DNA of 64,000 bases, taken from contig JAVKOQ020000099.1 in the NCBI GenBank assembly GCA_031835245.2, forward strand, positions 1 to 64,000, given 5' to 3'. Source of the DNA: Balamuthia mandrillaris (taxonomy: Eukaryota). Under the pieces are notes generated by a model. That model was given only the letters and a program-made list of their open reading frames with translations. It had not been told where the DNA came from and did no database searches. This document shows, piece by piece, positions 1 to 64,000 of this stretch (positions are counted from its first letter, which is position 1; every line of letters starts with the position of its first letter). The translations under genes and the position numbers were made by a program.

Positions 1-1510
1 TTTTTTTTGTTTCCATCCTGATTAGTCTACTATGAACATGCAAAGTATGGCCATAACTGACATACTTCGAAGGTGGTCAGCTTCTTGTGTTCCAGGATCA
101 AAGTGTCGAACCCGCATCACTATGGCATCATGTCGTTAGACGGATCGAGGGAGTTGGTGCGTTTATGCTCTTTCTCCCCTCTCACCAGCAGTTGGGCTAA
201 CAAACACTCATTTCGAACGATGGCAAACCTTCCTAGAGCAACTCTGAAGTTCTCTCAGATTTAGGATTAGGGGTCAAGTTTCCAACTTGCAAGTTGCAGC
301 TTATCCAAAAGAATTTTCCACTGGGCACCGATCCTGTTGCTGGTTTGTTCCTCCTCTCAAAGTTGCCTCTTCTCGTGTGTTTTGTTATGGAGGGGAGGGA
401 GCTAGAGATCACAGTTCTTTATCTCCAGCTCACCCTTTAAATGTACCTCCGAACACAGACAAGAAACTTGTGGTCAGCCTGCTCAACGACCTCATCGCCA
501 ACGCAGTGGATATTGTTCGCCAGAGAAAGGAGCAGCGGGTACAGAGTATTTGTCAACAAATAGTTCTTTCGATTGTAGAACACGTGTGCTTTGAATGTGA
601 AAGAGCCAACACTATCCCTCCTCGCGTTGCCCTTCTCAGTGGCGAAGCAAGAAAGCAATTCTATGAACGCCTTGCTTATCATGAGAAACAAGAGTTTGCC
701 CTTTGCCCAATGTAAGTCTCCTCTCTTCTCTCTCTTTCTCTCTCTTGGCTTCATTGGCTAGATGGAAGCTTACAATTAGCATCTGTGCAATCAGAAACGC
801 CTACAAACGAATAACAAGTAAAACAAAAGATGCAGCAATAACACCACTGCAGCTACCCCACTCCCTACAAAACAACCTCAACCGCTACATTGCGGGGGCT
901 CCCCTTCCACCATCCGCAACAGCTGGGCAAGCAGTTGGTGGTTTCCCAGACCGCAAATTCGGTTATATTCCACCCCAACAACCCTTGCCCATTCCTACCC
1001 TCCGCAAAGTGAAAGGGGCCACATTGCTCAACACCGCCGCTGGCGTCACTCAAAGCGACATTCAAAACCAGAAAAGGTTCCTGTTCTTGCCCCCCCTCCT
1101 CCCTTTCTCTGTTTGGCTACATGCAGCAACCGACTGACGATGTTGGTGATGCACCCACCGGCAGTGCTCTCCGCACAGCTAAGCCTGAACAAACACAAGC
1201 AGCAGCTCCAATACCAAGAAGAAGGCCAAGCTTCTCGTTAATACAGGCTGGCACAGAGGAGCTAATGTCCAAACTGAAAAGACGTAACGAGGTCATACGC
1301 TCTGCGGCCACAGGAGGAGCACCAGCACCACAACCATTGCCTCTTCCAACAGGAGGGAGCATGCCTGTGCCGGCTTCCTACCAGCTGCATCCTCTCCCGC
1401 CGATACAACAACAACCTTCGCCCCTCTTGATAGAGGAGTTAGAGGAGATAGGAGAAGAAGTAGAAGAGGAGGAAGAAGATGTTGAGGAAGAGGAAGGGGT
1501 AGAGGTGTAG
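1..1510 (+). CDS. 3' part of a multi-exon gene (possibly degraded) for an unknown Pro-rich protein with an acidic C-terminal tail
   Basis: Plus-strand ORF pieces separated by GT..AG pyrimidine-rich gaps. The last exon ends ...IEELEEIGEEVEEEEEDVEEEEGVEV* at 1510. No recognisable domain, and an in-frame stop is seen in the first exon-like piece. Confidence 0.35.
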
Positions 1511-1670
1511 TTTGCACTGTTGTATTTGTGTTGTGGCTTGTGAAGTTTGTTGTTGTCTAGGAATATTGTGTTTCTTCTTTCTTTTCGGGTTAAGCACCAA
1601 AAAATACTCACAAAAAGATAGAGGAAAGCAAACGAGAAGAACTGAAAACAAAAGAGGAGGCAGGTAGCAA

Positions 1671-3552
1671 CTAGAACTCGCAGTGCCTGGGGTATCTGGG
1701 GAACGGAATGGCATCTCGGATGTTATCAACGCCGGTTGTATACAGCACAAGGCGTTCAAAGCCAACACCAAAACCTGAATGAGGGACCGTGCCGAACCTA
1801 CGGAGGTCCAGGTAGGGAGCGTAAGCCTGTTCATCAAGGCCTGGCGTCGACCTTATCCTAAAAACATCAAAGAAAAAAGGAGAAAGAAAATGGGAGCATG
1901 AGTAAGAGTGGGTGGTAATATGCTATAAATGCAGAACGTACTTTTCAAGCAACTTCTCAAGCCTTTCCTCCCTCTGACTGCCACCCATAAGCTCTCCTAC
2001 TTTGGGGACCAAGACATCCATGGCGGCAACGGTCTTACCGTCCTCGTTGAGACGCATGTAGAAGGCCTTGATGTCCTTAGGGTAGTCGGTAACGATGACA
2101 GGACCCTTGTAGATGTTTTCGGTGATGTAGCGCTCGTGCTCAGAGGACAAGTCAATGCCCCACTCAACAGGGTGCTCGAACTTGGCTCCTGATTTGATGA
2201 GCTGCTCCACAGCGGAGGTGTAGGTGATCCTCCTGAAAGGTGTGCTGACGACCTCCTCAAGCCTTTTCACGAGTCCGGGCTTCTGTTGCTTCTCAAAGTA
2301 CTGAAGATCATCCATGCAGTTGTCAAGGACATATTGAATGACAAACTTCAAGAAATCTTCCGCCAGATCCATGTTGTCATGAATGTCTCCGAAAGCAATC
2401 TCCGGCTCAATCATCCAAAACTCAGCCAAGTGGCGAGCAGTGTTGGAGTCCTCAGCCCTGAAAGTGGGCCCAAAGGTGTAAACGTTGCTGAGGGCACAGG
2501 CGTAGTGCTCGGCGTTGAGCTGTCCGCTGACAGTGAGGAAAGCAGGTTTAGAGAAAAAGTCGGCCGCGTAGTCAATGTCCCCTGTGTTGGTTGTTGGAAT
2601 GTCGCTGGTCTTTTTTGCTTTGGAGAGCAGTGTGGTCACTTGGAACATTTCTCCAGCGCCCTCGCAGTCAGAGGCCGTGATGAGAGGTGTATGCACATAC
2701 AAGAAACCTCTCTCTTGGAAAAACTTGTGCACGGCAAATGCCAACGCGTTACGAACTCTGGCCACTGAACCGATCTGCAACAGAATTCAGAATTGTGAGG
2801 TGGATAGGAAGAAGGGAATGGGATAAAGCAATGGTGCGGAAGAACGTACAAAGTTAGTCCTAGGACGAAGATGAGCAATGGTACGCAAAAACTCAAGGGA
2901 GTGCTCCTTTTTGGCCAGGGGATAGGCATCCGGGTGAGCGGTACCAACCAAAGCCACCTCGTAGACAAGCAGTTCCACCTTCTGACCCTTTCCTTTGCTC
3001 TGCACGAGACGGCCACGGGCGCAGATGGAGGAACCGGTGTAGCCGTTCTTGGACAGGTCGTCAAAGCCAGGGCGACTCTTGTCCACCACCAATTGAAGGC
3101 CTTGCAGAGTAGAACCGTCATTCAACTCCACAAAGGCAAACGCTCCCTTGCCCTGAACGCGCATGGTTCGGACCCAACCAGCCACTGTGATGACTTGACC
3201 AATGAGCTTCTCGCCCTTGTCCTTGCGGCCAAGGATTTCTTTGATGACCAAGCGACCAGCAAAGATGTGGCGGCCGCTGGGCTTTTCTAACTCAAGGCGA
3301 CTCTGAAGGTCCTTGGTCGCTGCGCGCAACTGGTTTTGGTTAAGCACAGTGGGACCCCAGGTGAGTGTCTACTCCGAAAACAAAAAGCAGCAACAGAAAG
3401 AGAGACACGAGAAGAGGAAAAGGGGAGTGCACGTGTCCACATACCCTTTTGATTTCCTCGAGAGCTTCCTCCAGGGTCTTGGGTTGTTCTTCCTCCTCGG
3501 AAGGGGAACCCTCCACTTCCTTGTTCTTCTCTTCCTTGAAGTGGTCCGACAT
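1671..3552 (-). CDS. asnS: Asparaginyl-tRNA synthetase (bacterial/organellar-type class IIb), 4 exons
   Basis: OB-fold ([17 protein letters not shown]), [39 protein letters not shown] and [11 protein letters not shown]. Last exon [22 protein letters not shown]...IPFPR, stop at 1671-1673. Confidence 0.93.
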
Positions 3553-3986
3553 TTTCTGTGGTGGTGGTGGTGGTGGGTGGTGGTGGTGGTGGTGGTTTGC
3601 TCGGGGCAGCAGTCACTCAGGGGTGGGTTGGGCAGTCGTAGGGACGAAAGTGAAGTGTTGCTTGCGTTGGCGAAACGAAAAAAAAAAAAGGGGGGGAGGG
3701 TAAGTGGTGGGTGGTGCTGGTTAAGGCGGCGGCCTGAATGACGTGCTTGAGGAGCGGTGAGTGGAGGGTGGCAGACCAGAAACACAAGCATGACATCACC
3801 AGCCGAGATAATAGCCCCCCCACAAATTTGTAACTCCCCTCTCACTTAGCGGCAGAAGAAGAAGAAAGACCGCCACTAGCCCCACCCACCCTCCCTCTCC
3901 AGCATCCCACCCGCAAAAACAACCCTCCTCCGCTTCTCCCTCCTCTCACCGCCATCATCAACAGTGGGCATCCCCCTTCAATAACA

Positions 3987-6900
3987 ATGCAACAAGCAGC
4001 CGGAGGAGGGAGCCGCCGAGGACCGCCTCCCTCCTTGCCACCGCCACAAGGGCGCTCTCAGTTACCATCAGTAATGCCTTCTCATGCTATTAGCGCTGCT
4101 GGGACCTCTGGGGGTGGTGGTGCACCTCCGAAGCCACTGCCACAACCACGACCACGACAGCAAATGCAAGCACATTTGCCCACAGCTGCTTCCACTGCTC
4201 CCTCCAACCAAACAGCAGCTGCGGCGGTGCGTAGCCCAGTGGAAGGCGGGGGAGGGCATTTGCTCGGGCGAGCTTATGGCTCTGCAAGAGCTCTGCGTCA
4301 CCCCACTAAGAGCACCGCCCTTGCTGCCGCCCCTACTCCAACCATTACCTCTGATACAGCCAGGAGTGGTGCTGCCGCTGTTCCCAAAAGTGCACCCCCA
4401 CGTCCTCCTAGGACACGTTCCCATGATACCATCTCACGCCATGTTGTTTCCCCTGAACTATCTCACCAGCAGGAGCACCACCTCCAACAGCAGCAGCATA
4501 GCCACAGCTACCGCCCTAGCCTTCATACGAATACAAATGCCAACAACAGCAACAACAACACCAACGTTAACCCTCCTACTACCACGAAAATAGTGGCAGC
4601 CGTATCTACGGATTCCTCTACTCCATTACCAACCAACCAAGGCGCTAGTACGGCCTCCGTCTTAACCACTGCTGCTACTACCACCCTCCCGAGCAGCTCT
4701 ACTGCCAATACCACCAGTACTGCTGAGACAGGTTCCACTCTGAAGAAGCTGTTTCTTCCCTGGTCTTCACTTAGGAATGATAGCAACAACAACCAGTTCT
4801 CAATATCATCTCCTTCCAACTTTAGGCGCATAGGCAAGGCCAATGATACCACCGTTCCATCCCCTGCCCCACCTCCATCCGCTAGCGCTGCGAACACTCT
4901 GTTGCCAACAACAGGTAGCAGCAGTTCTTCTTCTGCTCGCTCTCCCTCTTCTTCCTCCGTCTTGATAGCGTCATCTGTAGCACCAACTGTCTCTGCACCT
5001 AAACTTATCAGTTACACCCGCCGCCGTCGAAGGTTCGTTCATTATCTATCTTCTTGTGTTTTCCTTCCTGTTTCTGTGAGGTGTGAGTGTTCAAAAACCA
5101 ACAAATAAATGCAGCCGGAGCTTGGATGGTGGCGATGATCCCAGAAAACTAGGAGCAAGAGGAGGCACAGCAGCAAACAGAGGAGGAGAAACGGGCCGCA
5201 GCCATCGTACGGGTGTAACGACGTCCGGCACGATGCGGGCTACATCCACCGCCAGGAGCCCACCCGACAAGAGACCAATGGGTCCCGGTTCAACCCAGGA
5301 GGAATTTCCACCACGACCACCGCCTTCCCAACTGCTTGGGGCGACCACAAAAGTTAGATCAGGAACAACGATCGCGGCTGCTCGTTCATTACATAGGACC
5401 ACCGCCAACGTCAACCCTCCAACAACTACAGTACATCGTGCAGTAGAAAAAACAGCATCAATAAGTAAAGTGGAAGATAAAGTGGAGGTAGATGAGCTGA
5501 AGCGGTATGGTTGGGTTAGGGTTGTTCTAGCGGGAGACGATGAACGAGAGGAGGAGATCGATGTCGCGAAAGAGCTCTCATTAACCAATAGTTTGGAGGA
5601 GCGAGGAAAAGGAGAAGGCCAGAAGGTGACCTTATCTACTATCAAGGAAGGAAGAGCTACAACAAGCAGGCCTAATAGCGGCTCTAGCGGTACCAGTGAT
5701 GATGGCAACGGCAGTGGTGGCAGTGGAGATATTGCCAAGGACAGGAATGACATGGTGTCCGAGTCAGATGACAGAAGTGGATGGGTAAAACGTCTGATAC
5801 AGCAAGAGCAAGAGCGGCTACGGCGTCTGCCTTTCATCCCATCTGGCGCGGATAACGACTCTGTTGTTGGTGCAGGAAAGTCCCCCAAAGAAACGGATAG
5901 CTACGAAGAAGGAAAAGAAGAACAGAAAGAAGAAGAGAAAGAAGAACTGGAATTGGAGGAAACCAGCGATAAGCCCGCCCGCAAAAAGGAAGTTATGATG
6001 AGACACAGGATGAGGCAGGGTATACGTTACGCCATCGAACTATCTCTGCAGCGCCACCCTATCACCCGCTTTCCGGATATACATGGCGCTGCTGCCTACT
6101 ACGGTGCTTCAATCGCGGCTTTGGCCAAAGAAATGTCATCCTTCCTCGGCATGAACAAACAACCCAACTCCAAGCAACAACAACAACACGAACAACCCAC
6201 AGCACGCCCTCCCCTATTACCACAACGACCAAATGTTGCTGATCGCCGTTTCGTTGAGGAGGACTTTAAGGACAAAAACACGTTTACCTTGAAGAAGGAC
6301 GAAGACAAGTTTGTTTTTCGAGAGTATGCCCCTCTTGTTTTCCGAGAGCTTCGGCACAGAGCTGGCTTTAGCGAGGACGATTATGTGGTTTGTATTTATA
6401 ACTTTCTCGCTCTCCATTAAGTTGCTGATGCACACAAAGCGTTCTGTTTGTAAAGAAGGATTTTCAGACTTGGCATTCTCGGGCAAAAGTGGCAATTTTT
6501 TGTACATAACAAAGGACAACCAATTTGGTATGCTATCAATAATCAGAGTGTTTGTATGTTACCAAGTATGACTTACCTTTTGGGTATTCTCCTTTACTGC
6601 TAGTTCTTAAAACTATGCCGCCTGCTGAAACTAAATTTCTAAGACGGATACTCACTCATTACTATGAGGTAAGCTATCATCTTCAACCTGTTAAGTTTGT
6701 TTGGGTTGCGTTGTTCGCTGGTAACTGATTCTCTTGGAAAAGCATCTATGTAAAGATGGGGAGTCTTTGTTAACGCGGTTTGTGGGAATGTATCGCATGA
6801 AAATGTCAGCTGTAGACGAAGTTCGCTTTATAGTAATGCTAAACATTTTTGCAACTCCAAAGAAGATCCACGAGCGGTATGACTTGAAGGTAAGTGTAGT

Positions 6901-7610
6901 AAGTGTGGAAATAAGAGAGCTGTGATCAATCTTTGAAATTTACACTAGGGATCTACTGTGGGAAGGCAGACATTATTTTCATGTACGATGGATAAACCTA
7001 TAGACGCCCTCATGTTAAAAGATTTGGATCTGATAGGCCGCTTCCGGATGGCTCTTGGTACAGAGCGCAAAGCACGATTTGTATCACTCCTCCAAAGAGA
7101 TGCAGAGGTATCCCAGTCACCTATGGCATTCTGTATACATGCTCTGTTCTTGGATTAATTACTCTCTCCCTCTCCTATCTCCTCTCTCGCTCTCTCTCCT
7201 CTCTCTCCAGTTCTTGGCAAGCTTTGGCATTATAGACTACAGCTTGTTGCTGGGCGTCCACTTCTTGGATAGAGAAGAAAATGAACCAGTGATAACCCCA
7301 CTAAGGTAAAGTGCATCGTGCATTGCTAACTATTCAGCTCGTAGTAACTTTTTTGTTTTTTTGTATTCAAAACAGTGCCACTCAACTGAAAAGAGCAGAC
7401 GGGGGCATCTTTGCCAGCGACAACGACCGAATGCCAAAGAACGCCATTTATTACTGCGCCATAATTGACATACTGCAACCCTACAACACCAAAAAAGTGC
7501 TGGAGCACAACATGAAGGCCTTGGTTTACAACAAAGACGGTATTTCCGTCTGTTCTCCACAAAAGTATGTGGAACGGTTTCTTCGGTTCATAACCAACTA
7601 CATCGACTGA
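3987..7610 (+). CDS. Phosphatidylinositol-phosphate 5-kinase (PIP5K family) with a long low-complexity N-terminus, multi-exon
   Basis: Exon motifs FREYAPLVFRELR, SGKSGNFLYITKD, SLLTRFVGMY, IHERYDLKGS, LKDLD, IIDYSLLLG, IIDILQPYN and YVERFLRFI. Confidence 0.9.
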
Positions 7611-7718
7611 CGAATGGTTGCGGAAGGAGATTAAGGCGGCGCCCTATGTGTAACAAATACTGCTTTATTTGATCCTCCCTTTCGATACAATTTGGTGATT
7701 AGTGGGGCGGTGCTGCAC

Positions 7719-10563
7719 TTACTTGCTCGCCTTTCGTTTCAGAATGTCAATTTCAGACAAGAGCAACTGAACAGTTTGGTCAGTCTGTTGCTTGTTGACA
7801 AGCGCATGCCTGTGTTGTGCGTCCAACAGCTTTATCTCTTTGATTAATTGTTCGCTGGAACAGCCCTGAAAAAAAAGTTAGCAACCTCTGCTCATCAGCA
7901 GCAAGCCAGATGATGACAAGCCAGTAAATATATACCTTGTATTTTTTGTCAAGCTCATCCTCCTCTTTATCTTTGGACTTTTTCTGAACGAGGGACCTGT
8001 TGCTGATTGCCGCCTCAGAGCCACCGGCACCCTGGCCCCATGTTTTTCTTCTATCTGCCTTGGAGGTATTCTTCTGTTCGGTCCTTCTTGCCGGTACTGG
8101 GGAGCGTTGAGAGCCCGATTCCTGTTTCACAGCTGCAGGAATGGAGAGAATTTTTTTCATTTGGTCGAGAGAAAAGCAGCTTTGCTCCAAGCCCTTGATT
8201 GCTCTTTGTGCCTCATCAAGCTCTATCTTCATTTCTGCCATCTTCCTTGCATTAACATTCGTCCTGCGGATGGTAGCTTTGAGTTCCCTCTCTGTTTCAT
8301 CTATTCTTTCCTTTAGGGCCTCGAGGGCTGCTTTATCCCCCCAATCTGCAATCTTATCACCACCCAACCCCAGCGTCAAGTTCCTTTCCATCTCCAGTTC
8401 CTTCTTCAGTTGTTCGGCAAGTTTCTCCAATTCTGCCAACGACTGCTCGCCTGTTCCATCCTTCTTTGAGCTTGATTTTTCCTGCTGCCCTGCTCCCTCA
8501 GAGCCCGATGACCCTCCTCTCCGCTCTTTAGGCTTGTAAATGCCAAGCTCAGTGAGCATCTGCCGCAATACTTGTTTCGGTGAGGCAACGCTCTTCACGA
8601 AAGGGTGCTATTGTTTCAAGTTGCTCCCCAAGTAAGTAAGGTCATGAAAAAAAAAAAAAAAAAAGGATGCAAAAAAATGAGACAAACCTCAAGCAGCTCC
8701 GTGGAAGATGGTCGTTTAGCAGGATCCTTATCAAGACAATCCTCTATGAACTTGTTGAACTCCGGAGACCATTTGCTGGGCTCTTTCAGTCGCGGTGGCG
8801 GTCCACTCAATATCTTGGCCATTGCCTTTTCGCATTGGTTTGTGAGTATCGGAACGCTCATCAAAGAAATTAATAAGGCATTACCTTCATCAAACTTTCT
8901 TTCTGGTGTGGGGGTTCGCCTTCAGCCATTTCAATAGCAGTAACACCAAGTGACCATATATCTGCTTTTTCATTGTAGCTCTCTCCATCCAGAACTTCTG
9001 GACTCCTAACGTCACCTATCATCAGCAAAGAGCGAGCAAGCGAGAGGAGAGAGGAGAGAGGAGAGAGGAGAGAGGAGGGAGAGAGGAGAGAGGAGAGAGA
9101 GAGAGGAGAGAGGAGAGAGGAGAGGGAGAGAGCAGAGAGGAGAGAGGAGAGAGTGAGTAGAGGAGAGAGGAGAGAGCAGAGAGCAGAGAGCAGAGAGGCA
9201 GAGAGCAGAGAAAGCAGAGAGCAGAGAGTGTAGAGCAGAGAGCAGAGAGCAGAGAGCAGAGAGCAGAGAGCAGAGAGTGAGAGCAGAGAGGAGAAAGCAG
9301 AGAGCAGAGAGCAGAGAGCAGAGAGCAGAGAGCAGAGAGGAGAGAGGAGAGAGGAGAGAGGAGAGAGCAGAGAGCAGAGAGCAGAGAGCAGAGAGCAGAG
9401 AGCAGAGAGCAGAGAGCAGAGAGCAGAGAGCAGAGGGAATATTACATCCACAAAGGAGTTCCAACGGTTGTTTGGACGGTGGCATGATCTTTGACTTGAG
9501 CAGAAACACCAAAGTCGGCTGTTTCAAATAAAAGGAGTCAGGCACGATATTTAAACAAAAGAAACAAAGTCAAACAAAAGACAAACCAAGTTTCGTTCGG
9601 CCTTGCTCATTTAAAAGTATGTTGGCGGCTACAATGGTGAAGAGTCAGTAAAAACATACCTGGCTAAACAAAGTTATTATGGCATGAAATACCTTTAATG
9701 TCGCGATGAATGATGTGCTTTGAATGAAGATATACAAGCCCTCTGAGACTCTCTGCCAAAATAGCAGCTATTTGCTCCTCTTTGAGGACAGGAGGGCTCA
9801 TTTTACCCATCAAATCATTCACAGCACCTCCGCCGCAAAAGTCCATTAATATCTGTGAATGAACAGGAAGCGCATGTAAATGAAGGAAAGCACCTTTCAG
9901 AACAAAAAGGAGAAAGGAGAAGGAAAAAAAGAAGCATACCCAAAGGGTTTTGCCTTTAGGGCAACAGCCGTAGTATTGTACAATATGTTTGTGTTTGCAC
10001 TGTTTCAAAATTTCAATCTCCTTTTCTACAGACTCTGCGGCGGGTCCCAAGTTGCTCATGCTTTTGATAGCCATTACCAGCCCTGATGCCTTATGTTTGC
10101 CTTTATATACAGATCCGTACGCCCTATAGATACAAAGATGGTCTCGTCAAAACAAAAAAAAAGCAACAAGCGAGTAAAGAAGCCCTCACCACCCGTGGGA
10201 AAATGGACGAAAAATAAATCAATAAACAAAAGAAGGGAAAACGACGAACCCTTGGCCTAGTTTGTCTCCTAACTCGAACTGTTCGGAAGGGTCGCCGCCC
10301 TCTCCCCCCCATTTATAACTTGTGTCTACGTGCACTTTATGTACAGCGGGGCCTGTTGGGGCTGAGATCTGAAACGTGTTCTTGGTGGAAAGTCGCCAGG
10401 TTCCACGTTTGCCTTGGTGGTGTTTGGAGGGGGGAAGGGGATAATAGATTATTTGGTTGGGCTGGGAAACTGTCCATACCAGAAAGAAAACAAACGAACC
10501 AGGGTCTTGGTTGAGCCGCGCAGCATTCTCAAATTTTTGGGCCAAGCCTTTCACGCGTTCCAT
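7719..10563 (-). CDS. STE20/PAK-like Ser/Thr kinase with an N-terminal CRIB motif and a C-terminal coiled coil, multi-exon
   Basis: CRIB-like [14 protein letters not shown]. Kinase motifs [48 protein letters not shown] and [13 protein letters not shown]. Coiled-coil tail ends at TAA 7719-7721. Confidence 0.88.
9040..9435. repeat. Intronic (AGAGCAG)n/(AGAGG)n microsatellite array
   Basis: Visible tandem 5- to 7-mer purine array inside a kinase intron. Confidence 0.95.
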
Positions 10564-10697
10564 CCTCGCAACCAACTCTTATTCCTGGTCTGTTTGCTGG
10601 CGTTACACCTGTGTTGGAAAGGGCAGGAAGGCAGCTGGCCACTGCTACTTGCTGGCGTTACCGCTGCCTGCTAATTAATTGTGCTTTTTTTTCGGCC

Positions 10698-11727
10698 AAG
10701 ATCATAAGATCTAAGGACAACAATCCTGAATTGTCTTTTGGGCCAATGAGCATGTTTCCCGCCAAAACAACCCTTCCTTCTCCAACTTAAGTGGAACCAC
10801 GTCTGTGAAGGCAAGGTGGTGGGTTGGGGTGGTGGGGTGAATCGTCATTCCCCTTGACACTTTTCTGCTGCTCGTTTTCTTTCTCTTCTCTTCTCTTCTC
10901 TTCTCTTCTCTTCTCTTCTCTTCTCTTCTCTTCTCTTCTCTTCTCTTCTCTCTTCTCTTCTCTTCTCTTCTCTTCTCTTCTCTTCTCTTCTCTTCTCTTC
11001 TCTTCTCTTCTCTTCTCTTCTCTTCTCTTCTCTTCTCTTCTCTTCTCTTCTCTTTCTTTTCAAAAGTAAACACACACATCCACGAAGCTCCATGCACCAC
11101 CGTATTTCTGATAGCTACACTTCTACTGCACAAGGAGGAAACCAGCGGAAGGAGGCAGAGGTGGAAACCGAAGCAGGTCAGCCGCAGGCAGGGGCACTGC
11201 TCCGATTGAAAAGGTTGCGTTCTTTTTTCTCTGCTCTCACTAATAAATTCTTTGTTTTTTTAAAAGCATCACGAACCTTTGTGCGCCTCTTCCACAACGC
11301 TACTGGAAGCTGGCCTGAAATGCAAGCTGCCCACAGTGCGGAAAAAAGTTTACTTCCTCTCTCGGGTTGGCCATCCACTTCGGTCGGGTCCACAAGGAAG
11401 GGGGTCGGGCCACTACTTCTGCTACATCCACTGCTACTCGGAAAAGAAGAGCGGAAAACGCCCCAGCAGCACCCCAGTCAAGGGCACAGAAGCATGGAAG
11501 GCCACAGGCTGCACCCGCCCAGACCTTTTGGAACCAGTTTTCCGGCGAAATCGGGAGAATCTTGATACACCCCGAGGGACTCGTTCCGTCTCGCCCAGCT
11601 GTACAGCTCACCAAAAAAGGCAAGAACGGAGAAGATCCGCCTTTATCCGCGCTCGGAACAAAAGAAGACGCTGGCCAAGTGGTTCAGCGCTGCACGATGG
11701 ACCTACAACAAGGCCGTGGAGTTCCAT
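10698..11727 (+). mobile_element. Truncated, decayed copy of the 5' half of the Fanzor element (paralog of 40147-41375)
   Basis: Colinear from AAGATCATAAGATCTAAGGACAACAA (10698 vs 40147) to ...TACAACAAGGCCGTGGAGTT (11727 vs 41375). Start codon lost, internal deletions, one frameshift, no RuvC part. Confidence 0.92.
10879..11055. repeat. (TCTTC)n microsatellite inside the decayed Fanzor copy
   Basis: Nearly perfect pentamer array. Only a short TC-rich seed is present at the equivalent position (~40366-40405) of the intact element. Confidence 0.95.
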
Positions 11728-11789
11728 CATCAGCTAACTTGCCCCAAGGCAAAACTGCGATGGGGCGGCACCGAGGCGTTTGCCAGAGA

Positions 11790-12875
11790 ACTTGACGCGG
11801 ACCCAGAGTTCAAAGCTGAGGTCATTTAATCTTATGGAGCCTTTACTGGTTTATTTTCAAGACACTCTGGGCGGAATTGTCTTTAGGGAGCCCTTGAGCA
11901 GCCTTCGATTTTGCTGTTCTTTTGGCCTACTTGGAAGAGGAGAAAAAACAGAGTGCCGAAATCTCCTCGCTCCCAGCCTTTTTTGATGAGGTTCGTCATC
12001 CGTTTCTCTCATCTTCCAGCTCTGTTGCGTCAATACTACGATGTCTGGGTCCTGCTTGGGCCATTACTCAAGCGCGCCTTTGTGTTTGTCACTGGCAAAC
12101 AGGCAGGCTTTTTGCTTAGGCCAGGGCTTGATTTCTACCCTAACGTCTCCTACGCCAATAATATCCATAGTGCTAGGGTCTTAGTGCAAAACACATTACT
12201 GAAATAGTTCTTCTTGCAAAAATGACAAACGACGTCCCTTTGTTCCAGCATTTGCAAGCTCATGGTCTAACTGAGGAGCTCCTCGAACCCTTATCCATAG
12301 CTCTTGAAAAGCGAACTGGGGGTGTACCACGTTTGCTGCATGCAGGTACCATCTCACCTGAGTCTGTCTTCTCACAAGTATGGCTGGTGTGATGTGTCCC
12401 TTCTTCTATGGGACAAATTCAAAAATGCCACCCGTTCCATTAAACTCAAGAACCAAAACTCCCTTTGATGCACACATTAAATGCATTGAACATCTATCTA
12501 CATCACTCCAAGGGTAGCAAACAGTTGGTCACCTTTTCCTTTGCAGACTATGTTGTGCAATACTTTGAGGAGCATACAACCCAATATGGAATGGACTACC
12601 AACTACCCTTAATCAAGCCACTACATTCCAACGTTTGTTTGAATAATGGTGCTCCTTTAGAGTTTTTGATTAGGGCCAACACAACAGCTCTTCTTGTTCC
12701 ACTGTTCAATTCCTCCAAAATTGTTAAAGGTCCTCTTCTCTTATCACATCAAGCTTATCTACCTCAAGTTGTTTCTGAACCCTTGACACTTAAAACACAA
12801 GATGAGCTACTGCTATTGAAAACAGAAATCTGGAGTGTTAAGGTTTTTTTGTTTCTTTTTTTATATTATGCTTAA
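11790..12875 (+). pseudogene. Degraded gene fragment, possibly a P-loop/STAND-type (Crinkler/RHS-like) relic
   Basis: Frameshifted coding-like pieces: ..AFFDEV.., ..FVFVTGK.. and LEKRTGGVPRLLH (~12303-12342; a GGxPR motif). Confidence 0.3.
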
Positions 12876-13699
12876 TGTTATTCTTAGGTATCTTTTGACA
12901 GTTGGTCATGTTGATGGAGGATAAACCCTGCAGATCAAGAAAGGGACAGCTCGTAAGCAACTCTGGGTTTATTCACAAGAAAAGAGGTGTGCTTTAAGTG
13001 TGTCACCAGGAAAAGTGGAAAATAAAAAGGGGTGGATAGTCTCTGTTCTATTGGCACTGTTGGATACTTAACACAATGTAATAGAGATATAGCTGTATGC
13101 TTAGTAATAGTGGCTCTATTATCGGGAGCAAGGGTGTAAAGAGCATTAAGTTATAAAGGTATTCCTTTTTGGTTTTTTTGACACTATTTTTTTTTTCTTT
13201 TCCAATTAGGCACCTCAGTATGTGTTCTTTCTTTAGGCATTTATACTTTTAATAAGAGCACAAACGAATTACAGCACTACTACTCAAGCTGATTGTTGTA
13301 TACCAGGAGAACAAAAGGAAAGAGACAGTGACAAATGGCTACATGCTCTTAAGCCTTTCTTTTGACTGAGTGGTAAATGAGTGGCAAACACTATATATTG
13401 CCTTTCCTTTCACTGACTTATCATTGCTTATAAAGAGAACAGGAGGAAAGAAAAGAGAGGAGAGGGATAAAAGCAGAAGGCCAGGGAGATAAGAGGAAGG
13501 GGAACAAGAACTACAGACACTGTGTGCATAGATTTTAGTAGCTACCTCAAAAGAAATGAAGAAAACAAAGTTTTCCCCCAAGGCAAAGGCAGGCTCAGAG
13601 AACCATCTAGAAAGATAACTTAACCAATAGTAAAAGGTTAATTGCTATAAACCAACATGTTGGTTTGGTTCCTTCATTAGGGATTTACAATTTTCAGCT

Positions 13700-15250
13700 T
13701 TTTGAGTCCTTCATTTCCATTGTCTATACTCCAGATTCTAAAACAATCTCTCCAAAGGTTTGGACATCTTAAGTATTGTGCTGTTACATCATCAGCATTG
13801 GCTTATCTCTTCAAGTAGTTAAAAGTGGCCATTTTGCTTCTCAGCATAACGAATTACTGCTTGCCTTTCCAATTCCCAGTAGGCCTTGATGGTTAACCAG
13901 CCCCAATCTGCTCTGTAAACCCCTGCCACAGTCCTTTGATGAACTTGCAATATTCTTGCTGTCTCATTTCCACAGCTTCAATCTTCTTTCACCATGATTT
14001 GAAAAGCTCTGTCATGCATAGTTCAGATGATAAGGTGAACTTGATGATAGCCTCTGCAGCAATCTGGCAGTGCATGTACTGAGGCTTTGAGCAATAGCTC
14101 TCCACTGCCTAGGGCTGTAGATGGCTTGCTGGCCTTGGTGATCCTCTCCTTGGCATGAGTTGTCCCCTCACCCTTTCTTCAAACCACAGTCCCAGGTACT
14201 TGACCTCCTTCACATGTTTCACAGTCTCTTCCTTAAGTCTCCATGGACATTGCACAAAAGAAGAGCAGAAAAGGCAGCAGTGGGCATCATTGCAGAGTAG
14301 TACTGTGATGATGAGTGTTATACATATAAACAGGCAGCTCTCTGAGGAATTTCTGGTAGAAAGAGGAGTTAAGCAAGGAGGAGTTTTGTCTTGTTATATA
14401 GTTAAGCGTGTCATATGCCTTGCTGATATCCAACAGAGCAACATAAGTATGCCTTGATTCATGATGAGCATCCAAGTTACATTATGCACATAGTTACCTC
14501 CAAACTTCATCATTTCCCATCAATATTGTCTACTTCAGCTGCTTTGCCCATCCTCAATCTTTTCCTTCATGCAAGATTAAAGCTCTTTTTCATAAGCCAA
14601 GATGATCCTTCTGGACCTGACAGTGTGAGTGTGTTCTCTCAATGCAAGCTCCCAATGGAAGAATCCTTCCTTCTTAGCTTTGCCCAATGTTCCTTGAAAG
14701 CTATCATGCTACCATGGTGCTCCATAATTGTTTGAGCTCTGCTTTACGCTTTGCCACTATTCTCTGCATGTTGCCAATCTTTTTCTGCATTTCCTTGATG
14801 TTCCCAAGTCTTCTCTACTTCATCCAGGTCCATTTGTTCTTCACAACTTTACAAACCTTTTTGTGAGTTCCACAATTTCCTCTCAAGCCTTTCCATCATT
14901 CTTTCCTTCTCATAGCCACTGAGCATAGGCTTTCATCACCTGCTTGTTCAAGGATGTTACCTCTGCTGTCTATCATTGCTTCCTTGCCCTACTTGTTAAT
15001 GCTTCTACAAGTCTCTTTTCTCTACCAAATCATTTCATTGCACTATTCCACAATTCTTTTTTCCACTTTCTCCAAAGATGTTCAACAGTAGCTGCTTTCT
15101 CACCAAGGTTATCCATTCCTCTCCTTTGCAGAAGTGCTTGCTCATGTTTTTGTACTTCCTTCACCACTTGCAATCTTCCTTCAATTAGGACTTCCACTTC
15201 TATCATTCCATCCAAACCCTGTTGCAATTATCTGCTGAATCCTTCCACTT
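13700..15250 (-). mobile_element. Degraded non-LTR retrotransposon (LINE) reverse-transcriptase region
   Basis: Minus strand: VALLDISKAYDTL (~14402-14450) and VKEVKYLGLWF (~14182-14215). Plus strand: GVKQGGVLS (~14365-14391, inverted segment). Many stops and frameshifts. Confidence 0.8.
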
Positions 15251-17000
15251 GACTATCATTCATCACCAGCTACCTTGTTAGCTCAGACCAGTAACACAAG
15301 AATACAAGAAAGTGAAACCAACTAACCAAGAATAGGCTTTTAATGAATGGAAAGTGTAATGACAGTGTGTGTGTTTATTTGTTACTTGTTCCTTGTCTAA
15401 GAGAAAAAGAAAGAGAGAAAAAGAAAAGAGAATATAAATGTTATATTACTCTCTCATAATACCTATCCCTATCTCTCCTTGTATATATATCTCTTTCGTT
15501 CATTCTTTTAAAGGTCTTTTCCCGATTGATTTGGTGTTTGTTAGGTTGTTTCCCTACCAGGCTTATCTCATAAAGAAAGAAAGAGACAAAAAGAATAAGA
15601 AAAAGAACCTATCAAGAAAAGCCATGTATCAGAAAGAAAAAAGGAAAGTTCCTAAGTTCCAAGACACAAGAGAGAAATCTACAGGAAACCACAAAAAGCT
15701 GACTAGGTGCTGATGTAAGCTGAGGAAGAACAAAGAAAAAAGCAACGCTTTGGTTATGTTAGCAGTTACCAACAATGCTGGAGTTCTAACAAGCTGTCCA
15801 AAGCCACTGTCCAATATTCTTTTCCTTTTCCTTCCTTTTTCCACATCTCTTTGCTCTTTAGGCTTTCACAGCATTTGCCTTCATTCTTGGCTTCCCTATG
15901 GCCTGGCTCTTTCCATAATATAGACAAAATTTGTTTCAGAATTTTTGATACTTCATTTGACCGCCAAAAACCACCAAGTGTGCAGGGTTTGTTCCTTTTT
16001 ATCTTCTTCATAGTTAACTGTTTTCTCAAATTAGTATAGTCCAAAACGTATTATTCAAAACAAAAACTAATAAACTGAAAGATGTTAACAGGAAGAAAAG
16101 AAAGAGAAAGGAGTAACAGAGCTAATATGTTAAGTGCAACAGAATGCCAGGAGCAAGCCAAGCCTATTCAAGGACAGCAAAAGCCATTTGAAGTCTTTTC
16201 ATTCATTCATCTGTATGTCTTTTATTGCCTCAGAATAAAGTACCACAGTCGCCTTATCCAGGAAATAAATGTAAGAATAAGGCCTTGCTAGCATCTTTCT
16301 TCTTTGACAACTACATTGGTTTCTTCAGCAATATGACAAAAAAGAGAAGAAGTTAAACAATGAAAGAATGGGAGTGAGTGCAGTGCAGTTTCAACAATTT
16401 AACCACTTCATCCTCCTCCTGCTCAAGAGTTAAATTGTGGGCTACTGCTAACATAACCAACTCTTTTTTCATTTCTTTCTTTGTTCCTTTCTCTTTTCTG
16501 TTTACAATCTCACATTAGCTTTCATTGATCTTTTGATACAAAGCCATTCCAAAGATCTTTCTCCTGCCTTCCCTGGAGCTTTCCTGAGCCTAGAACTTAA
16601 GAACAGAGAAACCAAAAAGTCACTCCTTTCTGAGCCTCTTTTTTTCCTTGGTTGCCTTCTCAATTATTTTTTGGCAACAAGAAAAGGTAGGGATTTCTTT
16701 TTCTGTCAACCTTCAATGTCATTTCTTTTCAATCTTGTGCAAAAAGCATGAAAGATTTCTAAGTATTTTGTCAAAGAGGAGATGACTTGACAGTTTGTGG
16801 TAGTTAGCCACTTACACTGGACAGACCACTGATTTCTGCCTCTGTTATTTTAATATGAGGAGTTTTGGGCAGTTTTTAAAGCAGTGTGACATTCCCTACC
16901 TAAGATAAACATTGCAGTCCAAGCCTGTAGAAGTGAACAAACCCAAGAATACATTTTTCTTTTTTCCTCTATGTCTTAGTGGAAAACTACACAAACATAC

Positions 17001-18100
17001 CTAGTAGTAGTATTGTAGTAGTAGTAATAAGAAGTTTATTTGCTCTAAGAGCAACACCACACTATACATAAAAAGTAAGCATTGTACATACATAGTGTAC
17101 TCTTACTTCTCTTACTCCCTCATCCTCAATGCCTTCCTAATTGTTATGTTAGTTCACAAGTGAAAGGTGTTGAATGAGCTTTCAGACTAACTTTGTATCA
17201 TCTAGCTATCCTTTTCTTCCCCTTTTCCTCTCTTATCATTTCCTTACTTTTACATTACTTCCAAAGATTGATAAAATGCAGAAGAACTTCCATACTTCCA
17301 ACTTGCTCTTGCTGCCCATAATCTCCAGACTTGTTTACAACTCTGCCTACAATGCTCCATCTCTTGAGCTTTGTTGCATTTCTTTCCACTTGACAGGAGC
17401 TTTGTTGTACAGTTTTCTATAATTAGCTTTCTACCTTGTTCTTCATCTCCATTGTTCACATTCCAGATTCTAAAACGATCTTACCAAAGATTTGGACATC
17501 TAAATAGGAAGTGTTCTGCAGTTTCTTCCTCAGCATTGCATACAGGGCACATACTGTCCTCTTCAGACTGCTGAATGGCTCCCCACTTTTTTCCAATGGG
17601 CAGTCCACCACAGTGAATAGCATTCATCAATCATTCCTTCCTTAGGTTGGCAATCACTAAGCTCCGTTGTTGTCCAACCAAACATCTTCCATTTGTCAAG
17701 AAGTTATGCCAAAGCCATGCTCTTGTTTCTCTTTCTCCTTCAACTGCATACTCTGCCTTGGCTACTCGAGTTAAGGTCCTCATCCTCTTGGCTTTCTTTT
17801 CAATGCTACTCATCCCTTCACTTCCCTCACCTTCTCTCTTCTCACCTTCCTCTTTCCTTGCTTGGCTTATCTCTTCCAGAAGCTCAAAGTGGCCATCTTG
17901 CCTCTCAGCATGGCGAATTACTGCTTGCCTTTCCAACCCACAGTAGGCCTTGATGGTCAACCAGCCCAATTCTGCTCTACAAACCCCTGCCACAGTCCTT
18001 TAATGAACTTGCAATACACTTCTTGCTGTCTCATTCCACACAGCTTTGATCTTCTTCCACCATGATTTGGAAAGCTCTGTCATGCAAAGTCCATATGACA
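17001..18100 (-). mobile_element. 5'-truncated LINE copy (ORF C-terminus, 3' UTR and (TAC)n tail)
   Basis: Shares the RAELGWLTIKAY region with 13850-14030. Ends on the minus strand in AATAAACTTCTTATTACTACTAC at ~17001-17042. Confidence 0.75.
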
Positions 18101-18639
18101 AGGTTTACTTTAAATCATTGCAAAGCCAAATGTAAGATCAATGGTCTGTGTTTATAACACATTGAAAAACTTCAGCTAGAAGAGAAGTCATGAATCAAGT
18201 GTGATGGTTGAAGAAATGTCTACATGCCTACTGACTTCAGCATGCTAAGAGGCAAAAGGCCAGCCATGTTTCATAGTATTGATGGTTCAAAGTAGTGGTG
18301 GGCGTATATTTTCATAAAGCAAAGTTGGTATATAAGAGTTTCTATTAAAGAAGTGCAAGAGTGTAACACAGAAAAAAGGTCAGAAAGAAATAGCATTTCT
18401 AGTAAACCAACAACACCTCATGAAACATACCCAAAGAACACCTTATTCAAAATAGCAATAAAGGAAGATTTTAACAATAAATGCTCTAAAACTGAAACTT
18501 GCTCAAGTAATATTTAAGGTATTGAGCCAAACTAGTTTAAAATGTAATATTAGCATGCAGGTTTCTCTTCTGAGCAACATGGTTGCAGTCTTCAGCAGTA
18601 AAAGATTATTTGGCAGTCTTTAGAAGCAATGGGCATTGC

Positions 18640-19100
18640 ATATAAGACTAGATAAGGTGAAGAGGGGCAGAGGCATTAAAAAAGCCTTGCACGTTGGAGA
18701 TAATACTGCAAGTAGTAGGGATTGGGTATGTAAGGGCCATGAAGAGCTTGTTTTGGAGGCGCAGGTCATGCAAATATGCCTGGGTGATTTTGCCATCAGC
18801 ATCCTTCCTTGGGTACAATGGTGAAAGGAAAGTTCCAGCGACTGTCAGGTGGGGCAAGCATGATGATGTCAGTATGCAGCCATTCCGCCACTTGCAGATT
18901 GATGATAAGCATCAAATGGTGTAGAATGGGGTATTGGTGGCAACAAACAGGAGAACTCCAGTGTCCAGATGGAGAACTGCTTTAAGGAGAGTACATGAGG
19001 GTCCTGTCAGCAAAGCCTTATTGGAGGTATTTCTTGATGGCTTCAAGAATACACTTGCAGATGTGTTCTTTGACAGCTTTCACCAAACATTGATATTGGC
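18640..19100 (-). mobile_element. Degraded LTR-type (Ty3/Gypsy- or DIRS-like) reverse-transcriptase N-terminal fragment
   Basis: FLSPLYPRKDADGKITQAYLHDLRLQNKLFMALTYPIPT resembles SP..KKDG..R..D.R.LN....YPLP of RT domains 1-2. Confidence 0.45.
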
Positions 19101-20154
19101 ATTAGGTGATGTCATTGTCCTTGAAGCAGGGTAATGGTTCCTCAGGGTAGTTGATTGGAATGTGTGTTATGCCTATACTGGACTTGTGCATGAAGTGGAT
19201 GATCAATTGACTGTCTAGTTGAGGCAACATGTCATGGAAATAATGTTCACTTGGAACAGCAACAGAAGCCAATGGCCAGTGGCTCTGTTTTGGCATGTAG
19301 CAGTGGTTTCATGGTTTCCAAGTTTGATTATCTAGTTGGCTTGCTTGGTTTTGGCACAAACTAAGTCAACAATAAAAGGGTCCATGAACTAACATAACAA
19401 TTGGGAAGGCATTGAGGATGAGGGAGTAAGAGAAGTAAAAGTACACTATGTATGTACAATGCTTACTTTTTATGTATAGGTTGTGCTCATTTCAGTTGCA
19501 GCAGTGTTGACATTGTAGGAGCAGAAGATGGGGCTGGTGTAGCAGATGTTGCTGGAGCAGACTGCTGTTGTAACCTGCAGGCCTTTTTTTGGCAGTGATC
19601 TTCCATGTGGTTGCATATTTTGCAGTGTGCACAAACAGCACCCATTGTGTGAGGTACTGGTGATTGCTGTTGAGGTGATTTGCTATGACCTTTATCTTTT
19701 GAAGGAGGTTGGGAAATCTCTAATTCAATGAGGACTGTGAGCTTGTAAGCAGCAATGACATCTTGTGGCTTGTTGTGAAGAGTCTAATGCTTGTACTTGA
19801 TGTGAGGAAGAAGGGTTTGTCCAAAGAAAAAGGCTTTGAGGTAGTCATAGAAGATGTCAGGAAGATGACTACAGAGTACAGTGTACCAATCAATGAGCTG
19901 ATAAACTATAGATACATGGCCATACTTGATCATTGGAGGGGCTATTCTCCAAAGACATATGATGGACACTGGGTTTTGGACAACAGAGAGCACTTTGATA
20001 GCAAGTGAAAGGGAGCTATTATTGTGGCTGATTGTCACTTTTGTCTCCTCCCAAAAGACACATTTGACAAAATCAAGATAAATAACACCTGAGCCAAAGA
20101 AGAACAACACCAGACCAAGGCTTATTGTCTTCATTCCTCTTGTATTCTTTTTTT

Positions 20155-20860
20155 GTTGCTGCTATGGCATAGTACAAAAAAAGAGATTGAAGGGAAAAGC
20201 TAAGCAGGAGCATAGCTTTGGCATAACCTCTTGACTTATGGAAGTTGGACAACAATAGAGCTTCGTGATTACCAACCCAAGGAAAGAATGATTGATGAAT
20301 GCTATTGGAAAAAAGTGGAGAGCCATTCCGCAGTCTGAAGAGAACAGTAAGTGCCGTGCATGCAATGCTGAGGAAGAAACAGCAGAACACTTCCTATTTA
20401 GATGTTCAAATCCCTGGGAAGATCGTTTTAGAATCTGGAATGTATGGAGATGAAGAACAAGTCAGAAAGCTAATTATAGAAGACTATACAACAAAGCTCC
20501 TGTCAAGTGGAAAGAAATGCAATGTAAGCAAAGTTGTAAATGAGTCTAGAGATTATAGGCAGTAAGAGCAAGTGTAAGTATGGAAGTTCAGCTGCCTTTT
20601 ATCAATCTTTGGAAGTAATGTAATCGTAAGGAAAAGATAAGAAAGAAAAGGAGAAAGAAAAGGATTGCTATATGATATGAAACTAGTCTAAAAGCTCATT
20701 CAAAACCATTCACTTGTGAATTAAAAACAATTAGGAAGGCATGAGGGTGAAAGAGTAAAAGAAGTAAGAGTACACTATGTATGTACAATGCTTACTTTTT
20801 ATATATAGTGTGGCATTGCTCTTAGAGCAAATAAACTTCTTATTACTACTACTACAATAT
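20155..20860 (+). mobile_element. 5'-truncated LINE copy of the same family, opposite orientation
   Basis: Reverse-complement match to ~17010-17760. Ends GCAAATAAACTTCTTATTACTACTACTAC. Confidence 0.75.
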
Positions 20861-21204
20861 GGTTAGCCCTTGTTGGCCAGGTAAATAAGAAAAAAAGTTA
20901 GAGAGTTAGGACGTTGTTTGAACCCAATAGCTCAGCTATTGACAACTACCAACTTAACTCTTTCGTTGTTCCTTTCTTCTTTTTTGTTTACACAAGCTTA
21001 TGTACTGCTATCAAGCTTTTCAAACAGAAGAACAACAGAGCACCTAGAAAAAAACAAAAACTTGTTTTCTTCATTTCATCAAAAACACCTAACTCTTGTT
21101 TCATTGTTTCTTTCTTGGTTTTATCTCTGCTGGCAGGATATTTGCTCCAGAAATCTGCCCTTTTTATTTGAAAAACTTTATAACCTGCACTGTTAATAGA
21201 AAGC

Positions 21205-21838
21205 CTCATGTTGATGAAGGATAGACCCTGCAGATTAAGAAAGGGATGGCATGTAAGCAACTCTGCGTTTATTCACAAGAAAAAGAGATATGGATCAAAG
21301 TGTATGTTTTGAATGTATTGTGATAAGAGAATTTGGAGTATCCAGGAAAAATGTAGACAGGTAATCATGATGAAGTAAATTGTTGGTTTAACCAACACTT
21401 GCTTGTCATGCCAGTAATAGTTGGCTTGTTTTGGATAAGCATGATTTTGAAAATGGGCAGTGTAATAGGAAAAACCTCTAATATCAGCATGATTATGTGC
21501 TCTTTTCTCTTTCCTCTTTGCTATTGGCTTTCTTGATCAGTACCCAGATATTTGCTATTTCTACTGGAAAAGGGTGGATAAAAACAGTAACAAATATCCA
21601 CAGATATTTTAACTATCCTGCTGGCAAATGTTGGAAAACCAACAATTCACATCATTATGACTTCCTGTCAACACTTTGCCTGGATACCCAAATTTTCTCA
21701 CCCCTTTTTATTTTCCCTTTTTCCTGGCAACACACTCAAAGCACACACTTTGGTCCACACCTCTTTTCTTGTGAATAAACCCAGAGTCACTTACATGCTG
21801 TCCCTTTCTTGATCTGCAGGGTTTATCCCCCATCAACA
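21205..21838. repeat. ~90-bp dispersed repeat, three copies (12905-12990 +, 21205-21290 +, 21755-21838 -)
   Basis: Shared TGTTGATG..GGATA.ACCCTGCAGAT.AAGAAAGGGA..GC..GTAAG..ACTCTG.GTTTATTCACAAGAAAA. Confidence 0.8.
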
Positions 21839-22159
21839 CAAAGATGCGATTTCTAACACAGAAAAAAGATAATAAAGAGCAAAAGAAACTTTACTATTTA
21901 TATAGCCTGTTAATGTCAGTAACCAAAATAAATTAAATGAATAAAAGAGAAAAAGCTGTCCTCCTATTCAACATAGCAATTGATTGGCCAGTCAATAAAA
22001 CAATAAAAAAGAGAGAAAAGGAGCAATAGTGCTAGCAATAAAAGAAGGCTTTGCCAACATTAATACGTTAACTTTATTAAATGACAAAGATCCTGACTTT
22101 TTGTTAAAATGTTCAAATCTTTGGAAAGATATTATTAACTATTTGCAACCCTTAACTCA

Positions 22160-23115
22160 TGCAGATTATGCAGCTGAAGAAGAAAGCAGAACAAGAGCAT
22201 GGCTGTAGTATTACCTCTTAACAAACAGAAGATGTGTGATAATAAGGCCAGTAGGAGAAGTACATAACAAACACCAACTCAATGGGCATAGGGAAAAGAC
22301 CTTTAATAGAATGAAAGAAAGAAATCTATGTACAAGGAGATAGGGTAGTTCTTTTGCATTCCATCATTCTTTAGAAGTAATGTAAAATTTAGAAAAAGAG
22401 GACATTCAACACCTTTCACTTATGAACTAACATAACAATTGGGAAGGCATTGAGGATGAGGGAGTAAGAGAAGTAAGAGTACACTATGTATGTACAATGC
22501 TTACTTTTTATGTATAGTGTGGTGTTGCTCTTAGAGCAAATAAACTTCTTATTACTACTACTACTAGAAAAAGAGGAAAAAGGAAAGAAAAAAAGAGGAG
22601 ATATAGTGCAAAGGTGAAAGCTCATTCAACACCTTTCACTTGTCATAGTGCACAATTGGGAAGGATGAGAGAGTAAGAGAAATAAGAGTACACTAAGTCC
22701 CAGGTTTGAGCCCTGTTTGTGGAATCAACCTTCTGTAGAAGGCAAACAGCAGTGTACTCTAAGGCAACGTCAGAGATCCCTCCTGTTGTCTTTCTTCTTT
22801 CTTTCAGAATAAACTTTATTCTGATCACTTGTCCCTATCTTTTTTTTTAAAATTGAGCCAACAACTTCACTCAACAACTTCACACTTATCTGCTCCCATC
22901 TCTTCCCTCCTCCTACCCCATCCCTCGCTCAACATACTTATTCTCAAGTGGAAAGAAATGCAATAGAGCCAAAGCAAGTGAATAGAAAAAGCGAGTAGCA
23001 GGACAAGGGAGGTATAAGGGGATCTAAAAGCTCGTTCAACACCTTTCACTTGTTTATCCTTGCAGCAATTGGAAAGGCATCAAGAATGAGAGAGTAAGAG
23101 AAGCAGGGTACGCTA
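22160..23115 (+). repeat. Cluster of LINE 3'-end fragments of the same family
   Basis: Recurrent CAACACCTTTCACTT..CAATTGGGAAGG..GAGTAAGAGAAGTAAGAGTACACTA blocks at ~22405, ~22625 and ~23035. AATAAA plus (TAC)n tail at ~22540-22566. Confidence 0.7.
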
Positions 23116-23158
23116 TTACTATTGAGGATGTGCTGGTGCTTGATGAGCTGCCATCCCA

Positions 23159-25275
23159 CTAATCACCTTCCTGCAAAAGACTGCTTGTGGAGGAGCTGGC
23201 AGTTTGGTGGTAGCCATGATCCATGCTTGTTGCTGTGTGGTGATGATCAGCGAGAAGGCCCTCTGCCTCCTCTTGCGCCTTCTCACGGGTACGCCTCTTT
23301 TGCCTTTCGCGTTCCTGTGCCCTAAGCAAGTTGCGGTACTTATCTTTTAAATCTACAGTTGTTCGGCGAGAGTGAAAAGTAAAGTTTTGGCGAATGGCTG
23401 CCCAATTTCCAGCCCCATACTTTTTGACGCCTTGCATCAAATTTTCGACTTCTGAATCGGTCCAAAACAATCGTTCTGATGGATTAAAAGTCACAAGTAA
23501 GTAAACCCACAAATGAATGTTCTTGCGAGAGTGTGGTGACGGGATGGGTCAGAAGGCTAAATAATCGCCCGCCCACCTCTCATCAGCACACCCTAGTGGC
23601 ACAAAGAGGGCAAGGCCGTGAAAACTCCCACAGGGAAATAAAATAGAAATGCGAATTCCACTTACCTGTCTTTGACCCCCCTCCACCACTACTGCCACCG
23701 CCACTGACTCGCCTTTTCTTGACGGTGCTGGGTTGGCTTGTAATTGCTTCACCCTCATTGGTATCGTCAATACTTCGTCTGGGTTGCTTTTGAAGTTCTG
23801 GTCCTGTGATAATGTACAAGCGTTAAAAGAAAAAGGCAGAAAATTCACAAATATTAGGGCGTAGGCACGAACGTTCAAAGTCACTTGGGGAGCTTTGTGT
23901 GTCCCATGATGGTGCTGCAGCTGGGGCAGTGCTGGCTGACTCGGTTACGGTCTCCTTCCGAGTGAGGCTTTCTTCAAGTAAACGGAGAGGGTCATTTTCC
24001 AAAGCTCTAGTTCTGAGGACAAGTGGCGGTCAGTGCGTTATACCATTGTATACTAGCCGGGCATCAGTGGACTTACCGAAGGCGGGCAGAGCTCTGTGAT
24101 AAAACCTGAGCTTGCAGCTCTGCCTCTATTTCCTTTTGTTTTTCACTCATCGGCTTAGCTCGCGCTGAGAGTGATAATCGGCCAGAGGAAGCAGGCGTGA
24201 TGTTGCTTGGTAAGTCATGCGCAACAAGGAACTCTCGCACTTCAAGATCTGTTTGCTTGAGGATGCCTTGGAACTCTTGTTCAGTTCCAGTAAATAGCTT
24301 TCGTAAAATGCTTGCTTTAATTCTGTAAGATTACAGGATAAAACCATGAGTATTGGTGCAACGTGTGGATAGAAGGGAAGGCTAACAACCTGGGTCCTTG
24401 CTTTTTTGGCAAGTAGAGCCCTGACTTCATGTCTTCTGCGAGCTGTAGGCCAACCGGTTAGTTCTACCTAATCTGACATGGCCCAATGGTGAATTAGCTA
24501 GAAAGTACTCACCAAGTCCAGCAAGGGTGGCTCGGCTTCCTCCTTGAGAGGAGTAACGAAATCCTTGAACTTGGCCTGGAATACAGAAAGTGGATGTCTG
24601 CTGTGGACTTTCTTGATGATAGACTTGGTCTCGGCAGGGGTCATTGCAGCTCGTAATGCCTCGTAGATAGACTCCATTTCTTGACGCAGCTTTGCATAGT
24701 TTTCAGCAGTGAGCTCCATATGAGACTCTGGTCTTTCCTCAGGAAGCATTTCCTCTATTGACAGCCGCAAAGCCTCCAAGTCGATAGGTTTGTCCTCGCT
24801 GACGTGATGTAAAATGGCCTATTGGTTTGAGTGTATGTAAGCGGAGGAGATAAAAACTATGATAGCCTCGTCCAAGACAAAAAAAAGAGGACAAGTGGGG
24901 GGGCTTGGCAAACCAGTGCTTTTAACTCAAAAAAAATTTCTTGGTAGGTGTCATAGCGCCCCCCTTCTTTCAGGTACTCCTCTGAAACAATATCTTCAAA
25001 GAACTGAACGCACTCTCCAAAGCTTGCTGTCTTGCCCTCCGCTACAATGCCTTGCATGGTGTGCAGCAGCAACCTCCATGACAGAGAGCTGCTTATGTCT
25101 TCTTCCGAGAGAACTAGGAAGAACCAGCGTCAAACCACCAAAGCAACACGCAAAAAGCACAAAAAACAAAATACCCACCCTCAAGGCTATAAAGGAGGTG
25201 GACCAAGGTGCTGCAATTCTTGGCGCAAGCATACTCCATGATCCAGTGCCAGGGATTCGCCAGTGTTCCTTCCAT
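23159..25275 (-). CDS. Telomere repeat-binding factor-like protein (C-terminal telobox Myb domain), multi-exon
   Basis: Last exon WTDSEVENLMQGVKKYGAGNWAAI...RTTVDLKDKYRNL (telobox). Helical N-terminal exons start MEGTLANPWHWIMEY. Confidence 0.85.
23484..23613 (-). ncRNA. Structured ~130-nt element in a TRF-like gene intron; candidate omegaRNA/right end of a second Fanzor family (copy A)
   Basis: Homologous to 49854-49983, with conserved hairpins, a compensatory pair and a shared GTGACTTTTAA end. Confidence 0.5.
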
Positions 25276-26000
25276 CTTCCTTCTGCAGGAGGGGCGATCA
25301 TGGTGCGTGAGCGAGAAGGCACGTCAAGCAAGAACGACTCGGGAGCATGAAAAAAAAATGCTCTTGGGTGCGGCGCACCACGTACCCTTGTTTTTGTAAA
25401 CCCTAGCGGAGAACAAGGGCGCCCTAACCTCTACGCGTTAACCTTGTTGTTGTTTGCCCTTGCTTGTGGCGCTTTGCTGCCCTCCTCCTCCTCCCCCTAT
25501 TATTTGTGGTGCTGCGGGGGGGGTGTGGGGTGGGCAAACGGCTACGAGACTACGAGAGAGATAGCCGTTTTTTTTGCCCGCTCTTTCCCGATTGGAGAAC
25601 CGATGCCAGCATCAGCTTCGAGTCGACATGAAATATGATAAAAGGGCTATGCCCCTCCTGCTGGTGTCACCTTTGCGCTGACCCTCAAGGGCGGCGTAAG
25701 GGCAGAGCAGAAAATAAGGGCTAGGTGCACCACCACCGGGACTTTGAGTGACGAGTTTAACCTTACGCCCAAGTACTTGTACAAGGAGGTTGTTGTTCTG
25801 CTTGAACTTACGTTGTAGGCTACCATCCCCTTTGGAGGCTCTCAAGCTGTCTAGAGGTGCAACGGCTGCGGCGTCGGTTGTTGGACACCAAGCAACCTCC
25901 CCGGCTGCATATCTTGTTTTTCAGGCCCTGAACTCAGGACCCACGCTTCTTCTTCTTGCTATCTTCTCCTGGCAGACCTACCCTATCCTAGCTGTACAAT

Positions 26001-26066
26001 ATGTTTTTAGAAAGGGTTGCTTCGTTGGGCTTACTCCACCATGCCCCTGGTTGGTTTCCACCCTTT

Positions 26067-26104
<38 letters not shown>

Positions 26105-29100
26105 CAGTAAATCTAAACTACGGCGGTCCTAGACACGAACATCCTGAAGGAGTTCCCTCTGGAAGTCAGGCAAATCATTTCCACCGAAGTCGTTCACTAC
26201 CTCATGGAAAGCAAAACAGAGGTAACCAAGGTGTTAAGCAGTCGTGCCCACGTGATATGGGCCATGGAATGCATTGGTACTGCCTTTACCCTTCCCTTAG
26301 ATCAAGAAGAGACCATGGCCAAGGCTGTTGAAATTTACCGTCGCTGGACGCTAGAACCAAATCGAAAAGACTGCCCTGTTGCCGTACAAGAAGACTACCA
26401 GTTTTTTCTTCAGGTGTGTGGCATCTCCTTGTCTGGACTCTAAACTGCGTCGTCTCTCTTGCTATAAGCGTTCCCCTGCTCACTCAATCGCACAGAAATT
26501 GTTGAGCCACTGTTCTCTTATGTTCGGTTCTCGCACCAAAGATCCTGCTCAGCTGGACAGCCAGGCCTCACTATGTAAACGCGTGCTCAACATTTACCAT
26601 ACTGTTGGAAAGGACAGGAGCAACCTCACCCGTGAAACATGGGACCTCTTTTTGAAGCTAATGCTCGGCGTTACAGATTCTCTTCTCAGCGCCCCTCCTG
26701 GACAAGATGGACTCGCCCAGCGATTGTGCTCCCACGTTCTGAAGGTTTGTTTCCTCTTCCTCTTCCTCTTCCTCTTCCTCTTCCTCTTCCTCTTCCTCTT
26801 CCTCTTCCTCTTCCTCTTCCTCTTCCTCTTCCTCTTCCTCTTCCTCTTCCTCTTCCTCTTCTCTTCCTCTTCCTCTTCCTCTTCCTCTTCCTCTTCCTCT
26901 CTTCCTCTTCCTCTTCTCTTCTCTTCCTCTTCTCTTCCTCTTCCTCTTCCTCTTCCTCTTCCTCTTCCTCTTCCTCTTCCTCTTCCTCTTCCCCTTCCTC
27001 TTCCCCTTCCTCTTCCTCTTCCTCTTCCTCTTCCTCTTCTTTCTCCTGCCATGTTTTTAATGTAAGCATTGATGTTATCAGGTGCTGTTGGAGTCATGGC
27101 TCTACTCTTCCACAAATGATGCAGCGATGTGGGGATCGTTACTCAAACACAGCTGTAACTGGATTCGCTTCATGCCAACTATAACTCACTGGAATGCCTT
27201 TTCCAAAGCCCTTACCGAACGGTCCATTTCTCTGCTTTATGGTCCAAAAGAAGGCAAAACTTCAGTCAACATTAGAGTGTATGCACCATTTTATCCTCTC
27301 TGTCTTCGGCCCTCCTCTTAGATATTTTTGCTAACTCAACTTAGAGAGGGGGCAAATGAAGTTACCACAATTAAGCTGGATGATGAACTCGTTTTGTATG
27401 CCTGGCACAAGATGCTGCGTATCCTTTTCCATGTTCATGTTTCTCTTTGTTTTTGCTCAGAATCACACAGCTATTATGCCTTAACTTTGTTGATACCTCC
27501 AGATGCCATTGGCGATCCAAATAGGATTGAAGATCCTAGTATTTTTGTGACTGCCTTTAGGGGCATTGATACCCTTGTCAACCTTTATTTGCAGGTAGGG
27601 AAGGAAAACGAGAAAAGTTATGCACTTAATACGCCAAGCGGTAATACCATTTTACATATTTTTGGAGCGTGGCTCTTCCATGCTATCAAACACAAACACG
27701 AAGGGTACTCCTATCACTAGTATCACTAATTACCTTACTAAAACCGCTATTTTTTTTTTTCGCTGTTTAAACGAAAAAGGTTTGAAGAAGGACAAGCCTT
27801 GGCTGTGAAGGCATTGTGCAATATTTTCCACAAGAGGAAAGATACAGAATATCCCACGATATATCTATCTCGCTTTTTTGAATGCTTGCACAAGGTTGGC
27901 GAACAGTCGTTTTGTCACTGTTCCTTCCCACATTTACACCTTCGAAAAACAGGTTCTTCAACAAGATGGGAGAGTCCTAATTTCTGCAATAGTGCACTCT
28001 GCTCCTCTCTTTTCACATGAGCTACCAGGCTTTCGTTCGTTAATTCCAGCGTATATCTACGCTCTCAACAGAATATTGCTTCGGGTAGGAGCACCTAACT
28101 CAATGGATGGTTTGCTTGCACGCATCACCTCACTTAGATCCCTATTTTGCCTTCTTGCAGAAAACGAGCAATTATGAGCACTTTGCATCGCAAGAAGACG
28201 TGCGCAAGGCTTGCATACGTATCCTGGCTCAGATTCTGCCCCTTCCCAATCATTTCGGAGATACTCCGTTTGCTGTTAAGACTGTAATGCCATCTATCAT
28301 TACCAGTCCCGCCAGTGCCAAAGTTCGTTTTCTTTTAAAGGACACTCTCCTTTTCATTACTGAGAGTAATTTTATGAACATCTCCCTCTGTAGGATACAA
28401 TCAGCCCAAATCTTCCTGAAGTGGACACTTATACCAAGGTTACTTTTCTCTTGGCCAAGATATACACCATGTTTGATCGTGATTAATTGAGGTTGGTTTA
28501 TTAACAAACTATTTGCCAACAGCTCAAACCCCATCTGCGCGTGTTGCTTATTGAGGCTCTCAACAACGAACTTATTCCTAACAATGTGCGGCTCTTGCTA
28601 CCCCTTTGTTATCAATTTGCTACCGAAGACATCACCAGTGATCCTGGATTCGCAAAGAGAATGATAATGGCGATTGGTACCTATCGTAGACTCCTTGTCT
28701 CTCTTTCTTGCCTGACCAATGAGATTCAGGCCAAAAGATAACAAAGCAAGAATGGTCGTCCCAGTGCACTGTTGATGCTTTTCAAACGTTGGGTTATTTT
28801 GCATCACTCTACTCGTATTTACAGGGAGCTACTGAGGTATATTTTTTTTTTAATTTAAGAAGGAATTCCTAAAATTAAAAGGACTATACTCAAAAATAGG
28901 TGGCCAACTATGTCGTGTTTTCGCTAGCCCACATGTTCTCCTCATCCGACGCTTCAGCTCCTGTTATCACTGACTCTGCAGAACAGGAAAAACAAATGAT
29001 TGGTGCATTACAATGTATAACGCATTGGTTAGCGGTAGATGATTGGCTACTCGGTTTTCCTCTCTGCAAGCAAGCTGTGCTCCGCTTTATTCTCTCCGCT

Positions 29101-32094
29101 CTGCCAGTTACCCAGAGAAAAGTAAGCGATAAGTTCAAACGAAATATATTAATTAGTCATGCTAACTGAGCAACAAGGCGCCACAAATAGAGGAAATAGA
29201 ACCACAAAAAAACCCAGCGGCCAAAAACAGTGAAGAGAAGGACAAGAAGGAATCAAAGAACAAGAAAGACAAACGCAAAAGCAAGAAAGAATCCTTGTCA
29301 TCTACAAAGAATCCGCTAACCGGATCAACTACACTAGTGACTCGCCCTGTTGTCAAGGAAAGAAAAGAGATTGGCGCTAAATTGCAGGTTTTATCATCGT
29401 CACAGTCAACATCATCGTACCACTCCTACTAATGATGTTACAACAGGAGGCAGCGAGATGGGCTCTGGCCACGCTACTAAATCTAGCGGGTACATTCCCA
29501 TTACCTCACGGCACTGGCACTGATTGTCGTATTTCCAGCTTAGTAACAGAAGAAGATTTGCTGAGCATCATTCCTAATGACGGCCTTCCTGCAAGCCAAT
29601 TACCTGCTAACTTCATCCGGTTCTTTGCTACTAAAGGAGCCTTGGTAACAGTTATTGATAGGCCCAATAACGGCGGTTAGTACTTTTGCACAAGTCTAAC
29701 GTTCTGCTTAGTCATATTTTTTCCTACACTATCACCAGACCCATTCGTCACCATTATAATTCGAGACCGCACCGGAAGACAAGCATGGAATCTGCGCAGT
29801 ACCCCATTATCCCCAGAAGACATCATGCTTATTAGCAATGCCATTGCGCCGCCTTCAACCTCTCCTTGCGTCGAACCATTCCATGACCTCACTCCTCTGT
29901 GCGTTTTCTCTTTTTATTTTGAAAGTTCGTGAATCTAATGCGCACCATTGCTGGGGCTTGTGAGCACAGAAAGGCGCAAGAAGCACTTGTAAATGTCTTC
30001 CAATATCTGGAAGAGTGGAACGAGGATCCGCTCTGTGCTGCTTCTGCCCAACAGGCCTCTGTGGAACAGCAAGTGCTTGAGCAAAGCCAATTTAACCTGA
30101 AGCAGGTCACTTGTGTCCCTCCTACGGGCCGCAACTCTACGCAGCATTACACTGAAGAGCCTGGTCCTACCCACATATATGGCGATACCAACGTGCTCTG
30201 CAAGTTCCTTCAGGGTAGGCTGTTCCTATCAAGCGTTGGTTTTCTGTCGATCAACAACCAGCCCCACTTTTTCCAAATTCAGCAATCTGCTGAATTTTAT
30301 AATGCTCTTAGCCAATTGGACCAAGAACCAGAGTAAGTTTTCTCGTTGTTGTTATTCTATTTGTTTTATTTGTACGTTGAATTTGTTGGTGACATGGTTC
30401 CTATCATTACGAGACGTGAATGTTTTACTCTGGGAGTGTGCTATGTAAAACATGACCAAACAATGGAACAAATACTATCCAACCATGGTGGACCATCTGC
30501 ATATCAACATTTCCTTGCTTCCCTGGGTTGGCCTGTACGTTCTCACATTTCCTACTCTCTCTTACATGCTATTTATGGGTTTTTCGTGTCTCTTTCTTGT
30601 CGTTTCTACTTGTTTCTTTCTTTATATATTGTTTACTCAACCTGATCTCTTTTACAACGCAGATTGACGTCAAGTCCCACACAGGCTTTTTGGGTGGCCT
30701 TGACAGGGAGGCGCTTAGCACAGGCACCGTCGCCCCATATTTTGCTGACTTTAGCAAGGAAATAGTGTTCCACGCGCCCAGCCACATGCCTGCGATCAGT
30801 GACAAAGACGCCCTTGCTCAACGAGCTAAGCTACTGCACAGCAATTACGTTTTCATTTTATGGACAGAAGATGATTTGGAGCACTATTCCATGGCCAAGT
30901 ATCCCGATCTTTGCAAACAGAGCAATGTGCATATTGTGATCCATCCCCTGGATTCTGCCTTGTACCACGTCCGAGTTTGTCATCAGAACACAGAGGTAAA
31001 GCTAACCACGCGGCCATCCCATTCTGATTTGAATTGTAATCTTTGACTCACTGAAAACTTCAGACTTTGCACATAGGGCCACTCCTGGAAGATTCGGTCG
31101 TGAGTGCCGGTGTGCTTGCTATACTGGTAAGAGAAACTGCTATCAATGCCCACCGGACCATCAGGGCGCAGCAGGAAGATTACACTCATCCGTATGAATC
31201 CCCTTCGCTTCCAATATGGAAAGCTTAAACGTTATAGGTTGACCAATAGCCATCAAATGCTCACACTGCCTTTCGTTCTACAGGCTTACGCGCAGGAAAG
31301 AAATTCTGGAAAGCATCTATGAGCGCCACACGCTGAGGACAGTCAGCACAGAACAATTCTATTGCAACCTTTATGGTCCTCTAAGAGAGGAAGAGTTGCT
31401 CACAAAGGACCATAAGGCCGCGTTCCCGCAACACATTGCGAGGCCGCGCAAGGTCTTGCCGACCAGCAGACGTTCTTCTCTGGCAATGTCTGATTCAATC
31501 CTTCCAGTGGAGAAACGCACGCGCCTATCGGAGGGTGGAACGTCTCTCAACCTCAGCAAAGACAAGAAGAGAAAATCACAATCCCGCAAGACGTCCTCTA
31601 AACATGGAGGACCCAAGACTGCCAGAGACGGCAAAGAGAAAGACAAAGACAAATCTGGAAGGGAGAACAAGCACAATGGAGAGAAACATAAGGGCGAAAT
31701 GGACGTCATTAAGGAGAAAGACAAAGCGAAAGAACGAGGCATGGGAGTGCATGTGCACGGCCTCAAACAACCCCTCAAGAAGAGTACTCTGAGAGCTCGT
31801 ACCTTCGAAGTTCCAAGCGAACCTCCACCAGAGGCCCCCTCAGTACTTCCCCCGAGGCCACCTCGCACCTCACCTACCAGCAAGTCAGATGGCGGCGGAA
31901 GAGAGTCTCCCGTCCTCGATCTGGCGGCGGTGGCAGCTGCTGCTGGTTCTCCTGGCGCTGATGAACCATCCGAACACTCCTCGTCCTCAGCCACCACTCC
32001 CACCACTCCTTCTCCAAACCCTTCTTTGCGATCGTCTACCGCTGCTGCACAGGAAGACATTGAGGAGAGTGTCTCAACTGATACCTTAGAATGA
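26001..32094 (+). CDS. RALGAPB: Ral GTPase-activating protein beta subunit-like, multi-exon
   Basis: HVIWAMECIGTAFTLPL, TWDLFLKLMLGVTDSLL, PSGNTILHIFGAWLF, IIRDRTGRQAW. Rap/Ran-GAP region: YQHFLASLGWP, HTGFLGGLD, YFADFSKEIVFHAP. Confidence 0.85.
26750..27040. repeat. Intronic (CTCTTC)n microsatellite
   Basis: Visible hexamer array. Confidence 0.95.
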
Positions 32095-32578
32095 AGAGCA
32101 ACAACGGCCAGCGAGTCATTCAACAAACTAGCCTGCTGTCTCGCTCGCTCTTTGCTACACGTGTACACTTTTAAGCAGCCAAGGAAAATAGAGCAAAATT
32201 AGTAACGGAAAATGTGAAGCATCTGCTACTCCTTGTGAAACATGAGTTAATAAACTTTGGTTGCTGCTCACCCAGGACAACACGGCCCTCAACAGGGCGC
32301 TGCTCACCGCAGAGGCCGCTGCGAGACAGGCGCAAAACGGCGGCGGCGAAGCGCAGGGCGGGTTTTCTTTTCTTTTCTTTTCTCTTTTCTTTTCTTTTCT
32401 TTTCTTTTCTTTTCTCTTTTCTTTTCTTTTCTTTTGAAGCACCAATTTTGGTTCTAATACCACAGTGTGGAGCACTATTTGAAGGACAAATAGTCGACAC
32501 AAAGTGGTATTTTAGAGCTTATGCCACGACAGGAAAAAACACACAACAGACAACAGATGCAAAGAAGAGACAATTGAA

Positions 32579-32618
32579 CTAGCCGGGGGGCCGGAGGGCG
32601 AAGCCCGGAGTGCCCCCC
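32579..32618 (-). mobile_element. GC hairpin followed by CTAG-T; Helitron-like 3' terminus
   Basis: Minus strand reads GGGGGGCACTCCGGGCTTCGCCCTCCGGCCCCCCGG-CTAG-T. Confidence 0.4.
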
Positions 32619-32802
32619 TCTACAACGTCACCACTGAACAAAGAGGCAAAGATAAGAGGATCGCAAATCAACAAAAAGGATGACAAACGGTTATTTTTCC
32701 CGCTAGTTTTGTTCCCGCTCATTTTTGTTTCTGTTAAAAGATTTAGAACAATAGAGTGTTTTATTTTGCACTTTTTTATGGTCTCTCTTTTGGTTGCACA
32801 CA

Positions 32803-33289
32803 GAAAAGAAGATGCACAATTGGTGAGAATTGGCTTCGTGGAGTAACAAAAGAAGCAGCAAAAAAACTCAACATCGCAGGAAAAAGAACAAACCATAGTT
32901 TGCGTGCAACTCCAGTTACGTTGTTGTACCACCGTGGAATTGATGAGCAGCTTATCTCTGAGATGTCTGGTCATCGTTCGTTGAATGGAGTGTGATCATA
33001 CAAGCGCTCTTCCCTTGCTCAAAAGGAGAAACTTGCAGATTTGTTGTTGGGCTCTGCAGAGGAATCAATCAAGATTACCAACAAAACAACACGAAGACAA
33101 AGTGCAGATTCGATAGAAGAAGAGGAAGAGGAGACGATTGAGTACTGTTCGCAAGGAGGAAAAGAAGCGACTGTTGCAATCGGTTCACAAGGAGTGAACA
33201 GATCGCCTGTTGCAAGCCCTGCGTCTGGTTTTACTAACTGCACGTTTAATCTTTCTAATTGCACTGTTATTTTTAAACACCACGAATAA
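32803..33289 (+). pseudogene. Crypton/DUF3504-type tyrosine recombinase C-terminal exon, inactivated by a nonsense codon
   Basis: TNHSLRATPVTLLYHRGIDEQLISEMSGHRSLNGV*SYKRSS contains HxxR, the GH(R)S box and the catalytic Y (TAC 32999-33001) after TGA 32993-32995. Confidence 0.8.
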
Positions 33290-33652
33290 ACTAGTTCGTT
33301 CCCTCTTTGAAGGAAAAAAATTTAATGGCTTCTTTGGAAATAACGCACAGTGGAATTTCTGAAAGGCTTCGTTGGGAACAACTCACAGTGGTATTTCACA
33401 GAAATACTGCTGTAGAAAATCAGGTCGACCCGACTGTTTTCGGAGTATAAAGAACCAAAGGGCCACATGCACATTGACTTATTCGTTGTTGTTCTAATTT
33501 TCGTTGTCCTTTGTTTCTTGGGAAATAAGATCAAATCTACAGGAGTAGATTTTTCCGCTTTGTTCCTCAGTGGGAAAATACATGGCCCCTAACTACTTTT
33601 GTCTACCTGGAAAGCTGTCTTAAAAAGAGACCAGAACGAGAACAAACTTTGG

Positions 33653-36227
33653 TTACATAGGCGATGAGGATCCCTGCCACATGCGCACCGTGCCATCCCA
33701 CTACATGATACGAGTTAGGTATCCTCTGGGGTTATAAATGTTCACTACTTACTGATGTCGACACTATATTCGGATCAAATGGATGCCACGATACATCTCT
33801 GACGGTGGCCTCCTGTTGCTCGTCGTTCATTCAGCACAAGCACAAGTATACAATAATAAAATACTTACGTGTCCGTGCAATTTGGTCACCACTTCCCCAC
33901 TGATCACGTCATAAACTGTTTGACATAAACGTTAGTATCAAGCCGCCATCGCAATAGAAATGCCTTACCATACACACTGCCGTCATAGGAACCCGTATAA
34001 ATATATCTGAAATATGGTGTGGTGGTCACGACAGTGGTGAGTAGCCTGTTTGTAAGGTGCATAGAAATGAAGTAATTTTAACCTTTGTCCAGTGGTGTGT
34101 TCTGGAGAAAAATAACAACGGATCAGAGTCTGAAAGACGCGATGTCCTCTGTACGTTTTCAAAGATGTGTCATCTGGATGTTTCAGCCTTCCTGAAAAAA
34201 TATCTCTTTGGTGTCTGTATTTTCAGGCACAACCAATGTTAGTGCTGAATGTTGCGTTCTGACCATCTGCGGTAAGAACAGACCTTCCATAGAAGTAGTC
34301 GCCATAACGGTAGTCCCAAGGATGGCGACGGATGCCCTGTCGAGGCGCACCTGAATTGGTCATCGCTCGCAAATCCCAAAGCTAGCAATAAGTGTTAGTG
34401 CTACATTCACAACATGAATCCAATCATAGGAGAATACACCTTGATGCTTTGGTCCTGTTCGTTTGAATACAAAAAGTTGATGTAAGCAAGATGCGACACG
34501 CGGATCGACACACAAATAAGTTAGAGTACCTTGCTATTAGAAATTAAATATCGGCTGTCTCTTTTAGAGCATACATGCGTAATGCCCTCTAGATGACCCA
34601 CTAGGGTACCAACTGGTTTTGGATTCTCTTGGTTCAACAGCCTTCTGTCCCATACCTACCATTGAATCCGCTTACCGTAAATTTGGTAGCAGAAACGAGT
34701 ACCGAAGGAGAAAACAAAAGAAGGAAACGAAAGAAATGAAAGAATCGACAAAAGAGAAAGAAACCTTGACTAAGCAGTCATCACTTCCAGAGAATAAAAT
34801 TTGAGAAGTTTCATCGGCCCACGAGACCGCGTTCACGTCGTCGTCATGTGCCAATAACTTTGTAGTGACCCATCCATCAGCAATACCGAAGCGAATGGGA
34901 TAAACAAGGCTTGTCTTACCCGCAATACGCGTTCTCTGGTATTCAAGTCATATATGTACATGCACTGGTCACTTGCGCCAGCAAGTATCTCGCTGCTAGA
35001 TTGCGAGAACTGGATTGAAAACAGGCAAAAACGTCTTGCTTGTGGCCTGGTTGCGGTGAAGGGGTTGTAAAATGATGAGAAGCAATGCAAGTGAGAAAAG
35101 AGAATATGCAAAAGTTATATTTTCAATTGGAAAGGAAAAGAGGATAACCTGAGGTCAAGTGCACTGTGCTCTTCTTCCCCTTCTCCCGATATGTTGCACA
35201 ATTGTACTGCAATTCAAAGAAGTGAAAGCCAGGAGGTTACTATCAAAACAATACACAAATCGAGAAAGTGACAGCCATTACTGTAGTCAGCCCAAGATGA
35301 ATAGATAAAAAAGCGTTGGTCGGGAGAATAATCCACGTCGAGGATGGACCAGCCAAAGTGCCGCGCTGTCACATCCTTTTTCAGTTTCCACGTCTCAGCG
35401 TTGTATATGCGAATATGACGGTCTATTCGGCTGCTTGTTAGCTTATTCTAATTGGAGAGACTGAAGACAAAGGCAAAGAGCAAAGAGCAGAGAACAGAGC
35501 GAACAGAGAGAGCAGAGAGAGCAGAGAGAGCAGAGAACAGAGCGAACAGAGAGAGCAGAGAGAGCAGAGAGAGCAGAGAGAGCAGAGAGAGCAGAGAGAG
35601 CAGAGAGAGCAGAGAGAGCAGAGAGAGCAGAGAGAGCAGAGAGAGCAGAGAGAGCAGAGAGAACAGAGAGCAGAGAGCAGAGAGCAGAGAGCAGAGAGCA
35701 GAGAGCAGAGAGCAGAGAGCAGAGAGCAGAGAGCAGAGAGCAGAGAGAGCAGAGAGAGCAGAGAGAGCAGAGAGCAGAGAGCAGAGAGCAGTCGCGTACC
35801 TTGACAAGCGCTTAGAAAAGCTATGTGTATAAAACAAAAGTGTCAAAAGCAGCAGGATGGACGGAGGGAAGGAGAGAAACAACAAACCAGAACCATCGCT
35901 GGAGTATTTGCCACAGAAAACCTGGTTATCATACTCGGCCAACAGACAAGAAGAAGAGACTTCATTATGGCCATAATCGCCACCACTGGCCTCACCACTG
36001 CCACTGGCAGCATCCAGCGGAGGCATGGAGCGTGGTACCATGCGTTGGGTAGCGTGCACGCGCTGCCTTTGGTCGAATGACCCAGAGACGCTTCGCTGGC
36101 GGAGCATGTGGAATAGCGACCTATCTCTTTGGCCACCTGCAGTATGGCAGCCTGTCTTCTGCACCAACTCTTGCGCCAATGGGTGACCCTTTTTTTTTTG
36201 GTGGGGATGTGCGTCAGCCACACCAAA

Positions 36228-36288
<61 letters not shown>

Positions 36289-36469
36289 GAGAGAAGCTTA
36301 CTTGCAAGGTTGAGGTAGTTTCTTCTTCCGCAACTACGACAAGATTTTCCGAGCCCTCTCCTTCCTCCTCCTCCTCCCCCTCCTCCTCTTCGTCATCGCC
36401 AGGGTCCTCCCCCCGCATTATGGCGCTATAGTACCTCTGCAACCTTGCCAGCAAGTGGGCTTCCTGCAT
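33653..36469 (-). CDS. DCAF11: DCAF11/WDR23 (LEC14B-like) WD40 DDB1-CUL4 associated factor, multi-exon
   Basis: VFCGKYSSDG, GWSILDVDYSPDQRFFIYSSW, FCLFSIQFS, AHDDDVNAV...ILFSGSDD, GHLEGITHV, WDYRY, YKGHRVFQTLIRCYFSP. Ends WDGTVRMWQGSSSPM*. Confidence 0.88.
35475..35790. repeat. Intronic (AGAGAGAGC)n/(AGAGCAG)n microsatellite array
   Basis: Visible array, the same motif family as 9040-9435. Confidence 0.95.
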
Positions 36470-36571
36470 CTTCTTGCTTTCTTTTTATGTAGTTTTTTTA
36501 TCTTCTTTCCTAGCTTCAACCCCCTCTTTGCTGCCCCCTCTCTTGTTTCCGTTGTCTCGTAGCAAAAGACA

Positions 36572-36640
<69 letters not shown>

Positions 36641-36899
36641 TTGCTTATCAACACAAACGACAGAGGACTTCTTGTGGTTGCCTCTTACTGCTCGTGTCAA
36701 ACAAAGACAACAGGGGCAAGTTTCCCTTTTGGCCTCCGGCTGGGCCGTGGTCGATGGGGAGGAACCCGTGGTGGTGGACCTCGTAGGTCTCACTCGCCGG
36801 AGTGGGACAAAACTAAAAAACAAAACATTTATTCGTTCACATGGCCATGCGTATGGAGGATATCCTCCATCAACATGCCTTCCCCACGTCTTTCGGCAA

Positions 36900-37145
36900 T
36901 CTCCATCCCAGGGGCATCCATTCGCCATGGTCCATTCCAAGATTTCCAGATGGTCATCCGCTGCCGCCGCTGTGCACACGCCTTCATCCCATTCTCACCC
37001 ATTCTCCCGCAACCACTTTAGCGCATCCAGATGGCATCCCACAGCGGCGGCCTCGCACGCCGCTTTACCACCTTCATTCAGTGGGATGCCTCTCTCCTTA
37101 GCCCATGCGAGCACATGCAAATGGCCTCCCAGCGCCAATATGGGG
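36900..37145 (-). pseudogene. Ankyrin-repeat fragment of the 'GCPWD' type, with an internal stop
   Basis: ALGGHLHVLAWAKERGIPL..ACEAAAVGCHLDALKWLRENG*EWDEGVCTAAAADDHLEILEWTMANGCPWD. Confidence 0.8.
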
Positions 37146-37284
37146 ACGTATCTTGGTTTGTGGCAATAGACAGCATCTCGGTCCTCTTTGGTGACGTGAC
37201 CTATTGCGCTGCATTAGCTGAGGTTTCACGTTGGATACTGAGTTAAAGAGCTCGTGAGATCGGGCCATTCATATGGTCGTTTCA

Positions 37285-37461
<177 letters not shown>

Positions 37462-37769
37462 ATGGTTGTCAGGCAAGAAGTTGTGTTACTGCTACAAAGA
37501 GTAAAAAATACACCAAGAGAGGGGTGGGAGGGGAGGAAGGCCGATGTTATCAAAGGCACCAATTATATAACAACAATGACGATGATGATAAACAGAAGAA
37601 GGAATGTATGCATGGGCAAGAAGAGGAAGCACAAATAAAATAAATAACAAAAACAAACATACAACAAATGATACAACAACACTATAAAGCGAAACAAAAA
37701 GAGATATCTGTACAGCTCCCCTCTCGGCAGCTTTCACTTTGTCTGCTATCAAAAAGTGTAAGCCTTATT

Positions 37770-39287
37770 TCAGGCTTCCGGTCGTGAAAGCCTCCTTTTC
37801 TCGGCGGCGGGAGGGACATATCCCTCCAGGATGTTCTTGAGGGAGACCAACGAGCAGAAGGAGTTCTTCTGGCGAGAAGACTCCATGCGATTAAGGATGG
37901 TCAGCGTGTTGGAGGCCGTATAGAGGGTGTAGGTTGATCTGCCTCCAAAGATGGAACGACATTGGTCCATCAGGCGAAAGTCTTGGGAAGTGTCGATCTC
38001 CTCCACTCCCGACTTCTTTTTCCAGTAGCTGAAGGTGGTTCCTTTCATGCGAAGAATGTCGCACAGTTCTTTCTTGATCAACATGGGGGTGCCGTCCGGA
38101 GCAAAGATGACGTGCAGAGGCAGGTTGTCCACATAGCGGACATCGGGCGGCCGCAATTGCAAGGCAGAAGAGGAATGCAGCACTTTGCGTTGGAGCTTCA
38201 TGATGTAGTTGTTGGAAAAACCGGTCTCACGGATAACCGACTCTCGGTCTTCTTGTTTGTTGAGCAGGTTTACAATGCTTTCAGGGTTGACAGAGGCAGT
38301 GGAGAGAGCGGCCTTCACAGAAGTTTCGAGCTCGGCCGGGTCCACCACAACGTTTGGCTGTTGCGGTGAAGTAAAACACTTGCTGCTATGCTCCAGTGTA
38401 GGGTTAGCGGAGAGGGTCCGTTTCCGCTTCAGCCTCTTGAGAGGACGAGGACGAGCAACGTCTTTGGGCTTCCACTCTTCCTCCTCATCGCTTTCCTGGT
38501 TTTCATTCCGTGGGTAGGGCCGTTTGTGCTTACGTATGTTCGGACGTTCTTCTCTCTCTGCCGCTTCGGATGTTCTCTTTTGAGTGCGGATAAAGTCGTA
38601 TTCGGTGTCGGAGTAGTTCTTTTGGGACTTGGAGGAGGAGGGCTGGTGGTCGTCTTTGTCTTCGGCTTGACTGAGTTCCAGAAGGAGGGGGGAAAGTTCA
38701 GAGGTGGCGTTGGAAGGGATGGTAGCGGTAGTTCTATACATGGTAAAATGGGTTCGTGGCTTGCGGACTATTCCGGGGATGCTGGCGGCGGAGGAATAAC
38801 CATGCCGGTCCTTTGCATCATCCGTGCGAAGCAAAGCAGCGAGCTCCTCCTGCGGAGAGATGGGAGATTTGGCAGACAAGGTCTTTGTCTCGGCAACTGA
38901 GTTTTGCTGTTGTTCGGGCTGTTGCTCGGCTTCCTCGGCCAAGGCAGCTCTATAGAGGTCATGCACGCTCACTCCGCCGCTGCCGCCAGCGTGCTGGTGA
39001 TAATGGCCGTCTTCCGTGGAGGAGGTCTCCTGCTTCCATCGGTTGAGCCACTTGTGCTTAGGAAAATGCTTGCTTCCGTTGTTCATCTTTGGCACAAAGT
39101 AGGTGTGGTGATGCCGAGGTGCAGGAAATGCTCCGTCGTCGGAGTAGGGTGAGGAAGGCGGGCTCGAGTGGGGCGTTGGGGAGGAGGAGAAGCAAGGGGA
39201 ACTTGGGGCGCAACGTCGGTCTTCAGGATGTTGGGGGTCGCGTTGGTGGTGGTCGGTGGAGCCCTCTTCGAAAAGTGAAGTGGTCAT
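37770..39287 (-). CDS. Intronless hypothetical protein (~505 aa): disordered N-terminus, basic NLS-like patches, C-terminal Bro-N-like putative DNA-binding domain
   Basis: Long uninterrupted ORF, first ATG at 39287. RPLKRLKRKR. C-terminal LPLHVIFAPDGTPMLIKKELCDIL. Confidence 0.65.
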   Translation of the reverse strand: MTTSLFEEGSTDHHQRDPQHPEDRRCAPSSPCFSSSPTPHSSPPSSPYSDDGAFPAPRHHHTYFVPKMNNGSKHFPKHKWLNRWKQETSSTEDGHYHQHAGGSGGVSVHDLYRAALAEEAEQQPEQQQNSVAETKTLSAKSPISPQEELAALLRTDDAKDRHGYSSAASIPGIVRKPRTHFTMYRTTATIPSNATSELSPLLLELSQAEDKDDHQPSSSKSQKNYSDTEYDFIRTQKRTSEAAEREERPNIRKHKRPYPRNENQESDEEEEWKPKDVARPRPLKRLKRKRTLSANPTLEHSSKCFTSPQQPNVVVDPAELETSVKAALSTASVNPESIVNLLNKQEDRESVIRETGFSNNYIMKLQRKVLHSSSALQLRPPDVRYVDNLPLHVIFAPDGTPMLIKKELCDILRMKGTTFSYWKKKSGVEEIDTSQDFRLMDQCRSIFGGRSTYTLYTASNTLTILNRMESSRQKNSFCSLVSLKNILEGYVPPAAEKRRLSRPEA

Positions 39288-40726
39288 CTGAGATGAGTGG
39301 CACAAAGCGATGAAACGGGCTATGCTGGTGGGGGTGGTCGTCGTGGTGGTGGAGGCGCAGTGGCTCAAAGTCGAGGCGGTGAGAGACTTGGTTTCCGTTC
39401 GTTCCGTTCTCTCTTTCAACGTTCAAGAAAAAGTAAAGAATAAAACAAAAAATAAAACAAACAGCTATTTGTAGTCCCGATGATGGAACTCGTCAACAAA
39501 GGGCCGTCGGGTATTTACAATATTTTGTGGCAAACAAAAAAAAGAGGGATGACTTTTCCGTACTTCTTCCTCCCTCGTCTTCTTGATATATGGTTTCTTG
39601 GAAAGCAAAGATGTCACCCAAATACGCAGTAGAAGTGGAAGAAGTAGAAAAAGAAGAAGAAGTAGAGTACAAAGAAATGGAGCAAACAAAAACGGCTAGG
39701 ATGGACAACTTGTCCTACGACCGCAATCCTACCACCACCACCACCACACAAAGAGATAAATATAAAATCAAAAAGGGGATAGCTGAAGGCCACGCAGCGG
39801 GGACGTGGCAGACGTCCTTTCGTGTCAACTTGTTCTTCGGTGGTCGAATTGACGGGTGTGGTTTTGCTTTCCGTGTGTTTTCCCTGACCCAACGGAAACT
39901 TCAGCAAAGTCGGGAAAAAGGTTGGAAACTTTGGAACCGAAAACTCCTAAAACGTTCTTAATGTTCCGATTGGTTGGTAAATATCCGCAAGAAACTTCGA
40001 GGAAAAATGTGCTAAAAATCGCAGAGCTGTGACGTGGAGCTCTTAAGAATGCAAAAAATGCCCCGACGATAGTTGGAATGCCATGAGTTCGGAGAATTCT
40101 TGGTATGTAAAAAATGCAATTCAAGAGAGCCAGAGCAGGCGACGCAAAGATCATAAGATCTAAGGACAACAAAAAAAGAAATTACATGACATTCGTCTTT
40201 TGGGCCAATGAGCATTTTTCCCGCCAAAACAACCCTTCCTTCTCCCACCCAAGGCAAAGTGGTGGGTTGGGGTGTGGGGTGGGATGAATGGAATGGATGC
40301 TCATGCTGCTGCCGCCAATAAACTTTTGGTACTCGTCATTCGCATTGACACTTTTCTGCTACTCGTTTTCTTTTCTTCTCTTCTTTTCTTGTCGTTTCTT
40401 TCTTTTCAAAAGTAAACACACAGACACACACATCCACGAAGCTCCACGCACCACCGTATTTCTCATTGCTACGCTTCTACTACACAAGGAGGAAACCAGC
40501 GGCGGAAGGAGGCAGAGGTGGAAACCGAAGCGGTTCAGCAGCAGGCAGGGGCACCGCTCCGATTGAAAAGGTAGCGTTCTTTTTTCTCTGCTCGCTCACT
40601 ACATTTTTTGATGATGGAAAAAAAATTTGTTACCAACCACTCACTAATGATTTCTTTTGTTTAAAAAAGAACAGCATCACGAACCTCTGTGCGCCTCTTC
40701 CACAACGCTGCTGGAAGCTGGCCTGA

Positions 40727-42469
40727 ATGGCAAGTTGCCCACAGTGCCGAAAAAAGTTTGCTACCTCTCACGGGTTGGCCGTTCACTTCGGTCGGGTCCA
40801 CAAGGAAGGGGGTCGCACCACTACTTCTTCTACTCCCACTGCTACTCGGAAAAGAAGAGCGGAAAACGCCCCAGCGGCACCTCAGGCAAGGGCACAGAAG
40901 CGTGGAAGGCCGCAGGCTGCACCCGCCCAGCCCTTTTGGAACCAGTTTTCCAGCGAAATCGGGAGAAGATTAATACGCCCAGAAGCCTTGTGCTTGGAGG
41001 AACCCTTTGCCTGTGGTTCAGGATGGTTCACCGCCTGCAAGCACATTCCTAACGGAGAAAAGTTGTTGGAGGAGGAGGAGGAGAAGAAGGAGAAGGAGAA
41101 GGAGAAGAAGGAGGAAGAGGAAGAGGAGAAGGAGAAGGAGAAGGAGAAGGAAGAAGAGGAGAAAAACCAGAAAGGCTTGTTAGGCCTCATCGAGGGACTC
41201 GTTCCGTCTCGCCCAGCCGTACAGCTCACCAAAAAAGGCAAGAATGGAGAGGAGAAACCGGTAGTGGGGCGATTGGAGAAGATCCGCCTTTATCCGCGCT
41301 CGGAACAAAAGAAGACGCTGGCCAAGTGGTTCGGCACAGTACGATGGACCTACAACAAGGCCGTGGAGTTTCATCGTGAACATAAAGGAATGCCTCTTAA
41401 GGAGATGAAGGAACAAGTCAGGGAGAAATTCCTGAATAACGGCAATTTCAACGGAGAGGACAAGAGCCTTGCGTGGGTGTTGGAAACTCCTCGATACATT
41501 CGCAGTGACGCCGTCGATGATTTCTTCAACGGCGTGAAAACCAGCTTGGCGGCGGGCAGGACTGGATTCAAGATGAAGTTCCGTGGTCGGAAGGACAAGA
41601 GCCAGTCTCTCAGCATCCAAGCCAGGGAGTGGAACCACAGCAAGTCCATCCGCCAACTCTTCTTCGGGGAGGCGCGAATCAAAGCGAGGGACAAGAACTA
41701 CAAAGTTCCGTCGGAGGTGCTCTATGCCGTTCGTCTGGTGAAAGACACTCGACTGGGCCATTACTACCTCTGTGTGCCTCAGCCTTTGAAGCTCATGGGC
41801 GAGAGCCAAGCCCGTGAGCACCGAAGGAGAGAGGCAGGCATCATCGCCTTGGATCCAGGAGTGCGCACATTCATGACCACCTACAACGGCTGCGGGGAGG
41901 TCACCGAGTGGGGCAAAGCGGATATCAACGAGATAGGCAAGCTGTGCCACCGCCTGGACCGCATGCAGAGTAAGGGCACCAAGGGCAACCACAGGCAACG
42001 GCGCCGTCTCCGAAGGGCCGCTGCTCGGCTTCGCCAGAGGATCCGCAACCTGGTGGATGACCTCCACAAGAAGCTCGTGTCTTGGTTGGTCAGGAACTTC
42101 TCCCTCATCCTTCTGCCAGAGTTCAGGAGCCAGCAGATGGTGCGGCGAGGCCACCGCCGCATTGGCTCACGAACGGCCAGAGCCATGCTCACCTGGTCCC
42201 ACTATCGCTTCAGGCAGAGGCTCCTCAACAAGGCCAAGCAATTTCCGTCCTGTACGGTCTGCCTCTGCGATGAGGAATACACCTCCAAGACCTGCGGCAA
42301 GTGCGGCCAAGTCCACCACCAGTTGGGGGGAAACAAGACCTTTCGGTGCCCCCAACCCGAGTGTGGCTACCAGGCCGATCGAGATGCCAACGCCGCCCGA
42401 AACATCTTGATCCGCTTTTTTACGTTACAAGCACTTACCACCTCCTCCTCCTCTGTGAGGGGGCGGTAG
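40727..42469 (+). CDS. Fanzor (Fanzor2/IS607-TnpB-like) RNA-guided endonuclease, 580 aa, with an N-terminal C2H2 zinc finger
   Basis: HTH_OrfB-like KIRLYPRSEQKKTLAKWFGTVRWTYN. RuvC-I IIALDPGVRTF (D376). ILLPEF, with the alternative catalytic E in DEEYTSKTC (E516). Zn ribbon CGKC..CPQPEC. RuvC-III DRDANAARNIL (D553). Confidence 0.95.
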   Translation: MASCPQCRKKFATSHGLAVHFGRVHKEGGRTTTSSTPTATRKRRAENAPAAPQARAQKRGRPQAAPAQPFWNQFSSEIGRRLIRPEALCLEEPFACGSGWFTACKHIPNGEKLLEEEEEKKEKEKEKKEEEEEEKEKEKEKEEEEKNQKGLLGLIEGLVPSRPAVQLTKKGKNGEEKPVVGRLEKIRLYPRSEQKKTLAKWFGTVRWTYNKAVEFHREHKGMPLKEMKEQVREKFLNNGNFNGEDKSLAWVLETPRYIRSDAVDDFFNGVKTSLAAGRTGFKMKFRGRKDKSQSLSIQAREWNHSKSIRQLFFGEARIKARDKNYKVPSEVLYAVRLVKDTRLGHYYLCVPQPLKLMGESQAREHRRREAGIIALDPGVRTFMTTYNGCGEVTEWGKADINEIGKLCHRLDRMQSKGTKGNHRQRRRLRRAAARLRQRIRNLVDDLHKKLVSWLVRNFSLILLPEFRSQQMVRRGHRRIGSRTARAMLTWSHYRFRQRLLNKAKQFPSCTVCLCDEEYTSKTCGKCGQVHHQLGGNKTFRCPQPECGYQADRDANAARNILIRFFTLQALTTSSSSVRGR

Positions 42470-42550
42470 GCGGTAAGGTTGCTTTGGTGCCGGCACCGTT
42501 GCTTATAGCGAGTCGTAAGACAAGCCGTGATTAGGCACGCCGGAGGTGGG
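42425..42550 (+). ncRNA. Candidate omegaRNA scaffold overlapping the Fanzor 3' end
   Basis: Long stem AAGCACTTACC..CCTCCTC-TGT-GAGGGGG..GGTAAG(GT)TGCTT (42429-42484), followed by GGTGCCGGCACC, a GTC-GTAA-GAC GNRA hairpin and GCC-GTGATTA-GGC. Confidence 0.7.
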
Positions 42551-42649
42551 TTATTTTTTGTTTCTCTGTTTTTTTTTTCCCCCGTCAACTAATTTTGCTT
42601 TATTTTCGTTGTCCCATTGATCGGCTTGATCTTGGCGCCATCTTTTAGG

Positions 42650-44677
42650 ATGCTACCAAGAGGCAGCAAGGCGAGGCTGCTGATACCCTCTATTTCAAGG
42701 TTTGTTGTGGCACCTACCCTGCTCAGTGCCTATTATTAACTGTATCGCCCCTTGACGAACCAAAAAGTCGGTCGTGGCCGCGAAACGGTAGTTCTGCGCT
42801 TGGCCCCGCTACACGCTACCTCTCGACGCAAACAGGAAGTGACGGAGGAGAAGAGGACTACGACGTGGTGGTGGTTGGTGGAGGAATGGTAGGAACAGCA
42901 CTAGCGTGTGCTATCGGTATGTTTGTGCAACTGTGTTTCCATTTGGGAACTAGGAACCAATGCCCGGCCTAACCTTTTTAAAACGGCAGCGACCTCTCCC
43001 CTAACAAAGTACCAACGGGTAGCACTGGTGGAAAGTGCGGCAATACCGGATGTTACTGCGGAGCCATTGCCTCCCTTTCCCGACATAAGAGTGAGCGCAC
43101 TTAGTCCAGGCTCTGTACGCTTCCTTCATGGTTTGTTTTGGTTTTTTACTTCACTTTTTTACCTATTGGGGGAAGCGTGCTTGCTTGCCGCTGCGTTTGC
43201 TGTACTATGGTTGCTCACATACGGACGTTCAACACAGCATTGGGAGCGTGGGACAGCATAGCCAACAGTCACAGAGCCACACCCTACGACGCTATGAAGG
43301 TCTGGGACGCTACGAACACTGCGCAGCTCAACTTTAATGCAGAGGAGGTAGGCACGGACGCCCTTGGCTATATCGTTGAGAACAAGCTGGTTGTCTCTGC
43401 CCTTTTTCAGAGGCTGAAGTCCCTTCCCTCTGTGAAGGTCATAGCTGGAGCACTGGATACCATCCAGCAAGATGAAGATGAGCAAGCAAAGGACCAACAA
43501 GGAAAGGCCACAGTGACCGATTGGACAAAGAGAATACCGCTTACGAGATTGCGCTTGAAAGACGGCAAACAGTTGAAAACACGCCTTTTGGTTGGCGCTG
43601 ATGGAGCTCAGTCAAAGATCCGCAAGACTGTTGCTCGCTTCCCTACCTTTGGTTTTGATTACTCGCAACGAGGGGTCGTGGCTTCTATTGCGTTAAACCA
43701 GCACACTTCCACTGCCTGGCAGCGGTTTCTTGCATCAGGACCCGTTGCTATGCTTCCTGTAAGTATTCCCGCTCGAATCTTATCTCCCTCTTTGTTTTAT
43801 GTAACACATTCAATTATCAGATGTTTGCAGACAACGCATCGATTGTGTGGTCTACAAGCATGCCACATAGCGAGGAGCTTCTACGGATGCCTGAAAATGA
43901 ATTCATCGATGCGCTAAACCATGCTTTTCATGCTCCTCCAGAATCGACCCCACTCTCTCCTCTATCCTATCTTACAGAGCCTCTGCGTAGCATATTACCG
44001 AATACTATTCCACTTTCGGGTTCAGCTCCTCCGCCCTGCCCTCCTCTTGCTATTTCACTCACCGGCAAGCGCGCCGCCTTCCCTTTGAAATTTATGCACG
44101 CCAACAAGTACATTCGTCCGCGTCTGGCGCTCATCGGGTACATCTTTTGCTCTTCTCATCTTCTCTCCCCCTTCCGTTCTCTCTCCAGACTTCCATTTGC
44201 TGACAGCTATTTGAACAGCGATGCGGCCCACTGTGTGCATCCATTAGCAGGGCAAGGAGTCAACTTAGGTTTTGCTGACGTTGTGAGCCTGAGCAAAGCC
44301 CTTGCTCACGCTGTTGAATCGGGACGTGATGTGGGAGATCAGACTGTGCTGCAAGAGTATGAAGACGAACGGAAAAACCAGAACCTGTCCATGCTGTTGG
44401 CTCTTGACGCCATCAAACGGATCTTTGAGACCAACTCTGTTCCTTTGGCATTCGCCAGAAGCGCAGGCATCACCTTGACCAATGTCCTCTCGCCCATCAA
44501 GGTAATGTCGGCGTCCCTTTTTTCCTTCCATTCCTTTCTTTTTCTTTGATCCTGACAACACCTGTGTTCAAGTCGCTGTTTGTGGGGCGTGCCACCGGCC
44601 AAACTCTCCCCTTGGATCATCTCCAACCAAACGAAGAAGCAGAGGTAACCCCGTTGCGCAGCGCTCCATCAGGGTGA
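42650..44677 (+). CDS. COQ6: Ubiquinone biosynthesis monooxygenase COQ6, multi-exon
   Basis: DVVVVGGGMVGTALAC, RVSALSPGS, LGYIVEN, LLVGADGAQS, AWQRFLASGPVAMLP, AAFPL and DAAHCVHPLAGQGVNLGFAD. Confidence 0.92.
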
Positions 44678-44900
44678 GCTTTGGTGGAAAAAAAAAAACT
44701 ACACAAACAAGGGTTAGGGTTAGTTCGATATAGTTAGGGTTAGCCTTGCCCCCCAAAATAACCACAAAAAAATATATGAAACAAAAATAAAAGGCGAAAA
44801 AGGAGGTAAGGCCACCACCACGAGCAGTGAGGCGACCTCTTCTTGGTGTGTGTGTGTGTGTGTGTGTGGGGAGGGGGGAGGGCCCAAAAAAAGAAGAAGA

Positions 44901-47136
44901 ATGGAAGGAACAAGTAGCGGCGGCGGCGGCGGTGTTAAGCAGGTTCGGCCGCACCACCATCATTCCAAAGACAAAGAGAAAGAGGAGGATCAGAAGGACG
45001 GCAGCGGCGGTAGTAGTGGCAGTGGCCATAGTAAACAGACCAAAAAGAGGAGCACCACCAAAGATAAGACGCAGCAGCTACCGTCACAACAGCAGGGAGG
45101 AGGAGCCGTTAGGACGACGACCAACCTTGACAAAGACAGAACTGCGACCGAGGAGGAAGGTAGCAAAAGCAGCAGTAATAAGAAGAAGGGCAAGAGCAAA
45201 GAGAAGAAAACGCATCGGGAAAAGGGAGGAGGAGGCAAAAGCACCACCACCACGCCCCCCACCTCAACAATAACCTCATCGACAAGCACTACCGCATCCT
45301 CCACCACGGGACGAGGGAAGAGAGAACAACTGGTGAACGAGCTGCTTCAGTCGGAGCGGGCTCATGTGAGGAACTTGAACACCTTCCTGAAGGACTACGT
45401 GATCCCGCTGAGAGACAAGAAGATCATCCCCTCCGAAGACCTTCAGGACATACTTTGTAACCTGGAGCTCATTCGCAACTGGAACGAGCAATTTCTGGAA
45501 GAAATGGAAGGCCTGCTTGAGGATGACTGTGAGTTTGGGAAGCTCTTCATGGAAATGGTACGGCTATTATGGTGCTGTTGCAAATGACTTTCTTTTGCAA
45601 GTGTTCGAGTGCTGAAACCGTGTTGTTGGAATTATAGATCCCAATGCTTCGTCAGTTGTATGCTCAGTATAATGAGAACTATGCACACGCAATGGAAGCC
45701 TACGAAAAGTGTAAAAAGAACAAGGAATTCGCCACCTTCCTTGAGGTATGCTTGCTTTTGTTGGGCGAGTGGGTGTACACTTGCTGTGTGTGTATGTACG
45801 TGGCGTATAGTAGCTTTGCTGACTCTTGGTTGTAGACAGTGGCACGGAAGCGCAGCGAGGAAGAACGACCAACGAACTCCACCTCTCCTCCTACCTATTG
45901 TAACAACTTTTTAAACTTTCTCTACTTGCCCATACAGCGTATGATAGCCTATGACTTTCTTCTCAAGGTTCTCATCCTTTCTTCCATTGGCTTTTTTGAA
46001 TCTCAAACGAATCCGTAACAAACGCCTTCGCTGGATTTGGTGCTATACAGGATTTAACAGCCGAGACGCCACCCGATCACCCTGATCATGACAATCTTAA
46101 TGCTGGTGCGTTTAGGATCACCCTTTGTTCCCCCATTTCTTTCTTCTTGTTTCTTCCTTGCTCATTGGGCTTTATTGGTGATCACGTTCTTTAGCTTTGA
46201 AGCTTTTACGAGAGGCGGCAGACCATGCTGACAAATTAGCAAATCAGCGAAAGAACATTGATAAAGTAATAAGCATTCAAAGCCAGTTGCTAGGAGAGGT
46301 ACTGTTAGTTGTTCAATTCTCTCTCATATCAAATGATTGACGTACAACGATTGTTCATTACCTTCAGTTCACAAGCTTAGCACGGCCTCACCGCAGGTTT
46401 GTGTACGAAGGGGATGTGATCCTGGTAGTGGGACGGACGCACAGAGAAAGGCATATGTTCCTGTTCAACGACGTGCTTTTGTGCGTCCATCTCAAAAAGA
46501 AGGCAAGGGGTTACAAGATCGACTTTTTGGAACCCCTCGAAACTCTTCAGGTCGGTCTTGCTAATGATTCGCTTGGTATGTTTTATACGTCCACCATTGA
46601 GCACCATCAGCACCTCAAGTTTTCCCTGTCTCATCTTCCCTCTCCTTCTCTTTTCTCTTGTTCCTCTTTTAGCGGATTTCAGGCATGCATTTCGCCTCAA
46701 CTCACCAGCCAAAGAGTACACTTTGCTATCCGTGGATAAGAGCTACTGGATGCAACTCATCTCGGACTCCATAAAGCGACACTTGGCAAAGGCAAGCGGA
46801 GTGCCCGAGCTGACAGCAGGCAACAGACCTTCCAGCAGCAGCGGAGCAACCAACAGTACTGACCAAGGTCGCGAGAACGACGAAACCTCTTCCTCTTCAT
46901 CTAATCATCACCATCACCACACAACTTCCTTCACCAAAGGGAAGTCATCATCAACAGCATCATCGTCATCCTCGTCTTCATCATCAGCAATGATCAAAGA
47001 GGACGAGGAGATCAACTTTCCAGAGCTACTGCGGCACATCGTACAGTGGGCTCACATGGAGGACGAGGCCCTCGCCATGGAGCAACTTCGGAGGCTTGCC
47101 TCTCGCCTCCAAGATAAATATCCTGCCTGTACATAA
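44901..47136 (+). CDS. Dbl-family RhoGEF (DH-PH), multi-exon
   Basis: REQLVNELLQSERAHVRNL, LYAQYNENY, TPPDHPD. PH domain: RRFVYEG..RHMFLFNDVLL..KSYWMQLI. Confidence 0.88.
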
Positions 47137-47225
47137 TTGATTATAAGACCTACAAGGAAAATAAAGGAAACGAAAGGCGATGAGGTGGCCTCTAACATTT
47201 TCCTTGAAAAATTTCCCTTGTGCGC

Positions 47226-47343
47226 AACGGCGTGAAAACCAACCTGGCAGCGGGCAGAGGCGCCACTGGATTCCAGATGAAGTTCCGTGGTCGGAAGGAC
47301 AAACAAGAGCCAGTCTCTCAGCATCCAAGCCAGAGAGTGGAAC
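47226..47343 (+). mobile_element. Isolated internal fragment of the Fanzor ORF (paralog of 41528-41636)
   Basis: AACGGCGTGAAAACC..GATGAAGTTCCGTGGTCGGAAGGACA..GAGCCAGTCTCTCAGCATCCAAGCCAG.GAGTGGAAC, with small insertions. Confidence 0.9.
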
Positions 47344-48169
47344 ACCGATAGCAAAGGGGTGCAACAATAGGGAAAAAAGTGTTCACTCTCAAAGGGGTGG
47401 AACAATAGGGAAAGTTGCAATTTATAAGAATGTCTGCCTGCACCCCTCCAAGGTGTCCAGGAGATATGCATACACATCGCACACAGTACTACTGATGAGC
47501 AGCGTAAAGCAGTTTTCAGGCGAGTTTTCTGGTAAGTCAAAAAATAAGCACATTTATCAATGCAGAGAATAAACAAGCAAGTCTATCAGAAGAAACCACG
47601 TACAAACTCTCTATTTCTTCTGCAGGGCTAGCCTTACTGTCTTCTCGGTATATTTCTACCGTAAGCCCGTCCATGGATAGGTTGGGCACACCTCTGATAC
47701 GGATAACAATATCAGGACCCCTCTCGAGTTCTTTGCGGAGACTGGCGTTCTCTTCTCTGAGGGAAGTTATCTCCTGGGCCTGGCTACTCGCTTCAAAACT
47801 TTGCTTTTTGAACTTCCAAAAGTCCTCCATCGAAATGGAGAGCTGTCGTTTCTGCTCTCCCTCCATGTTGTTATCGATTGTGCGCTCGCTCGATTGTTTT
47901 ATGAAGAGGAACCAGCAAGTTGCCAACCCTAAATTTTTATATTTCAATTTCAAAGTTCCAGCAGAGGCGGCAATCAGGCCGATCAATGGAAACAAGGCTG
48001 TTGCTCAATAAAAGGTGAACGACGAGCAACCAAAGTTTATTCGCAGCAGGACCATTCAGTTCCCCACCGCTTCGCAGACTTGGGAGAATGTCTTGTGTTG
48101 GCGGGAACAAAGAGCGGCCAGTTTAGTATTTTGAGAGCGTCAACCAACTGCTCGAAGAAGCATACTGAT

Positions 48170-48256
48170 AAATGAGTGGAAGCTGAGGCAAGTGTATTTA
48201 TGATTCCTGCATCCAAGCTCACCAACCACTGCCACTACCACCTTATCAGTAGACGT
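48170..48256 (-). repeat. Short duplicate of the DOCK gene's last codons and proximal 3' UTR (50209-50302)
   Basis: Shared ATTCCTGCAT.CAAGCT..CCAACCACTGCCACTACC..CTTATCAGTAGACG. Confidence 0.8.
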
Positions 48257-48448
48257 ACCAGACCATTGCGCGTTGGTCACTGCGCTGCGGGCGAGGAATG
48301 CGGCATACCGTGTTTGTAATGTCGGCCAAGGGAGTGCGGCCGCTGGTCGTTCGGGCGTTCTTGTGGGTCATTTTCGGTTTCTCCCGGTGTTTACTGCTGC
48401 CTTGGGAGTTGACTCGAGGAGTGACTGGGGGGGGGGGGGGGCCAGGGC

Positions 48449-49027
48449 CTATTTTGCGGATGGGCGATCCTCCGGGCTGTATGCGCAACACATCTCCACC
48501 AACTTCCACAGTGCCCGTTCTTCTGCTCCGGCCCCTGCACGCCCGGCCTTCACGCCCTCCAACATGGACTTCAAGGTGCGACCAAAGCTCCACATATCCA
48601 GCTTCTCGCAAGCCTCCACTCCTTCTTCTTCTTCTCCCTCTTCATCTGTGTCGTCCAGGTGGCGCAGCTCGGGAGCCATGAAGGAGTCCGTGCCCACTGC
48701 AACACTCAACCAAGTGCCTGCTGGCCTGCTCACCCCAAAATCTGCCAAGAAGACCTTACTTTCTCCCTGCTTGCCCCAGCCCTCCCGTTCGTCATCTCCG
48801 TGCTGCTGGCACGGAAGAGGGAGCAAAAGGTTGGCTGGCTTCATGTCCAAATGGACCACTCTCTGCTTGACGTGCAGCACGTGCAATGTTTCCAACAGAC
48901 TGAGTGCTATTTCTCTCACTCTCCCCAGGTACATTCTTGTGGGAGGAGGATGGTGGGAATGGGAGGAGGAGGCGGGATTTTTGGCTGGAAAGCATCGGGT
49001 CAAAGGGAAAAGGCGGGGCATGACCAA
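48449..49027 (-). pseudogene. Protein kinase C-lobe fragment (no N-lobe found)
   Basis: VVHLDMKPANLLL, LADFG, GTDSFMAPEL, DMWSFG and RPSA are present. No Gly-rich loop or VAIK is seen upstream. Confidence 0.7.
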
Positions 49028-49853
49028 GGCAGACTGAAATGATTCGGCATCGGAGAGACGTCTCCTCTTCGTTCAGCCCTCCAACTCGGAAAGGATAGTT
49101 CGAGGTAATTTCAATGACTTTGCTGCGTAAAAGGGACATATTGGTCGCGCATGTGAAGTCTCTGGCCGCCTTCACCGTGAACGCTTCCAACTTCTCATCC
49201 TCTTCTGCAACGCACTCCCAGAATGAGCGTGCTGTAACAATGTCCTCTGGGCGTTGCGCTGCGTTTTCAGGCCTTGAGGAACCACCAGGAGGCCGGCAAA
49301 GATAGCGCGCAATCACCTCGCTGACCTTCTTGCTTTCTTCGTATTCCCCGGTCTGTAAGTAGTTTTCTTCCAGCTGCTTGAGACTCAGTAAACTCGCTGT
49401 CATACTGCGTTTCTGTAGTAGGTTTGTTGGATGGAATTTCCTTCTCCTCCCTTCCCTGGGCTGGTGAGTCAGCTGGTCTGGGCGATACTCTTGGCGGTGG
49501 ACTTGGTTTGTCCTCCTCAGGATCACCTACTTTATGCTTCGGCTCCTTTCCCTCTGGCTTGTTGCCAAGTGTGTGCTTCTGAGCCTTCCCTCGTTTTTTT
49601 TTTTTTTTGGTTCTTTCTTTTTGCTAGCCTCGGTTTGTCTCTACGGGGCCGACCACTTTCTTCAGAGCTGAACTGTAGCATGGTTTTCTCTCTCACAACC
49701 AAGATTTCGGTTGGTTGGTGCGTTTGTTTGTTGTTTGTGTGCGAAGAGGCGCATCTGAAATAATTTATTTTTGGCGGCAATTGTTTTCTTGGAAAAATTG
49801 CAAACAGCTTGCGACACGACTTTAGTACCGATCCTTATGATCCGAGCAGGCCC

Positions 49854-50095
49854 TTAAAAGTCACTTGAGTATCCCACAAATGAAAGTTCTTGCGAGTATG
49901 CGGTGATGAGGTTGGCTAGAGGACAACAGAAACGCCCATCCACTTCTTCCTATCAGCGCAAACCCATTGGCTCCGTCGGGCAACACTACTCCGAAGAATG
50001 TTGCGTGCTCCATTGTTCTTGGCAAAACGCAGCGGTGACCACCATAAAGTCTTGCATCCGTGCGAACCAGTTTTGCAGTGCTATCGTACTCCAGC
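49854..50095 (-). mobile_element. Relic Fanzor-like C-terminus plus structured right end (copy B of the 23484-23613 element)
   Basis: Minus frame GVR*HCKTGSHGCKTLWWSPLRFAKNNGARNILRSS runs directly into the 130-nt conserved structured segment. Confidence 0.55.
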
Positions 50096-50284
50096 CTCTT
50101 CCTTGAGAGCTTGACGTTTTATTGTATCTCCTTGGAAAGAGTCGCAAAATGACTTGTTTTGTGGATAAAATGTGTTCCTGCAAAGAGAACCTTGTGTTGG
50201 TACAAAACATGAAAGAAACTGATGCGAGTGTATAAACTATTCCTGCATTCAAGCTATCCAACCAACCACTGCCACTACCCACCA

Positions 50285-52543
50285 CTACTTATCAGTAGAC
50301 GAAAGGAAGGGCATCATTTCATCACGAAGGGACTCATATCCCTTTTGCAGCTCCTCCTGGAAAGTGACCTGATCCGTTGTGATGATGGCCTTGTTGAGCT
50401 CAAGTGCTCGCTCGCATGCCCGCAGGAAACGCTGCAGGCTAAGACGCAACTGCGCTATCTTTTCAGGCTCGTACTGGGAGGCATTGCTGCCGAGGAACGC
50501 CTTGCATATTTCCAGCGGACCCGCGTGCACCTCTGTTATCAGAGGATTGGTCTTAGTCTCAGCAACAAAAAGTATGAAAATGGTTGTGTTGGGGAGAGAG
50601 AGAGAGAGAGAGAAGAGAGAGAGAAGAGAGGGCGGCGATGCGAGCGGAAGAACAAAAACAGAAAGAAAAAGACGTACGGAGACGGACAGAGCCTTGCAAG
50701 AGGGCCTGCAGGGTCTTGGAGTTGGGAGGCTGCGCCCGCAACTGGGCCACAAGTAACGCCGTGCGGGAGGTTATATTCTCCAAAGAGTTCTCGATAGGAG
50801 TCAGATTAATTTCCTCCTTCTTGGCCACCGGCAACCGCTTCTTCACGTACGGGAACGAGCTATCCACCGTCAATATGGTCTTTCGTTTGTGTTGCTCCGC
50901 CACATTGCTGGCCTGAGCACTTTTACCAAGGGTGAAAGGCGTATCGAAGATAAATTGGTCTGTTAAAATTTATGAATTTGTGGGTGAAGCAAATTGATAA
51001 GTAAACAAACGTGAAAAGAAGAAGAAGAAGAAGAAGAAGAAGAAGAAGAAGAAACAACTTACTCAGATTATTGTTACGCTCATAGTAGGTGAGGCGAGAG
51101 GCAGATTCCTTTGCGTCAAAGTATGGGTCAACAGAGGTTATCTGGATATAGCAGAGGGAAGGATCCAGCTTGGAACGGTCCACAGCGCCAGAGTCAGTCC
51201 AGATAGAGACCTTGTTCTCTCCTAGACGAGAGGTATAGAGCTCAACGAGCCGATCCTTGATTTCCACGAGACGAGTAATCTTGGGCTCCTTATAAATGAA
51301 CTCCTTACCATCCAGCTCCTCAAAGCCTGCTCCAAAGAAGGCAACTCGGTAATAGCTGCCCAACATGCGGCCTTGCGTTTGCTCCGCTGTTACAATTTGC
51401 TTAAAGACGTGTTGAAGGTCTTCATGGCAATCGGCAAGGGCTTTGTAGTCGCGGTTGGCCTCGTGCATTGGTATCAGCAACTTGTAGAGCTCATTAGCGG
51501 TCTCGTAAAGCTCTGCCTTTTTAAGATTGTCGATGGCTTCGTACATAATCTTGGTAAGGCCTATTTCGGTGAACAAGTTGGACTCGCACACACCTTCATC
51601 ACCCTTTCAGTGCCATGTTGGTTAGTACTGAGAGCGAATGTATGTGAGAATTAATATAATAAAGCTAACAACGCACCACGCTTGATATCTCAGCGAGAGC
51701 TTCCTCCAGAGCATTTGGCGTAATTCCCACAAAACTGCGACAACCATCCGGCAAATTTGGTTTCCGTACGTAGGCATTCTCCAAGTCCTCATCAGCGAGA
51801 CTGGCAAGAGATGATCCGCTAGATCCTCGTGAAAGAATCTGAGAACCACTGGAGCTTTCTAAAGGTGGTGCGCCACTACCAGAATTCTTCATGTGGAGGT
51901 ACTCCGCAATAAGGGCAGCTATGTGCAGCGTGCATTGTCCGGCCTCTGCCCAATTCTTCCTTGCCTGTGAGGAGGTACAACGAAGACGAAAAAGTGTGTT
52001 AGTAGAAAATAGTGCCTCTATTTTCATACGGCCAAAAGAAGTCTGCGTTCCTCACCTTGTCCGCATGGAAATTGGCCAAGTTGATCAACCAGGTTACGCG
52101 AAGATCGGGCGTGTTTGCATAGCTCTTGGAGATACGATAGTACAAGTCGGCCATCATTTCGGGGTCGTTATCGTATTGGTTTATCTTGACGGAATCACGA
52201 AGGATGGTATGAAGTCTGTCGCACAGCTCCTCCACCTGCTGCGCAAATGGTTTTCCAGAGCTAGTGATGTCTGCTTTGTCCAGTTGTGCGAATTGGGAAA
52301 TAAGAGAGAGAGAACGTCTCAAGTTGGTATCGTCCTGTCAACAAAGTATGTGGAAACAATTTATAAGATATCTTGAAAAAGCTTGGGCCGTGGAAAAGAA
52401 CACATACCTTGATACCCTGACCCACGAGATAGGATAGGGCAATTGTAGTCTGCACCTTGACTCGAGTAAAGTTTTTGCGAACCTCTTCAATGTTTTTCTT
52501 TGTTTGTGTTTCAGTTGAGGATCAAGCTCGGAGAACACAGGAC

Positions 52544-52588
<45 letters not shown>

Positions 52589-53223
52589 CTATGATAGTAC
52601 ACAAACCTTCATAAGCAAATATACAAAGGCGCTTGCTTCTTCTCTTGTCAACGGCGAGTTGAAATTACAGTGGCTGAGAACGACTGGGCATAACTCAGCA
52701 CAAAAGGCAGTGTTGCTGTAAAACAACAACTTGGCAAATTTGTGCACGAACGAGCGGAGAACAGCATAGAGATGAGTGTAAACCGTTTCGCTTTGGTTGT
52801 TCTTCAAAAGAGCCATTAATAATGCAAAGACGCGGTCCATTAATACTTGGCCTGGGCCAACCGTAGTTCCAGTGCTGACGAGCTCTTTCTTGAAACAATG
52901 AATAAACTCTTCAGCGACATCCAAGACTGTCAAGCTTACTTCTGTGCTAAGATTACTTTCCTATAAAAGGTATGAGATTCTTGCAAAGTTAACACAGACT
53001 ACTGCAGTTCTTAAGATTACGAAGAACACAAAGGAGAAGGGTGAGTACGCACGATTTCTGGATAGAAAGTATATTGTGGCTCCGTTGAAGCGGCTTGTTT
53101 GTTGTTTCTTTTCTCTAGAGTACGTCGGAACTGTCTTTGCTCTCCTTCCTTGGCTGTGAAGTATAAATTGGAAAACGTCAATGATAGGACAGAGAAAATG
53201 ACGAGTGAAGACGCAGAGAGCGA

Positions 53224-53265
<42 letters not shown>

Positions 53266-56200
53266 GGGAAAGGGGTTCAACCTTGTGCCTGAGCTCTTGC
53301 TCGTTTTTCCCGCAAACTAGCATAACGTGTACCTCTGATCTGGGCACGAGCTCCACCACCAGACACATCTGTGTAAAAGCTCTCCAAGGCAGCCTTTGTG
53401 CTGCTAGCAGAGGTATTGACCTGACTGGCAGTCATACGTTTCTCCAGCTTCTTTTTGCCAATGTACTGGAATGTGTCCACACAAAGCTTCAGAGTGTCTA
53501 AAAATAGAAGAATGTGAGAACGGGACTCCTTCTTCCACCAATCTTTCTTCAAGGCTGGATCGGCGTGCTTCAACACCCACAACCATGCTATCAGAAGGTT
53601 TCGGCGCTCGTCCAAGTCTCGCAATTCATAAGTTTCCGTGTGTGGAAGTATCATCGCCACAAATGGGAAATAGGTATTGGCAATGCGGGAGAGCAGAACC
53701 GGCTTGGAAGCGTAACGTTCGTCTATGCAATGAGAGATGATCAACTTACGGACCGTTTCAACAGCCTGTCGCAAGTTAAGGGAATTAGGAACCCTCTCTT
53801 GTGAAGCTCCATAAAACGTCAAACATTACCTTACTTCGAATTTGTTTCTCAGGGTGATCAACGTACAAAGAGGCGTGCTCGATGAGCAACCCCGCCATGA
53901 AGTGTTTTTGCCTTCAAAAGACAAAATTAATAAAAACAGTAAGTATTTTGAGGCACAAATTAAATAAAACGTTGTGAATACGAACTTGAACTCTTCCAGC
54001 AGTGAAGAGATAGCCTTGAGGGGTTTAGGTGGCAGCGGAAGATTCAGTGGCACAAAATGCTCGTATTGCGAAATGAGCTGCAAGAAACTGAGTTTCATGT
54101 CTACAAATACAACTTCACCATCAGAACCATTAGGCACCAAGCTCTCAAGCATGCGTGCAATCTGAAACGAGCAACAACAATATTTCGTCAGGTTTAGAAA
54201 GTTGCTTTAGCGGGCCAGACAAAAATGATATGCGTACGATTCCACAGACAACTCCCCTATCAATGAGGGAAAGCAAGTCACGCAAGAACATGGCAATGTC
54301 CAGGTTAAGCGCTTTGGCGAGTGTAAGGCCGAAACGTTTGCCCTGCTGGAGTTCGTGGGTAAACAAAACCATCAAGCTTCGTAAGTCGCGCATGAAGCTT
54401 TCGCTGATCCGCTTGTGGCGGGGTGTGCTATCTCCGCCTTTTGAACGCTTCACTCGTAGAACCATGCTCCGATAGGACACGCTGAAAAAGAACCATGCAA
54501 AGTGAATCAGCTTTTCTCGTAGCTCTCCTTGCGACTTCAACAGCGTGTCCACCCAGAAACGTAATATCTGCTCGTAGGGATAGACGGAACATCCCTCTAC
54601 ATTTTCAAATGCATACGTTGCATAAGTGCGCAGCATATCTGCGATATCACATTCGCGGTTCACACTAATAGTAATTGGGTGGTTAGACGTTGAGCGTGAG
54701 AGGGAGAGATTGAGTACGTTACTTGGAAATGAGTGACAATAAGGTGGAAAACGCTTCGGCTTGAACAGGTGGAGGCCCAACACACATTATACGGAACAAC
54801 TGGTTGAATACAATGGGCAAAAACTGGATGATCTTGAAAGGATGGACTTTGCTCAGCGCGGTAACAGCCTGCGAAACGGGATAACAAAAGTTTAGCATTA
54901 CAACAAGGAATTCTTTAACAACAATGCTTTTTGATACCTGAGCCAAGGTAGTGTCTCCTTTTTTGGTAGAGGAGAGATTGTCCAGTTGGGCAAAGAATTT
55001 GTTAAGCTTGACATCTTGGGTGTACAAAGACGATACCAGCTTCAGGCGGAACTTGAAAAGAGTCTTTCTGTTGTCAATCCATTTTAATTCATCTTGCACC
55101 TCTGGAGTTAAGTAACCAGGGGTCAGGTTCAGAGCAACTGGAAGTGCGTGTTCCTTGCCGACAAATCTTTATTGTTAGTGGAGATAGAGCACGTTAGTGC
55201 ATCGCTAGGATACAAAGGTGAGAAATGGGACTTACTTGTCCTGCGTATACAAAGGCAGAAAAGCATATCCAACAATCTTTTTCTGCAATAGTAATAGAAA
55301 AATCAGATTGCTACCAGGGAAGAGGTGGAAGAGGAGAAGAAGAGATACCTCGATGGGTTGGTCTTTGCTCTTTGTGGGCTGGCAACTGACATGGTAGAAC
55401 GAAAAGAGTAAATGATGTGAACCAGTCAGAGTAGCTGGCAGCTGCACTTTAAACTCATCGTAATAGACAGGATTTTTGTTGTGGTAGTTGATAGAGCTCC
55501 ACATGTCCTGCTGCAAACCTACTCCACGCTGGGGCATGCCAGAATCACCATGAGCATAGATGGCCTGTACAATTATGATATATGAGTTAAGCTTCTAAAG
55601 AAAGACAGAGTATATGAGTTGAACGGGTACCTTCAAAGCAATGCTGTCGTTTTCGGGATCAGAATCCATGTCGAGCAATTGTACGCGGATGGCGATATTA
55701 CGGGCATTGAGATTGGCACACTCTGGATAAATGTAAAGGTTGTTTACAAAAGTGGTGCGAGGAGCAAGCCACGGGGTCAGAGGAAATTCTTGTATTTCTA
55801 GTATTACATCCTGCATTCACAGAGGGTAGACGAGTATCGGGAGGTTAGGGAAAGGAATAAAAAATAGACAGGAAGGCTTACTTCGTCTTCACTTGAGTTC
55901 TCGGGTTTCAGTGGAATTAGAGATGGGTTGAGTTTGCCTTGTAGGTTGGATGAATAATCAACCACAACGTCTTCTGTTACTTCCTCTTCTTTGCCCTCCT
56001 CCTTCGCATCCTCCTCTTTTTCAACTTCTTTCACAAATCCAACCTCTACAACGTCTACTACACACGAACCAGGCATTACTTTCATGCGCTTAGAGCCTGT
56101 CGACTGTATAAATTATGAGTTCTAGTGTTGACAAGCAAAATGCAGAGAGGGAGAGAGAGAGAGAGATGTGCCTTGGACTGCTCTTTCCAACTTGCCAAGA

Positions 56201-56874
56201 AGTTGCTATCGCTAACATCGCTCTTTTGCCTATAAATAGGAGAGAATGTGGTGCTTTTGCCAACTTGAAGCTCTCCGTCCTCATTGAAAAGAGGAATGAT
56301 ACTCCAAGCCATTGGCTGTCGGAAGCTGCCCAATCGCTTGCATGCATCTTTAGCCTGAGCTTCAAGCCTTTCCTTGTCTTTATCTTTCAACTGATGAGCG
56401 TAAAATGTAAGTTTTTTCCAGTGTAAACGAGTGAAGATAGGAAGTACTGAGAATACCGTTTCATATTTAATGTAAGGCTCTGTGCAAGCTTCAATTTCGC
56501 CCTGTAGCACCTTCTCTATGCGTAGGACAAGATAGCAATCTTCAGAGGGGCTTGATATGGAGAAGATGGCGCTCTTGGCAATTGGTCCTTTCACAGCATC
56601 CTTTTGTAATATAGTGATATTAGTATAGCTTCAAACCAACAAGACAACTTTGGATTCCTGGACGTCACTTCATTATGTTCAGCAATGAGCCCGTTTGATT
56701 CGGAGGAATTGACGTTGAAGTAGTAATTCTCCGATATTCTGCGCTTGTTGGTCATGCTGTAAACCGCCAAAATGCCAAACACAGGCTCCAAATCGCCCAG
56801 TGAGAAGGAGATGCTCTTTGGCGTCACCATTATTTTCCTTATACTATTGTGGTTGAAACGAGATCGTGTTAAGA

Positions 56875-56908
<34 letters not shown>

Positions 56909-57401
56909 AGATAACAAAAGGTCATCAAAAGACATACCCTCTTTGAACATCTGAGAAAGGTTTGGCTGGAATGGTAGCTTGTGCGCGGCCCAGAGAATTG
57001 CCTTCTGTCAGCGCTTTTGTGAAGAGGTCAAACAGGCCTAACCTGGTTTTGTTCTGAGAGGAAAGTAAATACCATGTGCACGAGAGTGAGAGAGAGAGAG
57101 AGAGAACAATTGTGGCGAGCACATGTATACATACCCTCGCCTCAGCATTTTCGGCATCGGTTACCTTCTTGTTATACTCAGCAAGCAACTTTAGGTTTGG
57201 TGGTTTGTTTGCATCTTCCTTCGCACGAACCTCGCTGCCGCTCCCCTCATCATCAGTATTAGGTGTAGAAGATACTGAGGAGCCCCTTCTTCGGTGTGTC
57301 TTTTTGACCTTTTCTTTTTCCTTCCCTTTCTCTTCAGCCTTTGCACCCTTGCCTGCTTTGTTTCAAAAAAGGAGATATAAACATTTGAGCAAACGAGAGA
57401 G

Positions 57402-57442
<41 letters not shown>

Positions 57443-58227
57443 AGAAAGAGAAAGAGAAAGAGAAAAAGAAAAAAGAGAAAAAGAAACGACGAAAGAGAAA
57501 CGACGAAAGAGAAACGACGAAAGAGAAAGAGAAAGAGAAAGAACCTTTAGCGGTGACCTTGCCCTTGGCGTCAATGGTCTCGTATTTCTGTTTAGGAAGA
57601 GAGCGAAGCGCCTTGGCATCAACGGCATTACCAAAGTCAAGTTCCGTTTTGGCGTACTTCCTCTTCACTACCGTCCAGTCCTTCGAAAAAAAGTCGATGC
57701 AGTCACGAAGATAGGCGCGCGGCATGTCCTTTGCCGTAACTCCCTCCTTTGGATTGTTTGAAACAGGGCATGGAGTAAATAAGGCTGTTGTTGCTCGAAG
57801 AAGAGAGTGGAAGGAGAGGAGACTACGTACGGGCACGGTTGGTTTGGTGGTTGTGCATTCCCTTGGGACCGTTTCCACCTCCACGTCATCGGGCGGAAGG
57901 CGTAAGATTTCTTGCAATGGGTCTTTTCTTACTTCATCCGATTGTGCCAACTTCTCAAAGTCAAACATAAGGCCATCATCTTTGCCATCCTGGATCTATT
58001 TTATTTGTTAAAGCAGGAGGTTGTGAGAAGAATGGAGCGAGAGAGCGAACCTTGGTAACAGCGTCGACGACCTCGGCGGGCAGCGCGTCTTCTTTCTTCT
58101 TGGCCAGGCCTTTCTTCTTCTTCTCGGTGGCCGAAGTTTCTTGTTCGGTAGGCATGCCTTCGAAAGAACCACTCTTCCTGCTTCCCCGCGAGTAGCGCCG
58201 TCTGATCTGCTTCGTCACACTGGACAT
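50285..58227 (-). CDS. DOCK-family GEF (DOCK-C/D, zizimin-like) with DHR-1 and DHR-2 domains, multi-exon
   Basis: LEPVFGILAVY..ISENYYF, YLVLRIEKVLQG, FVNNLYIYP, YHNKNPVYYDEFK, PDLRVTWL, YYRVAFFG..EFIYKEP, FPYVKKR, LQALLQGSV and VHAGPLEI. Confidence 0.93.
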
Positions 58228-59040
58228 CCGCGCACCTGCTGCTGCTTGTTGTGGTCAGGGCGGTCTCTCTGGCCAGAAGAGCTGTTACAAGGCGTAGTGG
58301 CGAAAAGGTAAACGGTTCTGTCGTTCGCTGCACCGCCGCCGCCACCGCCACTACTTTTTGTTCGCACGAATAGCTGGAGCCCTTTCTCCTACTTACCGCC
58401 TCTACTTTGCTCTACTTTTTTTTTGTGGTCTTCCTTCCCTCGTTCGTTCCACTCCCCAAACAAGCTTGTTGCGTGGAGTGGTTGGTGTGGTGGGAACAGC
58501 TGGGCCGAAAAAAAAAACGACGACTCTACTTATTTTTTTTTTATTTCCTTCCCCCTTTTTGCTGCGCAAATTATTGCCCCTGCGTTGCTTGATGCAATGC
58601 AATTAAACAAAAAATGCGGGTGGGCGGGAAGACCCTCACCCTCAAGAGAAAGAAAGGGGCGGGGACGTAACATCAAAGGAGGGGGCGAGGGGGAAGAAAA
58701 GCAAACTTATTTCATAATAATAATAATAATATCATTTTTGTTGAGAGGCTGAAAGGGTAAGGAGAGGCACAAGGCTAATATTAAAAATAGAATAAAATTA
58801 TTAAAAAAATAAGAGGGTTGGTGGCGGTGGGTCTTTGTGAATAGAGCGTGGCGCTGCCTCCGTGAAGGGTTTTGAAGGGGGTTGCTGTTTGGGGGCCGTT
58901 GGAGGCATGTCACGCTCATCGTCCAGCGGAAGCTATTTTACAATCACGAATAATATTTCTATGGTTACCTGTTTGTTTGTGGTTGCTCATTTTGTTGTTT
59001 TGTTATTATTGCCCCCTCCTTTTCTTCTAGTTCAAAATGT

Positions 59041-60727
59041 TTAGGCCCAGATCTGTTGTGGTAAAGCAAAGGACAAAGAGTAAGCGTAACTATTCCGAGA
59101 AAAAAGAGGCAAAAAGAAAAAAAGTCCATGGAGAAAACAAACCTTGAGCAAACTATCCCAGCTTCCTGTACAAAGGGCCATACCATCAGAGGACACACCA
59201 AGGCAGCTTACACGGTTGTCATGGGCTTGCAAGCTACCAATCCATTCTCCCTTAAGGGTATCCCACACGTTACAGTTGAAGTCGTCATAGCCAGCAAAGA
59301 AGTATCGGCCGCTCTTAGAAAAGGCGACTGAGGTAATGCCGCAAAGGATGTTGTCATGAGTGTAGCGCATAAGCTCTCTGTCGGAACGGATATCAAAGAG
59401 ACGGCAAGAGGCGTCGTCGGAGCCTGTTCCGAAGCTGAGACCGTTGGGGAAGTATTGAACGGCGTTAATGTCGGACTCGTGGCCCTGGAAGGTTTGGGTG
59501 CATTTGCCACTTCGGACGTCCCACAGTTTGGCGGTGGCGTCACAAGCGCCCGAAATGAAGTAGTTTTGTTTGTCTGGAATGATGGAGACGCTACACAAAA
59601 GAAAAATATGTAAGTAAAGAGAAGCGAAACAGAGGGCAAAGAGAGATAGAGGGGGAAAAAAAGGAAGCAAGCATAAAGGAATATCAAACCTCATAACATC
59701 TCCGTTGTGTTCGACAAATTCTGTGACCTTAGTGCCCGCCTCAATATCCCACAAAAGACAAGTCATATCACCAGAACTGGTGACGATGTTGCGGTCATCG
59801 AAGAAGCGGCAACAAGACAAATAACCGGTGTGCGCGTTCAATTCTCGGCAAGCTCGGATGGGGTTATCTCGACTTCGGAGGTTGTAGACAGAGCAAATGT
59901 TGTCTAGACCTCCGCAGGCGACGAACCCACCCGAGGGAGAATAGGCGCAGGTCATCACCCAAGAAGAGCGGAGAGGAATGGCGTGGACCTTGTTTGTGGT
60001 GAGACCGTCCCAAACCAAGAGCTTGCCGTCTTGGGAGGCGCTCACCAAATGTGTCCTGTTCTCGGACCAGTGCATTGCGTATATCTTTGCCAAGTGTCCC
60101 TTAAGCGTCCTTCTTACTTTCATTGTGCAACGCGGCAAAGTTTCTATGTCCTTTGTGAATTGTTTTACTGCGGGCGGTTACAAACAAAATTTGGGTTAGT
60201 CAATCGATTTGAATAAAATTAAAAAAAATCTTGCTCTTCTTTCGCCGCCCCTTTTCTTGGATTACTTTTTTGATTGGAGGCCGTGTTTGACCCCATCAAA
60301 TTGAAGTAATCAAAAACATAAAAAAACACACACAAGATGGGGAAAGGGGAAATTAAAATCCCCCTCCCCCCCCCTCCCCCCTCCCTCCCTTCCAAGTGTG
60401 ACTAATTTGACAGGCTTTACGCATGTTTTTTTTTTTGATTAGCCTTTTTCATCTCCACTTCTTCGGGGTGGGTTGTCTCGCCAAATTGGGGGGAGAAAGG
60501 GGAAGAACGAGCGAGAAGGAAAAAAAAAACAACAAGAGAGAAAGGGAGAGGCGAGAGAAAGAGAAAAAAAAAAGGAGACGATAATAAAACTGAAAAAAAA
60601 CTGAAAAAATAAAACGGAGAATCGTACGTGATGTGTCGTTCATCTCGTCTCGGTTCTTCCTGATTTGCTCATTCATTTTCTCGGCATCTTTCCGTGCCGA
60701 CTGGATCCTCTCCGAAATGTCTCCCAT
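59041..60727 (-). CDS. gpbA: Heterotrimeric G protein beta subunit, multi-exon
   Basis: [12 protein letters not shown].., [40 protein letters not shown] and [21 protein letters not shown]. Confidence 0.96.
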
Positions 60728-61549
60728 CTTGATGCCGATTACTTACAAAAAATAAATTAAGAGAAAGAGTGGGGAAGAAAAAAAAAAGAGGAGCAAAAAA
60801 ATAGGCTGTCTCCAGAGATGCAAAAAAAAGAACAAAAAACAAACAAAAAAAAAAGTTGGCTGAGCAAACAAAAAAAGGGGGACTTGCACCGGCTTTTGCT
60901 TTGCTGCTTCTTTCTCTTTATTTTTTTTGTTTGTTTTAAGGGACGAGGAGTTATGCGCCAATGTTATTCGTTGCGGTCAGCGAAGAGAGAGAGGCAACAG
61001 CAAAAAAAAAAGGGGTCCGCAAACCACCCGCTGCGGCACGCACCGAAAAACAAACAAAGAATAAATAACCACAACCACCGCAAATAAATTGAGGAAATAA
61101 TGGAAAAAATACCAAATATCAACATTAGAATTATGAAACGGCTTTTAAATTGCCTATAGTTACCATAATGGGATTTTAACGGTTAAGCTTGATCGGATCT
61201 GAAGGGAGCTGCGAAACGGGCTGGAGAAAACAACGCCCCAAAACGCGGCAGTTGCTGCGGCAAGGCGACCTGCGCCAAACAACCTCCCTAAATCGCGAGC
61301 TTGATCTCAGAAAACTCCGCCTAAAAGGGATTGGGCGGTTCAAGGGGGTACAACCCTCGAGCAATAACGGCCCAAAAAAGAGGTGCGGGGCAGATCGTCG
61401 CGCCGTTTGGTAAGAGAGTCTGATTGTCCGATTTCGGCTTTCCCCAGAAGAAGCAGCTTCTCCGTTAAAACGCGTTTACTCAACTTTTTTTTTCTTCTTT
61501 ACATGACTTCCTCTTCCCCTTCGTTCCTCGTTCTTCACGCGTTTTCCTG

Positions 61550-63402
61550 CTCAGCAGACGTTCATGTTGCCCTGTTGCAATAGTTTGGAGACCTTTTCCT
61601 GGAAGGTAGGGTTGACCGGTTGTTGAAAGTGTAACTGCGTGATGTCCAGATGTGCCGCTGTGATTTCCTCCATAGCCCTACCGAACACTATCACCAACTT
61701 CCACTCAAACCAAAACTGTTCGTTGGGAGGGGCCGTTGCTGCACCACAGAAGCGTCAACCAAAAAATAAAAAATAAAACACTTCTCTTCTCTGCTCTCTC
61801 TCTCTCTCTCTCTCTCTCTCGCTCTAAATAACACTTACCGAGTGCCTGCTCTCGCCGGTAATGAGTCACAGTAACGCTATCTTGAGAGATATGAATACTG
61901 ATCCTCCATCCTTCCGCCGTACTCACATCACGTGTCATCAACTCGGTTCCTGTGACGCGAGCCTTGATCTCATAAACGGCAATGAAGATGATGCTTTGGT
62001 GTATTGCTTTCAGCACGGCAGCTGTTTTGCTATGAATGCCAACACCCTTTGTTTGTTTGAGAGGGAAATGTGTTGTAGAGGTAAAATGTTAGTTTTGCCT
62101 TTCGAGCTCATATTGAGTCAGCCGCACAATACCTCTTCTATCAGCTCGGCCACCAAATATTGCATCTCAGCGTTGAGAGCGGAACCGTGTAGCTCTTTGA
62201 TCTTGCTTTGCAAACGCTCATACGTCGCTTCGGATTCCAACTGCTGCGCTATTTTAGACAGTATATCTCCAACAATGCTGAAGCATGACTGTGGATGCTT
62301 TTGTTCTTCTCCTTCTCCAACTTTAACTATCTCTTTTGCTGAAGTTTTTTAAAATAAGTAGACTTACTCAACCAAAAACTGAAACAAAGGGAAAACAAAA
62401 CAAACAAAAGCAACAATAACAAGCAAAAGAGTGTAGGCTAACCTGTAAGACGGCCAAGTGATTTTCGCAGGTCATCATTTTGAATGGTGGGGACTTTCTT
62501 TTTGACCTCTAGGGCCTTGCGGAAAGCAGCACTGTCCGTTCTGAATGCGAAGGCAATACCGATGAACTGAATGCCTGCAAGCAAACGTCACCACAGCATG
62601 TTAACAAAAACACACAATCTGACATACAGCAATATAAATAACTAGGGCTTTTAGAGGGTAATAACCTTCCTCACCTTGACTATACTTCAGTTTTGGAGAA
62701 GATACCGCTTTGCTCCGCAAAACAAAATAACGAGAGCTGTCTATCACTTGATATACCATTACTCCTGGTGTTGATAGCACTAGTTCTTCTGACTCGAAAT
62801 CATAAAGACGGATCCATTTCATTTGTTTGTGACTAGGAGGCTCTGGTTCACTCGATCCCTATAGCAGAAAAGAGGATAACGAGAGAACGAAGAGAGGAAG
62901 AGAACGAGAGAACGAGAGGAAAAGGTGAGCACTTGCGCAAGAGAGATACAAAAAGAGGCTCGTACCGCCGTCTTGGAGAGCCTAAGCAAAGCGCCCTCAA
63001 AGATAGTCCAGTGGCTGGGGTCGCTCATGCCCAGTTTCCTCTTCCACTCAGCGGTTTTGCCGAGTTGGGCGTCCCTCTTCATCTGCGCGAGCATCGCCCC
63101 ATCCACTCCCAGCTGCTTGAACTCCTTGCCGTACAGCTCATCAAAGTAAAAGGTCCGCAGCCAGGTGGTAACGTCCTCCTCGGTCCACCGCTCCAAGGGC
63201 TTGGCTCGAATGATAGTGGCCGCTTTCTCCCTGCCTGTCCTGGCGACGAGCTTCTCCTCTTCGGGCAGCTGCTTCTCCTCCTCCTCTGCATCGCACACCT
63301 CCAACGTGCCCGCATGCGGCATTTCTCCCCACGTCGATGCCCTGAGCCGTTGAGGTTTTGTCATAGGTAACGTTACCAACCCTTAGCAGAAGGGAAAAAA
63401 AC

Positions 63403-63439
<37 letters not shown>

Positions 63440-63880
63440 AGAGAAGAGGTTTACGTATACGTACACGTAGCGGTCCTCGCTAGACTTTGGCAAGGAAGGA
63501 TGGTACCAAACATCAAAGACCAGCGTGCCGTCATTCTCTTCTTCTTCCTCCTCTTCCTCCTCTTCCTTTTCTTTCTCTCGCTCCTCCTCCACTGTGACAG
63601 TGATCCTCTTGGCCAAGCGAGGAAGGTCCTTGTACACAGGCAGCTCTTCAATGGGACAGATCCACACGCCAGAGACCTTGTCCGCCAGCCCGATCAGCCG
63701 TGACTCTGCGCGAAACAGTTGGCGAGTGGGACCGCCTCCTCCTGCTCCGCTCGCCCCTTTGCCGCCCTTTTTGCCACCACCACCCCCACCACCACCTTGT
63801 CCTCTCTTCCAGAAGCGCAGGTGCCGCTTGCCTGACTTTAATTTTTTGGCTTCTTGCTTGTCCAACGCCAACGTGTGCAT
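61550..63880 (-). pseudogene. SAM-domain gene whose C-terminal half is broken by stops and frameshifts
   Basis: SAM: PLERWTEEDVTTWLRTFYFDELYGKEFKQLGVDGAMLAQM. Downstream exon-like pieces (61700-62340) carry in-frame stops. Confidence 0.55.
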
Positions 63881-64000
63881 CTCTTCTTTTCTTCTTTTCT
63901 ACTTTCTTCTTCTTTTCTATTTTTTTTATTTTACTTTAAATATTTCTTATTCTTTTTTTTTGTTTCTTTTGGAGAGTTATTATGCTTATAGCACACTCAA

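Follow-up and report, generated by a model that had tools for sequence, protein, structure and literature searches.

What an apparently intact RNA-guided nuclease gene is doing in the genome of the amoeba Balamuthia mandrillaris, and what carries it, is the question raised by a reading frame found within a stretch of 64,000 nucleotides (contig JAVKOQ020000099.1, positions 1 to 64,000; hereafter the window). Fanzors are already known as a class of enzymes, and their natural role is still open according to PMC10432273. The reading we favor, with a probability of roughly 0.7, is that the window holds an intact Fanzor2 gene carried by a 2.5-kb element that exists in many copies, has inverted ends, and encodes no transposase; the protein would likely act for this element as an RNA-guided homing nuclease.

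The frame (40727..42469, + strand) encodes 580 residues without an internal stop, in agreement with a preliminary description made from the letters of the sequence; the gene was also called intronless there, which holds for the coding region but fails for the 5′ leader, where two intron-like stretches occur. The HTH_OrfB-like motif noticed in the same description was recovered by Pfam as HTH_OrfB_IS605 (PF12323) at residues 185-215 with an E value of 5e-10, accompanied by a Cas12f1-like TNB (E 2e-16) and by OrfB_IS605 at 1e-6, which is under the family cut-off, and the NCBIfam model guided_TnpB scored 126 bits against a cut-off of 100. The best relative by sequence in the PDB is the mimivirus Fanzor2 ApmFz2 (9B0L, E 6e-27), whose catalytic triad and replaced canonical site are named in PMC11832414 and 10.64898/2026.06.23.733943; when positions are counted along the sequence alignment, D376, P464, E516, and D553 correspond to its D324, G416, E467, and D501. 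The RuvC-I DPG (D376-P377-G378) is located at 41852..41860, P464 occupies the canonical RuvC-II site (codon 42116), the alternative RuvC-II glutamate E516 is at 42272..42274, and the RuvC-III D553 is at 42383..42385, all on the + strand and all where they had been placed before, and the alignment of D376, E516, and D553 with the triad of ApmFz2 upholds the earlier statement that the three catalytic residues are present. E516 lies just ahead of the Cys4 zinc ribbon, which is evident from the sequence and Pfam (C523, C526, C541, C546; 42293..42364, +), with six residues separating it from C523. An alignment of 113 proteins was made from the query together with 112 matches, the 120 listed less three Balamuthia paralogs and five partial matches; in it, D376, P377, G378, P464, and E516 are invariant (113/113), and D553 is kept in 111. 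Within the ILLPEF motif to which attention had been drawn, P464 never varies, and the adjoining E465 is not conserved, being kept in 32 of the 113 proteins.

Upstream of these motifs lies an N-terminal domain of the Fanzor2 type, RuvC-R-like (40925..41041, +), which was recognized by structural alignment with 9B0L and bears PFWN...SGWF, a motif present in 33 of 40 homologs with a long N-terminus. With an AlphaFold2 model of the 580-aa protein (pLDDT 82.6), 9B0L was retrieved first by Foldseek (E 1e-20, compared with 2e-5 for SpuFz1) and as the top match by VIA (Z 22.0, rmsd 4.1, 420 residues aligned), and thus the structure prediction that had been suggested likewise led to a Fanzor2. The VIA alignment begins at residue 67 of the model and residue 53 of the chain and therefore includes the Fanzor2 N-terminal domain, whereas the alignment with TnpB begins only at ~178. 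The first residues of the protein contain a C2H2-like motif (C4, C7, H20, H25; 40736..40801, +), which Pfam zf-C2H2_4 matched only at E 0.07 and which is not conserved among homologs; protein-atlas rows with C2H2 families score 0.90-0.91 for this N-terminus and are a lead only. RKRR (residue 41) and KRGRP (residue 58) follow downstream, and the latter is presumably AT-hook-like. The TDG motif of Fanzor1 is absent from the 580-aa protein. DPG and the alternative glutamate are given as Fanzor fingerprints in PMC10711439, and motifs, profiles, structure, and trees agree in supporting the ORF as a Fanzor2 of the IS607-TnpB lineage, the class to which it had first been assigned.

In a FastTree of 189 rows, the Balamuthia family (support 100) has a long branch that attaches to a polytomy of 120 rows, and in a quick IQ-TREE of 35 rows it falls into an 11-row set (SH-aLRT 96) together with Mycamoeba and with P0087 of Lipomyces tetrasporus. 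The Lipomyces protein agrees in its length and its first 400 residues with KAJ8100094.1, a Fanzor in Table S5 of PMC10711439. The phylogeny that had been proposed as a check thus groups the ORF with a Lipomyces Fanzor, in trees whose sampling stops short of mollusc, Chloropicon, Naegleria, and Fanzor1 proteins. The nearest named Fanzor2 relatives are KAJ8100094.1 and transcripts of Mycamoeba and Phalansterium (44-45% identical), although the Balamuthia family stands on its own long branch relative to these fungal and amoebozoan proteins. ApmFz2 (L79; PDB 9B0L; PMC11832414) shares the domain order, the N-terminal RuvC-R, the DPG, the alternative glutamate, and the Cys4 ribbon at ~21% identity in the structural alignment, but the Balamuthia protein has in addition the C2H2-like motif and a 30-residue Glu/Lys insert, and ApmFz2, unlike the gene described here, belongs to an IS607 that has TnpA; its TAM is GGG.

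The carrier of the gene is a mobile element of ~2.5 kb (40137..42644, +, right end approximate) in which the Fanzor is the sole gene and whose bounds are given by depth steps and loose ends. When reads and contigs were mapped over 39200-43400 (four runs) and 42380-42800 (four runs), depth climbed near 40137 and dropped near 42640, and loose ends of other copies fell at 40137 and 42639; in run X1, depth at single positions was 3,800-8,200 inside the element and 50-110 outside, values that, like summed contig depth, are not to be taken as a copy number. The left terminal inverted repeat (40137..40188, +), which is imperfect and contains GATC subrepeats, matches the reverse complement of the right one (42588..42643, −) over ~52 bp with 40 identities in 58 columns, as high a value as was reached by none of 5000 random window pairs; in a looser 120-nt local test the random figure was 11 of 1000. 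Before 40137, other copies have TA in the consensus of X21, X22, and X1 (19 reads, 14 reads, and 7 contigs, respectively) and GA in X2 (2 contigs), the fourth run of the flank consensus; behind 42639 they continue with GCC and then TTAG in X1, X2, and X5 and with GCCCTAG in X4, and TAG closes the right end in all four contig runs listing that end. The usual family ends therefore read TA/AGGCG...CGCCT/TA and then G, which may reflect a TA target-site duplication in the family, these flanks being a consensus over copies in which left and right are not paired per single copy. Since the symmetry of the ends centers on TA, a crossover at AG was discarded as a reading. A TA duplication combined with inverted repeats is described as the mark of IS630/Tc1/mariner, and, as no transposase with these ends was found, the superfamily of the element is only predicted.

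The earlier observation that no serine recombinase accompanies the gene was borne out in the window by tblastn with two TnpA queries, which gave no match, and the overlapping frame at 40675-41049, in which a TnpA remnant was sought, has no Pfam match. A metagenome search with the single protein yielded 2 loci, and a viral search yielded 79, which are at no more than 41% identity and whose ends show no similarity to the Balamuthia element; TnpA is present in 67 of these 81 related loci, and the end motif of the element had 0 matches in viral contigs. In phage relatives such as L001, the N-terminus of the nuclease is overprinted on tnpA.

Public annotation contains 12 paralogs on 12 contigs and 9 further fragments. 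Of the 12, not one is annotated with all four motif blocks, although P0127 retains the three acidic residues, and gene models and assembly errors may be partly behind this incompleteness; short-read contigs, too, show deletions of 1-2 nt in the G run at 42325, at ~20% of depth. Some family members share only the ends, as indicated by a joint from 40243 to 42589 and by loose ends at 40238 and 42591. The inverted-repeat element, its multi-copy family, and the empty allele described next all go beyond the preliminary description.

The host gene behind the element is COQ6 (42650..44502, +, coding exons examined; TIGR01989 matches), with its ATG at 42650 and a first intron at 42700-42767 that is spliced in X23 reads and in an X5 contig; exon 2 in frame gives YDVVVVGGGMVG (read by hand). 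The element copy sits 5 nt before the start codon, and its target tetranucleotide TTAG (42645..42648, +) is found in single copy in the empty allele: in an X1 contig, 40122 is followed directly by 42645 with the element missing, and two X4 contigs and three X23 RNA reads pass from left-flank sequence into the window at 42645. The empty site is CC/TTAG, one base ahead of the G-ATG of COQ6. An allele that lacks the element thus exists before COQ6. In X1, three contigs over 42676-42792, one per haplotype and evenly covered (26.7, 25.7, and 26.5), suggest three chromosome sets. In run X2, which may be the source of the window, a contig agrees with the window across the host flank and over 29 nt of the element, just under the 31 letters required for a bridge.

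The junctions of the COQ6-adjacent copy are irregular. The left one has no TA and shows a 5-nt duplication of the flank, and the right one has ATCTT where most copies have GCC; because ATC likewise precedes TTAG in one X5 contig, this part of the right-end difference belongs to the variation within the family. A reading of both junctions as 5-nt templated repair scars is weakened at the right end by that contig. We infer that the element integrated imprecisely or that a failed excision was followed by repair, and, because the empty alleles belong to a ~10% diverged haplotype or to other strains, some flank differences may predate the insertion. With such junctions the COQ6-adjacent copy has probably lost its mobility and may supply guides only weakly, and its protein could still serve sister copies.

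Fanzor2 proteins have been published as active, in a layout in which the omega RNA runs to the end of the element and the 3′ target-site duplication is taken into the scaffold, the next ~20 bases are the guide, and the 5′ duplication belongs to the TAM; the scaffold of ApmFz2 is 205 nt long (PMC11832414), and mollusc Fanzor2* RNAs abut the element end. For MmeFz2, the TAM is TAG in one source and TTTA in another. Applied to the COQ6-adjacent copy, this layout predicts an omega RNA scaffold at 42400..42648 (+, bounds inferred), overlapping the end of the ORF and spanning the right repeat, and a guide at 42649..42668 (+) that would consist of the COQ6 start and first codons. The segment 42400-42555 folds with a z of −3.3, and, among 53 folding windows, that at 42350 scores best (z −4.3), nearly equalled by one in coding sequence at 41700 (z −4.1); 42440-42670 folds no better than shuffles (z 0.04), with structure that stops near 42555 and a remainder that is U-rich and unfolded. 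Rfam families had 0 matches over the region. A 5-nt complement to the usual terminal CCTTA is found at 42474-42478, about where the pseudoknot strand of ApmFz2 lies (PMC11832414), and is within chance expectation; in the COQ6-adjacent copy, two of the five pairs would be G-U.

The mechanism that we propose would start with a DDE transposase encoded elsewhere, probably IS630/Tc1/mariner-like, that moves the element into (C/G/T)TAG and duplicates TA. IS630 prefers CTAG targets. The omega RNA would be derived from the 3′ end of the transcript, a segment taking in roughly the last 20 codons, the right repeat, and the duplicated TA(G), and the guide from the ~20 host bases that follow the right end. 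The complex would then cut sites composed of TAM and guide on alleles or sister chromatids that lack the element, the predicted TAM containing TA(G), and homologous repair would copy the element back or across. For the COQ6-adjacent copy, the target would be the COQ6 start on other chromosome copies, and the filled allele would serve for repair; both cleavage and guide RNA production are predictions from sequence. No difference in the predicted target is listed for the empty alleles, the first listed change being at 42685, and X2 apparently has a filled left junction plus an empty-type right flank. The unchanged empty targets and the filled/empty mix in X2 suggest that homing at COQ6 is not efficient. 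With a 3-nt TAG as the TAM, the filled right junction would be indistinguishable from the empty site.

The family is transcribed. In raw RNA runs with the species label Balamuthia mandrillaris, the element is covered by 370 reads from a sample of ~3% of X21 and 430 from ~5% of X22, on both mates' strands and more deeply than COQ6. These reads mismatch the window at the private letters of the COQ6-adjacent copy and hence come from other copies or strains, which speaks for transcription of the family and not of this copy. The preliminary description proposed that the protein may be an active programmable nuclease, and the variation seen in its core is mostly silent. Among the variants in 40 of the 234 listed rows of the main mapping (two sites were read by hand), 10 of 12 sites in codons 91-574 are synonymous, as is 1 of 6 in codons 8-37; the silent excess in the former has a p value of 2e-4 under an assumed neutral share of 0.3. 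Three private core changes among the variants listed are synonymous, and none of the substitutions listed for four runs falls in 42448-42581.

It is possible, if on the doubtful side, that the locus is dead despite its intact frame, having been fixed by the imprecise insertion or failed excision and being silent and devoid of a usable guide, while sister copies may be active. The irregular junctions would agree with this, as would the persistence of empty targets, the fact that no RNA read is assignable to the COQ6-adjacent copy, and the published case of CrFNuc, an intact-looking Fanzor that gave no cleavage; but the X5 contig makes the right-end difference partly a family variant, the private core changes listed are silent, and the RNA runs appear to come from empty-allele strains and thus cannot show this copy. 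We consider it unlikely that the element is non-autonomous and of the IS607 type, mobilized by a serine recombinase that acts in trans and crosses over at TA, with the inverted repeats being arrays of recombinase-binding motifs and the role of the nuclease remaining unchanged. The species annotation does hold an IS607 TnpA, fused in a gene model to another Fanzor (P0132, PF00239, 40% to phage TnpA), most of the related viral and metagenome loci have TnpA, the short repeated GATC motifs recall the multiple motifs reported in IS607 ends, and inverted repeats are described for the IS607 of ApmFz2. IS607 is otherwise described, however, as having no terminal inverted repeats and mostly GG ends and a GG target, whereas the Balamuthia ends match over ~52 bp, read TA/AGG...CCT/TA, and have TTAG as the target, and the Fanzor of P0132 is only 26% identical and lies outside the 11-row set in the 35-row tree.

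Decidedly unlikely is also a guide RNA that does not pass through the right repeat, its scaffold stopping at ~42545-42550, the old IS607 end, so that either a fixed internal guide would be directed against the Fanzor-less family members or the last ~100 nt (GTGGGT...TTAG) would be spliced out as an intron joining the scaffold to the flank. Such a scaffold would agree with the end of predicted structure near 42555, with phage IS607 relatives that end 110-170 nt after RuvC-III (~42490-42550 here), with the existence of family members that have the ends only, and with one contig of the RNA-like run X5 that leaves the element at 42545, a GT donor position. That contig is single, though, and the letters that follow, TTAG, could equally be explained by a deletion; in X5 the repeat region shows no depletion, the donors read in the host gene COQ6 differ from GTGGGT, and both the length of the ApmFz2 scaffold and the mollusc RNAs reaching the element end argue for the longer form. 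A broader scheme, in which the right repeat is spliced out, TA+G serves as both TAM and splice acceptor, the capture by an IS630/mariner-like element occurred independently in Amoebozoa, and cutting at the COQ6 start spreads the insertion among polyploid chromosome copies, is speculative and improbable as a whole; on spliced Fanzor guide RNAs, the papers listed by a literature search dealt with group I intron IStrons or with unrelated subjects. Most improbable of all would be a bacterial or viral contaminant, an origin that the preliminary description had kept in view, or a single-copy domesticated host gene. The matching TnpB profiles are prokaryotic models, and the N-terminus has gained a zinc-finger-like motif, but the ORF is joined to the host genes COQ6, RhoGEF, DOCK, and G-beta. 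Pfam matched 10 of the 26 window ORFs scanned, including G-beta WD40, RhoGEF, DOCK, and RALGAPB, and the X2 contig leads from the host flank into the element. Because the flanking genes are intron-containing and eukaryotic, and the closest proteins, at 77-92% identity, are labelled Balamuthia mandrillaris, the ORF is not a contaminant; the many decayed paralogs and the empty alleles speak against domestication.

The favored reading of a homing nuclease in an inverted-repeat element invites comparison with known captures. Fanzor2 genes in inverted-repeat transposons were named Fanzor2* in PMC10711439, from Chloropicon and molluscs, and those of molluscs (MmeFz2 and kin) and Chloropicon primus (PMC10711439; PMC10432273) resemble the present case in having no TnpA and degenerate inverted repeats, and they have a target duplication of the kind suspected here; the TAG given as the TAM of MmeFz2 is found within the empty site TTAG. 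The mollusc proteins, compared by eye, are distant, with DPGGRTF and another N-terminus, and the host here is amoebozoan, so an independent capture of the Balamuthia element appears likely. The Spu-1/SpuFz1 and Fanzor1 genes in Mariner elements (PMC10432273; PMC3627910) are likewise described without a transposase and with inverted repeats and end-sharing deletion derivatives, and they have the TA duplication that is suspected here; Fanzor1, however, is larger, has the TDG motif, and is described as having no pseudoknot, whereas the Balamuthia protein has no TDG and carries the Fanzor2 HTH and N-terminal domain. Autonomous IS607, with TnpA upstream of TnpB, no inverted repeats, and GG ends and target as described, differs in each respect. 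By its sequence features, the Balamuthia element would fit a Fanzor2*, from a host group new for that kind, and its predicted natural target lends itself to testing.

In literature outside subscription journals and Repbase, no report of a Fanzor in Balamuthia was found, and there was none in the supplements of PMC10711439 and PMC10432273 (one picture file of the latter being outside the scope); the supplement of PMC10530073 also gave none, a weak negative because a control term gave 0 as well. Two captures of Fanzor2 by inverted-repeat transposons have been reported, to which the element would add one from Amoebozoa, a type of capture that has been proposed as an intermediate toward Fanzor1. 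Because a single defined site occurs both with and without the element in an amoeba with three haplotypes, homing in a eukaryote could be looked at directly, and the protein is another candidate for a compact nuclease with a predictable TA(G) TAM.

The leader of the gene has features of its own. A promoter-like motif, TTTCCCGCCAAA, lies behind a CCAAT box at 40217..40228 (+) and is retained in a decayed second copy; it occurs twice in the window, both times within copies of the element, and it resembles an E2F site. Of the two intron-like stretches, that at 40571..40674 (+, GT..AG) has both ends retained in the second copy, and its counterpart is spliced out in public gene models of paralogs; the other, at 40329-40423 (+), was recognized from the sequence, and splicing of both is absent among the RNA joints listed. 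An 86-nt stretch with GT..AG ends on the − strand (40599..40684) is skipped in 8 reads of X21 and 2 of X22 and in no contig of X1 or X2, and is likely an intron of an antisense transcript of some copy. Elsewhere in the window, the repeat-rich block at 12-24 kb contains no long ORF. The decayed second copy is a 5′ half at 10694..11731 (+), ~82% identical and without RuvC; P0211, a record labelled Balamuthia mandrillaris, maps to 11092-12204, and an internal fragment of the element family, 119 nt long and 87% identical, is found at 47225..47343 (+).

A host-type donor, GTATGT, lies at 40103, 34 nt upstream of the element, and the element itself ends in TCTTTTAG|G directly 5' of the COQ6 ATG; judged from these sequences, the whole element might be removed by splicing from the transcript of the filled allele. 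Within the element, an upstream ATG frame (40295-41051), which is opened if both leader introns are spliced, overlaps the start of the Fanzor ORF out of frame and could dampen Fanzor translation, and public gene models wrongly join this frame to the nuclease. The 5' leader also probably gives rise to a spliced antisense RNA (40599-40684) that overlaps the sense intron-like stretch, and a regulatory role for this RNA could be considered.

When aligned, the Balamuthia Fanzor paralogs form two subfamilies distinguished by their REC and WED regions, at residues ~220-240 and ~280-305, and these variable stretches may be where TAM recognition resides. Loose ends of RNA reads from runs X21 and X22 are found at 41319-41356. 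Both runs contain reads from a diverged Fanzor of another family (16-18 in X22), in which the match is limited to the WFGTVRWTYN stretch and is followed by QCLAGVKDG. A third Fanzor family therefore appears to be transcribed. The annotation of the species holds an IS607 TnpA with the YCRVSS motif, in a gene model (P0132) where a host-like protein and a Fanzor2 other than the one described here are fused to it. In the phage IS607 locus L001 (982-2638), the tnpA DNA also encodes, in a second frame, the N-terminal domain of the nuclease.

Elsewhere in the window, the low-GC, repeat-rich block at 12900-23100, where no ORF exceeds 143 aa, contains a 733-bp inverted repeat (17011-17743 and 20187-20859, 83%) and several shorter repeats. 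At 42676-42792, contig run X1 yields three haplotype contigs of equal depth, one of them ~10% diverged, which suggests a triploid-like, highly heterozygous genome.

Follow-up and report, generated by a model that had tools for sequence, protein, structure and literature searches.

Fanzor2 proteins are defined by a RuvC-I DPG motif together with a catalytic glutamate about six residues ahead of the zinc finger (PMC10711439), and the guide RNAs of Fanzors (fRNAs) are described as adjoining the right end of the element (PMC10530073). The Fanzor2s reported from Acanthamoeba are IS607-like and carry no terminal inverted repeats (TIRs) (PMC3627910), and in the Fanzor2* elements of molluscs and Chloropicon the TIR and the target-site duplication (TSD) are predicted to lie within the scaffold of the guide RNA (PMC10711439). 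The stretch of 64,000 nt analysed here (the window), from a contig of Balamuthia mandrillaris, contains an element whose unusual architecture suggests a new Fanzor2* family with a spliced guide. A literature search for Fanzor together with Balamuthia found no paper, and Balamuthia is absent from the PMC10711439 supplement. No spliced Fanzor guide was found in mostly open-access literature, and the family may be catalogued in the supplements of PMC10432273 and PMC10530073.

The Fanzor2 gene and the ends of its element

The ORF on the forward strand at 40727..42469 encodes 580 aa and was recognized from its Pfam domains, its PDB match and its catalytic motifs. The Pfam matches were HTH_OrfB_IS605, OrfB_IS605 (below the cut-off) and Cas12f1-like_TNB, and the top PDB match was 9b0l (ApmFz2) with an E value of 6e-27, the runner-up reaching 1e-12. 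The motifs are intact, with DPG at aa 376, the shifted glutamate at 516, the C4 finger at 523-546 and RD at 552; the DPG, the shifted glutamate (before C523) and the RD are invariant across a 50-sequence alignment, and the N-terminus carries a weak C2H2-like finger. The protein belongs to the Fanzor2 class, for which RNA-guided, TAM-dependent DNA cleavage is predicted from the intact catalytic residues. The closest database proteins are those of Balamuthia mandrillaris itself, named transposase and 94% identical, and their 12 gene models in three clusters indicate a multicopy family. The majority of these models are frameshifted or truncated; several of the frameshifts, sitting in homopolymers, could stem from assembly errors. 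In a quick tree of 48 proteins, from which L100 was left out as too short, the window Fanzor2 fell among environmental relatives from IS607-type loci, in no clade with 95% support. A serine-recombinase motif was detected upstream in 18 of the 28 relative loci tested, including the nearest ones with DNA context (L081, L082 and L085), and the same TnpA motif was absent from the window element in all six frames. In place of the IS607/IS607EU arrangement, which has a serine-recombinase TnpA, neither TIR nor TSD, and ends formed by a dinucleotide crossover, the window element displays TIRs and no TnpA motif. A single-protein scan of viral contigs gave no match.

Reads and contigs of other copies delimit a multicopy element with TIRs from 40137 to about 42643. 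The left TIR (40137..40153, forward strand) is 17 nt long and forms the left end of the element, since it is preceded by mixed loose ends: three RNA runs gave mixed flanks before 40137 (19, 14 and 6 reads, agreement 0.49-0.82), and the left-flank consensus terminates in TA. In the window copy, 13 of 17 letters of 40137-40153 are identical to the reverse complement of 42627-42643. The right TIR (42627..42639, reverse strand) is followed by loose ends after 42639 in six of eight runs, and the copies diverge there in 8 contigs of run X1, 3 of X3, 2 of X5, 1 of X16, 4 of X12 and in 6 reads of X22. The right-hand consensuses continue after 42639 with GCC, one variable base and TA in 6/6 cases, the next base being G in 5/6. 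The junctions of the window copy are irregular, with an extra AGAGC on the left and ATCTT replacing GCC on the right. Depth falls from the level of the family to that of the locus after 42647 (82 to 6.3 in X3, 102 to 23 in X5), and contigs from three runs first match at 42645. The true flank at 42645..42668 (forward strand) comprises a remnant of a TTAG target and the start of COQ6 (ATG at 42650-52), and is the predicted source of the guide after splicing. In this intron-rich host, the reading frame of COQ6 is unbroken across six introns, three of which are spliced in RNA. In X5, the seven letters preceding 42645 equal the left flank of the window copy at 40125-40131; this agrees with, but does not prove, an allele lacking the element immediately ahead of the COQ6 ATG (42650). 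The family thus shows the TIRs and the TSD around a Fanzor2 that characterize Fanzor2*, the TSD being a putative TA on both sides, read from the flank consensuses rather than from single copies. A 3-bp TWA duplication was considered and rejected, as the left consensus TAA and the right TTA are not direct repeats. Truncated copies are common in the family. A search of viral contigs with the TIR pattern returned 120 loci, 0 of which encode a Fanzor relative, and these were judged chance matches.

The original prediction, made from the window sequence, had put the end of the element near 42550 and the guide in T-rich host flank running into the COQ6 upstream region. The sharp change of composition is real, and the predicted scaffold end lies close to it, but the T-rich sequence is not host-like: it is common to the copies, which in two RNA runs and in four runs of DNA type or of contigs extend through it to the TIR, diverging only after 42639 and the GCC. 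One X3 contig at a depth of 40 matches 42441-42620 without any substitution. The T-rich tract consequently belongs to the element, and the literal form of that model is scarcely credible. Guide placement from a change in base composition can err by 100 nt.

The predicted scaffold across the stop codon

The candidate guide RNA (omegaRNA) had been sketched as a series of motifs overlapping the Fanzor stop codon, all nine of which were located as quoted, and reads and contigs confirmed that the segment is conserved among copies. The first hairpin, H1 (42428..42484, forward strand), spans the last codons and contains the TAG stop as had been described; it folds with a z score of -4.61, a stability reached by 0/200 shuffles, and a similar hairpin was seen by eye at the same position in the relatives nearest to the window Fanzor2. 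H1 precedes the pseudoknot hairpin and might not belong to the mature RNA, the modelled RNA of ApmFz2 beginning 13 nt ahead of its pseudoknot pair (PMC11832414). The whole of 42428-42545 folds with z -2.77 (2/200 shuffles), and its minimum free energy (MFE) structure pairs CCGGC at 42490-94 with GCCGG at 42539-43, whereas the wider span 42420-42580 gives z -1.58 (20/200). The second hairpin, H2 (42485..42498, forward strand), is the only match to the pseudoknot descriptor in the window, and its 6-nt loop GCCGGC (42489-42494) is the predicted 5' strand of the pseudoknot. The MFE structure places three small hairpins at 42499..42536 (forward strand; 42499-42511, 42512-42521 with a GNRA loop, and 42524-42536) inside the pseudoknot helix. 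These hairpins, also foreseen, are present, but alone (42480-42545) they fold no better than chance (z -0.10, 88/200), and of their six listed copy variants five fall outside pairs and one preserves its pair. The 3' strand GCCGG (42539-43), followed by AGG (42539..42546 in all, forward strand), is by comparison the predicted scaffold end and the fossil right end of an IS607-type element.

The suspected long-range pairing of CCGGC with GCCGG matches by comparison the predicted IS607/Fanzor2-type pseudoknot of the family, found also in its closest relatives. The nearest relatives have a last-codon hairpin, then a small G-rich stem whose 6-nt loop is pairable 75-115 nt downstream. No DNA similarity to the scaffold was found past the last codons in 160 related loci, so a hand-made descriptor was used in place of a covariance model. 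Tuned post hoc on these data, the descriptor in its strict form matched 5 of 14 top-scoring relatives, where chance would give 0.025, and it matched the window once, a result equalled in 5/1000 shuffles (269/1000 for the loose form). When the H2-like hairpin was chosen regardless of any partner, it was present in 11/20 relatives and in the window; full 5-bp pairing was obtained by 7/12 own loops against 7/122 swapped loops, and 2/11 foreign loops likewise obtained a 5-bp partner within the window. The pseudoknot span of 54 nt is shorter than the 75-115 nt of the relatives, and the first base of the H2 loop is mismatched, as it is by inspection in four relatives. In a related IS607 family, seven loci with four flanks diverge 0-2 nt beyond the pseudoknot GG, and two bases lie beyond the final pseudoknot position in both ApmFz2 and ISXfa1 (PMC11832414, PMC10711439). 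The pseudoknot between the H2 loop (42489-94) and 42539-43 would end the scaffold at 42543-46, and the ApmFz2/ISXfa1 register, applied here, gives the AGG end at 42544-46. Pairing of the terminal CCGCC with the GGCGG runs as a pseudoknot was rejected, since these runs are already paired within H1. Rfam gave no family (three matches with E 2.6-4.4, all far under the gathering score), and the alternative frame across the scaffold, searched at the protein level for the donors that gene models use, gave no match.

Among variants between copies, 4 of the 15 listed in the scaffold (42428-42545) disrupt a predicted pair, where 59% would be expected to do so (p 0.012). Of the 26 listed in the coding region, taken from the best-supported 40 of 151 rows, 14 are synonymous against 22% expected, and in codons 330-570 (RuvC) 7 of 8 are synonymous against 23% expected (p 2e-4). 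The synonymous excess and the pair-sparing scaffold variants are signs of selection after divergence of the copies. The original assignment of an omegaRNA-type scaffold overlapping the 3' end of the ORF was upheld by comparison, and its IS607-type, Fanzor2-like nature is a well-supported prediction. The scaffold end at 42543-46 is strongly inferred and falls about 96 nt inside the right end of the element (about 42643). The omegaRNA rule that the scaffold ends where the transposon ends does not hold here in DNA and would hold only at the RNA level after splicing. A guide starting at 42551, as first proposed, does not fit either: the ApmFz2/ISXfa1 register would start an unspliced guide at 42547, with a sequence identical in every copy.

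The published rule for the Fanzor2s of TIR elements offers another arrangement, in which a long unspliced RNA would carry a scaffold remodelled to take in the tract, the TIR and the TSD, with the guide after the TAG (PMC10711439). RNA across the right end exists (X12, X22), and the ApmFz2 scaffold has a length of 205 nt (PMC11832414). Against these points, the tract is unstructured (z +1.09 for 42546-42648) and variable between copies, the H2 loop is by inspection unpairable with the terminal bases of the element, the GGCGG runs are occupied in H1, and the intact pseudoknot indicates an end at 42543. This arrangement is improbable for the window family.

The intron-like tract and the placement of the guide

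The T-rich, AG-free tract of 103 nt at 42546..42648 (forward strand) is a predicted spliceosomal intron with its donor at 42546 and its acceptor AG (42647-48) taken from the target site. It shows the features of a U2 intron, namely a GT donor, branch-like motifs (23 and 32 nt ahead of the acceptor AG), a YAG acceptor and a host-like length and composition. The reference set consisted of 12 introns from two host genes, COQ6 and a RhoGEF gene, which were called manually and left the reading frames continuous; one RhoGEF intron near 45900 resisted calling and was left out. Against these the tract has a length of 103 nt (62-107 nt in the host introns), a T content of 51% (29-47%) and an AG-free stretch of 101 nt (10-81 nt), an AG-free tract being obtained by chance in 1583/10000 composition shuffles. 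Its composition score exceeds those of all 12 host introns and lies in the top 0.9% of the 94-mers of the window. The donor at 42546 coincides with the scaffold end, makes 8 of 9 U1 pairs by the consensus and is the best of 15 nearby GTs and in the top 1% of 3332, whereas on a matrix of the 12 host donors it scores 3.45, matched or beaten by 15.5% of GTs and ranked below the donors at 42473 (7.0) and 42550 (4.2), use of which would ruin the scaffold or shift the guide. Since no AG occurs in the element past the donor, the acceptor depends on the TAG target (5/6 flank consensuses), its AG arising from the duplicated TA and the G of the target, and since AGG is already given by the IS607 end, the coincidence is limited to the T and the +5/+6 bases. 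Some reads, about 10% of depth in X1 and about 20% in X12, carry a GGT insertion after 42544.

The preferred reading, held with somewhat less than even confidence, is that the omegaRNA scaffold is spliced to the flank as its guide and that the complex cuts empty TAG sites for homing. In a sense transcript with the ORF and its 3' end, splicing would join 42545 to the first base beyond the AG of the target site (42649 here), and the final AG of the scaffold would stand in for the lost acceptor AG, so that RNA and empty site would agree from the AG on in any protein register. A TAG-type TAM would be expected, and the Fanzor2 complex, from what is known of the family, would cleave alleles without the element (here at the start codon of COQ6) and drive copy-back of the element, which would itself be moved in trans by a TIR transposase. 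That the spliceosome assembles the guide RNA of this family, removing an intron of about 100 nt with the inverted repeat, the TAG serving as TSD, TAM and 3' splice site in one, is proposed more tentatively. Splicing of the whole element was dismissed, its 2.5 kb standing against host introns of 62-107 nt.

The RNA-seq libraries are unstranded and of long rather than small RNA, and 3-5% of their reads were examined. Run X16 lacks coverage of 42536-42591 and was left out for that region. In X22, which has a depth of 10 at 42547, seven reads depart from the element at that position, and the sole raw-read consensus across the right end, also from X22, is without the G; both fit splicing, though each may come from one odd copy. 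The loose end at 42547 needs two chance matches under splicing and one if it stems from a DNA copy truncated at the former IS607 end. Among the rows listed, neither a splice joint nor a loose end fell exactly at 42545, at a depth of 5-10 per run. Raw-read depth also drops beyond 42544 (22 reads; 3 at 42560 after removal of 19 that apparently come from an unrelated T-rich locus). This drop was not counted in support of splicing, as it could equally reflect the ends of transcripts, the start of an antisense RNA or read clipping in variable T runs. Run X12 was taken as RNA because COQ6 introns are spliced in it, which also rules it out as a DNA run. Its depth is 440 at 42505 and 430 at 42560, and four of its contigs cross the right end with TAG, so much RNA retains the tract, which speaks against efficient splicing. 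The commonest 5' joint, which links 40598 with 40685 in 14 reads and in the principal X12 contig, reads as a canonical minus-strand intron, and much of the element RNA may therefore be antisense. With unstranded libraries and much RNA apparently antisense, the RNA-seq neither demonstrates nor excludes a spliced guide.

The retained tract in X12 suits another history, in which an IS607 Fanzor2 and its old flank were captured as fossils inside a TIR element. The Fanzor would be a passenger or have a fixed target, with a fixed guide from 42547 or no working guide, and the tract would be a 3' UTR, a termination region or an antisense promoter. T-rich tracts are also marks of 3' UTRs. The CCGG-A-GG sequence mirrors the ISXfa1/ApmFz2 end, the tract, for all its variation between copies, has few listed variants in the first ~14 nt past the scaffold, the junctions of the window copy are odd, and most of the 12 gene models are truncated or frameshifted. 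This history is less probable than the preferred reading. Some of the frameshifts may be assembly errors, no AATAAA-type signal lies in 42400-42700, and a fixed U-rich guide would be incapable of homing. A second target in the window is not beyond chance (2 matches with <=3 mismatches, 0.84 expected), and the synonymous excess in RuvC and the pair-sparing scaffold would have no obvious use under a fixed guide internal to the element.

The loose end of X22 at 42547, read as a DNA copy that stops at the old GG plus one chance match, would instead agree with guides supplied in trans by truncated or IS607-ended copies, in which the scaffold adjoins variable flank while the TIR-ended copies give protein only. 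Truncated copies do exist, and SpuFz1 is described as having ghost omegaRNA loci (PMC10432273). Such a supply is unlikely, as no loose end at 42545-47 was present among the 19 DNA rows listed of 110, depth in X3 passes from 53.7 to 48.6 across the point, leaving such copies a small minority, and the own sites of the TIR copies would be left unprotected.

Splicing might also serve as damage control, the tract being removed so that host or Fanzor transcripts skip the TIR, or a donor at 42473 or 42515 removing the scaffold, with no functional guide from the flank. The higher score of 42473 on the host matrix and the nearness of the window copy to the COQ6 ATG, which follows it within a few bases, accord with this, and intron-making transposons are known (cited in PMC10690162). 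It is very unlikely all the same, because 42473 lies inside the stable H1 stem and its intron would have 176 nt with seven internal AGs, and splicing of the tract alone leaves COQ6 downstream of the Fanzor ORF.

Comparison with known systems

If the preferred reading is true, pre-mRNA splicing would link guide and scaffold in an RNA-guided nuclease, and the family would represent a third route of TnpB descendants into TIR transposons. It bears on how Fanzor guide RNAs are made in eukaryotes and how IS607 nucleases adapt to unrelated ends. A sharp prediction follows: junction reads should join one fixed donor to many flanks, and insertions should be biased to TAG sites. Even if unspliced, the family would represent an apparently unreported amoebozoan capture of a Fanzor2 by a TIR element, with a very compact predicted scaffold.

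With the IS607 Fanzor2 and pro-Fanzor systems (ApmFz2, 9B0L; ISXfa1 reRNA) the window element shares the DPG, the shifted-E RuvC and the C4 finger, a 5' hairpin loop that forms a pseudoknot with the bases just before a terminal GG, and a hairpin across the end of the ORF. It differs in lacking TnpA, in its TIR ends and TA flanks with the IS607-type end lying about 96 nt internally, in a scaffold core of only about 60-70 nt and in its N-terminal C2H2-like finger. IStrons (IS605/IS607 with a group I intron) likewise have a 3' junction that is at once splice acceptor and omegaRNA boundary, but there self-splicing removes the whole element and antagonises the omegaRNA, whereas here a short intron would create the guide (PMC10690162, PMC13565253). 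The TAG TAM of MmeFz2 matches the TA-G target of the window family (PMC10432273, PMC12923547). With the Fanzor2* of TIR transposons (Mercenaria, other molluscs and Chloropicon primus) it has in common a cut-and-paste TIR/TSD element that captured a Fanzor2 (PMC10711439), but here the host belongs to Amoebozoa, and an unstructured, intron-like tract lies between the TIR and the old scaffold, which is still intact. The published answer is a recoding of TIR and TSD into the scaffold, and the window family keeps its old scaffold and places the TIR in an intron-like spacer. Introners are transposons that create spliceosomal introns, with a splice site drawn partly from target-site sequence; the window family would differ from them in that the intron comprises only the last ~100 nt of the element and its purpose would be the assembly of a guide.

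Insertion next to COQ6 and the neighboring host genes

The element lies a few bases upstream of the ATG of the host gene COQ6 (COQ6 region 42645–44660), and parts this gene from its probable promoter at ~39420–40130. Other data sets seem to carry an element-free allele, and the insertion is therefore likely polymorphic. Five additional letters were observed at each junction of the window copy: AGAGC at the left (40132–40136), which repeats the adjoining flank and replaces the usual TA, and ATCTT at the right (42640–42644), which repeats sequence of the terminal inverted repeat and replaces the usual terminal GCC; these additions represent either templated end-joining or assembly error. The RhoGEF gene contains a short frame-breaking stretch at ~45900–45937 with no clean GT-AG solution, which is either an unusual intron or a sequence error.

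Probable antisense transcription of the element

The commonest joint over the 5' part of the element, at 40599–40684, was detected in 14 raw reads from three runs, as well as in the main contig of the RNA sequencing run X12. On the minus strand this joint is legible as an 86-nt GT...AG intron, suggesting that spliced antisense transcripts of the Fanzor2 element family are abundant, while the same joint may instead reflect a deletion in the DNA. A 324-codon open frame also runs antisense to the Fanzor ORF (41180–42154, minus strand); this frame is probably a shadow of the GC-rich coding sequence, although antisense RNA over the element does appear to exist.

Related copies and protein features

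Two decayed Fanzor-family fragments without the 3' scaffold were detected in the window, one representing the 5' half with 75–86% identity (10695–11728) and the other a short internal piece (47225–47343). Loci L161–L167 belong to one IS607 family with several copies on viral contigs; in some short copies, which resemble ghosts, all that is left of the omegaRNA region is its right end. The differences between the two Fanzor subfamilies are mostly amino-acid changes in the REC/WED part (41384–41647, aa 220–307), whereas those in RuvC are synonymous. Mosaics also occur among the gene models of the family, and this pattern may reflect diverging TAM specificity or gene conversion. At its N-terminus (40733–40801) the Fanzor opens with a zinc finger of C2H2-like type, which matches Pfam zf-C2H2_4 below the cut-off (E 0.0013) and is followed further along by an E/K repeat; such an N-terminus is apparently unusual among Fanzor2 proteins.
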